From Candidatus Latescibacterota bacterium (lineage in GTDB: Bacteria > Latescibacterota > UBA2968 > UBA8231), in NCBI GenBank assembly GCA_965203175.1, contig OZ241867.1:5664001-5728000 (forward strand): DNA of 64,000 nt. Reading direction: 5' to 3'. Numbering within the stretch: the stretch's first letter is position 1; each line of letters starts with the position of its first letter. This document shows positions 1-64,000 of the stretch, one piece after another. The translations under genes were made by a program, and so were the position numbers. The notes beneath the pieces are model-generated. The model was not told the origin of the DNA. It searched no databases and saw only the letters and a program-made list of their open reading frames with translations.

Positions 1-747
1 CGGACTAGGGCAAATCAGACCCCCGGTAACAGCCACCGCCCGGAGTTGATCGTCGCTCAAGTAGCGCACTGTGTCCCGCAGCGCTCGCGCATTGCCGTGC
101 GTAGCAATGACCGGCGCGCGGGCAACTTCCAGCGCATCCCAAAAACAGGCCTCAACCATATGCGTGATATCGACGAGCATGCCCAGCCGGTTCATCTCGC
201 CAATGACCTGCCGACCAGCCTCAGTCAGCCGTCCCGGCGGATCGACCTCGCTGTCGTAAAGCCGCATGGTCGGCCCGTTCCACACCTGCGTCGCCGTGCC
301 CAAGGCATTGCGTCCTTCGTGCACCAAGCCGAGGTGCCGCAACCCCAGCCGATAGAGCGTGCGCAACACGCTCAAGTCGCCCTTGAGCGCATCGCCGCCC
401 TCCAGGCCCAAAACAAAGGCGACTTTCCCGCTCTTGTGCGCCTCTTCGATGTGATCGGCAGTAGTAGCCAGCACTGCGTATTCCCCAGCTTCGCCTTCGA
501 GTTGGCGATGCAGATAGTCGACGATCCGCAAGACCTCCTGCAGGGGATGCCGATTGCCGTGGGGCCCGCCGATTCTCGCATCTGGCACCCAACAAGCGGT
601 TAGCTGAGCCGCGACCCCACCGGCGCGCATCAGGGGCACATCGGTCAGTCCGCCCAAACCTTGGTGCAGCTCGCGCTCCGACTTGAAGGCCAGATCCAAG
701 GTATGGCCGTGGGCGTCAATGATCGGTGCCGTTAAAGAATTGTCCAT
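1..747 (-). CDS. Membrane dipeptidase (peptidase M19 / renal dipeptidase family), 3' end runs off the window
   Basis: Not in the ORF track; translated manually from ATG at 747: MDNSLTAPIIDAHGHTLD...LGLEGGDAL...LYRLGLRH...EMNRLGMLVDITH...PVIATHGNARAL...LSDDQLRAVAVTGG, typical M19 motifs; AAGGGGG SD-like site upstream. Confidence 0.85.
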   Translation of the reverse strand, partial: MDNSLTAPIIDAHGHTLDLAFKSERELHQGLGGLTDVPLMRAGGVAAQLTACWVPDARIGGPHGNRHPLQEVLRIVDYLHRQLEGEAGEYAVLATTADHIEEAHKSGKVAFVLGLEGGDALKGDLSVLRTLYRLGLRHLGLVHEGRNALGTATQVWNGPTMRLYDSEVDPPGRLTEAGRQVIGEMNRLGMLVDITHMVEACFWDALEVARAPVIATHGNARALRDTVRYLSDDQLRAVAVTGGLICPSP

Positions 748-759
748 GCTCGCCCCCTT

Positions 760-3051
760 TTAATCCCAGCGCGGCAGGCCGGCGAAGGTCGCTCCAGGTC
801 TTTGCCGCCGACCTGCCACCGTTCCGGTCAACTCGTACTGTCCCCCTGCCTCGGTGGCAAAGGTCAGCACATCCCCGTTTAGCAAAACCTCGGCACCAGT
901 ACACAGATCGCGCAGCACCACGTCACCTTGCGGCCACGGATTGTGCACGGCGCAGTCCTGGCCGACTTCGCTGGTGATGTGTACCCACTCCACCACTCCG
1001 TCTCGATACGAGGCGCTGACCAAGAAGGCCCCCTCGGCGCGCAGGGAATCAAAAGACGCCGCGGGCCACGCAGCCGGCACGCAGGGAAAGAAGCGGATTT
1101 TGCCTCCCCAACTTTGCAATAGCATCTCCATAACCGCCGCGGCAGCACCCGTGCCTGCTTCTAGGGTATTGATAAAACCATGTTCGGCCGTGTAGAAACC
1201 AGTCTGTCGCCAGTCAACGCTCACCTGCAAGGTGTTTGGCAGCACCACCTGATCGGTGTAAAAGCGCAGCATGGAGTGAGCCATATTAGTGCGCCGGGCG
1301 CGGCAGGCAATCAGCGCCGCCCAAGGGAAAGACCAGCCCGACCAGTGGCCCGTGCCGATGTGGCGCAAATGGGCCAGCGAACGCTCAATTAAATCCCGGT
1401 CGCCAGCGTCGCCTTCGACATTGACGTAACCGAGGGGGTGAATGGCCATCAAGTGGGAAAAGTGGCGGTGGCTGCGCTCCAACGGCACCCCGGCGTAAAC
1501 CTGAATGCCGTTCTCGTCTACAGGCAGCGGCGCTAGGTTTTCTAGGACCTGACCATAAGACGCCGTCTCTTCCTCGCCCAATTCGAGTTGCTCTGCGGCT
1601 TTGATAAGCGTGGTAAACAAATAGCGCACCAGCGCCAGATCAAACGCCGAATCCCGGCCCTTGCACACAATGTCGTCGTACTCGGGCGAGTAGGACCAGG
1701 GCACGTGCAGCACGCCCTCTTCGTCGACTTCAAGGAATCCCAGCCAGAAGCGGCCCACAGCTTCCATGAAGGGCCAAGCTTTGTCGCGCAGAAAGTCCCT
1801 GTCGCCGCTGTAGCAATAGTGCAACCAGAAGTGCTGAGCCAGCCAAGCACCCACGCCGACCTGCAAATTCCAAGGAAACCACATAAAGCCCACGCCCTGG
1901 CCATAGATATCCATATTGGCCGGTAGGTAAGCTCCGCTCCAGCCGAAGAAGGTGCGGCAATTCTCCTCAAAGCGCGGCAACTGGTCCACCAATAGGTCGT
2001 AGAGCGGCATGGCCAGTTCGAGGCGGTTGGCGGCGAAGATGGGCCAGTAGTTCATCTCGGTTTCTAAATTGTGGTGCAGGTCGCCGTAACAAGGCGGAAT
2101 GCGCGTATCGGGGTTCCACACGCCCATGATGGTGACGGGATACTTATCCTCTCGTGCATTGCAGCCCAGCTTGTACATCTCCGCGTACCACAAGCGTTCC
2201 AGAGCGGCGTCGGGCACTTGCAAATGCGAGCGCGTCCAAAAGCGCGCCCACCACGCCAGATGCTCGTCAAAAAGGTCATCGCGTCCCTGCCAAGCCTCCA
2301 CAGCAGCGACCGCCCGAGCCGGCAGCGCATCGCCGGCCGCACCCCGGATCACTGTGACAGCACAGCGAGCTCGGTTGCTCGCCGCGCAGCACTGGCGAAC
2401 GAACACCGCGTACTCCTCGTCACCACTGTATCCCTGCACTAAGTAGCGATCGCTCCCCTCGCCGCCGTACTCGGTCTCGGGATAATCCCATATTTGCATG
2501 ATCTCTTCGCTGCGCTCGTCCAAGCGGCGGACGACCCTGCAAGCGGGCAGTGGGATCTTGCCGTGCGCCTCCATTTCGATCTCGACGATATTCTCGCAGG
2601 CGTGCAAATACCCCCACACAGTCAGCCCCCCCTGATCCAGTTGCAATTCCAGCGAAAAAGCAGCCTCGTAGAGCGAAATCTTGCCCTCCAGTGCGGTCGG
2701 CGTCTGCCCAAGCGGCCATTCGACGCGACCGATCGGCAGCTTGTTGCCCCAGACTCGGTCGGGGGGCCGCACCGGATCGAAGACGCGACAGCTAGGATCA
2801 AAGCTACCGTCGCGGGCTTGCTGCAGGGCCGTTCGGTAATCCATGCCCGGCTCCAAGCTCTGGTCCGCGCGCCGCTCCCAGACATCGGCCTTGTCCAAGC
2901 TGAGCACCATGCGATCCTCCTCAAACCACAGCACGGCACCCAGATCGCCGTTGCCAAGAATAAATCCCTCGAAATAGGTAAAGGGCACCGCGTCGTAGCT
3001 CAGATCGTGGCGGGCAACCCGGTCGCGGATATCCGCGATATTGTCTTTCAC
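760..3051 (-). CDS. Glycoside hydrolase GH95-like (alpha-L-fucosidase 2 family)
   Basis: 763 aa; N-terminal LGNGDLGA, HHNLETEMNYWP, SYSPE, HRHFSHL, GWS and EMLLQS...FDSLRAEGAFLVSA motifs; GTGA overlap with upstream gene. Confidence 0.85.
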   Translation of the reverse strand: MKDNIADIRDRVARHDLSYDAVPFTYFEGFILGNGDLGAVLWFEEDRMVLSLDKADVWERRADQSLEPGMDYRTALQQARDGSFDPSCRVFDPVRPPDRVWGNKLPIGRVEWPLGQTPTALEGKISLYEAAFSLELQLDQGGLTVWGYLHACENIVEIEMEAHGKIPLPACRVVRRLDERSEEIMQIWDYPETEYGGEGSDRYLVQGYSGDEEYAVFVRQCCAASNRARCAVTVIRGAAGDALPARAVAAVEAWQGRDDLFDEHLAWWARFWTRSHLQVPDAALERLWYAEMYKLGCNAREDKYPVTIMGVWNPDTRIPPCYGDLHHNLETEMNYWPIFAANRLELAMPLYDLLVDQLPRFEENCRTFFGWSGAYLPANMDIYGQGVGFMWFPWNLQVGVGAWLAQHFWLHYCYSGDRDFLRDKAWPFMEAVGRFWLGFLEVDEEGVLHVPWSYSPEYDDIVCKGRDSAFDLALVRYLFTTLIKAAEQLELGEEETASYGQVLENLAPLPVDENGIQVYAGVPLERSHRHFSHLMAIHPLGYVNVEGDAGDRDLIERSLAHLRHIGTGHWSGWSFPWAALIACRARRTNMAHSMLRFYTDQVVLPNTLQVSVDWRQTGFYTAEHGFINTLEAGTGAAAAVMEMLLQSWGGKIRFFPCVPAAWPAASFDSLRAEGAFLVSASYRDGVVEWVHITSEVGQDCAVHNPWPQGDVVLRDLCTGAEVLLNGDVLTFATEAGGQYELTGTVAGRRQRPGATFAGLPRWD

Positions 3052-3905
3052 GACCCCTCCGCTGCCCTCCGGCGTGTGGCCTGTCGGCGCGCTTCGCCCG
3101 CTGCCGTGAGTTTGCCCTCCCCATCGTAGTAGCCGTCTTCGTGTCCGGTGACTAGGGGACCGTACAAATCGGGCCGACGCGCGACAAAGCGCGACCGTCC
3201 TTGACTGTTATCCTGTTTCGGCAAGTGGACATATTGCACGCTGACGCATTCAGTTTCGTACTTCTCCAAGTGCAATTCCCCGCTGGGGCTAATGATTACC
3301 GCGCTCCAAGTGTTGGCAATGACAATCCAGCAGTGATTGTCCCGAGCCCGCCAGCGCATTTTTTCAGTGTTCTCCGGCCCGCCGCTGCCGTCCATGGGAA
3401 TGAAAATGACCTGAGCCCCTTGGACCCCCAACACCGCGCAATTGTCCACGGTGCGGTCGCTACACAACAGAAAGCCCAACCGGCCCAAGGGCGTGTCGAA
3501 CGGCTGCAGCGCGCGGCCTGGCGTGATGGCATACTCTCCCGCAGTGGTAATTTTGCGGTAATGGGCGATTACCTCGCCTTGCGGATCGAGCATGACACAG
3601 GCGTTGAACAGGGTCTGGTCTTCCCGTTCCAGCAAGCCGAATATCAGATAGATCCCCAATTCTTTGCACAACGCGCCCGCCCGCTGGATATAGGATCCAT
3701 CCGGCACGGTCTGGGCAATTTCCAACATGTCCGCCAATTGGGATGTGGGGTCTGCGTTAAACACATAACCATCCAGCACCGACTCGGGCGCGACAATCAC
3801 TTGGGCGCGACGCCCGGCCGCCTCCCGGACATAAGCCTCCAGCCGCCGAAAATTATCCTCCAATTCCCAGGGAGCTGATTTCAAAGTGACAATTCCCACC
3901 AGCAT
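3048..3905 (-). CDS. Carbon-nitrogen hydrolase (nitrilase/amidase superfamily)
   Basis: Glu-Lys-Cys triad contexts APES, HYRK, LLCSD; start moved to ATG at 3905 (MLVGIVTLK). Confidence 0.85.
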   Translation of the reverse strand: MLVGIVTLKSAPWELEDNFRRLEAYVREAAGRRAQVIVAPESVLDGYVFNADPTSQLADMLEIAQTVPDGSYIQRAGALCKELGIYLIFGLLEREDQTLFNACVMLDPQGEVIAHYRKITTAGEYAITPGRALQPFDTPLGRLGFLLCSDRTVDNCAVLGVQGAQVIFIPMDGSGGPENTEKMRWRARDNHCWIVIANTWSAVIISPSGELHLEKYETECVSVQYVHLPKQDNSQGRSRFVARRPDLYGPLVTGHEDGYYDGEGKLTAAGEARRQATRRRAAEGS

Positions 3906-3918
3906 GCTCTGTCTCCTA

Positions 3919-5432
3919 TCAGAGGGTAACGGCAAAGAGTTGGGCGCGTGCCATGCGAAATCGCAAATGGATCTTCCGGCCCTTTAGCGCCGACAGATCC
4001 GACTTGCCCCGCCAACTCACCACGGCAGCCAACTCATCCCCAGACATCCGGTCGCAGTCGGCAAAACTGAATCCCTCTAGGGCGGGGACCAAAGTTGCGC
4101 CCGTTCGATTGGGCAAACTGCCATCGACGATTTCCACTTCGACAAAGGCGCCCGGCAACAACGTCTTGAAATTGATCTTGAGCTGCTGGCCGGCGCATAG
4201 CTGTTCGCTCAGGGCAAATTCCGCCCAATCGTCCGCTTCCCAAGCCACCAGCCGATCGCGCTTCCACGTGGCCCAGATGTACTCGTGCGGCTGGTCGGAA
4301 GAGCGGTTGTGCGGGTGCGGACAGGCCAGAGTCAGCACGCCCCAGTGGTCTTGATCCAACTCCACCAGCTCCGGCGTCGGGTAGAGACTGCCATAGCGCT
4401 CGCTCACCGGAATAATCGGCTTGCGTTCCGGCCGGTACCAGAGCTGGCCGTCGTGGCTGGTGGCCAAGTACACATCGACCAGATCGCTGGCCCGACGATA
4501 GGGACTGAAGAACATAAGGTGCTGGCCGTGTGGATGGCGACAATAGCCCGGCGCATAGATGTCCCAATCGGGCGGATCGTCGGGCTCTGCCGTGAGCACC
4601 ATCAGGTGGTTGTCCCACGGCCCGCGAAAAGTATCGGCTTCGTAACGCGACACGGCCCGGCGCCGCTCGCGACCACTGCGCAAATAAATGACGTATTTGC
4701 CGCTATCGGCATCGTAGGTGAGAATATTCTGCGTATCGAGCAAGAAGGGCGGCGCCATGATCGGCTCGGGCAGGTGAGTCCAGCTATAGCCGTCGGCCGA
4801 CACCCCGGCGGTGACCACCACCTGCGAGGTTATGTTGGTGCCGATTTCACCAGCGTCTCCGGCCGCCTCGCGCTTGGCCCGCAATTCCATCACTTCCGCC
4901 CGGCTAGCTGGCCGGCCGTCCACCTCGAACTTGCCGGTAATGCCAATGGCCTTATCTCTTCGTCGCTGCCATTGGGATCGCGCATGACGTTCATGTACCC
5001 ATAGGACGAACCCACTTGGTCGCAGACGAAGAGGATATTGTTATCCTTGGAACCCGCGTATTCGACCCGTCCCAATTCGGGCCGCTCCCAGTGAAAGCCG
5101 TCGTCGCTCTCGGCGTAGCACCACAATCCGGGCACTTTGCCCGGCACGTGGCCGGCCTTCACCCACGGATCTTCGGGGTCGGCAAAGCAGCAGTACCACA
5201 GGCGATAGCGGTCGCCTTCCTTTATCAAACTTGGATAGTGAATATTGCCGGCTTCCCAGCGCTTTTGGCGCGCCATGACCGGCTCAGAGCACTCGGCTTG
5301 CTGCACGGTCAAGCGGATGCCGGTGGGCAAATCTTGGGGAAAATACAGTCCGGCTTCGTCGTGGCTGACGTAGCCGGGCCAGATACCGTGCCAATCGAGC
5401 GCGGGTAGGGTTTTAACCTCTAACTCGTCCAC
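3919..5432 (-). pseudogene. Frameshifted beta-propeller glycoside-hydrolase-like gene (GH32/43/130-like fold)
   Basis: ORFs 4890-5432 and 3919-4923 join at ~4954-4955 (GAC GAA GAG AT AAG GCC = DEE/KA, where the family motif is DP..RYK); the joined product matches paralogs at 5454 and 9038 (YAESDDG, ERPELG, SHDG..W, C-terminal IHLRF). Could be a sequencing error. Confidence 0.75.
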
Positions 5433-5453
5433 TGTCTTTTCTCCTCATCCTCG

Positions 5454-6944
5454 TTAAACGCGAGAGCTATCCCCGGTTCGATAGGCGTACAAGCTCGTAG
5501 CATTATCGGTGCGAAAGTGCAAGCGAATCTCCCGACCGACAAAAGGCGTCAGATCGCGCCGCTCCTGCCCCCACGTAACCTCGCAATCCGTCTCGTCTCC
5601 CCGTGCCAATCCATTGCACGAGTCAAAGTCAAACCCCTCCGGCACAGAGGCCTCCGCAATGACGCGCACCTGCAGGTGTCCAAATAAACAGGTGGCATTG
5701 ACCCCAAGCCTAGGTCCAACGACTTCAATGGGTTCAGTCATCAATTCGCCGCCCCCGATGCCGCAGCGCAGCGCCACAAAGCGATCCTTGCGCAGGGTCA
5801 CTAGGCCAATCGAACTAGTGGAATTGCCCTCAGTACCGTGGGCCTGGGGACGGCCCGAATACCACATGTACAGCGTATCTCCCACAAGGGCGGGAGGATT
5901 GGATGACAGAGAAGCCCAAGCCCCGTCCCAAGTGCCCGGTGAGCCGACCGGCAAAAATTCCTCGCGGCGGCCCACCCGCTGCCAGTGGTCCAGATGCCGA
6001 GCCGTAGCCAGTTGCACCGGCCCCAGTTCCGTGGCCGAGTGCAGCATGCCGATGAAACCAATGTACTGATTGCCATAGACAAAAGGTGCCATCACGTATA
6101 GCTGATCCCTCGGATCATCGAAATCGTCCGGTTTGACAATGGTTCTCAGGGGCGTCCAGTGGATGAAATCCTCACTGCTAGACAAGGCAATGACGCGGCG
6201 GTACTGCTTCCACTCGAGCACAAAGTGGTCCATCAAAGTTTCATAACGACGCGAAGTAGCTAGATAGCGCCGCTGCATGGGATCGTACACCAGTGCCCCC
6301 GCATCGCCCGAGCGAGGCACGTAATTGCAGTCATCCAGTCGCCAGTGAATGCCGTCTGGCGAAAAGGCCGCGTACATGCCGTGGTGGTCGCGGATTTTGT
6401 CGAAGAGCACTTTGCGCAAGGCATTGCGCTCTTGGCGGTCCATCGTGGGCGTTTCCTGCGGAGCGTCCGCAGTGGGACGCTGCTGGTACATACCCATCTT
6501 ATACCGCTTGGACGGATCTGGCTCCTGCAAATCTTTGACCACGCCCCACGGATCCAGGCCGTAGTGAACACCCGGTGGCGGATAGACGATGTTGTTGGCG
6601 CTGGACCCTTCGCAAGCCACGATCCCCAGTTCCGGCTTTTCCCACGCAATGCCGTCTTTTGAGGTCGCGTAACACATAAAGTGCCCCTGGCCGGTGCGCT
6701 CGTACAGGTCGTTGTTGCTCGAGTAATACCACATCTTGAAGCAGTTTTCGTCGTCGTCGTAGAGCACCGAGCCCCACAGTTGCACGGCTTTCCCCTCCCA
6801 AGGCCGGTCGGGTTTTAATACCGGCTCCGTCCGCACGCGCTCGGGACGCTGCACCTTGCGCACAAAACCGGGATGATCTTGTACTTCCACGTCGTCGAGA
6901 AATAGATGCAAACCAGGGTCGTAAAGATTATTGCCCTTCATCAC
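5454..6944 (-). CDS. Beta-propeller glycoside-hydrolase-like protein (GH32/43/130-like fold plus C-terminal beta-sandwich)
   Basis: 496 aa; LFLDD, PWEG, YATSKDG..WEKPELG, DPSKRYK, SPDGIHW, LRKDRFVAL, IRLHF...LYAY. Confidence 0.7.
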   Translation of the reverse strand: MMKGNNLYDPGLHLFLDDVEVQDHPGFVRKVQRPERVRTEPVLKPDRPWEGKAVQLWGSVLYDDDENCFKMWYYSSNNDLYERTGQGHFMCYATSKDGIAWEKPELGIVACEGSSANNIVYPPPGVHYGLDPWGVVKDLQEPDPSKRYKMGMYQQRPTADAPQETPTMDRQERNALRKVLFDKIRDHHGMYAAFSPDGIHWRLDDCNYVPRSGDAGALVYDPMQRRYLATSRRYETLMDHFVLEWKQYRRVIALSSSEDFIHWTPLRTIVKPDDFDDPRDQLYVMAPFVYGNQYIGFIGMLHSATELGPVQLATARHLDHWQRVGRREEFLPVGSPGTWDGAWASLSSNPPALVGDTLYMWYSGRPQAHGTEGNSTSSIGLVTLRKDRFVALRCGIGGGELMTEPIEVVGPRLGVNATCLFGHLQVRVIAEASVPEGFDFDSCNGLARGDETDCEVTWGQERRDLTPFVGREIRLHFRTDNATSLYAYRTGDSSRV

Positions 6945-8028
6945 AGTTCCTCTCCACAGATTGGCCGGTGATATGGGCCTTGGTGATATCGATGATGAGT
7001 TCCACGTCGTGGCGCGCCTCAGTGATCGGCGTGTGGCACTCCACCCCCTCGGTGATACAGGCGTGAAAGTGGCTCAATTCCGCGGTGAAGGCGCTCTCCC
7101 AGGGAATAGCCGGCTCTTTGCGATAGCTAGTGCCGTGCTCGTCAATGCCCTGGATAGTCAGGGTAGAGAGCACGCGGCGCGAAAAACCGGTCGGATAGGT
7201 GAGCAGCACGCGCTTATCGTCGCCGTAGATTTCCAAGGTCTCGCGAAAATCCCACAGCTTTTCCAAGTCAACCCGACTGATGACACAGCGCGCGCCATTG
7301 GCGTATTCGAGCACTGAGGTAATCGAGCGATTGTTCTTCCAGATTTCCGTGCTAATCACAGCGCGGGGCGAGCCCACCATCGTGCGCAAGCTGTAAAGGT
7401 CGTGGATCAAACCGTAGGTGATGCCGCAGACCGGCTCGGCTTGCTCGAAAAGGTCGCCAAAAGCCTGGCGCAGTGTTTCCTTATAGGCACGCCGGCGTTG
7501 GGCGGCGATCGCGGAACGCTGCGAACCCGCGTACTGCACGTTGAAGTGGTCGAGGTGAAGATAATTACTCGGGTGCAAGTGGTTGATCTGGATAAAGCTG
7601 TAATCCAAACCCTCCACCTCTCGTTTGGCCAGCGCAAAGGCCGGATCGTACGCCTTCATGTAGGCGGCTTGGCCCACGGTGCCAGCTTTGTGCATGGCTG
7701 CAATCATGGCGTCGGCTTCCTGCAAAGACGCGCAGATGGGCTTTTCGATGAGCACGTGCTTGCCGGCGGCAAAAGCAGCGATTGCCGCGTCGCTTTTGGG
7801 ATCGGCATGGCAGAGAAGCACCGCGTCGATATCCGCGCTTAGCAGATCGTCGAGGGTGCTGACGTGCCGGGGGATAGCAAAGCGTTTGGCGACGTAAGCC
7901 GCCTGATCGGGGGACACGTCGCAGACAATGGGAACGGCAAATTCCTCGTCGAGTTCCAACAGGTTGGGTAGGTGCTGGACCTGGGCTATAGCACCACACC
8001 CCAAAACACCAATGCGCACGCGGGCCAT
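6928..8028 (-). CDS. Gfo/Idh/MocA family oxidoreductase
   Basis: GVLGCGAIA Rossmann motif; AGKHVLIEKP. Confidence 0.9.
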   Translation of the reverse strand: MARVRIGVLGCGAIAQVQHLPNLLELDEEFAVPIVCDVSPDQAAYVAKRFAIPRHVSTLDDLLSADIDAVLLCHADPKSDAAIAAFAAGKHVLIEKPICASLQEADAMIAAMHKAGTVGQAAYMKAYDPAFALAKREVEGLDYSFIQINHLHPSNYLHLDHFNVQYAGSQRSAIAAQRRRAYKETLRQAFGDLFEQAEPVCGITYGLIHDLYSLRTMVGSPRAVISTEIWKNNRSITSVLEYANGARCVISRVDLEKLWDFRETLEIYGDDKRVLLTYPTGFSRRVLSTLTIQGIDEHGTSYRKEPAIPWESAFTAELSHFHACITEGVECHTPITEARHDVELIIDITKAHITGQSVERNCDEGQ

Positions 8029-8183
8029 GAACGGACTCCTAATTGATAATTTCCGGCTGCCAAGGACCGTTTTGAGTTGGAACCCCTTGAAGTCCGGAGC
8101 CGTATTTGGTTACTTGTACTTTTACGTCCGACAGAGTCGGAATCAATATAAGTCACCAGCCACCATGATCACAGGGAAACGAG

Positions 8184-9041
8184 ATGATGACCCCCGAACA
8201 GCGCTATTTTTTTGATTTAACCGGCTACCTCCATTTGCACGGCGTGCTGAGTGAGAGCGAACTCCGCCCCGCCCAAGACGCGGCCCAGCGCTACATCGAC
8301 GCGCCGCCGGATCAGCTACCAGAGGGCTTTCGCATTGACCTCAACCGCGAGCACTTCAACTGGTACCTCTACGCCTTCGCCTTTGACAAAGCCCTCGAAC
8401 GGCTGGCCATGCACCCCAAAACCTGGCCCATCCTGCTCGAACTGACCGGCGGCAAACCCAAGTTAGGCGGCGGCAATATGATGGTCGATGTCCACGGCAA
8501 ACCTTTTCATCCCCTGCATTCGGGACTCGAATCAGACCTGCGCAAAAACCGGCCGGGCTGGCGTCGCAGTTTTGTCAAGGACGGCAAAATATACAACAAC
8601 GACCTGGTGTTTTTCTTTTATCTCACCGACGTTTTCCCCGGCGACGGCGGGCTCATCGTCGTACCCGGCTCGCACAAGGCCAATTTCCTGCGCGAACATG
8701 ACTACTTCTATCCAGGAAGCTACACCGCCGACGGAGGCTACAACGACGATTATTTCAGCACTGAAGTGCCCGAAGGAGTGGCCAATCCCACGCCTAGAGC
8801 CGGCGACGTAGTCATCATGTCCGAACACCTCACCCACGGCGCGCTCTCCTGGGAGCCCAAAGACCGGGACCGCCGCTTTCTCACCCTGCGCTACGGCGTG
8901 CAGCACATCGGCCCCTCCGACCCCTTTCCCGACGGCGTCAAGGCCCAATTGTCTCCCGAAACCTTGGAGCTAATCGCCGTGCGCGACTTCAACAACCGCA
9001 AAGAAATCACCACGCGCGATACACTAGAATTGACCGTATGA
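8184..9041 (+). CDS. Phytanoyl-CoA dioxygenase (PhyH) family Fe(II)/2OG enzyme, HxG variant
   Basis: FFDLTGYL, PLHSG, YLTD...GGLIVVPGSHK, AGDVVI...LTHGA...RR. Confidence 0.85.
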   Translation: MMTPEQRYFFDLTGYLHLHGVLSESELRPAQDAAQRYIDAPPDQLPEGFRIDLNREHFNWYLYAFAFDKALERLAMHPKTWPILLELTGGKPKLGGGNMMVDVHGKPFHPLHSGLESDLRKNRPGWRRSFVKDGKIYNNDLVFFFYLTDVFPGDGGLIVVPGSHKANFLREHDYFYPGSYTADGGYNDDYFSTEVPEGVANPTPRAGDVVIMSEHLTHGALSWEPKDRDRRFLTLRYGVQHIGPSDPFPDGVKAQLSPETLELIAVRDFNNRKEITTRDTLELTV

Positions 9042-10501
9042 ACGAACTGCTGGTCGAACGCCTGCCCCCCATCGTCGATATCGGCCCCGAACGCCAGCTC
9101 TTCCTCGATGATCTGTTGATCGATTCGCTGGAAAACGCCGCCCGCTTTGTGCATCAGCCGCGCAAACTCGCAGAAAATCCCGTCTTCGAGATGGAAAAAC
9201 CTTGGGAGGGCCAGCGCTTCCTCTACTGCGATATAGCTAAGGACCGCGACAAAGGCACATATAATCTCTGGTACAGCATTTACCCCGAAGTAAATAGCCC
9301 CGGCCTGTGCTACGCCGTCTCAGAGGATGGCATCCACTTCGAGCGCCCCGAACTGGGGCTAGTCGAATTCAATGGGTCAACGGCCAACAATCTGCTCGCC
9401 CTGCCAGCGGGCTTTGCCCATGACATGACGGTCGCCAAAGACGAACGCGAACAGGACCCGGCGCGGCGCTACAAAATGGCTTACTATTACGGGGGTGGAG
9501 TGGGCATGGCCTGGTCGCCCGATGGGCTGCGCTGGACCGCGCACCAGCCCAATCCAGTGATCGCCCCCACGGGCGATGCCTCTCAGTCCCTGTTTTGGGA
9601 CCAGCGCTACGGACTGTACGTCATGTACTTGCGGCCCAACGGCCACCACAAAAAGCGCACCTGGCGCAACCGAGGCGTGCCCTACGACGCCTCAGTTTTT
9701 CCCACTCGGCGCATGGGGCGGGCCGAGAGCATTGACGCCGCTTCGTGGACTCATATCGAAGAAGTGCTCACCCCGGACCAGCGCGACGGCCCTGGCACAG
9801 AGTTCTACTATATGCCCGTGCTGCCATACCAAGGCGCTTACCTCGGGTTTCTCAATGTCTATCACGAGTTCACCGGCGATTCTCAACCGCTAGCGGGCAC
9901 CAACTACACCATCGACGCCCAACTCACCTTCAGCCGCGACGGCCGCCAGTGGACGCGGGTCTGCGACCGCCAAGTCTTCCTCCGCGGCGACGAGCAAGCC
10001 TGGGACGAAAAGCGCTTGTACATCGATCACGTCCAAGTCGAGGACGAATGCATCCGCATCTACTATCGCGGCTCGAACATTCCGCACGCCGGCATCAACG
10101 ATTTACTGGGTACGCAACACAACGGCCGGCCTTTGCGCGGCGATGCCCTAGGTATCGCCGAATTGCGAGTGGATGGCTTTGTTTCTATTGCCGCAGGAGA
10201 CCAGCCGGGAAGTCTGACGACCCGCCCGCTGCGCTTTGACCAAGGCAACGCCCTCCGGCTCAACGCCGACGCCAGCCAGGGCGAAGTGCGCGTCGAGGTG
10301 CGCACCCTCTACGGGGCGGTCATCGATGGTTTTTCTTTAGGCGAGTGTCTGCCGCTAAGCGCAGATTGCACGACCCACCAAGTCCAGTGGCGCAGCGGCC
10401 GCACGCTGGCAGAACTCGAGGAGCCGGTGCGCCTGCATTTCAGCCTGCGCCAGAGCCAGCTCTATTCCTTCCAAATCGTTGCACAAAGAGGTACAGCATG
10501 A
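9038..10501 (+). CDS. Beta-propeller glycoside-hydrolase-like protein (paralog of 5454-6944)
   Basis: QLFLDD, PWEG, YAVSEDGIHFERPELG, DPARRYK, SPDGLRW, SRDGRQW, LRVDGFV; ATGA overlaps at both ends. Confidence 0.7.
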   Translation: MNELLVERLPPIVDIGPERQLFLDDLLIDSLENAARFVHQPRKLAENPVFEMEKPWEGQRFLYCDIAKDRDKGTYNLWYSIYPEVNSPGLCYAVSEDGIHFERPELGLVEFNGSTANNLLALPAGFAHDMTVAKDEREQDPARRYKMAYYYGGGVGMAWSPDGLRWTAHQPNPVIAPTGDASQSLFWDQRYGLYVMYLRPNGHHKKRTWRNRGVPYDASVFPTRRMGRAESIDAASWTHIEEVLTPDQRDGPGTEFYYMPVLPYQGAYLGFLNVYHEFTGDSQPLAGTNYTIDAQLTFSRDGRQWTRVCDRQVFLRGDEQAWDEKRLYIDHVQVEDECIRIYYRGSNIPHAGINDLLGTQHNGRPLRGDALGIAELRVDGFVSIAAGDQPGSLTTRPLRFDQGNALRLNADASQGEVRVEVRTLYGAVIDGFSLGECLPLSADCTTHQVQWRSGRTLAELEEPVRLHFSLRQSQLYSFQIVAQRGTA

Positions 10502-11352
10502 CCCCCGAACAGCGCTACTTCTTCGACCTGACCGGCTACCTTCACCTCCAAGGCGTGGTGCAAGGCGCGGAATTAAAAGCAGCCCAAGACGCGGCCCAGC
10601 GCTACATTGACACGCCGCCGGAGGAGGTGCCCGCCGGCCTCGAAATCAATCTCGAGCGCGAGCACTTCAACTGGTATATCAATGCCTTCGCCTTCGACAA
10701 GCCCCTCGAAGCGCTGACCCTCCACTCCAAAACCTGGCCCATCCTCAAGGAGTTGACCGACGATCGGCCGCGCCTGACCAGCGGCAACCTGATGGTCGAT
10801 GTCCACGGCAAGCCCTTCCATCCCCTGCACGGTGGCGTCCCCGGGTCACCGGCCCGCAATCCAGAGCAGGGACGCTACAGCACAATCGGCGGCAAAGTCC
10901 AGTGCAATGACCTAGTCTTCTTCTTCTACCTGACCGACGTCTATCCCGGCGACGGCGGGCTTATCATTCTCCCCTGCAGCCACAAGAGCCACTTCGACTA
11001 TCCGCGGTCGCTTTTCTATCCCGACAGCTATACGGCAGATGGATACAACGACGAGTACTTCAGCACCGAAGTGCCCGAGGGAGTGCTCAATGTAACGCCC
11101 AAGGCCGGCGATGTGGTCATCATCTCCGAATTGGTCACCCACGGCGCGCTCTCTTGGGTGCCCAAAGACCGCGACCGCCGCTTTCTCACTCTGCGCTACA
11201 TGCAGCAGCACGAAAGCGTGCGCGGCGGTCTAGACCGTTTCTCCCCAGAGGTCAAGGCTCGACTTTCGCCGGAAACCTTGGAACTGGCCGCACCCGCTGC
11301 CTTTACCCACACCAAGGAAATCGTCGAACAAGAAGTCGTCACCCTGAGCTGA
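10498..11352 (+). CDS. PhyH family Fe(II)/2OG enzyme, close paralog of 8184-9041
   Basis: Start at ATG 10498 (ATGA overlap), MTPEQRYFFDLTGYLHL identical to the paralog; PLHGG, VTHGA, RRFLTLRY. Confidence 0.85.
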   Translation: MTPEQRYFFDLTGYLHLQGVVQGAELKAAQDAAQRYIDTPPEEVPAGLEINLEREHFNWYINAFAFDKPLEALTLHSKTWPILKELTDDRPRLTSGNLMVDVHGKPFHPLHGGVPGSPARNPEQGRYSTIGGKVQCNDLVFFFYLTDVYPGDGGLIILPCSHKSHFDYPRSLFYPDSYTADGYNDEYFSTEVPEGVLNVTPKAGDVVIISELVTHGALSWVPKDRDRRFLTLRYMQQHESVRGGLDRFSPEVKARLSPETLELAAPAAFTHTKEIVEQEVVTLS

Positions 11353-11355
11353 CAC

Positions 11356-12021
11356 TCAGTCGATCTCTTCCAGAGCAATGGCCCGAGTCCAACTAGCCGT
11401 GACCCGCTGCATCTTGAGCGGCAGGGCGATGAAAAAGACGCGGTCCTTTGTCAGTTGCTCCAATCCCAAGAGGGCGTCCACCATGGGAATACCCTCTTCC
11501 AGCAGTCGGCGCTCGGCATCGATGTGGGCATTGGGCACAGTGGATGGACCGTAGTACAAATTGCCGCCCGAGGCCAGCAACTTGATCCGCGTTTCAATAA
11601 AGAAATCCAGCACTTCGGCTTCGAAGTAGGGTAGCTCGCCGCTGTGTTCGGGGTTGGTGCGCACCAGCACAATATCGCCGCTTTTCACTCCTGCACGGCG
11701 AAATTCGTCGGCACTGATTCCCTCTCCTGACCCCTTGTGCGAAAAATCGCAGACCACGGCCTCGCCAATGTAGGACGCCAGCGGCATGCCGGCCATGTCC
11801 GGCCCTTCATCTAGGTATTTGTAGGCCCCTTCGCAGTGCGTGCCATTGTGCGTCTGGCTCTGAATGAAGTGCATCCGGGCCCCATAGGCCATAAACTCCT
11901 GCACCTCCACCGAGCGGCCGTAGAAAGGCTCGCCGTGCAGGTAGTGCCCGTCGATTTTCTTCTCTCCGGGAACCATCTCGTGCGATAGGTCGACAATGCG
12001 GTACTTGCTCAGATCAATCAT
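11356..12021 (-). CDS. Cyclase family (kynurenine formamidase-like) metallohydrolase
   Basis: IVDLSH, HNGTHCE (variant of HxGTHxD), GEAVVCD, GDIVLVRT, FIALPLK...RAIA. Confidence 0.8.
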   Translation of the reverse strand: MIDLSKYRIVDLSHEMVPGEKKIDGHYLHGEPFYGRSVEVQEFMAYGARMHFIQSQTHNGTHCEGAYKYLDEGPDMAGMPLASYIGEAVVCDFSHKGSGEGISADEFRRAGVKSGDIVLVRTNPEHSGELPYFEAEVLDFFIETRIKLLASGGNLYYGPSTVPNAHIDAERRLLEEGIPMVDALLGLEQLTKDRVFFIALPLKMQRVTASWTRAIALEEID

Positions 12022-12123
12022 TTTTTTCCCCTCAATAGAAGTGAATACAGACAGGCGCTGGATACTTCCAAATAGCGTATGGGAGTTTCCTATAGAAGTC
12101 AGTGACCGAGGCGGATTACTGCT

Positions 12124-12629
12124 CTAGTTGATTCTCTTGAGCACCTCTCGACACAGATCGGCTGAAATCCAGATATCATCGTGAGTAATGATGGTCTCCA
12201 TAAAAGCATTGACTTCAGCAGAGGAAATCAAGTTTTCTCGATAGGCTTGAACAAGCAAGCCTAATGTGCCTTTGACAGTCAAACCGAGCCTTTTTGCCTC
12301 TTCTCTCGCCTTCAGGTCATCGAGTAGTATTAGGCTACCCGATTCTTGCATACTGAGATAAATGGCTTCTTTTTCACCTGTATCCAGAGACAGTGAAGCG
12401 ATCTCAAATGGAAAATCATCCGGGGCTATTTCCTCAACGATGAGTTGCTTTTGACGGATTGCTATTTCGGCCCTCTTTGCATCGATGTGCCCTTGCCTTC
12501 CTCCCTCGATGACGACCTCTCGGTGAACATTTGTAGGATGCTTACCTGACCGAATAGCCGAAAAAGAATATCCAAAGCACCGATTTTACCTAGTGCCATT
12601 AGAGGGCCGGAATTACAAAAGACCTTCAC
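12124..12629 (-). pseudogene. PIN-domain (DUF3368/VapC-like) toxin, frameshifted
   Basis: GTG at 12629 overlaps the antitoxin stop; MKVFCNSGPLMALGKIG...QVSI then a 1-nt loss near 12536; the other frame continues TNVHREVV...LDTGEKEAI...LLDDLKAREEAKRLGL.VKGTLGLL. Confidence 0.85.
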
Positions 12630-12889
12630 GCCAGTTCTTCTTGAATCTGGGTCTCACTCCAACGAGGTTGGATTCCAAAGGCCCGGGCCTGTTGCACTAC
12701 TTCCTGTTCTGTCAGACCGGCAATTTCCGCTGCCCGGCCAATCGATATAAGTCCCCGCTTATAGAGCAATAGGGCTTCCTGAATTTTGACCTGAGATAAC
12801 CCTAGCAACAATAGATCGCCTAGACGATCTTTGTAGGCTTCCAACTCTGCCATTTTATGGTCGGGAATTTCGACCGTCGTTTTTGCCAT
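12626..12889 (-). CDS. UPF0175 family putative antitoxin (HTH)
   Basis: LYKRGLISIGRAAEIAGL motif; directly upstream of the PIN gene; AGGAG SD. Confidence 0.8.
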   Translation of the reverse strand: MAKTTVEIPDHKMAELEAYKDRLGDLLLLGLSQVKIQEALLLYKRGLISIGRAAEIAGLTEQEVVQQARAFGIQPRWSETQIQEELA

Positions 12890-12975
12890 TAATAAGCTCC
12901 TTTCGGTCGTAAATCAATTAACTTGGCCATTGTTGTTTTGGGCTCTTTGTCAATTCGCTTTGATGGCTCGGGTCG

Positions 12976-14043
12976 TCAAAGCAAGTTACCAAATATCTGC
13001 TTTTCTTCAAGAAAATGTAAAAAATCGGGTATCTCCTTGTTCCCGTTTCTGAACAGTTTGACCGGTGCCATTCTCTCCGCTCCCATATATGCTTTCCCGA
13101 CTACGATCACACCGGAGATACGATGCAGAGCGGGTATGAAACTCGCACGGTCCGCAGCATCAGGATTGCCTGTCAAAGCACGTTTAATATCACTGCAATC
13201 ATCTTCCCAAGTGAACTCAGAGTGGCAGTTATTAACAGCTATGATAAAAGGATGCCCTAGGTCTATTCCACTCCAATGTTTGGCTTTGGCTTTGACGGAC
13301 TTCAAGAGCGGTCCATAACCGTCCATGCCCCCGCTCCGCCATGGTCCATGTATATGTCCTTCGCACTGTAGGAAAGGTAGCTTCAGAGTTCCCTTGAGAG
13401 TCCAATCTCCCACCTTGATCTCTGTTTCGCATTTTTCTTCAAATAAAATGTATTCAGGATAGAACCATGGTAACTTGCTATTTTTCTCGAACTCTTCCCG
13501 AGTAAAACGAGCCAGAAGTTCCTCAAATGGGCTAATTATCTCGGATTTCCTCAGATATTTTTTTAGTTGTCCCTCCGCCTTTAGCCAGATGTCCAGATGG
13601 GGATTAGGCAGTCCCTTTTTCAGTTTTGTGATTGCATCATGCTCTTGGTCAGTATCAGAGAAGTCCCCTTGGCCGAATCCACACACAGTAGCTTCTATGA
13701 AACACGATTGGCGGTCATTTTGAACGCGAAAATCGATTTTCTTTTTCGTTCTGGGCAAATCGCCCTCTATCTCGACGTCTAGGCCCAACCGTATCAGCAT
13801 TCGGTAGAGCTGCATCTCAAAGGCCGCGGCTTGAAACTCAGCGGAATCCTTGCTGCGAAGGCGTCCACGGAACGTCTCGCAATGCTCGATGGGAAGGTCT
13901 TGAAATAGCTCCTCTATCCATTCCCGATATTCAACAAATCCCGGCTCGCACTGTCGTTGAAAGAACTCAAAGGTCGTCTCGCCGGTACGGACCAGATCAG
14001 CGTCCAACGCATCGGTTTTGACAGTGAATAATGGTTTTTTCAT
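12976..14043 (-). CDS. Hypothetical protein with restriction-endonuclease-like PD-(D/E)xK signature
   Basis: AAAFE...EIE...KKIDFRV....CFIEAT pattern; AT-rich islet. Confidence 0.5.
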   Translation of the reverse strand: MKKPLFTVKTDALDADLVRTGETTFEFFQRQCEPGFVEYREWIEELFQDLPIEHCETFRGRLRSKDSAEFQAAAFEMQLYRMLIRLGLDVEIEGDLPRTKKKIDFRVQNDRQSCFIEATVCGFGQGDFSDTDQEHDAITKLKKGLPNPHLDIWLKAEGQLKKYLRKSEIISPFEELLARFTREEFEKNSKLPWFYPEYILFEEKCETEIKVGDWTLKGTLKLPFLQCEGHIHGPWRSGGMDGYGPLLKSVKAKAKHWSGIDLGHPFIIAVNNCHSEFTWEDDCSDIKRALTGNPDAADRASFIPALHRISGVIVVGKAYMGAERMAPVKLFRNGNKEIPDFLHFLEEKQIFGNLL

Positions 14044-14047
14044 TCGG

Positions 14048-14431
14048 TTATATGGCTAATTCTTTAATGAGATCCTTCATCGGTATGATCAAGTGTCGAT
14101 GAAGAGCCTTGGCTACATCTAACCTCAGCGGCTGCTTGCTCGACAAAATATCGTCGATATTGGCATCCACTATGCCGCTCTGAGCCAGTAACGATTCCAC
14201 ATCCTTTGAGGTCAGCCCTGCTTGGTCCATAGAGAACTCAATAGCGGCAAGCGGATCTACATCACCCATCGGATGACACTCACGCTCATAGGCTTCTACC
14301 AGCAAGGATAAGGCTTTTAATTCATCTCCCTGCGGAGTGCCTGTGGGCGATCCCCACAGTTCATCAATGCGGGCCATAGCCCGTGCGTGATCAGCTTCAG
14401 TGCGAATAGGCTCTAAGCAGCGCATGGTCAT
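14048..14431 (-). CDS. higA: HigA-type antitoxin / HTH transcriptional regulator
   Basis: PIRTEADH..A.ARIDELW...GTPQGDEL..L.LLVEAYE..CHP...DPLAAIEF.MDQ.GLT. Confidence 0.85.
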   Translation of the reverse strand: MTMRCLEPIRTEADHARAMARIDELWGSPTGTPQGDELKALSLLVEAYERECHPMGDVDPLAAIEFSMDQAGLTSKDVESLLAQSGIVDANIDDILSSKQPLRLDVAKALHRHLIIPMKDLIKELAI

Positions 14432-14500
14432 GCCTTCGCATCGGAGAGCTTATTGTACTCTGCATGGGGAATCTCCACTAGGCTTAAATCGAAGTCCAAT
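14428..14500 (-). pseudogene. higB: C-terminal remnant of a HigB toxin
   Basis: Frame reads ..LDFDLSLVEIPHAEYNKLSDAKA* (HigB typically ends in THAEYDK) and its TGA overlaps the higA ATG (ATGA); no room for a full gene. Confidence 0.6.
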
Positions 14501-14534
14501 TTACAGGAGTGAATGTAATACAGTTCGGGAAGGT

Positions 14535-15089
14535 TCAATCTATTTCAATGACTTCGTCCGATAGTTTTTCGGCCAACTCAGTCGACGGAATAATATCGAC
14601 CACGTCCATCATCTCTCTGGTTAATGGACTTTTTAGAAAACCTCTCAAATTGTCTGTCAAGTTATCCATCAGTATAACAGAGTCCAAGGAAGCCGTGCTA
14701 GTCGTTACGAGCCAGAACTGAAATTCATTCTCTGGTAAAAACTCTTTCACCTCGTCCTCCGAACAAGACAGGCGACACAGAACCAACATCGACCCATAAA
14801 GTTTGAGCCGGTGCTCTTTAAGAACTTCGTCGTAAAGCAAGTCAACTTGGTCGGCGGCGTCGAGGTAATCATACCTTTCTTTGAAGTCAATTATAGTGCG
14901 CTCTAAGTCGGTTTCCTCTATAAAAACAACGCTTTGGTTATCCTTGCTGACCGTTACATAGTCACAGCACTCGCATGTTCCAAGTCCGGCGGCGCTGCGC
15001 ATGTTGGATCCTTTCTTCGTGCTATCCATCCGATACGCTTTGACGCCGCCGGCAGACTCTATTGGCTCGGCGAATTGGGATAAGGGCAT
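14535..15089 (-). CDS. Hypothetical acidic protein, possible PD-(D/E)xK-like nuclease partner of the upstream ATPase
   Basis: 184 aa, 1 nt after the ATPase stop; CCDYV....VVFIEET pattern. Confidence 0.5.
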   Translation of the reverse strand: MPLSQFAEPIESAGGVKAYRMDSTKKGSNMRSAAGLGTCECCDYVTVSKDNQSVVFIEETDLERTIIDFKERYDYLDAADQVDLLYDEVLKEHRLKLYGSMLVLCRLSCSEDEVKEFLPENEFQFWLVTTSTASLDSVILMDNLTDNLRGFLKSPLTREMMDVVDIIPSTELAEKLSDEVIEID

Positions 15090-15090
15090 T

Positions 15091-16461
15091 CTATAGCCCT
15101 TTGATGTAGAGATCAGAGAAAGGCTTAGTCAACGACTGTTTGACCTCTGCCATCACCGCGTCCATGTCGCCATTCCATTCGGCATCCGGTGGAAACTTAT
15201 TCAATCTGACGAGCTCCCGGTCTTCTGGTTTTTCCTTTACATGCACCTCAAGCCACTTGAGGATCGTCATGCTATGGGTAGAGACCACCACATTGACTCC
15301 TTGACGGGCCAATTCAAAGAGAAACGCCGCCATTTCAACTTGCCAAGCCGGATGGAGATTCGATTCGGGTTCATCAACAAAAAGAAAAGAGTCTTGGTCT
15401 AAGGCCCCTCGCTCAATTAGCAAGGCCAGCATTCCCATATTTGCAACCCCCGCTGACGTGAGAGAGAGCGGAATTGACTTGCCTTTTTGTTGAAATTCAA
15501 GATCGCCCTCTTCACTCAACGAAATTTTCCCGCCAATCGCATCGTGCAGACTTTTGTGGATTTCGGCAAAAGGATGTTCTATGCGCTTCCTTCTGAGGGC
15601 AACAGCCATGTCGTAGAAGTAGTCTGGGACTCCGTTCAAAGAAGTCTCGAAAAGGGAACGTGGGTCGAGCTTAATCGACTCCAAAGCACTTTTCAGTTTC
15701 CAATAAAGCGGAGATTCTAAATAGAATACGCTAGGGAACGATAGCACGTTCTGAATGACTTGCGGACTAGGAGTGAACTTGGAAACCTTGTCTGTATCCA
15801 GTAATTCGCCCACTCCTTCAACGCTGAAATACAAGGGGGAATCGCCGTCCCCTTTGAGATTTGAAAAACTAGCCTCTTGAAAATTTCTGCTCACGTTCTG
15901 AGAATACCCGAAGTCCCATCCTGCACTAATCGCCGATTCCACGTTCCTGAAATGACGTTCCAAATCGTTTATAAATGCTTCAAGAGAGCCATGAATCGTA
16001 TCAATAAAGTCAATGGGGTCATCTTCCCTTGTTTTGTCAACATGGTCTTTAAGGATTCGGGAATGCCCTCTTATCGTCTCAATCTCAGCCATTAATTTGG
16101 GTTGCACTTCCTTGAGCTTGTCGAGTTCATTTTGAATCGGCTGACTTGGGAACGCCTCCTGTAGGATAGAGTCGATCTTGTAGATTCCCTTTCTGATTTC
16201 GGCCAGTGAGCGTTTTTCTGGGACGCTTAGTAAATGATCTCTCTGATCGAAATGGTGCAAATGTACTCCGATGAGGCGGGCCATTGCATGAAAAAACACT
16301 CGCGCATGATTCTCGTTCCTCGCCCTAAGAATCGAATACAGCATCTTCGCCACGAACGTCTTGCCCGTATTATTCGGCCCGGCGAATACCGTAAACTGAC
16401 CAACTTGGATAGTCGCCTCGTCGATTGGTCCAAAATTCTCAATTTTCAACTCAAGGTCCAT
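15091..16461 (-). CDS. ABC/AAA_15-AAA_21-type soluble ATPase (defence-associated class)
   Basis: LKIENFGPI, Walker A GPNNTGKT, helical insert, signature-like SAG, Walker B/D-loop FVDEPESNLHP, H-loop STHS; ATG at 16461. Confidence 0.85.
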   Translation of the reverse strand: MDLELKIENFGPIDEATIQVGQFTVFAGPNNTGKTFVAKMLYSILRARNENHARVFFHAMARLIGVHLHHFDQRDHLLSVPEKRSLAEIRKGIYKIDSILQEAFPSQPIQNELDKLKEVQPKLMAEIETIRGHSRILKDHVDKTREDDPIDFIDTIHGSLEAFINDLERHFRNVESAISAGWDFGYSQNVSRNFQEASFSNLKGDGDSPLYFSVEGVGELLDTDKVSKFTPSPQVIQNVLSFPSVFYLESPLYWKLKSALESIKLDPRSLFETSLNGVPDYFYDMAVALRRKRIEHPFAEIHKSLHDAIGGKISLSEEGDLEFQQKGKSIPLSLTSAGVANMGMLALLIERGALDQDSFLFVDEPESNLHPAWQVEMAAFLFELARQGVNVVVSTHSMTILKWLEVHVKEKPEDRELVRLNKFPPDAEWNGDMDAVMAEVKQSLTKPFSDLYIKGL

Positions 16462-16499
16462 AAGTCTCTTCCTTGAGATTCTCCATAGGTTTCCCAAGC

Positions 16500-16585
16500 G
16501 GCAACTAAAGACTTGGGCTATATCGTACCTCAGCGGCGGCTTGCCCGATAGAATATCGTCGATATTGGCATTCCTCGCATCGGAT
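16500..16585 (-). pseudogene. Degenerate second higBA fragment (repeat of ~14108-14168 and ~14436-14445)
   Basis: ggctatatcgtacctcagcggcggcttgcccgatagaatatcgtcgatattggcat vs ggctacatctaacctcagcggctgcttgctcgacaaaatatcgtcgatattggcat; translates NANIDDILSGKPPLRYDIA vs HigA DANIDDILSSKQPLRLDVA. Confidence 0.75.
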
Positions 16586-16609
16586 TAGTACGCCACCGCT
16601 ATGTAAAAG

Positions 16610-17770
16610 CTACTCGTAAACCATCTCCCCGGTCTTATGCTCCTCGATCCAATCCCAGTCCACCTCCACACCCAGCCCCGGCCCCTCCGGCACTTCCACG
16701 CAACCATTCTCATCCACTGAATCCAACTCGTCGAGCCAGCGCCTCTCGCTGTAGACCGCCGGCTTGGTATCGTTGACCAGAGGATGCACCAAGCCCAACT
16801 CGTAATAATTGGCATTGCGCAAGGTCGCCATGATGTGGCGGTGCGCCAGACTGCCGCCGTGCAACTCCACGTCCAGCCCGTGCGACTCGGCCATAGCGGC
16901 GATCTTCATCACCCCGGTAATGCCGCCATCGGCGCTGCTATTGGCGCGCACGAAGTCGGTAGCACCGGCGGTAATCGTATCGGCCTTGGCCTCCAGCCCG
17001 CGCACGTGTTCGCCCATCAGCATCGGCGTCTTGATCAGCTCGCGCAACTTGACGTGGGCAAAGCGCGAAAACCCGCCGCCCCTGAACGGATCTTCATACC
17101 ACATATAACGCGCCTCGTCGCAGGCGCGACCCACCTTGAGCACATCCTCGAATGTGGGAAAACACCCGGCCGGATCGAGTAACAGATCCATATCGTCGCC
17201 CACCGCTTCGCGAATGGCTAATACTGCCGCCACCTCGCGGTCGATCGGCCCGTTGACCCAGCCGTGGATCTTAAACGCCGGATAGCCGTATTGCTCCTTG
17301 CAGCGCAACGCAAACTGCGCGAAGTCGTCCGGCGTCGTCAAACCGCCGTTTTCGTCGCCGTGGTAGGTCGAAGCGTAGGCCGGCAACTTCTTGCGCCAAC
17401 CCCCGCCCAAAAGCTCGTAAATCGGCGCGTCGTAGAGCTTGCCAGCAAAATCCCATAGCGCGGTGTCCACCGCGCCCGGTGGCGTGCCGTCCTGGCCGCG
17501 CCGCGAGCGCTTGAGATCGTGCCAGATGATCTCGCGGTCCAGCGGGTTGCGGCCGAGCAAGTACTGCGCCGTGCGGGCGTCGATGCCGTTGGGCGCGATG
17601 CCGCTGATCCCGGCGCTGGTCTCGATGGTCAGGAAGCCGCCACTCTGAGACAGACGGCCTCCTTTTCTATAGACCGTGTCAAAGCCCAATTGCTCCTCCA
17701 ACTCCATATCGGCGATCTCGTAGTCAAAATGCGTCGTAGTGATGCGGGTGATCTTGATATCTCGTGCCAT
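16610..17770 (-). CDS. Mandelate racemase/muconate lactonizing enzyme family (enolase superfamily)
   Basis: DTALWDFAGK...PIYELLGG, FKIHG, LLD, YEDP, MGEH, GGITG, ELHG, PGLGVE. Confidence 0.9.
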   Translation of the reverse strand: MARDIKITRITTTHFDYEIADMELEEQLGFDTVYRKGGRLSQSGGFLTIETSAGISGIAPNGIDARTAQYLLGRNPLDREIIWHDLKRSRRGQDGTPPGAVDTALWDFAGKLYDAPIYELLGGGWRKKLPAYASTYHGDENGGLTTPDDFAQFALRCKEQYGYPAFKIHGWVNGPIDREVAAVLAIREAVGDDMDLLLDPAGCFPTFEDVLKVGRACDEARYMWYEDPFRGGGFSRFAHVKLRELIKTPMLMGEHVRGLEAKADTITAGATDFVRANSSADGGITGVMKIAAMAESHGLDVELHGGSLAHRHIMATLRNANYYELGLVHPLVNDTKPAVYSERRWLDELDSVDENGCVEVPEGPGLGVEVDWDWIEEHKTGEMVYE

Positions 17771-17808
17771 CGCCAGCTCCTCTATTTTTGTGAAATCTCG
17801 TCTCAGTC

Positions 17809-19257
17809 CTAATCTTCATCTGCCGCCAGCGGCCCCACCGCACCCAAACGCAGCGCGGGATAGAGCGTTTCAAAAAGCGGCGTGTCGCCCGTATCGCGGG
17901 CATAGCGCCAATAGAGCCGCGTCATTTTTTTGACCTGCTCGTCATAGGCGGGTTCCTGCGCCAGGTTCTTCATTTCATAGGGGTCTTCGTCTAGCTGGTA
18001 CAACTCGTCAAAATCAAAGCCGTTAAACACAAACTTCCACGGGCCGTCCCACACCACCCGCTGCGTCAACCGGTGGCGGTTGCCAAAGTATTCGGCATAA
18101 CCTCGGGTCCATTCGTCGGCGACATGAGCCGGTTCGCGCGACAGCTCCACAAAAGAGCGGGAGTCGGTCCCATCAATAGGCTCGCAGTCGGTCAGTTCCA
18201 ACAACGTCGGGCACAGATCGTGCAAGCCGACTCGACCCTGGCAAACAGCGTCCTTGGCAATCCCAGGCCCACGCACAATAAGCGGCACCTGATACACTTC
18301 TTCGAACGCGGAAATATCCTTGAAGAACAGCCCGTGCGCACCCAATAAATCCCCGTGGTCGGCGCACATTACAACGATCGTGTCGTCGAGTTTGCCCATC
18401 CCTTCGAGAAAGTCGATCACCCGCCCGAATTGGGCATCTATTTCGCTAATCGACGCGAAATAACACGCCCGCGCTGTATGCTTGTGCTCTTCGTTGAGCT
18501 GACTCCAAATGCCCTGCGCCCGCCGATAAAGCCCCGGCCGGTCCGCCAGATCATCATCGGCATTGGGCGGCGGTGGCAGCGCTTGCTCTGCATAGCGGTC
18601 GTAGAATTCGCGACTGGCTATAAAGGGATCGTGCGGCTCCTCAAAGCTGACAAAAGCACACCACGGAGCGTCGCCTTGTACCACTTCCTCCAGATAGCGC
18701 AGCGCCAGCGTCGTCGTCAGCCCCATGCTGCGCTCTTCGGCAGGCCGGTCGGTCACCCCGTAGAACAGATGGGGGCCATAGCCGTGCGGCGCTTCGAGGT
18801 AATGCGCTGGATCGCACTCCGGCCGCAGCGGCTTACCTCCCAGCACCTCGGCGACCAACTCATTGTGGAGCGCACCGCCTCTGACTCCGTTGACCTGCCA
18901 GCCGAAACGGCCCGGCGCATTATCGCGCTCGATGTGCCACTTGCCGAAATACCCCGTGCGATAGCCAGCGTCCACCATGCGCTCGGCCCAATGCACTTTA
19001 TCAGTGCGCAGCGCATGTAAATCCGGCACCTTGGGATAGAGCACCTCCAAGACCCCGTGGTTGTGCGGCATCAGCCCGGTCATCAGACTCGCCCGGGTCG
19101 GCGAGCAAATATTATTGGGCGTATAGGCGCGGGTAAAACGCACGCCCTCCCCGGCCAGCCGATCCAAATAAGGAGTTTGACAGACGTGATCTGGATCGAG
19201 CACGCGAGCCTGCATCTGGTCGGCCATCAAAAAAAGAATATTGGGTCTATTGCTCAC
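17809..19257 (-). CDS. Sulfatase (formylglycine-dependent, S1)
   Basis: RPNILFLMADQ, CSPTRASLMTG, GKWH, PHDP, ADHG. Confidence 0.92.
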   Translation of the reverse strand: MSNRPNILFLMADQMQARVLDPDHVCQTPYLDRLAGEGVRFTRAYTPNNICSPTRASLMTGLMPHNHGVLEVLYPKVPDLHALRTDKVHWAERMVDAGYRTGYFGKWHIERDNAPGRFGWQVNGVRGGALHNELVAEVLGGKPLRPECDPAHYLEAPHGYGPHLFYGVTDRPAEERSMGLTTTLALRYLEEVVQGDAPWCAFVSFEEPHDPFIASREFYDRYAEQALPPPPNADDDLADRPGLYRRAQGIWSQLNEEHKHTARACYFASISEIDAQFGRVIDFLEGMGKLDDTIVVMCADHGDLLGAHGLFFKDISAFEEVYQVPLIVRGPGIAKDAVCQGRVGLHDLCPTLLELTDCEPIDGTDSRSFVELSREPAHVADEWTRGYAEYFGNRHRLTQRVVWDGPWKFVFNGFDFDELYQLDEDPYEMKNLAQEPAYDEQVKKMTRLYWRYARDTGDTPLFETLYPALRLGAVGPLAADED

Positions 19258-19258
19258 G

Positions 19259-20731
19259 TTATTTGTTCCACTGTTCGACGAAGGTAGCGGCCAGCACGCA
19301 CGCTAACCCCGGCCCCAAACGTCCCGCCAAATAGCCGGCAATCTCCGCCTCCGTTTTGCCGTCAAAAAGTTCCTTTAATCTCCGATCCTGTGCGGCAAAT
19401 GCATCGCGGGTAATCTGTTCTGTATCCACCAGCCCATTTAAAATCCCGCGCAATTCGCTCAATACATCTTGCGCATCCGGATCCTGCACCCGATTGTGAA
19501 ACTCACCCGGATCTTCTTTCACATTAAACAGCAAATCATCATACCATGTAAAATGAATGTATTTCCAATCACCCTTTCGAATCAGAAACGATCCCGTGCA
19601 ATTCCCCTCCGAATGTGATTCTGTATACGTCCATCCTGGATGTTCACTCGCCGATCCCTCGATCAAGGGCAACAGGGAATGCCCGCGCAGTTCCGGTGCG
19701 AGAACCCCCGCCAGATCCAGCAGTGTCGCCACCAGATCCACATGCGCCATCGGCGTATCGACAACTGCCCCCTGCGGCAGACCCGGCCCGGCCATCACCA
19801 GCGGTACGTGTGCCGCATTTTCATACAAATTGTTTTTATACCACATGCCGTGTTCGCCCAGCGCCTCACCGTGATCCGAGGTATAAATGAAAATGGTATT
19901 TTGCAATTGTCCGGTCGCCTCCAAGGCATCCCACACCTGACCGATATATTCATCCAGTTCTGCAATCATCCCGTAATATCCCATTCGCGCCCGACGGATG
20001 CGATCTTCAGAAATCGGTGAAGCGACCCGTTTAAAATGCCGCATCGCCTGATACACTAGATGTAATTCTTCCAGATCATTTGCTCGGATATCCGGCAAAT
20101 CCATGTCCACTTCGGCATACATATCCCAGTATTTCTGCAAGGCGACAAATTTCGGATGAGGTTCACTCAATCCCAGGTAAAACAGCCAAGGCGTCTCCAG
20201 ATCAAGCGATTCGCCCCGGATAAAATCCAGGGCTACATCCGTCTTCTTGGCATCCTCGTGCCGCTCATTGCGCGGTGCACCGTCTACTCCCTCGCGCTCA
20301 CCTATGCGATAACACGGTGGTCGGCGAAAAAGGGACGTGATGTCCGGCCGCCTGCAGTGCCCGTTGATCACGTCGATTTCTTTAAACCCGCGCGGAAAAT
20401 CATCGTGCAAATCAAACTTCCCGGTGGCCCGGCAATCGTATCCCACCTCACTCAATCGCGTGCCCCAGGTCGGATGGCTGCCGTCCCACACCGTCGAATT
20501 GCAATAAGACCCCACATCCGACGGATACATGCCGGTCATCAAAGAGGCCCGGCTGGGCGCACACACCGGGCTGCCGCAATACGTATTGGTAAAGACCACC
20601 CCATGCTCTGCAATGCGATCCATATTGGGTGTCTTCACAATGGGATGCCCCGCATAACCCGCGTAGCGAAACGCGTGCTGATCGGAACAGATAAAAACGA
20701 TATTCGGTCGTGCCCCAGACAACGCAGCCAT
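19259..20731 (-). CDS. Sulfatase (choline-sulfatase-like, S1)
   Basis: RPNIVFICSDQH, CAPSRASLMTG, PHP, SDHGE.LGEHGMWYK; ATG at 20731 with GGAAGGAG SD. Confidence 0.9.
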   Translation of the reverse strand: MAALSGARPNIVFICSDQHAFRYAGYAGHPIVKTPNMDRIAEHGVVFTNTYCGSPVCAPSRASLMTGMYPSDVGSYCNSTVWDGSHPTWGTRLSEVGYDCRATGKFDLHDDFPRGFKEIDVINGHCRRPDITSLFRRPPCYRIGEREGVDGAPRNERHEDAKKTDVALDFIRGESLDLETPWLFYLGLSEPHPKFVALQKYWDMYAEVDMDLPDIRANDLEELHLVYQAMRHFKRVASPISEDRIRRARMGYYGMIAELDEYIGQVWDALEATGQLQNTIFIYTSDHGEALGEHGMWYKNNLYENAAHVPLVMAGPGLPQGAVVDTPMAHVDLVATLLDLAGVLAPELRGHSLLPLIEGSASEHPGWTYTESHSEGNCTGSFLIRKGDWKYIHFTWYDDLLFNVKEDPGEFHNRVQDPDAQDVLSELRGILNGLVDTEQITRDAFAAQDRRLKELFDGKTEAEIAGYLAGRLGPGLACVLAATFVEQWNK

Positions 20732-20928
20732 CAAAACACTCCTTCCGTGCACATTAATAAAACGTGATCCGGGTCCCCGGCCTTCCCAAAAACCCGTCCA
20801 CTAGGAGCCAGAAGCCGCCGGCGATGAAGTGACCCAAGGTGAGCCTCTATAAAAACAAAGATTTACCTATGGCTGCGCCGTGACTGGCTTGCGTTTTTTC
20901 CGCGGCTGTCAGATATGGACCGCAGCCT

Positions 20929-23568
20929 TCAATAGGCCACTGCCACCGTGCGCAACACCTTGGTCCTCTCCTCGCTCAATCCCCCGGCGTCAACGGCCAC
21001 TCGGAGCAACGCGCAATAGACGCCCGGCGGAACGCGCGCACCCTGCTCGTCTGTGCCGTCCCAAGCGATCTCGTACTGGCCAGTAGTCGTCGAGTGTTGC
21101 TCGGCGAGCTGGCGCATCAGCCGGCCGCTCAAATCGTAGATGGCGACCTCCAGCGGGCCATCGTCGTCCAGACGCACGACCTTGAAGGCGAAGATCGCGT
21201 GGTCGTTGACGCCATCGCCATTGGGCGTAAACGCCGGCGGGCGCACCTCTACGTCGAGCAACAGTTCCCCACGCGTCGGGTCGCCCACCAGCGTCGTTGT
21301 ATTGCCCGCCACCTCGTCGAGCGCGTTGCCCGGATCCACCCGCTGCCAAGTGCCCTCGCCCCTAGCGCTGTGTTGGAACGAGGCACGCATCACCGCACCC
21401 ATGCCAAAAAGCGCGGTGCGAAAGTCGAGGCGCACGACCTCAACGTCCGTGTTGGGCCTAATCTCGGCAAAGGATAGGCGCAAGCTGTCCGCGCTCGTGG
21501 GGATGACCTCGACGCCCTCCATCTCGCGCTCCTCCCCGGCTGGCCCCGCGTACAGCCCCGCAAAACCGAGCGCCATATCCGCCGGTGCGACCAGCAGCAA
21601 CTGGTCAAAGCCAGGGTCGCGCCGGTTGAATTCCGGTCGCACGTACAGGGAAAAGGGACTCTCCACACCCAGCGAATCGACCCTGAACGGCGCAATCTCG
21701 CCCGTCAACCCTTGGGCCACCGGACTGGTAAAATTGAGGCGAATCGCGCGCAACGCGGCGCTAACGTCTGGGTCCGCTGAAAGCATGGTCGCCCGCACCT
21801 TGAGGAACTCGCGCGGGCTAGGCGAGGTAATCGCGCTGCCCGCTGGGGTCTCGTAAGGCTGGCTCCAGCCGCTCCAGTCGTCCCCTTCCACCTCCTCGGC
21901 GACAATCGGCCCCTTGAAGATGTCCAACAGCGTCGGATTGTTGTATTCCTTCTCGGAAATTTCCGTGCCGTCCTTTTTGAAATAGTGCAGCACCTCGCTC
22001 AGCTCGTTGCCCGTGCGCGTCTGCACCAGCACGCTGGTGCCCGGCGGCGTATCGGCATCCCATTCTATCGACAGCAGGTTCCGCCGCCCGCCCAGCCGCA
22101 CTAAGCCCGATTCAAGCCAGACCTCGGGCTGGAGCCCCTGGCCGTAGAGCTGCACCGAAGCGGGAAATCCCCGGTGGCCACCAACGGCTACGATGATTTG
22201 CTCCCACACTAGGCGGAAAAAGCGCGTCTTGATCAGTTCAAAGTCGTGGCCCTCATACTCCTTGCGCGTACTCGACTGCTGGCGGCTGGCCACGGTCGTC
22301 CACTTGAGGCTACCGTCGGCGTTGAGCGCGCCGTCCGAGGCGTCGAGGCGGTAGGAGGGAAAGCTGAAGCGATCGCGGAGCGCTTGACCGCCGTAGGCAA
22401 TGCGGAAGGTATCGATCCAGTACGTCGAACCTAGGTCAAAGCTTATATGGCCTTCAGGGCCGGGAATGGTTTGGCGGTCGAAGGAGAAGATCAGATCCAC
22501 GTAGGTCTGCACGTTGCCATCGATGGTCCGCCCCACCGGCAGCCCTTGAGAGGCAAACACATCGCCGCCCCGGGCCAAGGCGGCAATCATCGCGTCGTCG
22601 CCCTCGTGCCAAACTTCGAGTTCGGCCAGCCGAGGCCGCTCCCAGCGGTAGTAGGAGATTCCGCCCTGCTGGTCGGCGGGTAGTTGCACATAGTCCGCCT
22701 CATCAACCTCGGTCAGCCGCCCGTCGCGCTGCAACTTGTAATAGACGACTGCGCCTCGCTCGGCCGCCGGCAACGCCTCGTACTCCACCTCGCTGACCTC
22801 AAAACCGCGGTCGAAGTCCGACCCCCGCACCACCACCTGCACCAAACGCACTCCGGTGCCGGCGAATTCTTTCTGCGTCACCGAGATCGCCGAAGTCGGC
22901 GGGGCGTTGATCGGCTGATCCGATAGTTCCCGCTCCTCGGCCTCTGCGCTCTCGCCGAGAGAAATTTCCAGCAGCCGCTCGGTCTTGTTCGGCTTCAACG
23001 TGCGCCACACCACATCGAACTCCGGCTCTTCCGAAGAGATGAACTTCTCCGGCACCTCGCCGTCGGAAATCAGCACGTCGTATTGCAGGAAGGGATCGCC
23101 TAGACCTTCCTCGACGAACTTGAGCACAATGCGCTTGGCGATTACCAGCCGACCCAGATCTACTGTAAACCACCACTGCGCCCCCAACTCGGTAGCATCC
23201 ACGACCGGATCAGGCTCCCAGTAGGTGGTCAAGTCCCCGTCAAGCACATGGAGCACGTCGGGCGCGTTGGAACCCGCTTCTATAGCATCTGCAAGCTCGA
23301 TTTCCTCGGCCGCCTTCTCCCGCGCGAGGTCTTCGGGCGGGTGCAGGCGCAAGAAGTGGACGATGTCCTTGGTGGCGTCCGTATTGCGGCGCAGTTCAAA
23401 CGGCGTCACCGTACCGCTTTGATCAATCGTCAGAGTACCCACCGGAAACTCCCAAGCGCGCCAGTGCGCAGCGCGGTCAATGACGAGCTGATCCGCGGTG
23501 AGCCGGTAACCACCCCCTTGGGCATGGACCGCAGCTACCCACAGCAAAACGACGGCGATGTAGCGCAT
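20929..23568 (-). CDS. Secreted protein 'A3': discoidin-like domains plus C-terminal FTPNGD/FlgD-Ig domain
   Basis: Signal peptide MRYIAVVLLWVAAVHA; LDGD..TYW..VDLG; WSGWS; SPSPR; FTPNGDGVND..IYDLSGR..WDG..PG.Y..VAY; AGGAG SD before ATG 23568. Confidence 0.75.
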   Translation of the reverse strand: MRYIAVVLLWVAAVHAQGGGYRLTADQLVIDRAAHWRAWEFPVGTLTIDQSGTVTPFELRRNTDATKDIVHFLRLHPPEDLAREKAAEEIELADAIEAGSNAPDVLHVLDGDLTTYWEPDPVVDATELGAQWWFTVDLGRLVIAKRIVLKFVEEGLGDPFLQYDVLISDGEVPEKFISSEEPEFDVVWRTLKPNKTERLLEISLGESAEAEERELSDQPINAPPTSAISVTQKEFAGTGVRLVQVVVRGSDFDRGFEVSEVEYEALPAAERGAVVYYKLQRDGRLTEVDEADYVQLPADQQGGISYYRWERPRLAELEVWHEGDDAMIAALARGGDVFASQGLPVGRTIDGNVQTYVDLIFSFDRQTIPGPEGHISFDLGSTYWIDTFRIAYGGQALRDRFSFPSYRLDASDGALNADGSLKWTTVASRQQSSTRKEYEGHDFELIKTRFFRLVWEQIIVAVGGHRGFPASVQLYGQGLQPEVWLESGLVRLGGRRNLLSIEWDADTPPGTSVLVQTRTGNELSEVLHYFKKDGTEISEKEYNNPTLLDIFKGPIVAEEVEGDDWSGWSQPYETPAGSAITSPSPREFLKVRATMLSADPDVSAALRAIRLNFTSPVAQGLTGEIAPFRVDSLGVESPFSLYVRPEFNRRDPGFDQLLLVAPADMALGFAGLYAGPAGEEREMEGVEVIPTSADSLRLSFAEIRPNTDVEVVRLDFRTALFGMGAVMRASFQHSARGEGTWQRVDPGNALDEVAGNTTTLVGDPTRGELLLDVEVRPPAFTPNGDGVNDHAIFAFKVVRLDDDGPLEVAIYDLSGRLMRQLAEQHSTTTGQYEIAWDGTDEQGARVPPGVYCALLRVAVDAGGLSEERTKVLRTVAVAY

Positions 23569-23581
23569 AAGTCTTCTCCTC

Positions 23582-25498
23582 TTAGTACGCCAGCGAGACG
23601 ATGCGCGAGCGGGCCTTGGTGCCACCGTCGGTTTCCACTTCGAGACGCAGGACATACAGCCCAGGATTGAGTAAAGCACCCGTTCCGTCCCGACCATCCC
23701 ACTCTGCGGCAAACTGGCCGCTCTGCGCCGGACCGCGAAAAACCTCGCCGACCCGCGTCCCCCGCAAATCGTAGAGCACCACCGCTACCTCGGCATTTCC
23801 CGTCACATTCAATAGTTCGTATTCAATCCGCACTGCGTCGTTGATCTGGTCTCCGTTGGGCGTGAACGCCGCTGGCAAGAGTCTGAGCGCACCGACCACC
23901 TGCCCGGCGATATGGGTCAGCCCCACGCTCAGCGTATTGCCCTCGACCAACTCAACCACTTCGCCCGGCGTCACCACTTGGCGCACCTCCTGCGGTCGAG
24001 TGCTATCGTACACGCGGCCCGAGAACAAGGTCCCAAACTTGAACACCTCGCAGCGAAAAACCACCTCTATCAGCTCCCCATCGCGCGCTTGGTCTATCCG
24101 CGGAACGCCGACCTCAAAGCCGCGCTCATCGAGCCGCCGCACCTCAAAGGCAACCTCTTCGCCGCTGTAGCGCACTGCGTCAATGCCCTCCGCCTGAGTC
24201 GGTGTGTCAATCTCAATGGTGTCGAAACCCAAGTCCTCCGCTTCTAGTCGCGGCAGCAGCATGTAGGTAAACTCCGTCGCCACACCCGTGGTCGCCAAGA
24301 CGGGCGCAATCTCGGCCAGAACCAAGGAGGCCATCGGCGGCCTAGACACGGCAAACTGCACGAAGTTCAGCCGTCCCCCTGCCTCTACTGTGGAATGGAA
24401 GTTGGCCCTGATCTGCACGAACTGACGAGGTTGCGTCCCCTGCATCGGAGCACCGCCCAACGCCAGGTCATAGGCCGCACTCCAGCCCTCCCAGTTTTCA
24501 GTGTCGGGCGTGATACCGGCCTGCTGGGCTCTCTCCAGCCGATTGTACGACCGCAGCGTCAAAGGCCGCCCCCGGGTATTCAGCCGAGTCCGCTCATCGC
24601 CGCGGAACGTGTGGCGCCAATAGGTATTCGGATCGCTGTCGTCGCCAGCGCGCATACTTAGCTCGATTTGCGCACCGGGATCGACCTGGCTGCCCCAACT
24701 TAGTTCGCCCAGCGCCGCGCGCCCACCTAAATCGAGGACATTGGACACGTAGCGCGCCGTCGGTGTAAAGCCCTTGCCGTATATCTCAAACTCGGCGATT
24801 TCCCAGATGCCTTGAGTGTTTTCGTGCGCTTCAAAGAGCATGCGGCGAATCGGCACCGGAGGCAGTTCCAATTCGACCACCGAAGTCGTGTTCTCGCTAG
24901 CCCGATGCACGATGTCGAAGTCAAATAAGGAACCGCGCGTACCCGCAGTATACTCGCGCGTGCCTTCCTTGAGCGGATCGCCGTCGCTGGTGCCGATGAT
25001 AAAGCGCTGTAGAAAGCGCTCTTCCTCAAAGCGCTCGCGTGGATAGAACTTGACGCGCTCGACCGTGAAGTTGCCCCCGAACTCGAAAATCAGGCTCTTG
25101 TTCCGCACACCAATGCCCGAGGTCGTCCAATGTCCGTCGCCCAAGAAGACGGTCTCGACGTCTTCGTCCCACAACACGGCCTCGGTATCGCCGCTTCGCT
25201 CCCAACCTCGCCAGACCAGCGTCTGCACTCGCCCTCCGCGTTCTTTGAGGCGCGGCGTCAGGTTTACCGACGGATCCAGTTGCTCCGGCTCAACAAAGTC
25301 CGCATCGATCTTCAGCAATTCGATTTGGCCGTGCTGCGCCGATTCCACTCCCTCCCAATCGAGCTGCACAAACTCCACTCCCTCGGCCAACTCCGGCACC
25401 GGCAGCGACGAACCGCCAATCCGATAAATCGTCAGCGCGTCTGCCCCGCTAGTCAGCCAAGCGAGCATCAGCACAAGTCGGATACAGGTCTTTAGCAT
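23582..25498 (-). CDS. Secreted protein 'A2', paralog with C-terminal FTPNGD/FlgD-Ig domain
   Basis: Signal peptide; EIAEFEIYGKGF.P...Y.S..LDLG; WEGWS; FTPNGDQIND..LYDLRG..WDGRD..PGLY..LAY. Confidence 0.75.
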   Translation of the reverse strand: MLKTCIRLVLMLAWLTSGADALTIYRIGGSSLPVPELAEGVEFVQLDWEGVESAQHGQIELLKIDADFVEPEQLDPSVNLTPRLKERGGRVQTLVWRGWERSGDTEAVLWDEDVETVFLGDGHWTTSGIGVRNKSLIFEFGGNFTVERVKFYPRERFEEERFLQRFIIGTSDGDPLKEGTREYTAGTRGSLFDFDIVHRASENTTSVVELELPPVPIRRMLFEAHENTQGIWEIAEFEIYGKGFTPTARYVSNVLDLGGRAALGELSWGSQVDPGAQIELSMRAGDDSDPNTYWRHTFRGDERTRLNTRGRPLTLRSYNRLERAQQAGITPDTENWEGWSAAYDLALGGAPMQGTQPRQFVQIRANFHSTVEAGGRLNFVQFAVSRPPMASLVLAEIAPVLATTGVATEFTYMLLPRLEAEDLGFDTIEIDTPTQAEGIDAVRYSGEEVAFEVRRLDERGFEVGVPRIDQARDGELIEVVFRCEVFKFGTLFSGRVYDSTRPQEVRQVVTPGEVVELVEGNTLSVGLTHIAGQVVGALRLLPAAFTPNGDQINDAVRIEYELLNVTGNAEVAVVLYDLRGTRVGEVFRGPAQSGQFAAEWDGRDGTGALLNPGLYVLRLEVETDGGTKARSRIVSLAY

Positions 25499-25511
25499 AC
25501 TGTTGCCTACC

Positions 25512-28391
25512 TCACAGACTCGCGAATATCGACAGAAACGCCAATCCCGCGACCCGCGTCTCGCGCTCTCGCCCGGTCACTTCCAAAGAACGCCTATCAA
25601 AGCGCAACCCGAGCTGGGTCGTCAATCCGTAGCCTAGATACTCTCGCTGATTGCTCAATTGCGCCGCCCACACCGTGCCGCGGAAATCTCCCGTCAGCAC
25701 GTTTTCCACCAGGACCTTTTCGTCCTGCAGCAATTCAAAAAACAGCCGCTGCTCAAACCCCAGTTCAAGCTCTGAATCCCGCATCACGGGAAAGCGGACC
25801 AACAGCGACCCAATCCCATCCCAAGAACGGCGGCGACGCTCGGCCAAGGAAAAGGGAGATTGGCTAAGGAATTCGCTTTTGAAGCGGGGCAAAATCGCCA
25901 CTGCGCCCCACGCAAAAACGCCGTCGATCTTGTCGATCAACCCCACAAAACCAGAGGTCTCGCGGCCATTGCGCCCCAACGGCCCCAGCGCACCAAGTTG
26001 CGCGTCGCGCTGGTGCCACCAGTCCCATTTGAAGCGATGCTTAGTCTTCCAGCGCCGCGGACTGGCGTACTGCCACTCAGCGTAGAACGTATTGATCCAA
26101 GTGTCCTCGGCCGCCAGCAAATCAGGCACGGCAATGTGCTGCCCGCTCGTCTGCCCAGCCGCCCCGAATTCGAGCGTCGGCACGACCCACTGCGACAGCG
26201 GATCGGGGATGGTGTCTGCGGCTTTCTTCAGCATGTCAAAGACCCGCACTCGACCGCGGTTAGGCCAATCCCGTTCAAAAGTAAAGAGACCGTAGGCAGT
26301 GTGATTTTTGCGGTCAACCTGGCGCATGTCCTGACGCAGGTAGCCGGCAGAGAGACGGATTTCCGGGTTGACCTCCACGCTGGCGTAGGCGTTGTAGCCC
26401 CAGTGGTCCTTCTTGTAGGGATAGTCGGGCAAATCGTCGTTTTCAAAGCGCTCGGCCCAGCCGTTGTTGTTGAGGTCAATGCCAAAGAGGAACTCCGGCC
26501 GGTCCGAGTGGTGGCGCAGAAAAGGCTCTTCATAGTCGGGGAAGAAATTCTCCCGGTCGCCGTTGCTGTTCTGATTGAAGTCGGAGATGAAGTCGCCGTT
26601 CTCGTCGTACCCTGGGAAAACCGCTGGGTCGGGCACGCCGTCCGAGCGCACCTGGAAGCCGCTCAGCGCAGTCGATTGCGGCGGCACCAGTCCGCCCTGG
26701 AAAAACCGCTTCTGGTCGGGGTGGCGATCCTGATCGTCGTTGTCCTCGACGAAATCGTAGAGCTTGTCGGTGGCTTCGGGCGAGTAGTCAACCAAGCCGC
26801 GGCTGTCTACCGGCTTGAAGCTAGTGGCATAGGCGTCGTCCATGCCAAAGCCTTCGAGCGAGAAGCGCCAAGGATCTGCGTGCCGCACGAGATTGAACAG
26901 CCAGCCAACCGCGTGCTCGTCGCCTTGGATCCCCGAAAACGAGCGATGCGATTCGCGCGTCGTCGAAGGGAATTGGCGGTACTGGGTACTGACGTTGAAT
27001 TCCCCATACAAGTCGAAGCCCCACCAGTCGCGCACTTCAGTAGTAATACCGGCGATCTGCGAGGCGGTCGGCAAGCCGTAATCAAAGACGACTTCGCGCG
27101 GATTGAGCTGATTCTTGACATTGCCAGCGGCCCGCGTCACCACCAAAAACTCCGGGATGCCGATGCGGCTGTTCTGCCGGTCGGAGGCCACTTCGATCCG
27201 ATAGTCATTGGCCAGCACGAAGCGGAAGCGCACGTTTTTGACGCGGGTGATGGCGTCGTCGGCCTCGTCCAACCCCAGATCCAACCGGCGCTGCAAGGCC
27301 AAGCGCAAGGTGCCCTCCTCGCTTTCGCCCTCTTCGGCAGCCAACGCGTACTGCAGCACAATGCTCTCCGCCCCATCGGCTCGCAAGAACCCACCGCGCT
27401 CCTCCCCGCCCTCTATCACCGGCGCAAAGCCAACGCTGCTGCCCGTGAAGGTGGTGTCTTTAAAAACCATCCGCACGCCGCCTTCAACCGGCACCTCGCG
27501 CTTAAGCGCCGTAGTGATCTCCACCTCCGTACCGAACAACACCGGCCCGCCCTCGCCGTCTGCGGGCGAATCATCGGACAGCCGCACGATCAGCTTGTTG
27601 AGTCGTCGGCCTAGCTGCCCAGTCGTCAGCACGCCTTTGAGTGGATTGCCCTCAAAACTCTCGCGATTGCCGGCACCATTGTGAGCATTGACCAAGGTCA
27701 GACCCAAAGTCGCGTTGGCCCCCAGATCGGCCTCCAGACGCCCGGCGATCAAACTAGTAAAGTTATCCTGCGAGGCCGTCGGAATATCCGGGTCAATCTC
27801 GACGATAGGCAGGCTTGGGCGCGAGAACAAACCAGTAAAGCGCAAATGCCGCGCCGCAAAGCTCGTCACGACCCCATTAAAGCCAACCTTGCGGAAGGTC
27901 ATCGGCGTCAGGGTAGCGAAAATCTCGTCGCCGATCATCAGCGAGTAGTTGTAGTCGCCGCTCGCATCCGAGGAGATAATCAGCCGGTTGAACCAAGTGG
28001 CGTAGCGCCGCTCTTTGGTCAACTGGCTGCTCTCGACCGTGCGCGCCTGCGTCTGTCGCCAGTCGTACACCAGCCAGCCGCGCGAGATCAGCTTGCCATA
28101 GGTATCGTAGAAATACGTGCCCTCTTGGTTGCGGTCGATGTAACGCCGGTACGGCTCCGTGGCGTAGTTCGTGTAGCGCCACTGGCGGCGGCCGTACTCG
28201 TCGAACAACTCCTGCGGCATGTACCAGCGCATGACCGTGGGATCCAACGCCCCCATCAGCACGCTTGGCCCTTGGGCATTAAAGCGGACTTCGCCCCTTT
28301 CCTGCCGCCCCAAGCGGTAGCCGTAATCCGTCTGCGCTCCGGCCTGCAAGGCCAGTGCCAAGACCAACGCTATGTTAGTTGTCCAACGCAC
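25512..28391 (-). CDS. Large exported protein 'B2', probable outer-membrane beta-barrel with Asp-rich Ca-binding-like region
   Basis: Signal peptide; amphipathic strands; EDNDDQDR, DENGDFISDFNQN, GIDLNNN..FENDDLPDYPYK; ends AFLSIFASL. Confidence 0.6.
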   Translation of the reverse strand: MRWTTNIALVLALALQAGAQTDYGYRLGRQERGEVRFNAQGPSVLMGALDPTVMRWYMPQELFDEYGRRQWRYTNYATEPYRRYIDRNQEGTYFYDTYGKLISRGWLVYDWRQTQARTVESSQLTKERRYATWFNRLIISSDASGDYNYSLMIGDEIFATLTPMTFRKVGFNGVVTSFAARHLRFTGLFSRPSLPIVEIDPDIPTASQDNFTSLIAGRLEADLGANATLGLTLVNAHNGAGNRESFEGNPLKGVLTTGQLGRRLNKLIVRLSDDSPADGEGGPVLFGTEVEITTALKREVPVEGGVRMVFKDTTFTGSSVGFAPVIEGGEERGGFLRADGAESIVLQYALAAEEGESEEGTLRLALQRRLDLGLDEADDAITRVKNVRFRFVLANDYRIEVASDRQNSRIGIPEFLVVTRAAGNVKNQLNPREVVFDYGLPTASQIAGITTEVRDWWGFDLYGEFNVSTQYRQFPSTTRESHRSFSGIQGDEHAVGWLFNLVRHADPWRFSLEGFGMDDAYATSFKPVDSRGLVDYSPEATDKLYDFVEDNDDQDRHPDQKRFFQGGLVPPQSTALSGFQVRSDGVPDPAVFPGYDENGDFISDFNQNSNGDRENFFPDYEEPFLRHHSDRPEFLFGIDLNNNGWAERFENDDLPDYPYKKDHWGYNAYASVEVNPEIRLSAGYLRQDMRQVDRKNHTAYGLFTFERDWPNRGRVRVFDMLKKAADTIPDPLSQWVVPTLEFGAAGQTSGQHIAVPDLLAAEDTWINTFYAEWQYASPRRWKTKHRFKWDWWHQRDAQLGALGPLGRNGRETSGFVGLIDKIDGVFAWGAVAILPRFKSEFLSQSPFSLAERRRRSWDGIGSLLVRFPVMRDSELELGFEQRLFFELLQDEKVLVENVLTGDFRGTVWAAQLSNQREYLGYGLTTQLGLRFDRRSLEVTGRERETRVAGLAFLSIFASL

Positions 28392-28394
28392 TGT

Positions 28395-29987
28395 TCACAG
28401 CTTTTCCAAACTGCCCTCGACAATTTCCACCGGATACTTATTCCGCAAATTGCGCACGAACCGCACGTAATCTCTTTTCGATTTGTCGATCCGCACGTAG
28501 GCCCGAGCGCGGCGCTGCGATTCGGCGTTGTACGGGATCTGCTCGCGCGTGCGCTCCAGGACCTTGAAGACCGAATAGCCCCGCTCGGTCTTCAACGGCC
28601 CACCCACCTCGCCGACGGCGACTTCCTGCACAGCAGCAGACAGTATGGGAAATAATCCTTGGGTATAGGCATTGAGCTGCATCTGGCCGCCGTGGTGCAA
28701 GCTGCCCTCGCGCCGGGTATGGCGCTGAGCCAACGCTGCGGCATCGCCCCCCGCGCGCAACTCGTCTCCCAAGCGCTGGGCCAGCGAATCCGACGCCACC
28801 AAAATCTCGACGATGGTCGTACTCTCGGGCCGAGCGAATTTTTCGGGATGCGCGTCGTAGAAGTCGCGCGCTTCTTCTTTGGTTACACTCACGTACTGGT
28901 CAACCTCCCGCCGACGCAATGCACTAAGCATCAACTCCTCGCTCTTAAACGCCACGGTCTCCTTGAAACGCTCGTCCTCTGCTAGACCAGCCGCGTCGAT
29001 CTCAGCACTTACGAACAGGTCGGGCAGCACTCGGCGGTGCAAAACCTCGGCCACATGCGCACTGTCAGCCGCCTGTAAACTCCTGCCGGTGAGCAGCTCG
29101 TACGCCGCCAAAAAACCACTGACAGTGAGTTCGCCGCCCCGATACGCGCAGAGCACTTCGGTTTGGTCCGCCATGACCCCATTCTCGACGAGCCGCTGGA
29201 TCGCCGCCGGGCGCGGCACCGGTGCGTACGCTTGCAGGAGCGAATCGCTAAGTGCCTGCATCCGCTCCTGGCGCTTTTGCACCGTCAGCTCTTCGACGAT
29301 AATCCGCTCCGACGCGCTCAGCGGCGCTGGAATCTCGTCGAGCACTTTGTAGATTACGTAAAAGTCCTCGTGGCCGAACACTTCGCGCACCGGCGCGGAA
29401 ACGTCCCCTATCGCCAGATCGAGCACCTGCTCGACCGTCTCCTCCGACATCTGATCCCGCGTCTGGTAGATGCCGGTGTCGCCCCCGCGCGCGGCGGTCT
29501 TCTCGTGAACCGAGTGCGCACTGGCCAACTCGTGAAAATCGTCCCCCGCAGCGAGCTGATCGGTGATTGCCCCTACTTCCTCCAAACTCTCGACCATAAT
29601 GCCGCCCAAGCGCAGAGCGCGGTGCCGACCGCTCTCTCGGTAGTACCGCTCTATTTCCTCGGGAGTAAGTTCGATCTTAGCGACGACCTCGCGCTCCATG
29701 TACAGCGCCATCAGCCGAGCGCGTTTGAAGCGGGCCAGTTCGCCTTTGAACCAACTGTCTTCAGCCATATTGGCGGCGTCCGCTTCGCGCAGGAGCAGCT
29801 TTTTGTCGATCAGGCTTTCGAGCACTTGGCGCTGTCCTCCTTCTTTCATCCCAGCGGGAATCCGCGCGTCAAACTCCCTAAACTCCGACGCAGTAATCGG
29901 CTCGCCATCCACTCGAGCCAGCACCAGCTCTTCAGGCTCTTGGGCGCAACCCAGAGCTGCAATCGCTAGCAAGCAAAAGCGCAACAC
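28395..29987 (-). CDS. Parvulin-type peptidyl-prolyl isomerase lipoprotein (PrsA/SurA/PpiD-like, two rotamase domains)
   Basis: GTG at 29987, lipobox ALGC; LARVDGEPIT; F.ELA..HS....A.RGGD.G; second domain ILV...A.LAQRH...GG...VGEVGGP.KT..GYSVFKV. Confidence 0.85.
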   Translation of the reverse strand: MLRFCLLAIAALGCAQEPEELVLARVDGEPITASEFREFDARIPAGMKEGGQRQVLESLIDKKLLLREADAANMAEDSWFKGELARFKRARLMALYMEREVVAKIELTPEEIERYYRESGRHRALRLGGIMVESLEEVGAITDQLAAGDDFHELASAHSVHEKTAARGGDTGIYQTRDQMSEETVEQVLDLAIGDVSAPVREVFGHEDFYVIYKVLDEIPAPLSASERIIVEELTVQKRQERMQALSDSLLQAYAPVPRPAAIQRLVENGVMADQTEVLCAYRGGELTVSGFLAAYELLTGRSLQAADSAHVAEVLHRRVLPDLFVSAEIDAAGLAEDERFKETVAFKSEELMLSALRRREVDQYVSVTKEEARDFYDAHPEKFARPESTTIVEILVASDSLAQRLGDELRAGGDAAALAQRHTRREGSLHHGGQMQLNAYTQGLFPILSAAVQEVAVGEVGGPLKTERGYSVFKVLERTREQIPYNAESQRRARAYVRIDKSKRDYVRFVRNLRNKYPVEIVEGSLEKL

Positions 29988-29991
29988 AGCC

Positions 29992-32772
29992 TCACTCCAG
30001 ACCAGCGAATACCGTGATAAAGGTCGTGGTTTCATTCTTGCCCTTGTCGTCGGTTGTGAAAACGCCCGGCCGGTCGCTATCCTCAATCACCCGTTCGCTC
30101 AGGATACGGCCAAAGCGCAGGCCCGCTTGCGTGGTCAGCCGGTACCCCTGGTAATCGGAAGTCGTCGACAGTTGCACCGCGATGTGGGTCGAGCGCCAAT
30201 CCCCTGTCTCCTGCAAAAGCCCCACCGCCCGCAGCTCATTCTCGTCCTGCACCCGGTCGCTAAACCACAACTGCTCCACGCCGGATTCTATAACCGTGCG
30301 CCGCATGACCGGCAAGCGGGCTATCAACTGCACGGTCAGCGCCCATTCCTCGCGCCGCTCCTCGTCGACGACAAAGGGCGTCTGCCGCAAAAACTCGCTC
30401 TTGCACCTCGGCTGCAAGTCAAAGCGGCCGAGGCCGTAGCTGTAATCCACCTTGTTGATCAGCCCTAGGAAACTCGCGGTACTTTCTAGCGGTCGCCCAA
30501 TGCTGTCTCGCGGGTCCTCGGCGTTCTGCTGGAAATGCTCCCACTTGAGCTTGTTGACCACGTTCAACCCTTCGATGCCCTGATAATCGAATTGCGCGTA
30601 CGCAGTGTTGACCCAAGTGTCCTGCGCCGCCAAGATGTCGCGCACCACCGGCTGAATCGGCGCACCGACGAAGGGTGTCGGTTCGCGCCGGGCGTCGGGA
30701 ATAGTGTCCTTGGCCTGCTTGAGCATGTTGAAGACCCGCAGGTTCCCCAAGTTCGCGTAGTCCCGATCCAGCGTGAACATCGCGTAATTGGTCTCGTTAA
30801 AGGCGTCGGTCGCTTGGGACTCCTCGTCCGTGCGCCCAATGGTCAGCCGCATATCCGGCGCGAGGTGGATGCCGCCGAAGAGATTGTACCCCTGCCGATC
30901 CGGCTTGTACGGATAATCGGGCAGATCGTCGTCTTCGAAGCGGTCGATCCAATTGTTGTTATTCAAATCAATGCCAAAGAGAAATTCCGGCCGATCGACG
31001 TTGTAGCGCAGAAACGGCTCGTCGTAGTCTGGAATGATATTGGCCGCGGTAGCGTTGTCGTTTTGATTGAAGTCAGAGATGAAGTCGTTGTTCTGGTCCC
31101 AGCCGGGAAAAATCGCCCGGTCGTTGGTCGAGCCAAAGCGAATCCAATCGGGGAAGCGGTCTTGGTCGTCGTTGTCTTCGACGAACTCGTACAAATGCCG
31201 CTGGGTATTGTCGTATTGCACCTCGCCCGTAGCACTGACCAAGAAGGCCGTCGTCGAATAGGCTTCGTCAATGGCGTAGGCTTCGCCGTAGAGGAAGTAG
31301 GGAAACACATTGCGCGAGACATTGAAGTACCAGGCGTCGGACCCCTCGAAGGAAACCGCGTGCTCTTCGCCCTCGTTGAACAGCGCGGCATTGGGAAACT
31401 GGAAATAGCGCTTGTTGCGGTCCCACTCGCCGTAGAAATCAAAGCCGAGGACCCCAGTGCCCTCAATAGTGAAGCCGCCGACTAGATTGGCCGTCGGCAG
31501 GCCGTAGGAAAACTCGATCCGCTGCAAGTTCGTGATGTCCGCGACATTGCCCTCGGCCCGCCGCACCGCAATCAACGCCGGTTGCGCAGCGTCAATCACC
31601 TCGGCAGTCAATGGCGGAGGCGGCACGGCGCGCAAGCCCGTCTGGCGGTCGGACCACATCTCGACCTTAAAGTCGTTGGCCAGCACGTAATTGAAGTCCA
31701 CCGCGACAATCGTCGTCGGGTCTGGACCGACATAACCCGGATCGTTGAAGTCGTAGTTGACGATGATCCGCTCTGGGCCATCCGCAGCCAAAAAGCCCGG
31801 ACGCCGGAACCCGCCGAAGATGACCGGCCACTGCGAGCCGGGCCGCACCACCTCCTGCAAGGTGGAAACCGTCTCCTTGCCGGTGTCGAAGTCGCGGCTG
31901 GTGATCCGTACGTCGTGGCTAAACAGGGCCGCGCCCCCTTCGTTATCTTCGGGCGAGTCGTCGCTCAGGATCACCGCAATCGCCGTCAGCGGTGCCGTGC
32001 TCTGCCCAGCAGTGAGGCTGCCAGCAACCAAATCGCCGGTGAACATGTCGAGCAGTGTATTGCCATTGCTGGCGTCCATCACTTGGGCACCGACCTCGAC
32101 GAAATCACCTACCTGGAACGTCGCTCGCCCACCAAATAACGAGGTGATATTAGTCTGCGTCACCGGCTCGGTAATCCCGCCCGAAAGCTGGGTGGAGCCG
32201 CGGATCGGCTCGCTGATGCGCGAGGCGAGGATCGTCGCCTGATACTTGTCCGAGGCAAAATCCACCTGCACCCCGTTGAAGTCCGGCTTGGAAAACGTCA
32301 TCGGCGTCAGCGTCGTGCGAATCCGGTCGCCAACCGTAATCGCGTAGTTGTACTGACCCTGCGAATCGCCGCTGATGGTCACCGCGTTGAACCAGCGATT
32401 GAAGCGCGTGCTCTGGAAGATGCCGCTGCCCAAGGGCTGCGGCTGGAACTGACGCCAGTCGTAGATCAGCCAACCGCGCGTAGTAAAATTGCCATACACA
32501 TCGTAGAAGTAGTCGCCCTCGCGGGTAGTGTTGACGTAGCGCTCATACGGAGTGCGGGCGTAGTTGGAGTACTCCCATTGACGCCAGCCGTAGTCCACGA
32601 AGAGTTCCTGCGGCACGTACCACTTTTTGACCGCCGGATCGAGTGCACCAAAGAGCACGCCCGGGCCAGTCGGCTCAAAGCTGACGCCCCCGCCGCGCTG
32701 GACGTTGGTCTGGCCTCGGGCCGAAACGCCCACTATCAGCACCAGTCCCAAGATGACGAAGTATTTCTTCAT
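29992..32772 (-). CDS. Large exported protein 'B1', paralog of 25512-28391
   Basis: MKKYFVILGLVLIVGVSARG signal; GALDP..WY.PQEL, RGWL.YDWRQ, TLTPMTF, LSDDSP, YGLPTA, FVEDNDDQDR, DRPEFLFGIDLNNN shared with B2; ends TFITVFAGLE; alternative start 32781. Confidence 0.6.
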   Translation of the reverse strand: MKKYFVILGLVLIVGVSARGQTNVQRGGGVSFEPTGPGVLFGALDPAVKKWYVPQELFVDYGWRQWEYSNYARTPYERYVNTTREGDYFYDVYGNFTTRGWLIYDWRQFQPQPLGSGIFQSTRFNRWFNAVTISGDSQGQYNYAITVGDRIRTTLTPMTFSKPDFNGVQVDFASDKYQATILASRISEPIRGSTQLSGGITEPVTQTNITSLFGGRATFQVGDFVEVGAQVMDASNGNTLLDMFTGDLVAGSLTAGQSTAPLTAIAVILSDDSPEDNEGGAALFSHDVRITSRDFDTGKETVSTLQEVVRPGSQWPVIFGGFRRPGFLAADGPERIIVNYDFNDPGYVGPDPTTIVAVDFNYVLANDFKVEMWSDRQTGLRAVPPPPLTAEVIDAAQPALIAVRRAEGNVADITNLQRIEFSYGLPTANLVGGFTIEGTGVLGFDFYGEWDRNKRYFQFPNAALFNEGEEHAVSFEGSDAWYFNVSRNVFPYFLYGEAYAIDEAYSTTAFLVSATGEVQYDNTQRHLYEFVEDNDDQDRFPDWIRFGSTNDRAIFPGWDQNNDFISDFNQNDNATAANIIPDYDEPFLRYNVDRPEFLFGIDLNNNNWIDRFEDDDLPDYPYKPDRQGYNLFGGIHLAPDMRLTIGRTDEESQATDAFNETNYAMFTLDRDYANLGNLRVFNMLKQAKDTIPDARREPTPFVGAPIQPVVRDILAAQDTWVNTAYAQFDYQGIEGLNVVNKLKWEHFQQNAEDPRDSIGRPLESTASFLGLINKVDYSYGLGRFDLQPRCKSEFLRQTPFVVDEERREEWALTVQLIARLPVMRRTVIESGVEQLWFSDRVQDENELRAVGLLQETGDWRSTHIAVQLSTTSDYQGYRLTTQAGLRFGRILSERVIEDSDRPGVFTTDDKGKNETTTFITVFAGLE

Positions 32773-32788
32773 AGCACCCATTTTCCGT

Positions 32789-35050
32789 TCAATATGCCAC
32801 CACAACCGCGGCGACCGCTCTAGCTCGGCCCGTCTTGGCGTCCAACGCGACGCTGAACACGTAATTGCCCGGCGGCACCAACTGTCCCGCGTCGTCGCGT
32901 CCATCCCAAAGCCGGGCAAAGCGCCCACTCTGATCCAGCGCGTCGTACAAATGCCGCACCGGCCGACCGGCCAGATCGAAAATCGCAACCCGCAGCGGCG
33001 TGGGGCGGCCCACATTGGTCAGGTCGTATTGCAACTCGGCTTGGTCGTTGACATCGTCCCCATTGGGAGTAAAAACCGGCGGCTGAGCGCGCACGTTAAT
33101 CAGCAGTTCGCCGGAGATGGGTACTTGCACCGACAGATTGCCCTCAAAAGGCGTACCCAGCGCCTGCGTGTCCGGGTCGCCCTCCCCCAAATCGGCCGCA
33201 TTGCCAGCCACTACACTCTGCCCCAACTGACCCTCGGATGCGGTGTTAAACACCTGGCCGCTGAACGTGGTGCCGAAGCGCAGAACCGCGTTTGCAAAAC
33301 TCACCCGCAACTCCGTGTCGTCCTCGCCCACAATCGGGAACTCAATGGCAAAGGCATCGTCGGCTACCTCTACAACCGCAAAGTCGCCGCGCACCACTGG
33401 CAACTCGTCGAGCATCGCGCCGCTGAAATCAGCTTCCAACACATCGCCCTCGGGTGGGTGTATCCGCACCGCTCCGACCCGTTCCACCCGGAGCGGAGTG
33501 GCGATCCGCAAGCGGTTAAAACCCCGATCCTGACCAGTGCGAAACTTGCTCCGCACCGCGTAGGTGAAGTCCGTCTTCTCGCCCAAGGCTGCGCTGCGGG
33601 GGCCGATCTCGGCGATCAATTCCTCGGCAAAGGGCGATGGCAGCACGTCAAAGGAAAGCCCTCCAACGCCCGTGGCCGCCTCGAAGTCGTCGCTGAAGAA
33701 CTCGATCATAAACTGGAAATAGCGCCTCGGGCTTGGCGAGACGATGGGCCCACCCGCGCCCTCGGTGCCCAAGGTCTCCGGAAGGACGATACTACTCGGG
33801 GAATAGGGCGGTGACCACGCGCTCCAGTTGCTCACGTCGTTGCGGATCGTCGCCCGGTCGCCGCGTGGAAGTTTCTTGTAGTCGGCCTCGCTCAACGTCA
33901 CCTGCTCCCGCTCCTCCTGCGACAGCGTATTAAACGCCTGTACCGCGTCGCGCAAATCTACTTCCTCGTTGTCGAGGACCTCCGCAACTAGCGCCTGCAG
34001 GCCCTCGTCTTCGATATCTTTGGCGAATTTCCACGGCACCCCCACTTCTCCCGTGCCTAAGCCGCTGCTGATCCCAGCGCCACTGCCCCCAGCCCCACCG
34101 GACTGCAACCCAACATTGCCCCCACCGACGCGGAAGATCTTCTCGCCAGGCCGCACCTTGTTGAATTCCACCGGCTCGGGATCAATACCTGTGCGCGTGC
34201 GCACCGCAATCCGCGAGAGCTGCGGATCGCCGACTTGCTCCTGCACCCAGCGCACATTGCCCAACAGCGCCAGATCGCCAAAGTCAAAGATATTGGAGAT
34301 ATAGACGGCCTCGGGCACAAAGCCCGTGCCAAAGACCTGGAACTCGGCAATGTCAAAACCCAGCGCCGTCAGGGACTTGAGCCGCACGAAGCGCACGTAT
34401 TGCGGCGGGATGCGGATATCGACGACCGCCTCTTCGTTTTGACCCTCTAGCGCCACACTCGTGCGGATGGGCACCCCCTCGCGCTGAGTGTCCGGCGTAC
34501 CGTCGTTGATGAAGATCTCAAAGCTGCGCATGAAATCGTTTTGGAAGGGGAAATTCGGCGCGGGGAATTCGGGCGCGGCGTTGCGCGGAAAGAAGCGGAA
34601 GCGATTGACGCCAAAGCGCGCGCCCAAGTCCAAGTCGATGATCAGCCCCAAAACCTGGGCACTTTTGGCCCCGGCACTCAAGCGCAGATCGAGTCCACTC
34701 TGGCCGTCGTTGTCGATGAGCTTGGCCAGTTCGCCGCGAACGTTGAGGTTGTTGGGCGAAGTGATCGAACCGCCGCGCGACTCGGTGTTGGCCCCGAGGG
34801 CGATGTTTAGCGTGGTATCGGCGCGCTGGGGAAAAATCCAGTCCGCAAAATTAGCGGCTGCAAAGTCGATAACGCCGCCGGGCGCGTTGGTGTTCTCAAC
34901 GCTTTGGGCACTGCGAATGACCTTGGCTTGGATCTCGCCGCCACCATCGCGCCAACTCAGTCCGCTCGCACCGACGACGATGGTGTCGGCAGCAGCGGGC
35001 AGGACGCTCAAGGCGGCGATGAAGACGGCGCAAAGAAGGGGATATTGCAT
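32789..35050 (-). CDS. Secreted protein 'A1', paralog with C-terminal FTPNGD/FlgD-Ig domain
   Basis: Signal peptide; LIDND..DLDLG..RFVRL..IAEFQVFGTGFVP; RTRTG; WSAWS; SPSPRRYFQ; FTPNGDDVND..IFDLAGR..WDGRD..PPGNY..VAY. Confidence 0.75.
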   Translation of the reverse strand: MQYPLLCAVFIAALSVLPAAADTIVVGASGLSWRDGGGEIQAKVIRSAQSVENTNAPGGVIDFAAANFADWIFPQRADTTLNIALGANTESRGGSITSPNNLNVRGELAKLIDNDGQSGLDLRLSAGAKSAQVLGLIIDLDLGARFGVNRFRFFPRNAAPEFPAPNFPFQNDFMRSFEIFINDGTPDTQREGVPIRTSVALEGQNEEAVVDIRIPPQYVRFVRLKSLTALGFDIAEFQVFGTGFVPEAVYISNIFDFGDLALLGNVRWVQEQVGDPQLSRIAVRTRTGIDPEPVEFNKVRPGEKIFRVGGGNVGLQSGGAGGSGAGISSGLGTGEVGVPWKFAKDIEDEGLQALVAEVLDNEEVDLRDAVQAFNTLSQEEREQVTLSEADYKKLPRGDRATIRNDVSNWSAWSPPYSPSSIVLPETLGTEGAGGPIVSPSPRRYFQFMIEFFSDDFEAATGVGGLSFDVLPSPFAEELIAEIGPRSAALGEKTDFTYAVRSKFRTGQDRGFNRLRIATPLRVERVGAVRIHPPEGDVLEADFSGAMLDELPVVRGDFAVVEVADDAFAIEFPIVGEDDTELRVSFANAVLRFGTTFSGQVFNTASEGQLGQSVVAGNAADLGEGDPDTQALGTPFEGNLSVQVPISGELLINVRAQPPVFTPNGDDVNDQAELQYDLTNVGRPTPLRVAIFDLAGRPVRHLYDALDQSGRFARLWDGRDDAGQLVPPGNYVFSVALDAKTGRARAVAAVVVAY

Positions 35051-35056
35051 GGCTGT

Positions 35057-35085
35057 TTGTTACGCTTTTCCGCCGGACTTGTCAA
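35057..35085 (-). promoter_or_regulatory. Putative sigma70 promoter of the six-gene operon (leaderless)
   Basis: TTGACA (35085-35080) - 17 nt - TAACAA (35062-35057) - 6 nt - ATG (35050); no SD; the -10 match is weak. Confidence 0.45.
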
Positions 35086-35352
35086 GAATCCGCCGCGCAG
35101 ACGGCAGGGCAGGCCAGCCAGCGAACTGCCAAAAAGTTGAAGGCCGATCTCGGCCGGGCTTCGTACTCCCCCAAACAGCGAAAGGAACCTAAGCAACCCA
35201 TTGATGGATACCATTCGACACAGCTTGCGCCGACTACGCACCGCCCTATCAGACTGTCCGCTCTGGCATGGATATTGCAGGACACGCACCGGAAGCCGCC
35301 TGTTGGTGGTTTTTAGTCCTTCATTTATATTCCCCCACTGAGGAATCCAGCC

Positions 35353-35685
35353 ATGAGCGAAAGCACCGACCCCCAAACTCGTGCGGTCCCTACCCCTGAA
35401 GAAATGCCTTGGAGCATTAGCTATTTGCGCGACGATATTAAAGATCTGCGCACCCAAGTAGGTGCCATACATGGGCGCATCGACGAAACCAACAAGCGCA
35501 TCGATGAGACCAACCGCTCATTGGGCAAACGCATCGACGAAACCAACAAGCGCATCGACGAGACCAACCGCTCATTGGGTGAACAAATTCGCGCACTCCA
35601 TAAGCGCATGGACACCTATTTCCTTTGGATGATGGGCACGTTGGTGGCCATCACCAGCGTCCTCATCGCCGTCATCAAGCTCTGA
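35353..35685 (+). CDS. Small coiled-coil protein with C-terminal membrane anchor (DUF1640/CCDC90-like architecture)
   Basis: 110 aa; RIDETN repeats; C-terminal hydrophobic FLWMMGTLVAITSVLIAVIKL; GAGGA SD. Confidence 0.7.
   Translation: MSESTDPQTRAVPTPEEMPWSISYLRDDIKDLRTQVGAIHGRIDETNKRIDETNRSLGKRIDETNKRIDETNRSLGEQIRALHKRMDTYFLWMMGTLVAITSVLIAVIKL
35476..35580 (+). repeat. In-frame 54-nt tandem duplication containing shorter RIDETN sub-repeats
   Basis: cgcatcgacgaaaccaacaagcgcatcga(t/c)gagaccaaccgctcattggg occurs twice, starting at 35476 and 35530. Confidence 0.9.
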
Positions 35686-35860
35686 CCCGCCACCCATCGG
35701 CCGGCCCCTCGAACGCGGTCGAGCTTACCAGTCGTCAACCATGCGACCGGCCTCGTCGAGGGATCGCATGATCGGCAACAGTACTATCGCGACGATGGCC
35801 GCACCGTAGCGTTCCAGTTGGCGCGGCCTATCCCTTCGATGCGTCCCAATTATAGCCCGT

Positions 35861-37399
35861 ATGCTACCAAAACTCTCATTTGCTACCTTGCTCTTCTTGA
35901 GCACCGCCTTGAGCGCCCAGACGCCCGCGGCCGATACCACCATCGCCGGCCAAACCCTGCCCCTACTCCCCATTGAGACTCTGATCGCCCAATTACAACG
36001 CCCAGCCAACGGCCCAGCCGTCATCCATCGGCAGGTTGCCTTCCGCGGACGCCTGTTTGCGCCAACTTCAGGACTCGACACCCTGCGCGTCCCCCTCGAC
36101 TTGGAGGAAGTGTACTTTCTCGACGAGGTGTCCTTCAGCCAAGTAGTGTTCCTCACCCCAGTGCGCTTTGAACGCGCTCACTTTGCCGGTGGCCTCTCCT
36201 TTGCCGAAGCGAGCTTTACCGACGACTTCTCCCTGCGCGCAAGCCATCTGGCCAAACACGCGACCTTCCAAAAGACCCACTTCCTCGGCGATGCCAACCT
36301 AACCGCAAGCCGCTTCGCTGGAGTCGCCTCATTCGTTGGCGCGCGCTTCGCTAGCCAGCGCGCCCACTTCGCCCAGACCCAATTCGACAACGCCGCCTAT
36401 TTCGAGCAGGCCGCCTTTGCCGCGCCAGCCACCTTCACCGACGCCGCCTTCGCCGGAATCGCCTCTTTCAAAGAGACCACTTGGGCGCAGCCCATATCTT
36501 TCGCTGGAGTCCGCTTCGCCGACCGAGCGCTGTTTTGGGATGCGCGCTTCGCCGAGGAAGTGTCCTTCGACAGCGGACGTGCCGACGGGGAAGTCGCCTT
36601 CGACCGAGCGCGTTTCAGCGGCGAGGCGTCCTTTGCCGACTTCACCTTTGCGCGGGCGGCGCGCTTCCGCAGTGCGACCTTTGACCAAGTCCACTTTGAC
36701 GGAGCGTATTTCCGCCAAGAAGCCGACTTCAGCGAGAGCGAGGGCCGCGTCATCCGCCTCAGTGCATTCTTCAACCGCTCCCTCGACCTGAGCCGCGCCG
36801 CCTTCGCCTTGATTGATCTGCGAACAGCCGGAGCGGATTCGACCTTTGCCACTAACAGTCACCTCTACTTGCACCAGCCGCGCTTCGGCCGCATCCAAGT
36901 GCGCTGGCTCCAGCTAGCAGGCCATCTCGCCGCAGCCGACTCAACCCACACCGCCCTCGACCCAACCTACGCCGCCCTGTACCACCAATTCCTAGCCCAA
37001 GGCTTGAACAGCGACGCCGCGTCCTGCCGCGCCGAACGCATGGACCACCAGCGCCTCGCACGCGCATGGAACGAGCCAGCGCGCTGGGGCCTAGAACTGT
37101 GGCGACTAAGTTCGGATTACGGCACGGCCCCCCAGCGAATAATCGCCTTCATGCTCGCCATTATCCTCCTCTGTGGCTTGGCGTACCGCACAGCTTCCGG
37201 CTCCATGCGCTCCGCCTCCAGCGCAAACCAACCCACCCTCGCCGACTGCATCGCCTTCAGCCTCTACACCTTCATCCACGTCAACTCCCGCGCTTGGGAT
37301 GCGACGGGCAAGCTCAAGCTCCTCGTTGTCGCAGAGGCCCTGCTAGGCTGGGTCTCCTTCGGCCTGCTAATCGCCGCAGCTTTGGCCCACGTGCTGTGA
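35861..37399 (+). CDS. Pentapeptide-repeat protein with signal peptide and C-terminal two-TM channel-like domain
   Basis: Many AxFxx/ASF..A.F repeats; C-terminal SDYG..P.R, TM, DCIAFSLYTF, TM AEALLGWV.FGLLIA. Confidence 0.75.
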   Translation: MLPKLSFATLLFLSTALSAQTPAADTTIAGQTLPLLPIETLIAQLQRPANGPAVIHRQVAFRGRLFAPTSGLDTLRVPLDLEEVYFLDEVSFSQVVFLTPVRFERAHFAGGLSFAEASFTDDFSLRASHLAKHATFQKTHFLGDANLTASRFAGVASFVGARFASQRAHFAQTQFDNAAYFEQAAFAAPATFTDAAFAGIASFKETTWAQPISFAGVRFADRALFWDARFAEEVSFDSGRADGEVAFDRARFSGEASFADFTFARAARFRSATFDQVHFDGAYFRQEADFSESEGRVIRLSAFFNRSLDLSRAAFALIDLRTAGADSTFATNSHLYLHQPRFGRIQVRWLQLAGHLAAADSTHTALDPTYAALYHQFLAQGLNSDAASCRAERMDHQRLARAWNEPARWGLELWRLSSDYGTAPQRIIAFMLAIILLCGLAYRTASGSMRSASSANQPTLADCIAFSLYTFIHVNSRAWDATGKLKLLVVAEALLGWVSFGLLIAAALAHVL

Positions 37400-37415
37400 T
37401 CTGGCCTCTGCCACC

Positions 37416-37607
37416 TTATTGCTGGCGGTCCGCTACTAGCACCCCGCCTCTTGCCCAATTCTCGCGCTCGCATTCTTCGAGCACTACCGTCGTCCCCTCC
37501 CGGGGCGCATCGCAGGTATCCACTATGGCTTGGGTCAGCGCTTCGACTAAGGCCCGCTTCTGCTCGGTGGAACGCCCTGCAAGCATCTTCACGTTGATAA
37601 ACGGCAT
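37416..37607 (-). CDS. 4-oxalocrotonate tautomerase family protein
   Basis: 63 aa, catalytic Pro-1 (MPFINVK), GRSTEQKR.L, ENW..GG. Confidence 0.9.
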   Translation of the reverse strand: MPFINVKMLAGRSTEQKRALVEALTQAIVDTCDAPREGTTVVLEECERENWARGGVLVADRQQ

Positions 37608-37638
37608 TGTCCGTTCTCCCGTTTAGTGGTTAGTAGAC

Positions 37639-39306
37639 ATGTGTCCAGTCTCACAATCTGCACGCCCGCGCATCCGATTTCAAGTGCCAATATGGGGTCT
37701 CGCCCTCGCCAGCACTCTCTGCGCCTGCTCCCCTAAAGACCCTCCAGCACCACCAGTGCATTTCGCCGACGCTGGAGCTGCCGCTGGCATCGACTTCGTC
37801 CACTACAACGGCTTTTCCGGCGAATACTACTATGTCGAAACCTTCGGTGCCGGAGCGGCCTTCTTCGACTACGACAGCGATGGCCACCTCGACCTCTACC
37901 TTGCCAACGGCACCTACCTAACCGGTCATCCCCCGGACCAACCGCCGGTCAATCGGCTCTATCGCAATGCGGGCGCAGACACCTTCGCCGACGTCACCGC
38001 CCACAGTGGCAGCGCCGACCCCGGCTACGGCTTTGGCGTTGCGGCCGCAGACTACGACGCCGACGGCGATCCCGACCTCTTCGTCGCCAATTACGGCCCC
38101 AATGCCCTCTACCGCAACGACCAAGGCACCTTCGCCAAAATATCGGCTGGCCTAGCAGATCCGCGCTGGGGCTCCAGTGCCGGTTTCCTCGACTACGATC
38201 TCGACGGCGATCTCGACCTGTTCGTCGCCAATTATGTGCGCTACGCCCTCGACGATGAATCCGTTTGCCAACAGGGCCAAGTGCGCTCGTACTGTGAGCC
38301 TAGCGTGTATGACCCCACCGGCGACCTCCTCTACCGCAACGACGGCAACACCTTCGCCGACGTCACTGAGGAGACCGGCATCGCACTCAAGGGCAAGGGG
38401 CTGGGTGTCGCGCTGGCCGATTACGACCGCGACGGCGATACCGACATCTACGTGGCCAACGACGGCACCATGAACTTTCTCTACGCCAACCAGCACAGCA
38501 CCTTCGCCGAAGTGGGCTTGATCGCTGGCACTCGCTACAACGAGCACGGGCACGCCGACGCGGGTATGGGCGTCGATTTTGGCGACTACGACCGCGATGG
38601 CGATGCCGACCTCTTCGTCACCAACTTCGCCTTTGAAACCAACGCCCTCTACCGCAACGACGGCCAAGGCCAATTCGCCGTCGCCACCCAGCGCCTAGGA
38701 CTGGCCGATCCTTCGTACCGACACCTCGGCTTTGGCACCAAGTTTTTCGACTACGACAACGACGGCGACCTCGACCTCTTCGCCGCCAACGGCCACGTCA
38801 TCGACCGCATTGCAGAAGTGGATTCGAGCCAGACCTATCGGCAACCCAACCAGATGTTCCGCAACGACGCTGGCCGCCGCTTTGCCGATGTCTCGGCCAC
38901 GATGGGACCAAATTTTCAAAAGGCCAACGCCGGTCGGGCTACGGCGGTGGCCGACTACGACGACGACGGCGACCTCGACCTCCTAGTGACCACAGTAGCA
39001 GCCCGGCCGCGACTGTTGCGCAACGACGGCGGCAATGCCCATCACTGGCTACAAATCCTGTTAGTGGGAAAGATCCACCCCGATGCCCTTGGTACGCGAG
39101 TGGAGGTTGTAGCCGACGGAATACGCCAAGTGCAGGAGCGCCAATCGGGCGGCAGCTATCTGTCCAGCCACGACCCCCGCCTGCACTTCGGACTGGGCGC
39201 GGCCACGAGCGCCCAAGTGGAAATCTACTGGCCGGATGGGACGCATCAAATCATAGAAGAGGTCGCCGCCAACCAAGTGCTCAAAGTCATCCAGCCAGAC
39301 CCCTAG
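37639..39306 (+). CDS. CRTAC1 family FG-GAP repeat / ASPIC-UnbV protein (probable lipoprotein)
   Basis: Repeated DYDxDGDxDL(F/Y)VAN, LYRN; C-terminal GGSYLS...LHFGLG...WPDG; LCAC lipobox-like. Confidence 0.9.
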   Translation: MCPVSQSARPRIRFQVPIWGLALASTLCACSPKDPPAPPVHFADAGAAAGIDFVHYNGFSGEYYYVETFGAGAAFFDYDSDGHLDLYLANGTYLTGHPPDQPPVNRLYRNAGADTFADVTAHSGSADPGYGFGVAAADYDADGDPDLFVANYGPNALYRNDQGTFAKISAGLADPRWGSSAGFLDYDLDGDLDLFVANYVRYALDDESVCQQGQVRSYCEPSVYDPTGDLLYRNDGNTFADVTEETGIALKGKGLGVALADYDRDGDTDIYVANDGTMNFLYANQHSTFAEVGLIAGTRYNEHGHADAGMGVDFGDYDRDGDADLFVTNFAFETNALYRNDGQGQFAVATQRLGLADPSYRHLGFGTKFFDYDNDGDLDLFAANGHVIDRIAEVDSSQTYRQPNQMFRNDAGRRFADVSATMGPNFQKANAGRATAVADYDDDGDLDLLVTTVAARPRLLRNDGGNAHHWLQILLVGKIHPDALGTRVEVVADGIRQVQERQSGGSYLSSHDPRLHFGLGAATSAQVEIYWPDGTHQIIEEVAANQVLKVIQPDP

Positions 39307-41108
39307 CGGCCCAACGCCCGCGTCTGTATCTCTTCGTAGAACTGACGCAAGCGCTCGCGCTCGGCGGGCAAGTGATCGACCGCTCGTTGGAGGACGTGCG
39401 CTGCTCGGGCTAGATCGCCCATCTGCCCGTAGAGGCGGATCATCTCCACGTAAGCTGGTAGTAGCTTGGGATTAGCCTTAAGCGCGGCCTCGTAGTAGCT
39501 AAAGGCTCCTTCTATGTCTCGCTGCATGATCCGCACGTGCGCCAAGTTCATCCACGGCTCGACTTGCCGAGGGGCCTTTTGCGCCACCCGCACAAAAATT
39601 TCTTCGCCGCCTGTGAGGTCACCCAGCGCCGCCTTGACCCCACCCAGATTTAACCACGCCTGCCAATACTCGGGATCCTCAGCCACCGCCCGCTCAAACG
39701 CCGCCAGTGCTCGCTCTTTGTCCCCAGCCTCGGCATACGCGTTGCCCAGGTTGTAGTGGATGGCAGCATCCCCCTCCATGTCCATTGGCGCTAGGTGGCT
39801 ATTGGCCACCAACGCAAAGGCCGAGCAAACAGCCAATCCCAGTCCTAGGCCGCGCCAATAGCCCGCCCGCCCCCAATCCCACAACGCCCACACCCCATAG
39901 GCGGCAAAGACTATGAGTACTGGCAACACTGGCACTCGGTAGCGCGCAGCCACAAAAAACGCAATCACCCCCAAGCAATAGCACAGCACGTACAGCAGCG
40001 GCCACGTCGGCCCGACTCGCCGCAGACTTAGCAACATGCCCCACAGCGCCAAAGGAGCCACCAAGCCAAAGGGGAAGGCAATGCCCGCTTTCCACAAAGT
40101 CGCCGACAGCACCGTTGAATAGGTGCGCCAGAAGTAGATCGGCTGATTGCGCCCCCGCTCATCGCCGTGCCAAAACGCCCCTAATTTGCGCCCCATCAAT
40201 CCCAGCCACCCAGTCGGATCGCCCCGTATGTAGTCCCAAGCCCGCGCGGCAAAATAAGCCGACTTAGCCGAGGGCCGCTCAATCCCCTCCCGCGCCGGTT
40301 GGGTAACTAAATCGTCCCACTCCCACCCCGGACGAATGGCCACAGTCTCTGCATAGTCGGGATTATTGCCAATGTACAGATTGATCCCCGCGTTGTAGGA
40401 AATCCCCACCCCGTCGCCGCCAATGGCCCAGTTGCGCCAAGCCACCGGCGCGATGGCCAAGACCACGCCGAGTGAAAACGCACCGGCCCAAATCAAACCC
40501 TGCCGACGGGGAGTACGCCATAAGAGGACGATGGGCACGGCTGCCGCAAAAGTCAGCACCGTCGGGACCGCCAACGCACCAATGCCAAAGGCCACCCCAG
40601 TACCCAAAAACCCCCAATGGCTCGGACGACGCCAGACGAGCAAAAGCACCACTAGAGCCAGCAGATCGACAAAGGCGGCTAACGAAGCCGGCAACAGCTC
40701 GCCGTCAAAAAAGATCAGCGGCCCGCACAGCGCCGCGCCGACCCCAGCGAGCAACCCCACCGCCGGATTGAACAAAGCGCGCCCGACCCACCAACTCATC
40801 GCGCAGATCAGCGCCCCTAGCAGGGCCTGCACAAAACGCACGGCGTAAAAAAATGACTCTGGAAAAAGACTCTTTACCGCCCCGAGGAAGTACGGGTAGA
40901 GCGGCGGCTGCCAAAACGGCCCCTCACCGACGCCCAACCAATTGCCCGCAGCCAAGCGCTGGGCGTGGTGGGTGTACGTCTTGGCATCGACCGCCGGATG
41001 CTCAAAAAGCGGACTCGCATCTGCTTCGAGGATATAGGCGAGCCGCACCGCGAGGGCGAGGGCAAAGACGAGCCAGCCCAAGCGCCCACCCTGTAACCCG
41101 GCGATCAT
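39303..41108 (-). CDS. GT39/ArnT-like (PMT_2) membrane glycosyltransferase with C-terminal TPR repeats
   Basis: DAKTY, FWQPPLYPYFL, multiple TMs, N.GINLYIGNN, ARYRVP; TPRs HYNLGNAY, AWLNLG. Confidence 0.8.
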   Translation of the reverse strand: MIAGLQGGRLGWLVFALALAVRLAYILEADASPLFEHPAVDAKTYTHHAQRLAAGNWLGVGEGPFWQPPLYPYFLGAVKSLFPESFFYAVRFVQALLGALICAMSWWVGRALFNPAVGLLAGVGAALCGPLIFFDGELLPASLAAFVDLLALVVLLLVWRRPSHWGFLGTGVAFGIGALAVPTVLTFAAAVPIVLLWRTPRRQGLIWAGAFSLGVVLAIAPVAWRNWAIGGDGVGISYNAGINLYIGNNPDYAETVAIRPGWEWDDLVTQPAREGIERPSAKSAYFAARAWDYIRGDPTGWLGLMGRKLGAFWHGDERGRNQPIYFWRTYSTVLSATLWKAGIAFPFGLVAPLALWGMLLSLRRVGPTWPLLYVLCYCLGVIAFFVAARYRVPVLPVLIVFAAYGVWALWDWGRAGYWRGLGLGLAVCSAFALVANSHLAPMDMEGDAAIHYNLGNAYAEAGDKERALAAFERAVAEDPEYWQAWLNLGGVKAALGDLTGGEEIFVRVAQKAPRQVEPWMNLAHVRIMQRDIEGAFSYYEAALKANPKLLPAYVEMIRLYGQMGDLARAAHVLQRAVDHLPAERERLRQFYEEIQTRALGR

Positions 41109-41162
41109 TGCGTATATATCTGCTGAATGGTATCGTTAGTGGCCATCAACCAACAGACAACT

Positions 41163-43067
41163 ATGCGCTCGTCCTTCCTCGGCACCTGTTTCTCCTTCGT
41201 CCTCGTCCTAGTCTTTACCGTCTGCATGACCTTCACCAGTGTGCGGACCTACGTTCTCTATGGCAACTACACAGGGCTGACCGATCACTTCAACACCGTC
41301 GGCGTCATCTTCCTGATCTTCTGGATTGTAGTCGTCGCCCTCGCGCTGCGCCTGCTCCACCCGCTCTTGCGCCTCTCGCCAGCCAATTTTGCCTTGGTCT
41401 ATGCCGCGCTCATGGTCGCCGTGGTACTGCCCTCCATGGGCTTTGGCGGCTACTTCATCCCTTTAATCGCTGGCGTCTTTTACTACGCCACCCCAGAAAA
41501 CAACTGGTCCGACCTGCTCTGGCCGCACATTCCCCACTGGGCCGTCCCCCGCGACCTCGAAGCGATCCGCCAGCTTTTTGAAGGCACGGATGCTGCCGCG
41601 CCCGTGCCTTGGGCCTTGTGGGCTGGGCCGCTGTTGTGGTGGTGTCTCTTCATGCTGGCCTTCTTCTTGGTTAGCATCGCGCTAATAAGCCTCGTCCACC
41701 ACCAGTGGTCGCGCCAAGAGCGCTTGGTGTACCCCCTCGCCGCCGTCCCCAACATGCTCCTCGAAAGCTTGGAAAACCCCACCGCGTCTATCCTCAAAAG
41801 CAAGCTATTGTGGCTGGGGTTTCTCATCGCCTGGACACTGCCGACCGTCAACATGCTCGACCGAGTATTGGATATCGAGATCATCCACGGCTTCGGCATT
41901 CCCGGCGGCCGCATCGAGATCCGTCAATTCGGGCTTAGCTACGGGCTTAACACAGACCTGCTGGTCGTGGGCTTGAGCTATCTGGTCGGCCTCAACGTGC
42001 TGTTCAGCGTCTGGTTTTTTCACATACTCATCGCCGCCGAAGGTGCCCTGCTGAACTGGCTGGGCATTTCCCTAGCGCTGCCGGCCCAGCCCCATGCACC
42101 CGACGTGCTGCTCGCCCATCAGCAGATTGGCTCGCTCGCGTGCATCGTCGGAATCTCGCTGTGGATATCGCGCCACTTCCTGCGTCGCCAGTGGCGGCTG
42201 ATCATCAGCGGTGCCCCAGACCGCGACAACCCGATATCGCCGCGTGTCGCTGCTCTGCTCGGACTTGTCGGGTTGACGTACATGACTGGCTTCCTCTGGG
42301 CCAGCGGCCTGAGTCTGATCTGGAGCATCGTCTTTTTGCTCGTCGCGCTGGTGATATTCTTCGGCATCGCCCGCCTATTGGCCCAGACCGGGATCGGCCG
42401 CCTGCGCGCTCCGGCCTCCGTGCCGCCGATCCTGACCAATCTCGTAGGCACCGCCCCTTTTGGTGCCCAAGGGCTGAGCGCAATGGGGCTGAGCATGGTC
42501 TGGACCGCCGACTTGCAACTCTTTTTGATGGGCACCCTCGCCCACGCCTTCAAGGTCTGCGAGCCAGCTCGGCTCAAAATCAGCGGACGCAAGCTGGTGT
42601 TCTTTTTGTCCGCCGCCATGATCGTCGGCCTCATAACCACCATGGTCTGCTACATATGGCTGGGCTACCGCCACGGACTGATCCACGGCTACCGCTGGTA
42701 CTTCGTCAATTCGCCGCAATACCATTGGTCCTGGGTCGCCAATTCGATCAACAACCCCAACCCCGCCGAGCCGCTAGTGGCCGTGTTCCTCGCCGTTGGC
42801 GCTGGCCTCGCCGGGCTGCTCGCGCTGGCCCAGTACCGCTTCGCCGGCTGGCCCTTGCACCCGGTGGGCCTGGGCATCGCCCTAACCAACACCGTCTCCA
42901 TCGACTGGTTTGGGATTTTCTTGGCCTGGCTGATCAAACTCCTGGCCCTGCGCTACGGCGGCATCCGGCTCTACCGCACCCTGCTACCCTTTTTCATCGG
43001 CCTGATCTTGGGCACCTGCGTTGGCGTCGGCGGGGCCGCGCTGGTTTATGCGTTTTACTATTACTGA
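41163..43067 (+). CDS. Polytopic membrane protein, DUF6785/DUF6784-type (putative transporter)
   Basis: Many TMs; YYATPENNWS.LL, W.R.ERL.YPL, WPLHP.G, LRYGG..LYR...PFF.GLILG; alternative start 41127. Confidence 0.7.
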   Translation: MRSSFLGTCFSFVLVLVFTVCMTFTSVRTYVLYGNYTGLTDHFNTVGVIFLIFWIVVVALALRLLHPLLRLSPANFALVYAALMVAVVLPSMGFGGYFIPLIAGVFYYATPENNWSDLLWPHIPHWAVPRDLEAIRQLFEGTDAAAPVPWALWAGPLLWWCLFMLAFFLVSIALISLVHHQWSRQERLVYPLAAVPNMLLESLENPTASILKSKLLWLGFLIAWTLPTVNMLDRVLDIEIIHGFGIPGGRIEIRQFGLSYGLNTDLLVVGLSYLVGLNVLFSVWFFHILIAAEGALLNWLGISLALPAQPHAPDVLLAHQQIGSLACIVGISLWISRHFLRRQWRLIISGAPDRDNPISPRVAALLGLVGLTYMTGFLWASGLSLIWSIVFLLVALVIFFGIARLLAQTGIGRLRAPASVPPILTNLVGTAPFGAQGLSAMGLSMVWTADLQLFLMGTLAHAFKVCEPARLKISGRKLVFFLSAAMIVGLITTMVCYIWLGYRHGLIHGYRWYFVNSPQYHWSWVANSINNPNPAEPLVAVFLAVGAGLAGLLALAQYRFAGWPLHPVGLGIALTNTVSIDWFGIFLAWLIKLLALRYGGIRLYRTLLPFFIGLILGTCVGVGGAALVYAFYYY

Positions 43068-43084
43068 GACAACCGCTGCAAGAC

Positions 43085-43876
43085 CTAATCAGGATCGGTC
43101 CCCACCCCGTCGAGACGCGCCATCTCCTCGTCTCCTAGCTGCCAGTCGAACAAATCCAAATTGTCGCGCAAATGACTCGTTGAACTGGCCTTGGGGATGA
43201 CGATCATATCCTTTTGCAAAAGCCACTTTAAGGCCACTTGCGCTGGGGTTTTTCCGTGTTCGGCGGCCACCTGTTTTAGGGCCTCGTCCTGGGCGAGGTC
43301 ACCTTGGGCCAACGGGCGGTGCGCCGTCAGTACCACGTTGTGGGCGTGGCAATGGTGCCGCAGCCTTTCGCGGTTGTGGCGCAGGTGATACTCCACCTGA
43401 TTGGTGCAGATCGGCAAGCCGGTGGCGGCTCGAGCCCGATCGGTCTGCTCAATGCTGAAATTGCTGATGCCAATGCTCTTGGCCTGACCGGCCTCGTAGA
43501 TCTTTTCAAAAGCGGCCAAGGTGCGCTCCACCGGCACGCCCTGACCGGGGCTGTGGATGAGCAGGAGATCAACGTACTCAGTCTGCAGATCGCGCAGAAT
43601 CTCCTCCATCTGCTCCAAGGTCGCCTCGTACTCTAAGTGCGAATGCCAGATCTTGGAGGTGATGAAGAGGCTATCGCGATCTGCCCCGATCTCCTTGAGG
43701 ACTTGGCCGATGGCGTCCTGATTCTCGTACATCCAGGCCGAATCCAAATGCGTATAGCCCATTTCGAGGGCCTCTTTGACCACGTCTTTGCACTGCTGGC
43801 CGCGCAACATCCAAGTGCCTAACCCAAATTGCGGAATGGCGTGGCCCGAGGCCAAGGTAATGTCTGGCGTACTCAT
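43085..43876 (-). CDS. Aldo/keto reductase (2,5-DKG reductase-like)
   Basis: GLGTW, DSA.MY.N, FITSK, DLLLIH, IGISNF, NQVEYH, IPKAS. Confidence 0.92.
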   Translation of the reverse strand: MSTPDITLASGHAIPQFGLGTWMLRGQQCKDVVKEALEMGYTHLDSAWMYENQDAIGQVLKEIGADRDSLFITSKIWHSHLEYEATLEQMEEILRDLQTEYVDLLLIHSPGQGVPVERTLAAFEKIYEAGQAKSIGISNFSIEQTDRARAATGLPICTNQVEYHLRHNRERLRHHCHAHNVVLTAHRPLAQGDLAQDEALKQVAAEHGKTPAQVALKWLLQKDMIVIPKASSTSHLRDNLDLFDWQLGDEEMARLDGVGTDPD

Positions 43877-43925
43877 GTCGATTTCTCCTTGTATGGATAG
43901 TTCTCCCTACCGCATTATCCTGCAT

Positions 43926-43972
43926 AAAATAAAACAGGGGAAGGAACCCAAAAGCCCCTTCCCCTGATTTTC
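43926..43972. terminator. Rho-independent terminator, probably bidirectional
   Basis: caggggaagg (43935-43944) pairs with ccttcccctg (43957-43966); A-tract on the left and T-tract on the right; lies downstream of 43990-44973. Confidence 0.8.
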
Positions 43973-43989
43973 TACTCCATCGAATAGGA

Positions 43990-44973
43990 CTACGGAGTCC
44001 CCTGATGAATCACCTTCTCGATCAGGCTGCCCGCAAAAGAAATCCCCACCGCATAGGTCGGACCAGCGAAATACCTGTTGCCGCTGACCGTCATGCGCGC
44101 CGAGGCTTCAAGACTCACGTTGGGATGGACGCCAACCAAGACTGTCGGCGCTAGATAGGATACGCTTTGGCTGAGCTTTTCCGGATCGCCGGGATTGCTT
44201 AGGGCGTCGTACTCCGCTCCTGCAATGCCTTCGTACTTGAGGGCGACGAGGAGTTTGTCCATGGGGCTATAGCCTGCCTCGGCGTTAAAAATAAACTCTG
44301 CGCCCGGGGTGTAGCTACGATCGGGATTAGGATCGGAATCCTTGTATTCTCCGCGCCAGCGATACCCCAGATCGAGATTGGCGTAAACAGGCACTGGATA
44401 AAAGGAGCGGCCCAGTTGTGCGACCACGTCAAAATCCCATTGGCCGCCGGTTATGGAAAGGGCCTCGGGCACTTCCCGGTAGTCGCCCATAGGGGCTTTG
44501 AATCCCAACTTCAGCGTACCCACCAGGTCAGCGCTGTTCACGAGGTTAATTTTGGCAAATCCGCGTATATCTCCCAAGCCCGATTCCGTTTCCAGAGCAG
44601 GCGGCGGAGTCGCCACATCATTGCTCTCATCTTTATCTACGAACTTATTACTGAGATACGGAATCTGTAGGCCGAGGTCGATTTGGTCGGTCACGCCGTA
44701 GCGAATGTCGAAATAGACCTGCTGCGATTGGTAGCGGGCGTCGGCGGGCATGTCAAGCGCATTTCCACCCGCATCATAGTGCTGCTCGGTCGATTGCGAC
44801 ATGACAGTGATTTTGCTCCATACGTGGCCCTTTTCAAGCGTCCAAGCGCCTGCCGATGCCATCTGCGGCATCAGGACACTAAGGGCAACGACGAGCAAGG
44901 GGGTTATGCGCCGGGTGAGTTTCTGGTGCAGAAACTCCGGGCATACGTTTGCGGTGCGGGGGAAAGAGGTCAT
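43990..44973 (-). CDS. Exported probable outer-membrane beta-barrel (MetA-pathway/transporter-like family)
   Basis: Signal ending ASA-GAWT; YGVTD, SGLGD, K.P.G.Y, G..D, alternating beta-strands; AGGAG SD. Confidence 0.55.
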   Translation of the reverse strand: MTSFPRTANVCPEFLHQKLTRRITPLLVVALSVLMPQMASAGAWTLEKGHVWSKITVMSQSTEQHYDAGGNALDMPADARYQSQQVYFDIRYGVTDQIDLGLQIPYLSNKFVDKDESNDVATPPPALETESGLGDIRGFAKINLVNSADLVGTLKLGFKAPMGDYREVPEALSITGGQWDFDVVAQLGRSFYPVPVYANLDLGYRWRGEYKDSDPNPDRSYTPGAEFIFNAEAGYSPMDKLLVALKYEGIAGAEYDALSNPGDPEKLSQSVSYLAPTVLVGVHPNVSLEASARMTVSGNRYFAGPTYAVGISFAGSLIEKVIHQGTP

Positions 44974-45107
44974 GCCTCTCCTTTCTAATTAAGTCCTCGA
45001 GTCTGGTTAGAAGGTTATCCAGCAGACTTAGAGGACGAGGTTGAGATGATTTCCCAGGCGCAAGGATCTGGTAATCGGCCTTAAGATACGTCCAAGAAAT
45101 CTACTGC

Positions 45108-48100
45108 TCAAGGCGTCGAATCCTCGGCGGGCGAGAGGAGGCTCCACAAGGCTGGATCGGGTACGCCGCGGCTTACGATGAACAGACCCGGTTCCGGTAA
45201 CGCCTCCCGTGCGGTCCGTAAAACCGGCCCCGATTCTGGCCAGTCTCGCAGGATACCTTGCACTTGTCCAGTGGAGGGATCCTGCAAGATGGCGACCGGC
45301 CGAGGTCCATCGCCATCTATCGTCACCACCCCCTTGGGACCGGAAAGCGTGATGCGCTCCAACTCATCGGCCCACTCCGGTCGTACCGGGAGGGCAAACG
45401 CAAAGGCAGCGCCTGCGTCTCCATCGGCGCTCGCGGCCATATCGAAGCTAAAAGCGAATAATTCGCTGCCGTCGGCATCTTCACCTGTGAGCCGGTACGG
45501 ACCGCCCGTCTGCGGTAGTGCCGGCGGGGCGTTGACCACGAACGCCGGCTCAAGGACGGGTTCGCCGCTCGCCTTCACTCTTCCCCACAGCAACATTGTC
45601 GTCGTCGGGGCAGGCGGCTTGGCCGCCGCGCTGTGCTCCCTACTACGGCGGTATTCGAGTGCCTTGCTAAAGTTGTAGTCGCTGATCCAACGGGGCCCGC
45701 AGTAGCTCATCAAGTCCGGGGTGTTGGGATGCACTAAGGTCCGCGTGCGGGAATTGTACCCCCACGCGCCGATGGTTCCGTCTCTATAGGGATAACGGAG
45801 ATCGGCAGCATCCACATTGCCACACGGGGAATGCTTGAGCGCCATGTTGTGCCCAAGTTCGTGCGCCATAGTCGATCCGTCGAGGGCTGATACGCTCGCG
45901 GTTCCAGGGATCAGGGCTTTACCACCACCGCGCCGCAGGATGCCCATGTAGTGTCCGCGTCCGCGTCCTCCATCCAAGACCTGAATCGCCGCGATCTCAG
46001 CGAGTAGTTCATCGCTGTTGGCAACCACAGGATCCATCGACGTCCATACGGGTCTGCGCACCCTCAGGCTAAAGTCGCGCACAGGCAAGAGATCGCGCAT
46101 CGGCCAGAACAGATCGTCATCGGCCGACAAGCCCTCGATTTCGTCCAGTATAGAACGGTCTGGGGCTTCCTCCCAGAGCAAGGGAACCAGCGTCAGATCG
46201 AGCGGTGGCACTTCCCTCACGTCTAGAGCCATCCGACCCGTCTCGGGTATGCGACCACCAAGGCCCAAGGCGGGGTCCAACGTGCCACCGGGATCGATTT
46301 CGACCACCATCTCCAACCCCGGACTCACAACCGAACTAGGAATCTCCGCATTGGCAGACGCCGAGAGCACGCCTTCGTCAACGGCCCTGGGGATCTCCCC
46401 TTGCCGATTTGGAATCTCCGCGGTATGCACCCAAATGCCATTGCGATAGAAGGTCGCACGCACCGGGGGTATGCCGACATCAAGGGCCTGATGCGCCGTG
46501 ACGAACACCCGCAAGAGAGCTCGCTTCCCGGCCACTAAGGGTACGGGATGCGTCAGCGATTGCGTCGCCTGCGTCAGGTACGCCTGCGACTCGTCGCTGC
46601 GGATGCAGATGGGAACGCGCCTATTCCGAATCCCCTGTAGCCACATCTGGAATTCGTCGTCCGGCGGTATGCACAACTGCGTTCCACTTAACATTAGATC
46701 CGTGAGGCTGAGGCGGGTAAGGGCACGGGGTAATACTCCCGCTAAACCCGCGTTTTGGTTGAGATATAGCTTCTCCAGATTGGACAGATTACCCAACGCC
46801 GGCGGCACGGGGCCAGTCAGCGCATTGGTATCGAGAAACAGAGAGCGCAAGCTGGATAAGTCGCCCAACGCCGACGGCAGCGCACCCGTCAGACCATTGG
46901 TGTGAAGAGACAGCGTCATCAAGTTGGACAGATTGCCCAACGCCGGCGGCACGGGGCCAGTCAGCGCATTGGTGTGAAGGGACAGATAGCGCAGGTTGGA
47001 CAAGTTGCCCAACGCCGATGGCAGCGCACCCGTCAGACCATTGGTGTGAAGAGATAGTGTCGTCAGGTTAGACAGATTGCCCAACGCCGGCGGCACGGGA
47101 CCAGTGAGCGCATTGGTGTGAAGGGATAGCGTCGTCAGGTAGGACAAATCGCCCAACTCGGATGGGATGGGCCCACTCAACTTATTGTCAGAAAGGTCCA
47201 GTTCGGTCACTTCCCAGTTGGAAACTGTGACGCCATACCAATCCGCAAGGGGTTTCTTGCTCAGCCAGTTGGTGTTGTTCTTCCAGTTGGGTCCATCGGT
47301 CGCGTCGTACAGGGCCACCAAGGCGGATATACCACCGGTTCCTATCGGAATCACCTCAGTAATCACGGCATCCGAACAATTGTTGTTGGTATCGCTCTCT
47401 CCGATCACCGCATCTACACATGCCCCGTAGTAATAAGTTCCTACCGTCCACGGGGCCTTTAGGGCAATCGACTCTGGACTGTTGCTCGAAGCGTTTAGGC
47501 CGATCACGGCATCCGTGCCTACTAGACTATCTTTTACAGAGATCGTCGCGTCCGTCGATTGATAGTAGCGCAAGGTCGTCGAGGCCGCCTCCCCGTTTCC
47601 TTGGTTGCGCACTATGACTTTTATTCTAAAGGGTTGACCCGTTTTCTGGGTACTGTGGTTTACCCAAGGCGGCTGAACCACCAAGTCTGGAGCCGACGGC
47701 GACTGGGATGCAGTGAGCGGGGCTACCGCCTTGCCGATCGGAATTCCAGCTAGCCCATCAACTAGCACCATTCGGCGGGCCAGACTCGCCCCACCCATCG
47801 TCAGCCGATAGATATAAACTCCCGCTGCACCTGTGGCATTCCACATCGCAGCATGAGCGCCAGCCGGCCGTTGCCCATCGACTAACGTCGCAATGCGCTG
47901 TCCTAGTAGATTGAACACCTCCAACCGCACGTGGGCAGAAACCGACAGTTGGTAGGGAATAATCGTAGAGGGGTTGAAGGGATTGGGATAATTCTGGCCC
48001 AAGCTAAAGCCTTGGGGAAGGGCGCTTCCTCTCAGTGCCTCTACGGGCGGCTCTGCGCCGACACCACCCTCTAAAATTAGCCCAATAAGCCCCCCAATTA

Positions 48101-48110
48101 TGGCCTTCAT
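45108..48110 (-). CDS. Multidomain surface protein: T9SS-type sorting-like domain, CARDB, plant-type LRRs, zincin metallopeptidase
   Basis: QNYPNPFNPST..VFNLLGQ..GVYIYRL; PDLVV..VRNQG..ESDTNNN; LYDATDGPNW..NW, 24-aa LxLxxNxLxGxxPxxLGxL repeats; HELGHNMALKH. Confidence 0.85.
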   Translation of the reverse strand: MKAIIGGLIGLILEGGVGAEPPVEALRGSALPQGFSLGQNYPNPFNPSTIIPYQLSVSAHVRLEVFNLLGQRIATLVDGQRPAGAHAAMWNATGAAGVYIYRLTMGGASLARRMVLVDGLAGIPIGKAVAPLTASQSPSAPDLVVQPPWVNHSTQKTGQPFRIKVIVRNQGNGEAASTTLRYYQSTDATISVKDSLVGTDAVIGLNASSNSPESIALKAPWTVGTYYYGACVDAVIGESDTNNNCSDAVITEVIPIGTGGISALVALYDATDGPNWKNNTNWLSKKPLADWYGVTVSNWEVTELDLSDNKLSGPIPSELGDLSYLTTLSLHTNALTGPVPPALGNLSNLTTLSLHTNGLTGALPSALGNLSNLRYLSLHTNALTGPVPPALGNLSNLMTLSLHTNGLTGALPSALGDLSSLRSLFLDTNALTGPVPPALGNLSNLEKLYLNQNAGLAGVLPRALTRLSLTDLMLSGTQLCIPPDDEFQMWLQGIRNRRVPICIRSDESQAYLTQATQSLTHPVPLVAGKRALLRVFVTAHQALDVGIPPVRATFYRNGIWVHTAEIPNRQGEIPRAVDEGVLSASANAEIPSSVVSPGLEMVVEIDPGGTLDPALGLGGRIPETGRMALDVREVPPLDLTLVPLLWEEAPDRSILDEIEGLSADDDLFWPMRDLLPVRDFSLRVRRPVWTSMDPVVANSDELLAEIAAIQVLDGGRGRGHYMGILRRGGGKALIPGTASVSALDGSTMAHELGHNMALKHSPCGNVDAADLRYPYRDGTIGAWGYNSRTRTLVHPNTPDLMSYCGPRWISDYNFSKALEYRRSREHSAAAKPPAPTTTMLLWGRVKASGEPVLEPAFVVNAPPALPQTGGPYRLTGEDADGSELFAFSFDMAASADGDAGAAFAFALPVRPEWADELERITLSGPKGVVTIDGDGPRPVAILQDPSTGQVQGILRDWPESGPVLRTAREALPEPGLFIVSRGVPDPALWSLLSPAEDSTP
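46780..47200 (-). repeat. 72-nt LRR-coding tandem repeats with 144-nt higher-order period
   Basis: Alternating units encoding NALTGPVPPALGNL and NGLTGALPSALG(N/D)L, near-identical at DNA level. Confidence 0.9.
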
Positions 48111-48191
48111 AAGCTCAGCTCATTGGACCATGTTAAACCATTCGGGATGGCGCGGCCCGAGGCCAACGTCGCATTGTGCACTTGCCTAGTC

Positions 48192-48959
48192 CTAACCCTC
48201 CACTCGGCGAAAGTAATCCTCGGCGTCGTCTTGCGGCATATAACCCAGATCTTTCTCGGTCACCTCCAAGTCAAAAACGCGCCGTCCATTGCCGCTGACC
48301 ACATAGGCTAGCAGGTACTGGGTATCCACTTCCAAGGCTCGACGATGGGCTTCGATGCAATCGCGATGGCTGAGGAACATGGCACGCATATAGTCCTCGG
48401 CAGAGGTGCCGCGCATGGTGGTCGGATCGTCCTCAGCAATGATCCAGCCGATGCGCAAACCGACAAATTCGAGGCCGTAGCGCTGACTGTACAGCTTGCC
48501 CATGTTTTCGCCAAAGAGCTTGGAGACCGCGTACATGGAGTCGGGATTAGGCGGCTCGTCCAAACGCATGCGGGTGCGCTTGGACGGATCCAAGGTCTCT
48601 GGAGTGGTCAAAATAGTATTGCCGTGCTGGGTGTGATTGGTCGAGGCAAATACTAGACGTCTGACCCCAGATCGGCGGCACTCTTCCAGCACCTGATACA
48701 TACCTTCTAGGTTGTGATCCCGCACGCTCTCCCAAGAGGCGCTTGGGCTGGGATCGGCCGCTAGGTGAATGACGGCCTCCAAGCCCTCAAAGGCCCCTTC
48801 GACCTCTGCGGCGCGGTCGAAATTGACTATCGTGGCGGGAAAATCGACTGGGCGGCGCGTGAATGCCTTGAACTCGTATTCGGCTCCCAAGCCGGCCAGC
48901 AGCACGCGGCCGATGGTGCCGTTGGCCCCGGTCAGGCCAATGCGGGTATAGCGCGTCAT
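48192..48959 (-). CDS. NAD-dependent epimerase/dehydratase (uronate dehydrogenase-like SDR)
   Basis: TGANGTIG, VIHLAA, VFASTNH, YAVSK, LRIG, LSHRD. Confidence 0.85.
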   Translation of the reverse strand: MTRYTRIGLTGANGTIGRVLLAGLGAEYEFKAFTRRPVDFPATIVNFDRAAEVEGAFEGLEAVIHLAADPSPSASWESVRDHNLEGMYQVLEECRRSGVRRLVFASTNHTQHGNTILTTPETLDPSKRTRMRLDEPPNPDSMYAVSKLFGENMGKLYSQRYGLEFVGLRIGWIIAEDDPTTMRGTSAEDYMRAMFLSHRDCIEAHRRALEVDTQYLLAYVVSGNGRRVFDLEVTEKDLGYMPQDDAEDYFRRVEG

Positions 48960-48984
48960 GTTGTATGCTCCTTGCTCGATACTC

Positions 48985-51465
48985 TCATCCTACGACAAAA
49001 GTCCGTTGGCTGTTCTCACGCAGCACGAGCTCCCGATCAAAGGTATGCTCGCCCACGCCGGTCAGCCGAAAGTGCTTAATCTTGATCCGCCCATACAAAA
49101 CGTCCAAGACGATGCGATAGCCCGACTGGCGCTGGGCAATGTGCACCGTGCCCCAAGCAGCGCCATTTGACCAGAAAAAGGTTCCGGGCTCTGCGGCAAA
49201 GGCGATGGACTTTGTAACCCCCGAATAATTAAATCCCGTCAGCGCCAGCACCCCGGCCCAAGCAACCATGGCCCGGGCGTAGTGATGGCCGCATTCGGCT
49301 TCGTCAAAGGGACTGCGTTTGGCCCCGTCGTAGCGATTGCGAACGTCGCGCATGGTTTGCAGACCGTTTTTGAGCTGACCCTCGTAGAGCATGCCAATGG
49401 CCGCGGTGTATTCAAACCCGGTCATCACTTCCGTGAAATAAGGAAATGGATTGTCGGGCCGCTCGCGGGGATAGCTCGCCATGAGCAAGGCCGATTCATC
49501 CCCCAAGGCATAAGAGCGCATGCAGTTGAAGTGATCAGTCAGCTTCTTGCGGTGGTTGTACTTGCGGATGCTCTTGAGGGTTTGGCGCACGTGGGCGCGT
49601 TTGGTCAGATAGCCCAAACCGCAGACGTGGGCGAAAAACTGGCCAACGAGCTGATCTACCAGACAACCGCGGCCGAGTTGGTAATCTGGATCGGAGAGTT
49701 TGGCCGCGCCCATGCCCAGCCGCAGCGCTGCGGCCACTTTTTTGGGTGGCTCAATGCGATGCTCGTAGTATTCGCCATTGAACAATTGCTCGTCGATGTA
49801 GGCGCGGCCACTCTCGTAGAGCCGACGGCAAGTTTGCGCAAAGTCAGCTTCGCCCAGATGGACCGCCATTTCCTCGCCGGCGCGCAAAGCCCCCAGATAC
49901 CATATCCCCATTTGTGGATTAGGCCCGTAGTATTCGACATCCATGGTATTGTGCTGGCAGCCCTCCATAACCCCGTCGCCATCGCCGTCCCACCCTCCTT
50001 CGATCCAGCAAAATTCAAGGGCCTTTTTGACCTTTGGCCAAATCGATTGCAGGAAGGCATCGTCGCCGCAAAGCTGCCAGTCGCGATAGGCTTTCATAAT
50101 ACAACCCATCTGACCGTCGGCCGCGGCTTTGCCAAATTCACGAGCGCGACTGAGGGGCAGATGGACGCGAAAGTTCATCATGCCTTGGTCGTCGGTGGCG
50201 TGATTGAATTCGGTATCGCGCATCGTGCGGGCCAGATCGCCAAAAAGAAACGCCGTACTTTGTTCGTAATTCCACACATGCGTACAGGAGCCCATGCAGC
50301 AGCCGCTGTGATCGTTGTATCCCTCCCAGCCAAATAAACGTCCATCCGGGGTGCGGAAGCACGTTTGCGTCCGCAGAGTGCTGAGATTGAAAAGAGCGGC
50401 TTCCTTTACGACCTCGGGCAGATCGCTTGCCGCGAAGGCTGAGACAAAGCGCACGGTCTGTTGTTCGAGCTTTTTGAGCCGCGGCGCGGTTTTGCCGGCC
50501 ACATCCCACGCATCGCCATAGTGCGTCGCATAGTAGTTGCCAATGGGATCGTCGCCCGGCGACCACGTGTGCCGATTGGGAAAGTGCCACGTCAGCAAGA
50601 AGGTGATCGTCTTGTGTTGCTTGGGCAAAATGTTGGTGCGCACCACGAGCGAGGCACTCGGCATGTCAGCCCCTTCGCCGGGGCGCTTTTCCACCCGGCC
50701 ATCGGCTGCAAAGTCGTCCCAAAAGTCGAGCAGAGACGTGCCCCACCCGGCTTTTTTCCAAGCCGTGCGATAAGTAATACCCGTTTTGGCCGTGGTGGTC
50801 AGGGCCATAGTGCCATAACTCATGGCGGTGGGATCAACCCCTGTGCTGTCCATGAAAATGCCCTGACAGTGGGTTGCCTTGCGAAAGCGATTGCGATTGG
50901 CCTGGGCCAATTCTTCCACGCCATCGTTGCCAATGAAATTGGGCAGCGAGCCGCACACCGAGACCGCGACGCGCTTGTTGGTCCGATTAGTGAGCGTATA
51001 GCGCAGCACCGCGATGGGGATCCCGCTGTCATCGGCGTTGGCGGGTATAAACGGGTTAAACGCTTCGAGACAAACCGCGACCGGAACTTGTGGATCGGAC
51101 AGATGTACCTGTGCAAGTGGATAAGCCGCAGCAAACGCACATTGTGCAAAGCGCGGCAAGCCGTGATTGACCGCCACACTGCCGCTCGCACCCTGGTATT
51201 CGGATACGTCCACCGGCCCTTCGAGCGCACGGGTGACGGATGGGCCGCCAGCGGGTTTGGCGTACAGAGCAAAAAATGCCCCCGCTCCCCGGCCCCCATC
51301 GCCCCTTGGGACAAATCCCTTGGCCGGGCGGTTCATCAGTTCCCAGTCGCGCAAATCCCCGCGTCCGCCCAGTGAAACGGTGCCCGTGCCAATGCCGCCA
51401 ATGGGCATGGCAATGCTGACGAGATGATCCCGATCGTAGTGCTTGAGCATCGGCCAATTGGACAT
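48985..51465 (-). CDS. GH116 glycoside hydrolase (non-lysosomal glucosylceramidase-like)
   Basis: MPIGGIGTG, FGWEG..GCC.GSCTHVWNY, AADGQ, HNTMDVE, DQLVGQ, EVMTGFEY, ECGHHYAR; ATG at 51465 with GAGGAG SD. Confidence 0.9.
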   Translation of the reverse strand: MSNWPMLKHYDRDHLVSIAMPIGGIGTGTVSLGGRGDLRDWELMNRPAKGFVPRGDGGRGAGAFFALYAKPAGGPSVTRALEGPVDVSEYQGASGSVAVNHGLPRFAQCAFAAAYPLAQVHLSDPQVPVAVCLEAFNPFIPANADDSGIPIAVLRYTLTNRTNKRVAVSVCGSLPNFIGNDGVEELAQANRNRFRKATHCQGIFMDSTGVDPTAMSYGTMALTTTAKTGITYRTAWKKAGWGTSLLDFWDDFAADGRVEKRPGEGADMPSASLVVRTNILPKQHKTITFLLTWHFPNRHTWSPGDDPIGNYYATHYGDAWDVAGKTAPRLKKLEQQTVRFVSAFAASDLPEVVKEAALFNLSTLRTQTCFRTPDGRLFGWEGYNDHSGCCMGSCTHVWNYEQSTAFLFGDLARTMRDTEFNHATDDQGMMNFRVHLPLSRAREFGKAAADGQMGCIMKAYRDWQLCGDDAFLQSIWPKVKKALEFCWIEGGWDGDGDGVMEGCQHNTMDVEYYGPNPQMGIWYLGALRAGEEMAVHLGEADFAQTCRRLYESGRAYIDEQLFNGEYYEHRIEPPKKVAAALRLGMGAAKLSDPDYQLGRGCLVDQLVGQFFAHVCGLGYLTKRAHVRQTLKSIRKYNHRKKLTDHFNCMRSYALGDESALLMASYPRERPDNPFPYFTEVMTGFEYTAAIGMLYEGQLKNGLQTMRDVRNRYDGAKRSPFDEAECGHHYARAMVAWAGVLALTGFNYSGVTKSIAFAAEPGTFFWSNGAAWGTVHIAQRQSGYRIVLDVLYGRIKIKHFRLTGVGEHTFDRELVLRENSQRTFVVG

Positions 51466-51509
51466 TGTGATTACTCCTCGGTGTGAATGGGAATCGTTCG
51501 CATCGATGC

Positions 51510-52538
51510 CTAAGGCGTCGGAGCCTCCGCGTCGATCAACCCCTCCTGCTTGAGCTCGGCCCAATAGTCGGCGGGGATTGCGCGCTCTAGGCAATCCACA
51601 TTGGCGGCAACTTCCGCGACGGTTCGCGCCCCGGGAATGACGGTCGCCACCGCCGGATGCCCAAAGGGAAATTGCAGTGCTGCAGCCGACAAGGGCACCT
51701 CGTGCCGCGCGCAAACCGCCTCAATGCGGCGCACCTTCTCCAGCACATCTTCCGGTGCCGGCGCGTAGTTGTAATACGCACCTTCGACTGCTCCGGTAGC
51801 CAAAATCCCCGAATTGTACGGCCCGCCGATGACGATCCGCACCCCCTTCTCCAAACACAGCGGCAACAACTCGCGCAGCGATTCCTGCTCCAGCAGCGTA
51901 TAGCGGCCAGCCAGCAAAAAGGCGTCGAAGTCCCCAGCGCGAGCGAAATCGGCCAGCATTTGCCATTGGTTCATACCCAAGCCAAGCGCCTTAATCACCT
52001 TTTGCTGGCGCAACTCGTCGAGCGCGGGATAGGTTTCAGCCATCACTTGATCGAAGTACCCTCGCTCGCCCGGCGTCCAATCCGGTTCAATGCTCTTCCC
52101 CTCGTCCGGGTCGTGGATCAGCACCAGATCGAGGCGATCCATTTTGAGCCGCTCTAAACTTCCCTCGATCGAGCGCAGCACTGCGTCGCGCGAGAAATCG
52201 AAATAGCTGGTCAGCTCGGGCGCATTGATGAACAGATCGACGTAATCGTCGCCAGGTTTCCGCTCCACCAGCGTATAGCCCACTTTCGAGGACAGGACGA
52301 TCTCGTCGCGGTTGTAGCGCGCCAGCCCCGGCCCCAAGCGCGTCTCGCTCAGGCCGTAGCCGTACAGCGGCGCAGTGTCAAAGTAGCGCACCCCAGCCGC
52401 AAAGGCCGCGTCTAGCACGTCCAGCCCCTCCTGCTCGCTCAGTACCGAGTACATGTTGCCAAAAGTCGTGCCTCCAAGCCCCAAGCGCGTCACCTCCAAG
52501 CCGTGTGGCCCAATTTTTTCTCTATCTCCTGCTCGCAT
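51510..52538 (-). CDS. Aldo/keto reductase (D-threo-aldose/L-fucose 1-dehydrogenase-like)
   Basis: FDTAPLYG.GLSE, SKVG, FDFSRD...SL.RL, IHDPD, LLAGRYTLLEQ, YNSGILA; ATG at 52538. Confidence 0.85.
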   Translation of the reverse strand: MRAGDREKIGPHGLEVTRLGLGGTTFGNMYSVLSEQEGLDVLDAAFAAGVRYFDTAPLYGYGLSETRLGPGLARYNRDEIVLSSKVGYTLVERKPGDDYVDLFINAPELTSYFDFSRDAVLRSIEGSLERLKMDRLDLVLIHDPDEGKSIEPDWTPGERGYFDQVMAETYPALDELRQQKVIKALGLGMNQWQMLADFARAGDFDAFLLAGRYTLLEQESLRELLPLCLEKGVRIVIGGPYNSGILATGAVEGAYYNYAPAPEDVLEKVRRIEAVCARHEVPLSAAALQFPFGHPAVATVIPGARTVAEVAANVDCLERAIPADYWAELKQEGLIDAEAPTP

Positions 52539-52549
52539 TGTTGCCTCCC

Positions 52550-54493
52550 TTAGTAAATCGGAATCCGATTGCCGGTCTCCCCGGTGATATAGTCGAAGAA
52601 CACCCAAAACCCCGACACAAAAATGTGCCCCAAAATCAACCCCAAAAACAGCGGCCGTAACTGTCTATAGAGCGTCACGCCCCCGTATTTGAGCACCAGT
52701 GCCTTCAAGACCCAACCGATGAAGACGCTGAACCACGTCCAGATGATCGTCAGCGTCGCGCCGATGGGGAAGCCCAGATAATGCACCGGCCACCAGAGGA
52801 AGTGGTGCCGGGCGTACATCAACATCCCCATGATCGCCGCGCCGATCCCCGCGAACAAAAAGCGCGGCCCAATCTCGTCAAAATCATTTAAGGGATGCCT
52901 CGGGTTGGCGATCTTGTAGGCCGAGTCGCCGTGGACGATCTCGCCGAAGCGATTGTAGAACCACCAGTCCAAATTGATACCCCCATACTGGTACCCCATC
53001 CACACCACCATCCACACCGAACCAGCCAAACCGACCACAATCGAGAGCATCAGCGCCCAGAACAGCGGCCGTCCCCGCACTCGGCCAATATCAGCTAGCT
53101 TGAGCCCATTGATTGCCGAGGCCATCACCATGGTGCGCAAATCACCCGCCCAGCTAAAGGTCATCCCCAAGCTCACTAGCCCCGACGGACCTATCGCCTC
53201 TGTGCCCACCGCGTCGATCACAAACGGCTGCGCCGTCATCTGCGCCCGCGCAAAACCCAACCCGCCCTCGGCGACGATCCGCGTCAGCCCGTAAAATATG
53301 CAAAAGGCGACGAAGAGAAAAAACAGCGAAACCCACCACGGCACGCCCGATAAGGTCAGCCAGACGGTGGCGTACGCGCTGGCCAGAACCAAGACGATCA
53401 GCGCCGCCCGATACGAGAGAATCTCCTGCGAATCGTCCAGTCCCTCCTCGTTGTACAGGGCCTTGCGCCAGACCCGCCGCAGATAGCCGCGGCTGTTCCA
53501 CAGCCCGTAGATCACCAACACCAGCATGGCCCCCATCCCCTCGTAGGACACCGACATCGAGCCTTCCATAAATAGGTCGGTGCGGCCCGGCAGCGAATAG
53601 CCGAGGACGTTCTCAGTGGCAATTTGCGCTTTGGTCAACAAGTGGAAGAGCCAGATGCTCAACCCCACGTCTAAGCTCAAAAAGTACGCCAACCCTATCG
53701 CCACAAAGTTCACGTTGGTCGCCAGGTTCAGCGCGTGGTTAAACAGCGAGATGTGGTGGCGCAACTGTATCGCCGGGATAAAGGGGAAATAGTGGTTTAG
53801 AGCATTGGTGCTGTGCAGCACAACGGGTAGCGCGAACCCGATCCACAAAAGCGGCCTTTTGAACAGCGGCCCGATTATGGACCCGCTCTTGCCTTCTTCG
53901 GTCAGGTCGATGGGTAGCTGCAACAGCGGAAAGGTCAAGCGGTCGTAGTCAACCCATTGGCGGCGGACGATCGACGCGATGCAGATCATCATCAGGTAGA
54001 TCGCCAGAATGAACGAGACCCAAGCCGCAAGCGGCACCATCCAGTGTTCCCAGGGGATGGGCTGCCCCTTGGGTAGGCCCTCGAAGAAGTACTTGATCGC
54101 GTCTGGGTCCTGCGGCACCATCCACTCGCGGACGTAGGGATGCAGCAGTTCCGACCAATTATTCTCGGGGGTGGCATAGTAGTAGATATTGGGCAACATG
54201 GCGATCAAGTTGCCCGTAAAACCCCACGTGGGGATGGCCGAACCGATGATCATCATCGCGTAGATGATAATCAACTCGGAGCGATTAAAGCCCCAAGCAC
54301 GGCGCATCAGCTTGAGCGCGGGATTGATAAAAGCCACCACCAGAAAGAACAGGAACACCGCTCCGGCGGTGATGTAATCGGAGGACATGCCCGCGGTGGC
54401 CATCGCCAGCCGGGCATATGCGAAAAACACGTTGATCGCCAGGGACAGCAAGGCCCCAAAAGCGAACGAGCGATAGGTGAAATTACCGGGCAT
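52550..54493 (-). CDS. Polytopic membrane protein, DUF6785/DUF6784-type (paralog of 41163-43067)
   Basis: YYATPENNWSELL, RRQW...RLTFPL, WWPVH..GF, LKYGG..LYR...P.F.GLILG. Confidence 0.7.
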   Translation of the reverse strand: MPGNFTYRSFAFGALLSLAINVFFAYARLAMATAGMSSDYITAGAVFLFFLVVAFINPALKLMRRAWGFNRSELIIIYAMMIIGSAIPTWGFTGNLIAMLPNIYYYATPENNWSELLHPYVREWMVPQDPDAIKYFFEGLPKGQPIPWEHWMVPLAAWVSFILAIYLMMICIASIVRRQWVDYDRLTFPLLQLPIDLTEEGKSGSIIGPLFKRPLLWIGFALPVVLHSTNALNHYFPFIPAIQLRHHISLFNHALNLATNVNFVAIGLAYFLSLDVGLSIWLFHLLTKAQIATENVLGYSLPGRTDLFMEGSMSVSYEGMGAMLVLVIYGLWNSRGYLRRVWRKALYNEEGLDDSQEILSYRAALIVLVLASAYATVWLTLSGVPWWVSLFFLFVAFCIFYGLTRIVAEGGLGFARAQMTAQPFVIDAVGTEAIGPSGLVSLGMTFSWAGDLRTMVMASAINGLKLADIGRVRGRPLFWALMLSIVVGLAGSVWMVVWMGYQYGGINLDWWFYNRFGEIVHGDSAYKIANPRHPLNDFDEIGPRFLFAGIGAAIMGMLMYARHHFLWWPVHYLGFPIGATLTIIWTWFSVFIGWVLKALVLKYGGVTLYRQLRPLFLGLILGHIFVSGFWVFFDYITGETGNRIPIY

Positions 54494-54499
54494 CAGAGC

Positions 54500-54569
54500 A
54501 TCTTAGGATATAATTTATTTTGCCGCAAATGGGCGGCGATTTGTGGCCGGGCAAGCCGCAGTCTATACT
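54500..54569. promoter_or_regulatory. Back-to-back divergent sigma70-like promoters built on an inverted repeat
   Basis: gccgcaaat-N8-atttgtggc (54522-54547); + strand TTGTGG-17-TATACT; - strand TTGCGG-17-TAAGAT, 6 nt before ATG 54493. Confidence 0.55.
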
Positions 54570-54602
54570 TAGCGCACTCTCATTCACAGCAAAGGATACC
54601 CT

Positions 54603-55655
54603 ATGGCAGCGCTCAAAGTCGGCATCATTGGCCTCGGCGGCATCGCCCGTTCCCACTGCGATGCAATCGCCCATCTCGACCAAGTAGAAGTCATCGCAGT
54701 CGCCGATCTGTTCGAGGAGAAGCGGCGCGAGTACATGGACAAGTACCACATCCCCAAGGGCTATTCAACGCACCACGAACTCTTGGAAGATGCCGACGTC
54801 GATGCGGTCGCCGTCGTGCTCGGTCATCAGTTGCACCACCAGCTCACTATCGACGCCTGCCGCGCCGGCAAGCACGTACTCGTCGAAAAACCCATGGCCA
54901 TCAACCTAGAGCAATGCGACGCCATGGTCGCCGCGGCCGCGGAAAACAATGTCAAGCTAATGGTCGGGCTGTCGCAGCACTTTTACAGCACCAGCCTCAA
55001 GGCCAAGGAAATCCTCGACTCCGGTCAACTTGGACCCGTGATTACGGCTGTCAGCTACATGTCGAAAAACTGGAATTTCGCCGGCCGCCGGCCCCAGTAC
55101 CGCAGTCGCTTCCACGGCGGCGGCATGTGGTTGACCAACGGAGTCCACGTCGTCGATCGGCTCACGTGGGTGATGGCTTCGCAAGCCGCGTCGGTCTCAG
55201 CTTCCATTGGCACCCGCGCTCATTACCAAGCCGCCGACGATTCAGCCACGGCCTTTATCCGCTACAAAAACGGCCTCGCCGGCACGGCCGTGGCCGTGGG
55301 CTTCGCGGACGGTGCGCCGAATTTTGAATGCCAAGTGATCTGCGCCAACGGCTCGCTGCGCTTCAGCCAGCACGGCGAGAAATACGTCAAAGTAGGCCAA
55401 GGCGATACGTGGGAAGACGTCCCGTTCGAGGACGCGCCAACCGAAATGTACCACGAGTGGAAAAGTTTTGCCGAGGCCATTGCGCTCAACATCGAGCCAC
55501 CGACTCACGGCCAATACGGGCGGCACATCATGGAAATCCTCTTCGCCGCCGAAGCCTCGTCCCTCACTCGGCGCGAGGTCAAAATAGGCCGCCGCCCGCA
55601 TTGGCAGACCCAGACTTCCGGCTCGCCCGTGACCACTCAGCACGGCTGGATTTAA
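54603..55655 (+). CDS. Gfo/Idh/MocA family oxidoreductase
   Basis: GIIGLGGIA, AGKHVLVEKPMA, GGG....GVH..D. Confidence 0.92.
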   Translation: MAALKVGIIGLGGIARSHCDAIAHLDQVEVIAVADLFEEKRREYMDKYHIPKGYSTHHELLEDADVDAVAVVLGHQLHHQLTIDACRAGKHVLVEKPMAINLEQCDAMVAAAAENNVKLMVGLSQHFYSTSLKAKEILDSGQLGPVITAVSYMSKNWNFAGRRPQYRSRFHGGGMWLTNGVHVVDRLTWVMASQAASVSASIGTRAHYQAADDSATAFIRYKNGLAGTAVAVGFADGAPNFECQVICANGSLRFSQHGEKYVKVGQGDTWEDVPFEDAPTEMYHEWKSFAEAIALNIEPPTHGQYGRHIMEILFAAEASSLTRREVKIGRRPHWQTQTSGSPVTTQHGWI

Positions 55656-55658
55656 GCG

Positions 55659-56522
55659 CTAGTGCTCCAGCGGCGTCATATCCCCGGCCTGCGCCACTTC
55701 CTCTAGCTCCGCCACGCTCGCCGCGCCACTGGACACGGTCGAGACCCGCTCGTCGGCCAAGACCCAGCGAAACGCGCTCTGCGGCAGCGTTGATTCCTGT
55801 CGCTTTAGCTGCTCGATAATCGCCCATGCCCGCTGCCGCTCTTCCTCGCCCTCGAACCGACGCTCCACCGCCGCGCGCTGGTCCTTACCAGCGACGTACA
55901 CACCTCCAGCCAGCACTGTCGCCAGCACCACGCCCATATCGCTTTGCGCGGCGGCCGGCAAAACTTGCTCCGCTGCTAACTGCACACAGGGATGGTAGTC
56001 GTGGTAGCACAGCACCGAGTCGAATTCGCCTGTTGCCGCCAGCCGCGCCAGCAGGGGAATGGCCCGGCCCGTCACGCCGATAAAATCGCACAGCCCCTGT
56101 TTTTGCGCGGCGCGCAAACCCTCCAAAGTCCCGCCCTTTTCCACGATTCGCTCCCAGCCCGCCATGTTCACCTCGTGGATCTGCGCCACCGTCAGCTTAG
56201 TTAGGCCCAGCAAGGCCAAGCTGCGTTCCAAACTCTGCAAGACCGAATCGCGCCGGTAGTCAAAGTCGTCCGGCTTAAACCCTACCTTGGTCGCCAAGTA
56301 AAAGGGGCGGCGCTCCCCGGCCAGCGCCTTGCCCAGCAGCTCTTCGCTCGGCCCGTAGAGCGGTGCTGTATCGATGTAATTGCAGCCCAAATCCAACGCG
56401 CGGCGCACAATCTCCTGGGCATTTTCCGCGGTGCGCTCCGGATCCTTGCCCCCCAAGTAGGCCCCGCCTAAGCTGACCGCGCTCACTTGTAATTCCGTGC
56501 GCCCAAATCGCCGATAGCGCAT
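55659..56522 (-). CDS. Aldo/keto reductase
   Basis: MRYRRFGRT.L.VS, IDTAPLYG.SE, ATKVG, SLERSL..L, QIHE. Confidence 0.88.
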   Translation of the reverse strand: MRYRRFGRTELQVSAVSLGGAYLGGKDPERTAENAQEIVRRALDLGCNYIDTAPLYGPSEELLGKALAGERRPFYLATKVGFKPDDFDYRRDSVLQSLERSLALLGLTKLTVAQIHEVNMAGWERIVEKGGTLEGLRAAQKQGLCDFIGVTGRAIPLLARLAATGEFDSVLCYHDYHPCVQLAAEQVLPAAAQSDMGVVLATVLAGGVYVAGKDQRAAVERRFEGEEERQRAWAIIEQLKRQESTLPQSAFRWVLADERVSTVSSGAASVAELEEVAQAGDMTPLEH

Positions 56523-56535
56523 GGTTGTTCTCCTT

Positions 56536-56838
56536 TTATCTTACCTCTACGACTTCCTCTCTCCTGACAGTAATCCGAGTAGTCAGTCCAACTCGTGCGG
56601 CCATGTTCACTAGTTTGTCAATGGTGAATTTGCTGATTCGGCCATTGACGAGCTCACTCACACGCGATCGCGTCACACCAAGCCGTTTGGCCGCCTCTTC
56701 CTGAGTGAGTTTCTCTTGATCAATGTACGCCTTTATGGCATCCATTAGCAGAGAACGGAGCTTGAGGTTAGCCGCTTCTTCGGGGCTGTCCGCAATGGCA
56801 TCCCAGACGCTCCGGTAGGTGTGAATCTCCTGTAGCAT
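56536..56838 (-). CDS. XRE-family HTH protein (HigA2-like orphan antitoxin)
   Basis: SVWDAI.D.PEEAANLKLRS.LM...LTQ.EAAKRLGVTRSRVS.L..G.ISKF.ID.L. Confidence 0.85.
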   Translation of the reverse strand: MLQEIHTYRSVWDAIADSPEEAANLKLRSLLMDAIKAYIDQEKLTQEEAAKRLGVTRSRVSELVNGRISKFTIDKLVNMAARVGLTTRITVRREEVVEVR

Positions 56839-56844
56839 TGCACC

Positions 56845-58575
56845 CTATCCCTCCACCGGCTCCAGCCCGAGCAACACCAAGAGCCACGTGTTGTGCCAGT
56901 AGGCGCTGTTGATATAGGGGTTTTTCGCCGACGGCCAGTTCTTCCAGTAGGTCTGGTTGTGCGGGATGCGGTGATACCACTGTACGATGGGGATGGAGGG
57001 CAGCTCGGCCAGCCAGATTTCCATGGCCTCGCGAAAGAGCGTCTGCAGCGCCGGGTCGTCGGGCGCGGTCTGTCCCATCTGATCGACCAGCGCGTCAAAC
57101 TCCGGGTTCGACCAGCGCCAGAACCGCTCGGAGTGCGTGCCAGTGGGCCGAACGAATCGGCTGTGGTAGAGCCGCAGCGTGAAATACGGATCGCGCACGC
57201 TCGCACCATTACCCATCAAGAAGGCCCGCGCCGCGCCCTGCGCCATGCGCGAAAACGCATCGGGCGTCATGCGGAAGTCGGCGTCAAAACCCGACCGCTC
57301 CAACTGCGCCACCAAGACCGGTGCCAAGTCAGTAAAAATATCGAAAATGTCGATGACGATCTTGAGCCGCTCGCCCTCTTTGGTCCAGAAGCCCTCGGCG
57401 TCCTTGCTCCACCCTTTGCGCTCCATAATCGCCGCAGCCTTGGCCGGGTCGTGGACGCCGATCTCGTACTTTTCCACCAAGTCTTGAATCGTGTCGGTGT
57501 ATTGGCGGATGGGCGGGAAGTCCGGTAGCGGCAGGTGCGATTTAGTCCCGGCTCCCTGCCAGCCAATAGCTACCAATTGGTCGCGGTCAATGGCGTAGTT
57601 GATGGCGCGGCGGATATCCGGGTCGTCAAACGGCGGCTCCAAATTGTTGAACCCCAAGCACACCGGCCACCAGTCGAGATATCCGAGCGGCAACTCGCGC
57701 CCGGTCCAAGTAGAGACGTTGGGATTGGCGTCGAGGATCGATTGTATATTCGGCGGCCGGATGTCGAGGCAAGTGTCCATGGCGTTGGAGATCAAATTCT
57801 GCACTCGCTTGGTCTCCTCCATGTGCGTCAGATAGATGATGCGCTCCACGGCCGGAGGCTCGCGAAAGCCCGTCTTCTGCGCCCACCATCCCGGGCGCAA
57901 ATCCCACACCCGCTGTGCGGGCACGGAAATGAAGATCTCGTACGGGCCGCTGGCGACCGGCCAGCCTTTTTCCGAGTCGAAGTTACTGAACGTCTGCGGG
58001 TCTTGGCCCTCCCAAATGTGCTTGGGTACAATGGGGACGCCGTTGTCGAAGTTGTTGGTGAAGTAGCTAAAGACAAAGCGCGGATTAGGCTTGGTAAGCG
58101 CGATTTTAGCTGTGTGATCGTCGGTCGCCACAGCGCTCTTTACCCACGTCTGCATGTCGGTAGAAAAAGACAAATGTGGCGCGTTGTCTTTGAGCATGTT
58201 GATCGTAAAGACCAAGTCGTGCGCCGTCCACGGCTGCCCATCGCTCCACTCAACCCCATCGCGAATGTGGATGGTGACCTCGGTGTAGTCTTCGTTGTAC
58301 TCGTGCCCGGTGGCGATCCAAGGGATGATGTTGTCGGCGTGTGGATTGTAGGCGTTGTAGAAGTACAGCGGTTCGTATTGGAAGTTCCAACCCGTCTTGG
58401 AAACGCCAGTCAACAAAAACGGGTTAAACGAGTTGTAGTCCTTGATCTGCCCGCTACAGTCCTGCAAGCTCGAACAATCCATGACCAAGGTCCGGCTCCG
58501 TGGCACGTTCTTGTGCCCCTCGTCCCCACAGCTAACCAACAGCACCCCCACCAAACACAACAACAGACCCTGCAT
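56845..58575 (-). CDS. ABC transporter substrate-binding lipoprotein, family 5 (Opp/Dpp; possibly oligosaccharide-binding)
   Basis: Lipobox LVSC; YEPL, IRDGVEWSDG.P.TA.D..FT, PFDDPDIRRAI.YAIDR; ATG at 58575. Confidence 0.9.
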   Translation of the reverse strand: MQGLLLCLVGVLLVSCGDEGHKNVPRSRTLVMDCSSLQDCSGQIKDYNSFNPFLLTGVSKTGWNFQYEPLYFYNAYNPHADNIIPWIATGHEYNEDYTEVTIHIRDGVEWSDGQPWTAHDLVFTINMLKDNAPHLSFSTDMQTWVKSAVATDDHTAKIALTKPNPRFVFSYFTNNFDNGVPIVPKHIWEGQDPQTFSNFDSEKGWPVASGPYEIFISVPAQRVWDLRPGWWAQKTGFREPPAVERIIYLTHMEETKRVQNLISNAMDTCLDIRPPNIQSILDANPNVSTWTGRELPLGYLDWWPVCLGFNNLEPPFDDPDIRRAINYAIDRDQLVAIGWQGAGTKSHLPLPDFPPIRQYTDTIQDLVEKYEIGVHDPAKAAAIMERKGWSKDAEGFWTKEGERLKIVIDIFDIFTDLAPVLVAQLERSGFDADFRMTPDAFSRMAQGAARAFLMGNGASVRDPYFTLRLYHSRFVRPTGTHSERFWRWSNPEFDALVDQMGQTAPDDPALQTLFREAMEIWLAELPSIPIVQWYHRIPHNQTYWKNWPSAKNPYINSAYWHNTWLLVLLGLEPVEG

Positions 58576-58592
58576 CGCATTTCTCCGGAAAA

Positions 58593-59648
58593 TTATTTTT
58601 GCGCGTCGGCCGCCGCCGAGAACACTTCGTTTAGATCGCCGCTTTCCAACACCGGCGACTCCGCGTGCAGAAAACAAGCCACCGCCCGCTCGGCTTCTGG
58701 TCTGTAAAACGGCGGCGCGGTCGCACACTGGGCCATGGCTTGAGGGCAGCGCAGCACATAGCGGCAGCCGGCAGCCGCCTCTTCGGCCTCTATAGCCTCT
58801 ATATCGACCACTTCCTTTTCTTCCACTGCTTCGTCGATCCACTCACGCCCCGGCTCGGGCACGGGGATCGAGTGAATTAACTCGCGCGTATAGGGGTGCT
58901 GCGGATCCTTAATCACCTTCTCCGTGTGACCAGCTTCGGCCACAGCCCCGTGGAACAAGACGACGATGTTCTCGCTGACTTGGTACGCGGTTGTCAGATC
59001 GTGGGTGATGTAGATAAAGGAAATACCGAAATCGCGATACAGCGCGTGCAGGGTGGAGAGAATAGTCGCGCGGAGCGAGGCGTCCACCATGGACACCGGC
59101 TCGTCGGCGATGATCAGCTTGGGCTTGAGCAACAGCGCGCGCGCAATGGTGATGCGCTGGCGCTGCCCGCCCGAAAGCTGGTGCGGGTAGCGACCCAACG
59201 TCTCCTCGGGTCGTAGTCCAACTGCGCGCAGGGCCTCGCGTATCTTATCGTACGCATCGGCCTTGGAGTCGGCCAATCCGAACTTCCGCACCGGCGTCGT
59301 CAGGATGTGATCGATCTTGTAGAAGGGATTGTACACCTCAAAGGGATCTTGAAAAATCGCCTGTACGTCCTTGCGAAACTGCCGCCGCTCCTCCTTTTGC
59401 AGGTCGTGGACATCGCGTCCTTGGTAGAGCACCTCGCCGGCGCTGGGATCGAGTACCCCGAGCAACATGCGGGCGATCGTGGTCTTGCCGCTGCCCGACT
59501 CGCCAGCAATCGTGGTAAAGGAGGGCCTATCGGCGTCAATCGACAGAGAAAAGTCGCTGACGGCTATGGTCTCGGTACTGGGGCCGAAGCGCTGGCCGCC
59601 GCTGCGGAAGACCTTGCGCAGGTGGCGCGCCTCAAGAAGCGGGGGCAT
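58593..59648 (-). CDS. Opp/Dpp ABC transporter ATP-binding subunit (OppF-like)
   Basis: GESGSGKT, LSGGQRQR, ADEP, P.HPYT, C-terminal Cys cluster. Confidence 0.92.
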   Translation of the reverse strand: MPPLLEARHLRKVFRSGGQRFGPSTETIAVSDFSLSIDADRPSFTTIAGESGSGKTTIARMLLGVLDPSAGEVLYQGRDVHDLQKEERRQFRKDVQAIFQDPFEVYNPFYKIDHILTTPVRKFGLADSKADAYDKIREALRAVGLRPEETLGRYPHQLSGGQRQRITIARALLLKPKLIIADEPVSMVDASLRATILSTLHALYRDFGISFIYITHDLTTAYQVSENIVVLFHGAVAEAGHTEKVIKDPQHPYTRELIHSIPVPEPGREWIDEAVEEKEVVDIEAIEAEEAAAGCRYVLRCPQAMAQCATAPPFYRPEAERAVACFLHAESPVLESGDLNEVFSAAADAQK

Positions 59649-60639
59649 CTGCGTCCTCCTCGTGCAACAGACACGACGCTAAGTGGTCGGGGGCGACCGT
59701 TTTCAAGGTCGGTATGCGCTGGCTGCACTGGGGCATGGCTTGAGGGCAGCGCGGGTGGAAAAGACAGCCCGACGGCGGCTCCAACAACGACAGCGCGACC
59801 CCGGGAATGCCCTTGAACTCGCCCTTGGTCTCAAACGAGGGAATGCTAGAAATCAGAAGTTGAGTGTAGGGGTGTTGCGGATTGTGAAAAATCTCCTCGA
59901 CCCGGCCCACCTCGACCAATTTGCCGCCGTACATGATGCCCACGCGCTCGGCGAACTGCGCCATCAGGCCCATGTCGTGGCCCACCAAGAGCACGGTGGC
60001 ATTGAGCTGGTGCTGTAGCTGGCGCAAGGTCTGCATGATCTGCCGCTGCACGACCACGTCGAGGGCAGAGGTCGGTTCGTCGGCCAAGATGAGCTGCGGA
60101 TTGAGCGAGATGGCTTGGGCAATGCAGGCCCGCTGCTTCATGCCGCCGCTCAATTCGTGGGGGAACAGACGGGCCACTTCCGGTTTCAACCCGACCCTAG
60201 CCAACAGCTCAATCGCGCGCTCCAACTGCGCGGCCTTGGGCGGCGGTTGATCTTCGACCGCGTGCTCGCGCATCGTCAGCATCAGTTGATCCCCGATCCT
60301 CATCACCGGATTGAGCGAGTTCATCGCGCCCTGCGGCACCATGGCGACCCGCTTGAGCCGGGCCTGCCGCACTTGCTCGCGGTCGAGCTGAATCAGGTCG
60401 GTGCCGTCGTCTAAGGTCGCCTTGCCTCCGGCGATGAGACCCGGCGTCTTGATCATCCGCAACAGCGCCAAAATCAACGTGGTCTTACCGCTGCCAGATT
60501 CGCCGACGAGGCCAAAGCGCTCGCCTTTGTACAGGGTCAGATCAACCTTGTTGACGGCGCGGGCAATGCCGCGCCGGGTCTCGAAGTGGACCTCCAAGCC
60601 ACGGATGTCCAGCAGCACCTCTTTGTCGGCCTTGCTCAT
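59632..60639 (-). CDS. Opp/Dpp ABC transporter ATP-binding subunit (OppD-like)
   Basis: ATG at 60639 (ATGA overlap); GESGSGKT, LSGGMKQR, ADEPTSALDV, GCLFHPRC. Confidence 0.92.
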   Translation of the reverse strand: MSKADKEVLLDIRGLEVHFETRRGIARAVNKVDLTLYKGERFGLVGESGSGKTTLILALLRMIKTPGLIAGGKATLDDGTDLIQLDREQVRQARLKRVAMVPQGAMNSLNPVMRIGDQLMLTMREHAVEDQPPPKAAQLERAIELLARVGLKPEVARLFPHELSGGMKQRACIAQAISLNPQLILADEPTSALDVVVQRQIMQTLRQLQHQLNATVLLVGHDMGLMAQFAERVGIMYGGKLVEVGRVEEIFHNPQHPYTQLLISSIPSFETKGEFKGIPGVALSLLEPPSGCLFHPRCPQAMPQCSQRIPTLKTVAPDHLASCLLHEEDADAPAS

Positions 60640-61493
60640 ACGGCCTTGCGTTGTTTGGGGTTGGCCAGCTCGTCTAAGCCAGCCGCGGTCATCAACAAAC
60701 CGACGAAGATCACACCGATAAAGAAGATTGGAATCGCCCACCACCACCACATGCCGCGAATAAGCGCAGAGAACGTGATGGCCCAATAAATGGTCATGCC
60801 GACCGTTGGATCGTTCTGCGGCCCCAAGCCGAGCGCTTCTAGGCCGATTGACGAGAGAATGGCCCAGTTGACGGCATTGGTAAAATTGGCCGCGAGGTAG
60901 GGCAGCAGATTGGGGAAAAGCTCCTTCCAGATGATCTCGCCGTTGCTCATGCCGTTGAGCTTGGCCATCTGCACGTACGCCCGCTCGCGCATGGTCAAAA
61001 CCTGCGAGCGGATCGTGCGCGTGGGCCACATCCACGCCAGCGAAGCCACCACCAAGGCCATGATATTGACGCTGATTTCCTCGCGGATCGTCGAGGCAAT
61101 GGAGACCAGCACCACGAGGCCGGGCACAGTCAGTAGCGTATCCACGAGGCCGCGGATGACCGTGTCGATCTTACCTCCCATATAGCCGCTCGTAAAACCG
61201 AGAAAAATGCCCAACCCGAGCCCCACTGTGCCAGCCAACAGACCAATCCGCATAGTCAGCGGCACCCCCACCACCATCACGGCGAGGAGGTCGCGACCGG
61301 AGTCGTCGGTGCCAAAGGGATGCTCCAGCGAGGGCTCTTGTCGCGGCGGCGTAGCCAGTGGCTGTGCCTTCGAGGTATCGACGAAGATCGGCCCCAAGAC
61401 CCCAAACAGCACCACCAACAGGATCATGCACAGGCCGGCCGCAAGCATCGGGCTTTCGCGCAAGTAGTAGAGAATTTGGTCTAAACGGTGCAT
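60636..61493 (-). CDS. Opp/Dpp ABC transporter permease (OppC-like)
   Basis: HPFGTD..GRD, EAA-like loop YVQMAKLNG, WWW. Confidence 0.92.
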   Translation of the reverse strand: MHRLDQILYYLRESPMLAAGLCMILLVVLFGVLGPIFVDTSKAQPLATPPRQEPSLEHPFGTDDSGRDLLAVMVVGVPLTMRIGLLAGTVGLGLGIFLGFTSGYMGGKIDTVIRGLVDTLLTVPGLVVLVSIASTIREEISVNIMALVVASLAWMWPTRTIRSQVLTMRERAYVQMAKLNGMSNGEIIWKELFPNLLPYLAANFTNAVNWAILSSIGLEALGLGPQNDPTVGMTIYWAITFSALIRGMWWWWAIPIFFIGVIFVGLLMTAAGLDELANPKQRKAV

Positions 61494-61495
61494 GG

Positions 61496-62506
61496 CTAGT
61501 GGTGGCGGCTATGGGTAATACGCGGGTCGAGCAGCGGATAGAAGAAGTCCATCAGCATAGTCACCAAGCCGATGGACATGATGAGAATCAGCACCACGCC
61601 GTTGATAACCGTATAATCCGAGGCCTGGATGGCCTGAAAGAGCACCGTGCCGATCCCCGGATAGGCGAAGATCACCTCGACGATGACCTGGCCGGCGACC
61701 ACGTTGGCCAGCGACAACCCCAGCGCCGTGAGCTGCGGCAGCAGAGCGTTGCGCAGGCCGAAGCGGAAGAAGATCGTGCGGTTGCGCAGGCCATTGGCCT
61801 CGGCGAGCGTGATGTAATCCTCGCCCGAGGTCGTGACCATCATCCCCCGCATCCCCAGCGCCCAGAAGCCGACCTGCTGCAAGACGATGGCCAGCGCCGG
61901 CAAAATCGAATGGTGCAACACGTCGAGGGCAAAGGTGAGATTGAAGATCGCCAACATGCCGGGCGAGTATCCGCCCGAAAGCGGAAAGAGGTTCAGCTTG
62001 AGGCCCAATATGTAGAGCACAATCAGCCCCAGCAGATAGGGGGGAATCGCCGACATGGTCATCATCGGCACCGCCAAGTTGCGCATAAAGCGCGGTGCCG
62101 TCGGCCAAGCCGCCAGCGCCCCCATGAGCGTGCCCAAGGCAAACCCTAGCAGCACTGAAATGATCATCAGCCCAATAGTCCAAGGGATCGCGTTGCCGAT
62201 GATCTGCCCGACGCGGGCCGGATAGTTGGCCAGCGAATAGCCCAAGTCGAGCGTAAAGGTATCGCTGAGAAAGTTGAAGTATTGGACGTGGAGCGGTTTG
62301 TCGAGGCCGAACTTGGCTTGATAGGCCTTTACCATGGCCTCAATGCCGTCTTGGCGCAATCCCCCACTGGCCGCTAGCTGGCCGAGCTTTTCGCGAATGG
62401 GATCGCGGCCCGTACCCAGCCGGGGCACGAAGAAGTTCACGCTCGCCGCTGCCCATACTACAATCAGGAAAAGGGCGACCCTTTTGACGACAAAATTCCA
62501 AGACAT
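61496..62506 (-). CDS. Opp/Dpp ABC transporter permease (OppB-like)
   Basis: FGLDKPL..QY, DLGYS, EDY..LAEANGL, RNALLP, E.IF.YPGIG, LDPRI. Confidence 0.92.
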   Translation of the reverse strand: MSWNFVVKRVALFLIVVWAAASVNFFVPRLGTGRDPIREKLGQLAASGGLRQDGIEAMVKAYQAKFGLDKPLHVQYFNFLSDTFTLDLGYSLANYPARVGQIIGNAIPWTIGLMIISVLLGFALGTLMGALAAWPTAPRFMRNLAVPMMTMSAIPPYLLGLIVLYILGLKLNLFPLSGGYSPGMLAIFNLTFALDVLHHSILPALAIVLQQVGFWALGMRGMMVTTSGEDYITLAEANGLRNRTIFFRFGLRNALLPQLTALGLSLANVVAGQVIVEVIFAYPGIGTVLFQAIQASDYTVINGVVLILIMSIGLVTMLMDFFYPLLDPRITHSRHH

Positions 62507-62564
62507 GAGTTATATACAGGTGAATTTGGAAAGACGCTAAAGCTAGGGAATAAAGATCGCCTCG

Positions 62565-64000
62565 TCAATTGTCCCCGCCCTTTACCACCACCACCTCATC
62601 CACCGGCAAATCCTCCAACCGCGTCACCGTGCCATCGGGCCACAGCACCTCCACGCGCTCCACGCGCTCGGCCCGGCCCAAACCAAAGTGTAGGCGCACA
62701 TCGCCGTGACCCAAGTAGCCCGCCGCCCCGCCAACCGACCGCACCTGCGTCCGTCCACCCGCCGTGATTCTCACCCAAGTGCCGACGACTTCCGGATCGA
62801 TTTGCACCACAAGATAGCGACCAGCGAGCGTCTCATTGCGCAAGAGCGTCGGGCTGTCGTCGATATTGGTCGTGAACAAATCGACATCGCCGTCTTGGTC
62901 GTAGTCGCCGCTGATAGTCGCACGGCTCGACTTCTTCACCTCTAGCCCAGGGCCACCCCCTTCCACCGCAGAGAACGCGCCCGCTCCCTCATTGGCAAAA
63001 AGCTGGTTGCGCTGGGCGTATGTGCCCCCGGCGCTGGCGTGATCGACTTGGGGATAGATGTGGCCATTGGCTACGAATAGATCTAAGTCGCCGTCGAAGT
63101 CAAAGTCGAAAAAGCGCGTGCCCCACCCAAGATAGCCCACGGTCGGGGCCGCCAAGCCGCGCTCGGCAGTAGCGTCAATGAAGGTTCCACCACCCGAGTT
63201 CAAATAGAGCGTATTGGTCTCGCCGTAGAAATTGGTCACGTAGAGGTCGAGATCGCCGTCGCCGTCGCAATCGCCCGCATCTACGCCCATGCTCGCCTCA
63301 AGCTCGCCGTCGCCGTTGTACGCCACGCCGGCCTGCAAGCCTATGTCGTCCAAGCGACCGCCGTCGTTGCGGAACAGCACATTGGACGTCTCGTCGTTGG
63401 CCACGAATAAGTCGAGATCTCCATCGCGGTCAAAGTCTGCGGGCATCACGCCCAAGCCATAGTGGAAATTGGCCGTGGCCACGCCGGACGCGACCGTGAC
63501 GTCGGTAAAAACCTCACCGTCGTTGCGGTAAAGCCGATCCCGCCCGCCTTCCATCCCCTGCGGACCGCAAAAAACCCGCAGCCCGCCCAGATAGACGCAG
63601 GGATCGTCCAAGTCCGGATCTTGTAGCACCGGCTCGATATCGAAGACCACGTAGTTGGCAACGTAGAGGTCGAGGTCGCCGTCTTGATCGTAGTCGAAAA
63701 ACGCCGCACTCGCGCTGAAGTCATCGCCGGCAACCCCAGCCTGCGCTGTAACCTCGGCAAAGGTGCCATCCCCGCGATTGCGATAGAGCGCGTTGGCACC
63801 GTAGTTGGTCACATAGAGATCGCGCTGCCCGTCGCCGTCGTAATCCCCCACAGCCACCCCCATGCCCCAACCGCGATCCTCGACGCCAGCTACAACCGCC
63901 ACAAAAGCTCCGCCGTCGTTGCGGTAAAGCACATTACCCGGCCCCACACCATAGTTGGCATAAGTCGATCCATCCACCACATAGAGATCGAGATCGCCGT
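62565..64000 (-). CDS. CRTAC1 family FG-GAP/ASPIC-UnbV protein, 5' end outside the window
   Basis: Frame open to the window edge (DGDLDLYVVDG...); DYDxDGDxDL repeats; LHFGLG...WPDG. Confidence 0.9.
   Translation of the reverse strand, partial: GDLDLYVVDGSTYANYGVGPGNVLYRNDGGAFVAVVAGVEDRGWGMGVAVGDYDGDGQRDLYVTNYGANALYRNRGDGTFAEVTAQAGVAGDDFSASAAFFDYDQDGDLDLYVANYVVFDIEPVLQDPDLDDPCVYLGGLRVFCGPQGMEGGRDRLYRNDGEVFTDVTVASGVATANFHYGLGVMPADFDRDGDLDLFVANDETSNVLFRNDGGRLDDIGLQAGVAYNGDGELEASMGVDAGDCDGDGDLDLYVTNFYGETNTLYLNSGGGTFIDATAERGLAAPTVGYLGWGTRFFDFDFDGDLDLFVANGHIYPQVDHASAGGTYAQRNQLFANEGAGAFSAVEGGGPGLEVKKSSRATISGDYDQDGDVDLFTTNIDDSPTLLRNETLAGRYLVVQIDPEVVGTWVRITAGGRTQVRSVGGAAGYLGHGDVRLHFGLGRAERVERVEVLWPDGTVTRLEDLPVDEVVVVKGGDN

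Follow-up and report, generated by a model that had tools for sequence, protein, structure and literature searches.

The six-gene operon that extends from position 20929 to 35050 of the window, the whole 64,000-nucleotide stretch of DNA analyzed here, is one of many copies of a cell-envelope system found in part of the phylum Latescibacterota. The system pairs proteins predicted to be very large outer-membrane β-barrels (B) with secreted surface proteins (A), and it seems to be undescribed. The 6.58-Mb genome carries 62 B genes, spread over 40 loci, and its A family numbers 169 paralogues. The first-pass annotation, made from the sequence of the window, had treated the operon as a single unusual case; instead, it is one of these 40 loci.

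The operon consists of six co-oriented open reading frames on the minus strand in the order A1-B1-PPIase-B2-A2-A3 (Table 1). The A-B-PPIase-B-A-A layout noted earlier is confirmed, with intergenic gaps of ~3–13 nt for the chosen starts. The start of the PPIase gene is likely the GTG at 29987, which makes the protein 530 aa long and leaves 4 nt between its gene and B1. A1 belongs to a class of ~750-aa A proteins whose genes lie directly upstream of the first barrel, and B1 groups with the first-B clade when the paralogues are placed in a tree. A co-oriented run of two sulfatase genes and one enolase-superfamily (MR/MLE) gene (16610..20752) begins 176 nt downstream of A3; these three may be catabolic genes tied to the locus. 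A scan of 19000..36500 found 6 sigma-70 promoters compared to 4.7 expected and 14 intrinsic terminators compared to 17.6 expected; both counts are at background, and none of the elements is at a gene boundary. Contigs of four RNA libraries overlie parts of all six operon genes with 90–95% identity. Because the contigs derive from relatives, and DNA may be present in RNA libraries, they are at most a weak hint that such loci are transcribed. Recurrence of the layout within and outside this genome places it far beyond chance.

Table 1. Genes of the operon and of the downstream run, with positions in the window and profile scores in bits.
Feature	Position	Strand	Description	Scores
A1	32789..35050	-	753 aa; signal peptide; all-β; type-B-like T9SS C-terminal domain at ~residues 655-753	FlgD_ig 27.2; CHU_C 23.7; TIGR04131 19.8
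B1	29992..32778	-	928 aa from MGAMKKYF start; exported; first-position barrel of tandem pair (predicted)	
PPIase lipoprotein	28395..29987 or 30038	-	two parvulin domains; weak SurA-like N-terminal region	
B2	25512..28391	-	959 aa; exported; second-position barrel (AlphaFold2 model: very large β-barrel)	
A2	23582..25498	-	638 aa; model: jelly-roll, then Ig/FN3-like β domains, type-B-like C-terminal domain	CHU_C 24.9; TIGR04131 17.0
A3	20929..23568	-	879 aa; extra N-terminal F5/8 type C (discoidin) domain; type-B-like C-terminal domain	F5_F8_type_C 40; FlgD_ig 30.6; CHU_C 25.3; TIGR04131 22.8
Sulfatase	19259..20752	-	co-oriented with operon	Pfam Sulfatase 177.6
Sulfatase	17809..19257	-	co-oriented with operon	Pfam Sulfatase 145.9
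Enolase-superfamily (MR/MLE) enzyme	16610..17770	-	co-oriented with operon	MR_MLE_C 153.9

B1 and B2 align from end to end with 41% identity (396 identical positions in 972 columns, E = 0), which bears out their designation as paralogues. Both have signal peptides and, by prediction, all-β strands and a C-terminal strand, the general attributes of outer-membrane barrels. The AlphaFold2 model of B2 (mean pLDDT 66.2, pTM 0.62) is all-β with ~33 long predicted strands; confidence is low for a conserved region at the N terminus and for an Asp/Asn-rich segment, and the two most conserved segments are unmodelled. Foldseek returned 30 PDB matches at E ≤ 0.001 that are essentially all outer-membrane barrels. 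The top matches were MtrB (the best, E = 4.4e-8), SlpA, LptD, TonB-dependent transporters, and FimD, and they are generic, with TM-scores of ~0.2 and identities of 6–9%. VIA-align gave Z scores up to 13.7 at an rmsd of ~10 Å, again to generic barrels throughout, and we assign B to no specific family from these alignments. B resembles MtrB, LptD, and SlpA in predicted fold class and size range, but the likeness is generic and the B loci lack a cytochrome, LptE, or SLH context. We model B1 and B2 as very large outer-membrane β-barrels, and the model of B2 and its PDB matches to large outer-membrane barrels support the barrel proposed in the first-pass annotation.

The B proteins do not belong to a named family, as had been suspected. 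Pfam and NCBIfam gave no match to either B1 or B2, and 32 B-family members had no Pfam match even at E ≤ 10. The models absent from B1 and B2 include PorP/SprF (TIGR03519 / PF11751) and the TonB-dependent receptor/SusC signature (Plug, TonB_dep_Rec); TonB-dependent transporters show up for B2 solely among the generic barrel fold matches. B2 has 354 homologues, with no Pfam domain among the 120 matches listed. A B homologue (P0038) lies in unnamed clusters of the ESM Atlas, where the closest named cluster, DUF6029 at 0.89, is a lead only. The family is broad, with 950 clusters at 50% identity among 1.84 billion proteins. The genome also has 32 Plug matches, all away from B, of which 31 exceed the Plug cut-off and are canonical TonB-dependent receptors. 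With these receptors present, B is unnecessary as a general importer, and the idea that B replaces TonB-dependent receptors in general was rejected.

The three A proteins are all-β, have signal peptides, and share a C-terminal domain (CTD). Identity to A1 is 33% for A2 and 28% for A3, and the invariant columns of the three proteins lie in a W..WS..Y block and in the C-terminal series FTPNGD..ND ... WDG.D..G ... PG.Y ... AY. These two sets of shared blocks stand as first described, but the discoidin-like block thought to be common to all three does not: the Pfam F5/8 type C match is found in A3 only, in an N-terminal insert missing from A1 and A2. The jelly-roll is taken from the model of A2 only (AlphaFold2, mean pLDDT 75.1), for which Foldseek returned only generic multi-domain β ectodomains. 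Many homologues of A2 carry PF13585 and/or PF13860, and precomputed PF13585 matches are common among A homologues in other genomes.

An FTPNGD..ND-type motif opens the type B C-terminal sorting domain of type IX secretion (T9SS) cargo. The CTD reaches the last residue in A1, A2, and A3, and hydrophobic signal sequences are visible at their N termini, which is the placement of a type B domain. All three proteins nonetheless score below the curated cut-offs of TIGR04131 (35 bits) and CHU_C PF13585 (27 bits; scores in Table 1). The earlier assignment of the A CTD as a type B domain thus holds for the motifs and fails at the curated cut-offs. The genome encodes 258 domain-bearing proteins, and the domain ends within 15 residues of the C terminus in 247 of them. 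The CTDs outside the A family are of another kind. A random sample of 20 matched the type A model TIGR04183 in every case, 18 over the cut-off, and none matched type B. In a random 20 A-family CTDs, TIGR04131 was matched by 15 at E ≤ 0.001, 8 also gave weak type A matches, and none was over the type A or the type B cut-off. The motif F[ST]PN[GND]D is present in 93/169 A-family CTDs compared to 0/78 other CTDs, and the final residue is Tyr in 169/169 A-family proteins. These data divide the CTDs of the genome into two classes, a type-B-like class in the A family and a canonical type A class.

A search for the core T9SS genes, suggested along with the first-pass annotation, was positive for SprA and PorU and found a PorV-like gene below its cut-off. 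SprA scored 618 bits (490 + 124 bits in one 2133-aa frame) and PorU 632.5 bits, both over the cut-off. The PorV-like gene adjoins PorU and scored 147.5 bits, under the 250-bit cut-off. The T9SS outer-membrane core of SprA, PorU, and PorV is therefore present, with the PorV-like gene as its sub-cut-off member, and a working T9SS is implied by the 18 of 20 sampled CTDs that are bona fide type A. Nothing in the genome matched the GldL/GldM models TIGR03517, TIGR03513, and PF12081, a result of little weight in either direction because the control genomes likewise had no match above cut-off, one of them giving a sub-cut-off match to PF12081. Matches to GldK were partial and restricted to its FGE-sulfatase-like part. 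PorP/SprF (TIGR03519) was not found over cut-off in this genome, nor did any genome pass among the 168 of the phylum (0/168), a point in support of the first-pass reading. A complementary distribution of PorP/SprF and B was sought as well, and the absence of above-cut-off PorP/SprF left no discrimination. The A family is not linked to a PorP/SprF-like gene; the barrel to which it is linked is the unrelated B family.

The protein encoded between B1 and B2 is a two-domain parvulin lipoprotein, as first annotated. It exceeds the Pfam cut-offs for Rotamase_2 (71.4 bits; cut-off 27), Rotamase (64.2 bits; cut-off 21.7, in two stretches), and Rotamase_3 (56.5 bits; cut-off 22.5), and it has a lipobox-like LGC. 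The two parvulin domains, weak SurA-like N terminus, and envelope location are shared with SurA and other periplasmic parvulins. It differs from SurA in being a lipoprotein that is under every NCBIfam equivalog cut-off, including the SurA equivalog NF008038 (31.4 bits compared to a cut-off of 394); SurA_N_3 scored 19.4 bits, under the cut-off of 27.2. A further difference is the presence of 25 parvulin paralogues adjoining B loci in this genome, which supports the earlier view of the parvulin as a dedicated part of the kit.

The genomic neighborhoods link A to B. A CTD protein is encoded within 3 genes of all 62 B genes, and a co-oriented A-family gene directly precedes 42 of the 48 B genes in first position. 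A total of 104 CTD proteins are encoded near a B, and 100 of these belong to the single 169-member A family, whereas only 4 of the other 78 CTD proteins are beside a B. These data support the A–B link drawn in the first-pass annotation. For 37 of the 169 A-family genes the nearest B is over 10 genes away, which shows that a neighboring barrel is dispensable for the encoding of A. Mirrored A and B trees would also arise if entire loci were duplicated, and they were dropped as a sign of interaction for this reason. The recurrent neighbors of B loci are parvulin, TPR-lipoprotein, and CBM9-like genes, and MR/MLE (5) and sulfatase (4) genes recur beside other B loci. Co-oriented neighbors also include DHDPS-type and HpcH aldolases, ABC solute-binding proteins, and MalK-like ATPases, which together with the sulfatases and MR/MLE enzymes are hints that point to uptake. 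ExbB/ExbD genes adjoin divergent triple-B loci. The B loci contain few glycoside hydrolases or other CAZymes and few regulators, and in this they are unlike classical polysaccharide utilization loci.

More than 636 related loci are on record, and the module recurs in 73 of the best 79 from other genomes. A is directly upstream of the first B in 67/75 of these best loci, the PPIase is present in 60/79, and at least two B genes are present in 62/79. Among 168 genomes of the phylum, B was found in 107 and the A body in 95. No genome has A without B, the outcome expected if A and B co-occur as proposed; three families, 56 genomes in total, have neither A nor B. The DNA stretch was found in sequencing runs labelled sponge metagenome, and the family is also present in metagenome-assembled genomes (MAGs) with non-sponge record titles, for example one from a deep lake. 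The literature search agrees with the initial impression that no described system matches: we found no paper describing the A–B layout and none pairing Latescibacter with type IX secretion or T9SS. No such system is named in the available parts of the literature on the Latescibacter outer membrane or polysaccharides, and the available part of PMC4454575 mentions only non-specific porins and TonB-dependent import.

The closest described arrangements are SprB-SprF of Flavobacterium johnsoniae and PG1035-PorP-PorE of Porphyromonas gingivalis. The A–B module resembles both in that the A CTD opens with an FTPNGD..ND-type motif and the cargo gene adjoins the gene of an outer-membrane barrel. Excerpts of two papers state that cargo with a type B CTD depends on and binds PorP/SprF-like barrels that are often encoded adjacently (PMC9143113, PMC12618676). 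TPR-containing envelope proteins near A–B loci invite comparison with PorE of P. gingivalis, whose domains are described in an excerpt of PMC12773672. The differences are also clear. B proteins have no sequence similarity to PorP/SprF and, as first noted, are far larger, about threefold (~880–1050 aa compared to ~300 model positions in TIGR03519). The A CTD is below the curated type B cut-offs, and the A–B module adds pairs of first-B and second-B barrels and a dedicated parvulin. There are 62 barrels and 169 cargo genes in this genome compared to the 12 type B substrates given for F. johnsoniae in the excerpt of PMC9143113.

We put at about an even chance the model that B proteins serve at the surface as the cognate docks of A proteins exported by the T9SS, as PorP/SprF does in Bacteroidota, and that the two together form binding or uptake complexes. 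A proteins would be exported by Sec and then by the T9SS of the genome, with the divergent type-B-like CTD as export signal, and would remain docked at the surface on the cognate giant B barrels encoded alongside. In Bacteroidota, this docking role falls to the far smaller PorP/SprF barrels. The docking barrels at loci of the present class would be the conserved first-B/second-B pair, and the two-parvulin lipoprotein would be a SurA-like periplasmic chaperone for the giant barrels or for the cargo. The A–B complexes would be surface binding devices, organic substrates probably being captured by their jelly-roll and Ig-like domains, and the wide B barrel is possibly an entry channel. A complex prediction for B1 (residues 30-928) and the A1 CTD (residues 655-753), run with 25-row alignments and without controls, gave a score of 0.00 and counts neither way. 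The genome's own SprA, PorU, and PorV-like protein make B more likely a dock or anchor, possibly a channel, than an exporter. Export of A by B, one of the two roles first proposed, is not supported. Translocation of A through a dedicated B exporter of the usher or two-partner kind, independent of SprA, guided by the CTD and with the parvulin as periplasmic chaperone, is improbable. The gene order of cargo, barrel, and chaperone would suit such an exporter, the structural matches include FhaC, TamA, and FimD, and GldL and GldM were not detected here, as they were not above cut-off in the control genomes. These structural matches are generic, however (TM ~0.2, rmsd 10 Å or more), and an SprA-independent route is also at odds with the T9SS core genes, the bona fide type A CTDs of 18/20 sampled non-A proteins, and the 37 A genes far from any B.

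The docking model can be extended to make A–B a functional counterpart of SusC/SusD and a new class of machine for nutrient acquisition at the outer membrane, a proposal that we regard as tentative. CTD-docked A proteins would be substrate-specific lids or capture arms, the heteromeric barrel pair would import large organic substrates such as sulfated glycans, and the ~40 loci would be tuned to different substrates, each with a SurA-like chaperone and a TPR lipoprotein. SusC/SusD loci of Bacteroidota are multi-copy and combine an outer-membrane barrel of ~1000 aa and surface binding proteins with catabolic and importer genes at their flanks. The A–B loci share their copy number, large barrel with surface proteins, and catabolic and importer neighbors. 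They differ from SusC/SusD in that B lacks a Plug/TonB-dependent receptor domain, A is predicted T9SS cargo rather than a SusD lipoprotein, and CAZymes and regulators are few. It is unlikely that the system is an import machine only, of SusC/SusD-like logic, in which B is the substrate channel, A is otherwise anchored, binds glycans or other substrates and only cooperates with B, and the CTD is irrelevant to pairing. An expansion as massive and diversified as this one (62 B and 169 A genes) is what nutrient-uptake families typically show, and import would also suit the catabolic enzyme and ABC importer genes in co-oriented runs, the ExbB/ExbD genes at divergent triple-B loci, the discoidin domain of A3, and the jelly-roll in the A2 model. 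Import alone leaves unexplained why only the type-B-like CTD class adjoins B (4/78 for the other CTDs), and the missing Plug/TonB-dependent receptor signature and scarcity of CAZymes and regulators also speak against it. We consider it just as improbable as a dedicated exporter that A and B form a structural coat or adhesin array, a variable surface layer that would act, for example, in attachment, in phage evasion, or in interaction with a sponge or other host and would have no part in transport. The top fold matches include the S-layer barrel SlpA/SDBC, the Ig/FN3-like A bodies resemble adhesin ectodomains, paralogue diversity is extreme, and the sponge-metagenome labels would agree with a host. 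However, the family is also found in MAGs titled as non-sponge, such as the deep lake, genes for catabolism and import run in the same orientation as the loci, and a coat has no obvious need for 40 separate loci.

If the docking model is correct, part of an uncultured phylum devotes ~8% of its genome to the A–B system, an estimate based on 169 A proteins of ~725 aa and 62 B proteins of ~930 aa in the 6.58-Mb genome. The T9SS would be coupled to an unnamed family of giant barrels, the principle of type B cargo with a cognate barrel would reach beyond Bacteroidota, and outer-membrane biology would gain a new large-barrel architecture. The A–B system is a natural and highly diversified test set for the sorting and retention of type B cargo, and it would offer a candidate explanation for the capture of complex substrates by these bacteria, which are seen in runs labelled sponge metagenome.

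Six co-oriented minus-strand genes occupy 20929..35050, separated by about 3-13 nt given the chosen starts. This bears out the close-packed operon described in the first-pass annotation, and the lipoprotein placed there between B1 and B2 does contain two parvulin domains (Pfam). Identity to A1 is 33% for A2 and 28% for A3. The blocks thought to be common to the three A proteins hold in part: alignment places a W..WS..Y block and a C-terminal FTPNGD..ND ... WDG ... PG.Y ... AY motif in all three, but in Pfam analysis of the six operon proteins the discoidin (F5/8 type C) domain is found in A3 only, within an A3-specific insert. Each A C terminus matches FlgD_ig at about the Pfam cut-off and CHU_C slightly under it. 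A2 homologues elsewhere often have precomputed CHU_C and/or FlgD_ig matches; one of them carries the NCBI name gliding-motility-associated C-terminal domain protein. In its structural model (mean pLDDT 75.1), A2 forms a chain of beta domains, a jelly-roll and then Ig/FN3-like domains, and its structural matches are generic only.

Coordinates of the operon genes, other features of the window, and selected loci elsewhere on the genome contig (G000:C1)
Feature	Coordinates	Strand	Description
A1	35050..32789	minus	753 aa
B1	32778..29992	minus	928 aa
PPIase lipoprotein	29987 or 30038..28395	minus	two possible starts
B2	28391..25512	minus	959 aa
A2	25498..23582	minus	638 aa
A3	23568..20929	minus	879 aa
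Low-GC stretch	12001-16000		GC 0.467-0.473 vs ~0.60 elsewhere
ORFs in low-GC stretch	12976..14043, 14535..15089		no Pfam match
AAA_15/AAA_21 (AbiEii-like) ATPase	15091..16497		in low-GC stretch
Pentapeptide-repeat protein	35861-37399	plus	512 aa; divergent from operon's upstream region
FG-GAP/ASPIC (UnbV) protein	37639-39306	plus
FG-GAP/ASPIC (UnbV) protein	62565-63980	minus
DUF6785/DUF6784 protein	41127-43067	plus	~646 aa
DUF6785/DUF6784 protein	52550-54493	minus	~646 aa
CARDB protein	45108-48110	minus	1000 aa; leucine-rich repeats, Peptidase_M66-like region
~300-aa secreted family, example (L019)	G000:C1 6456369-6457307		no Pfam match; N-terminal DG..DEW-type motif
Divergent B loci (three with triple barrels)	G000:C1 5640422-5652493, 6156224-6172901, 6504836-6522871, 2791416-2812676

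The low-GC stretch, a possible mobile or defence island, lies close downstream of the run of genes co-oriented with the operon. The DUF6785/DUF6784 family also adjoins B in several related loci and may belong to the A-B system. Further FG-GAP/ASPIC proteins flank related loci of other genomes.

B1 and B2 are long paralogues, as first proposed, with 41% identity end to end (396/972 columns, E = 0). Neither has a Pfam or NCBIfam match. Scoring of 7999 candidates gave 354 B2 homologues at E <= 0.001; no Pfam domain occurs among the 120 matches listed, and the few homologues bearing names are "hypothetical protein", mostly from Latescibacterota. An AlphaFold2 model of B2 was built from an alignment of 32 sequences (mean pLDDT 66.2, pTM 0.62). 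It consists of beta structure throughout, and about 33 long strands span residues ~136-550 and 660-959; a strongly conserved N-terminal region (11-136) and an Asp/Asn-rich segment (550-650) were modelled with low confidence. Foldseek against the PDB gave 30 hits (E <= 0.001), virtually all of them to outer-membrane barrels, as predicted for B. MtrB was the top match (E = 4.4e-8), followed by SlpA/SDBC, LptD, TonB-dependent transporters and FimD, with TM-scores of only ~0.2. VIA-align again gave generic barrels (Z up to 13.7, rmsd ~10 A). Pfam (E <= 10) found no family common to the 32 aligned members, and the Atlas placed a stored B homologue in unnamed clusters only. A B profile matched 950, 690 and 324 clusters among 1.84 billion representative proteins at E <= 1e-3, 1e-10 and 1e-30, respectively. 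From the structure, Pfam, Atlas and profile searches together, B is identified as a genuine but unnamed protein family, limited in taxonomic range, whose members are predicted to be outer-membrane barrels of very large size.

The genome is a single 6.58 Mb contig (completeness 93.2%, contamination 6.5%), and genes were counted using simple ORF calls (5413 ORFs) and purpose-built HMMs. There are 62 B genes spread over 40 loci. The A-type C-terminal sorting domain (CTD) occurs in 258 proteins and is C-terminal in 247, of which 169 form one body family that includes A1-A3 once the CTDs are removed. Every B gene (62/62) has a CTD protein within three genes. Conversely, 104/247 C-terminal-CTD proteins sit that close to a B; 100 of these 104 belong to the A body family, and only 4/78 CTD proteins outside it are near a B. 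An A-family gene lies immediately upstream of, and co-oriented with, 42/48 first-in-locus B genes. In a tree of the 62 paralogues, the first and second tandem barrels form two sister clades with mirrored branching, and B1 and B2 each cluster with the matching barrel of a locus at 2.88 Mb. The A-B-PPIase-B-A-A order therefore represents a variation on the common A-B-B class in which the parvulin has shifted to a position between the barrels.

Another 244 neighbour genes are co-oriented with the B loci and include six large recurrent families: a ~300-aa secreted family (28 copies; CBM9 match in one relative), TPR proteins (26), two-parvulin PPIases (25), lipoproteins of ~255 aa (15), FG-GAP/ASPIC proteins (13) and DUF6785/DUF6784 proteins (12). 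Among six TPR proteins inspected, three have a lipobox-like Cys and three a hydrophobic transmembrane-like start. Lesser groups include MR/MLE enzymes, sulfatases, aldolases, and ABC solute-binding proteins and ATPases. The CBM9_1 match of the ~300-aa family is in a related neighbour of 317 aa; the family also has a strikingly conserved C-terminal tail, TAVE..SWG.IK..F, which could be a sorting signal. ExbB/ExbD adjoin divergent triple-B loci. TPR proteins of 1080-1090 aa adjoin the divergent loci, DUF4159, ExbB and two ExbD genes recur at some, and every triple-barrel locus encodes one small-family protein bearing a type A CTD. The divergent loci look like a distinct, possibly energised sub-type.

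Of the core type IX secretion system (T9SS) genes, this genome encodes SprA (618 bits, a single 2133-aa frame) and PorU (632.5 bits), both above cut-off; a PorV-like gene adjoining PorU scores 147.5 bits, under cut-off. PorP/SprF was not found in this genome. GldL and GldM had no match, and control genomes likewise had none above cut-off. The GldK model gave 20 partial match pieces genome-wide, mostly over its FGE-sulfatase-like C-terminal part. These lie in open frames of ~235-440 aa, one of which (L142) adjoins a B locus, and the FGE-sulfatase-like matches fit a sulfatase-rich lifestyle.

The CTDs divide cleanly into an A-family and another class. F[ST]PN[GND]D occurs in 93/169 A-family proteins versus 0/78 others, and NPF in 27/169 versus 72/78. 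The terminal residue is Y in 169/169 A-family proteins, and mostly K, R or E in the others. Random samples of 20 from each class were compared with the curated models. Non-A CTDs matched type A (TIGR04183) in 20/20 cases, 18 above cut-off, and type B (TIGR04131) in 0/20. A-family CTDs matched type B in 15/20 and type A weakly in 8/20, with 0/20 above either cut-off. A1-A3 share the FTPNGD..ND motif that the first-pass annotation linked to TIGR04131, and with that model they score 17-23 bits, under its cut-off of 35 (NCBIfam).

In a scan of other genomes, one for each species, B relatives are encoded at no fewer than 636 loci. In the best 79, two or more B genes occur in 62, a PPIase in 60, an A within three genes in 73, and the exact B-PPIase-B order in 10, two of which, L048 and L079, have a B of just 71% identity. 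A co-oriented A directly precedes the first B at 67/75 loci possessing an upstream gene. By record title they are mostly Latescibacterota, with some labelled Gemmatimonadota and two Planctomycetota (labels as deposited). Of 168 genomes from the phylum, 107 have B and 95 have the A body (CTD removed, E <= 1e-5); these counts describe a pattern among non-independent genomes rather than a statistical test. All A-positive genomes are B-positive, so the anticipated co-occurrence is found; in the 12 genomes with B and without A, the B matches are all weak and divergent, and both proteins are absent from three families (56 genomes together). PorP/SprF was above cut-off in 0/168.

The nearest known parallel is Bacteroidota type B CTD cargo, which two papers (PMC12618676, PMC9143113) describe as often encoded beside a PorP/SprF-like barrel, requiring it for secretion and binding it at the cell surface. 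Here, too, a type-B-like cargo class is linked to an adjacent barrel; unlike PorP/SprF, B belongs to a different, much larger family. We infer that A proteins would be exported via the T9SS and docked on cognate B barrels, that the parvulin would act as a SurA-like helper, and that the complexes would be surface binding or uptake devices, a reading we hold at roughly even chances. It is favored over the alternatives because the type-B-like cargo is tied to B, PorP/SprF is undetectable in the phylum, and the true type A cargo of this genome has no tie to B barrels. Counting against it are the undetected T9SS motor, the failure of A CTDs to reach the curated type B cut-offs, the moderate confidence of the B model, 37 A genes lying more than 10 genes from any B, and the scarcity of CAZymes and regulators in B loci. 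A purely SusC/SusD-like import system is unlikely, if still to be reckoned with, and it seems improbable that B is a dedicated exporter or, to the same degree, that A-B is a structural coat or adhesin array.

Docking of cargo on B would be known in kind, since the pairing of cargo with its cognate barrel, downstream of T9SS export, has precedent; the giant-barrel family itself is undescribed. A full-text literature search returned no paper that brings together Latescibacter and type IX secretion (T9SS), and the listed titles and abstract openings of papers on Latescibacter outer membrane and polysaccharide name no such system. Passages of a 2015 genomic survey (PMC4454575) mention non-specific porins and TonB-dependent import. 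The scale of the expansion is 62 barrels and 169 cargo genes, and arithmetic from these gene counts gives about 8% of the genome to the A-B system.
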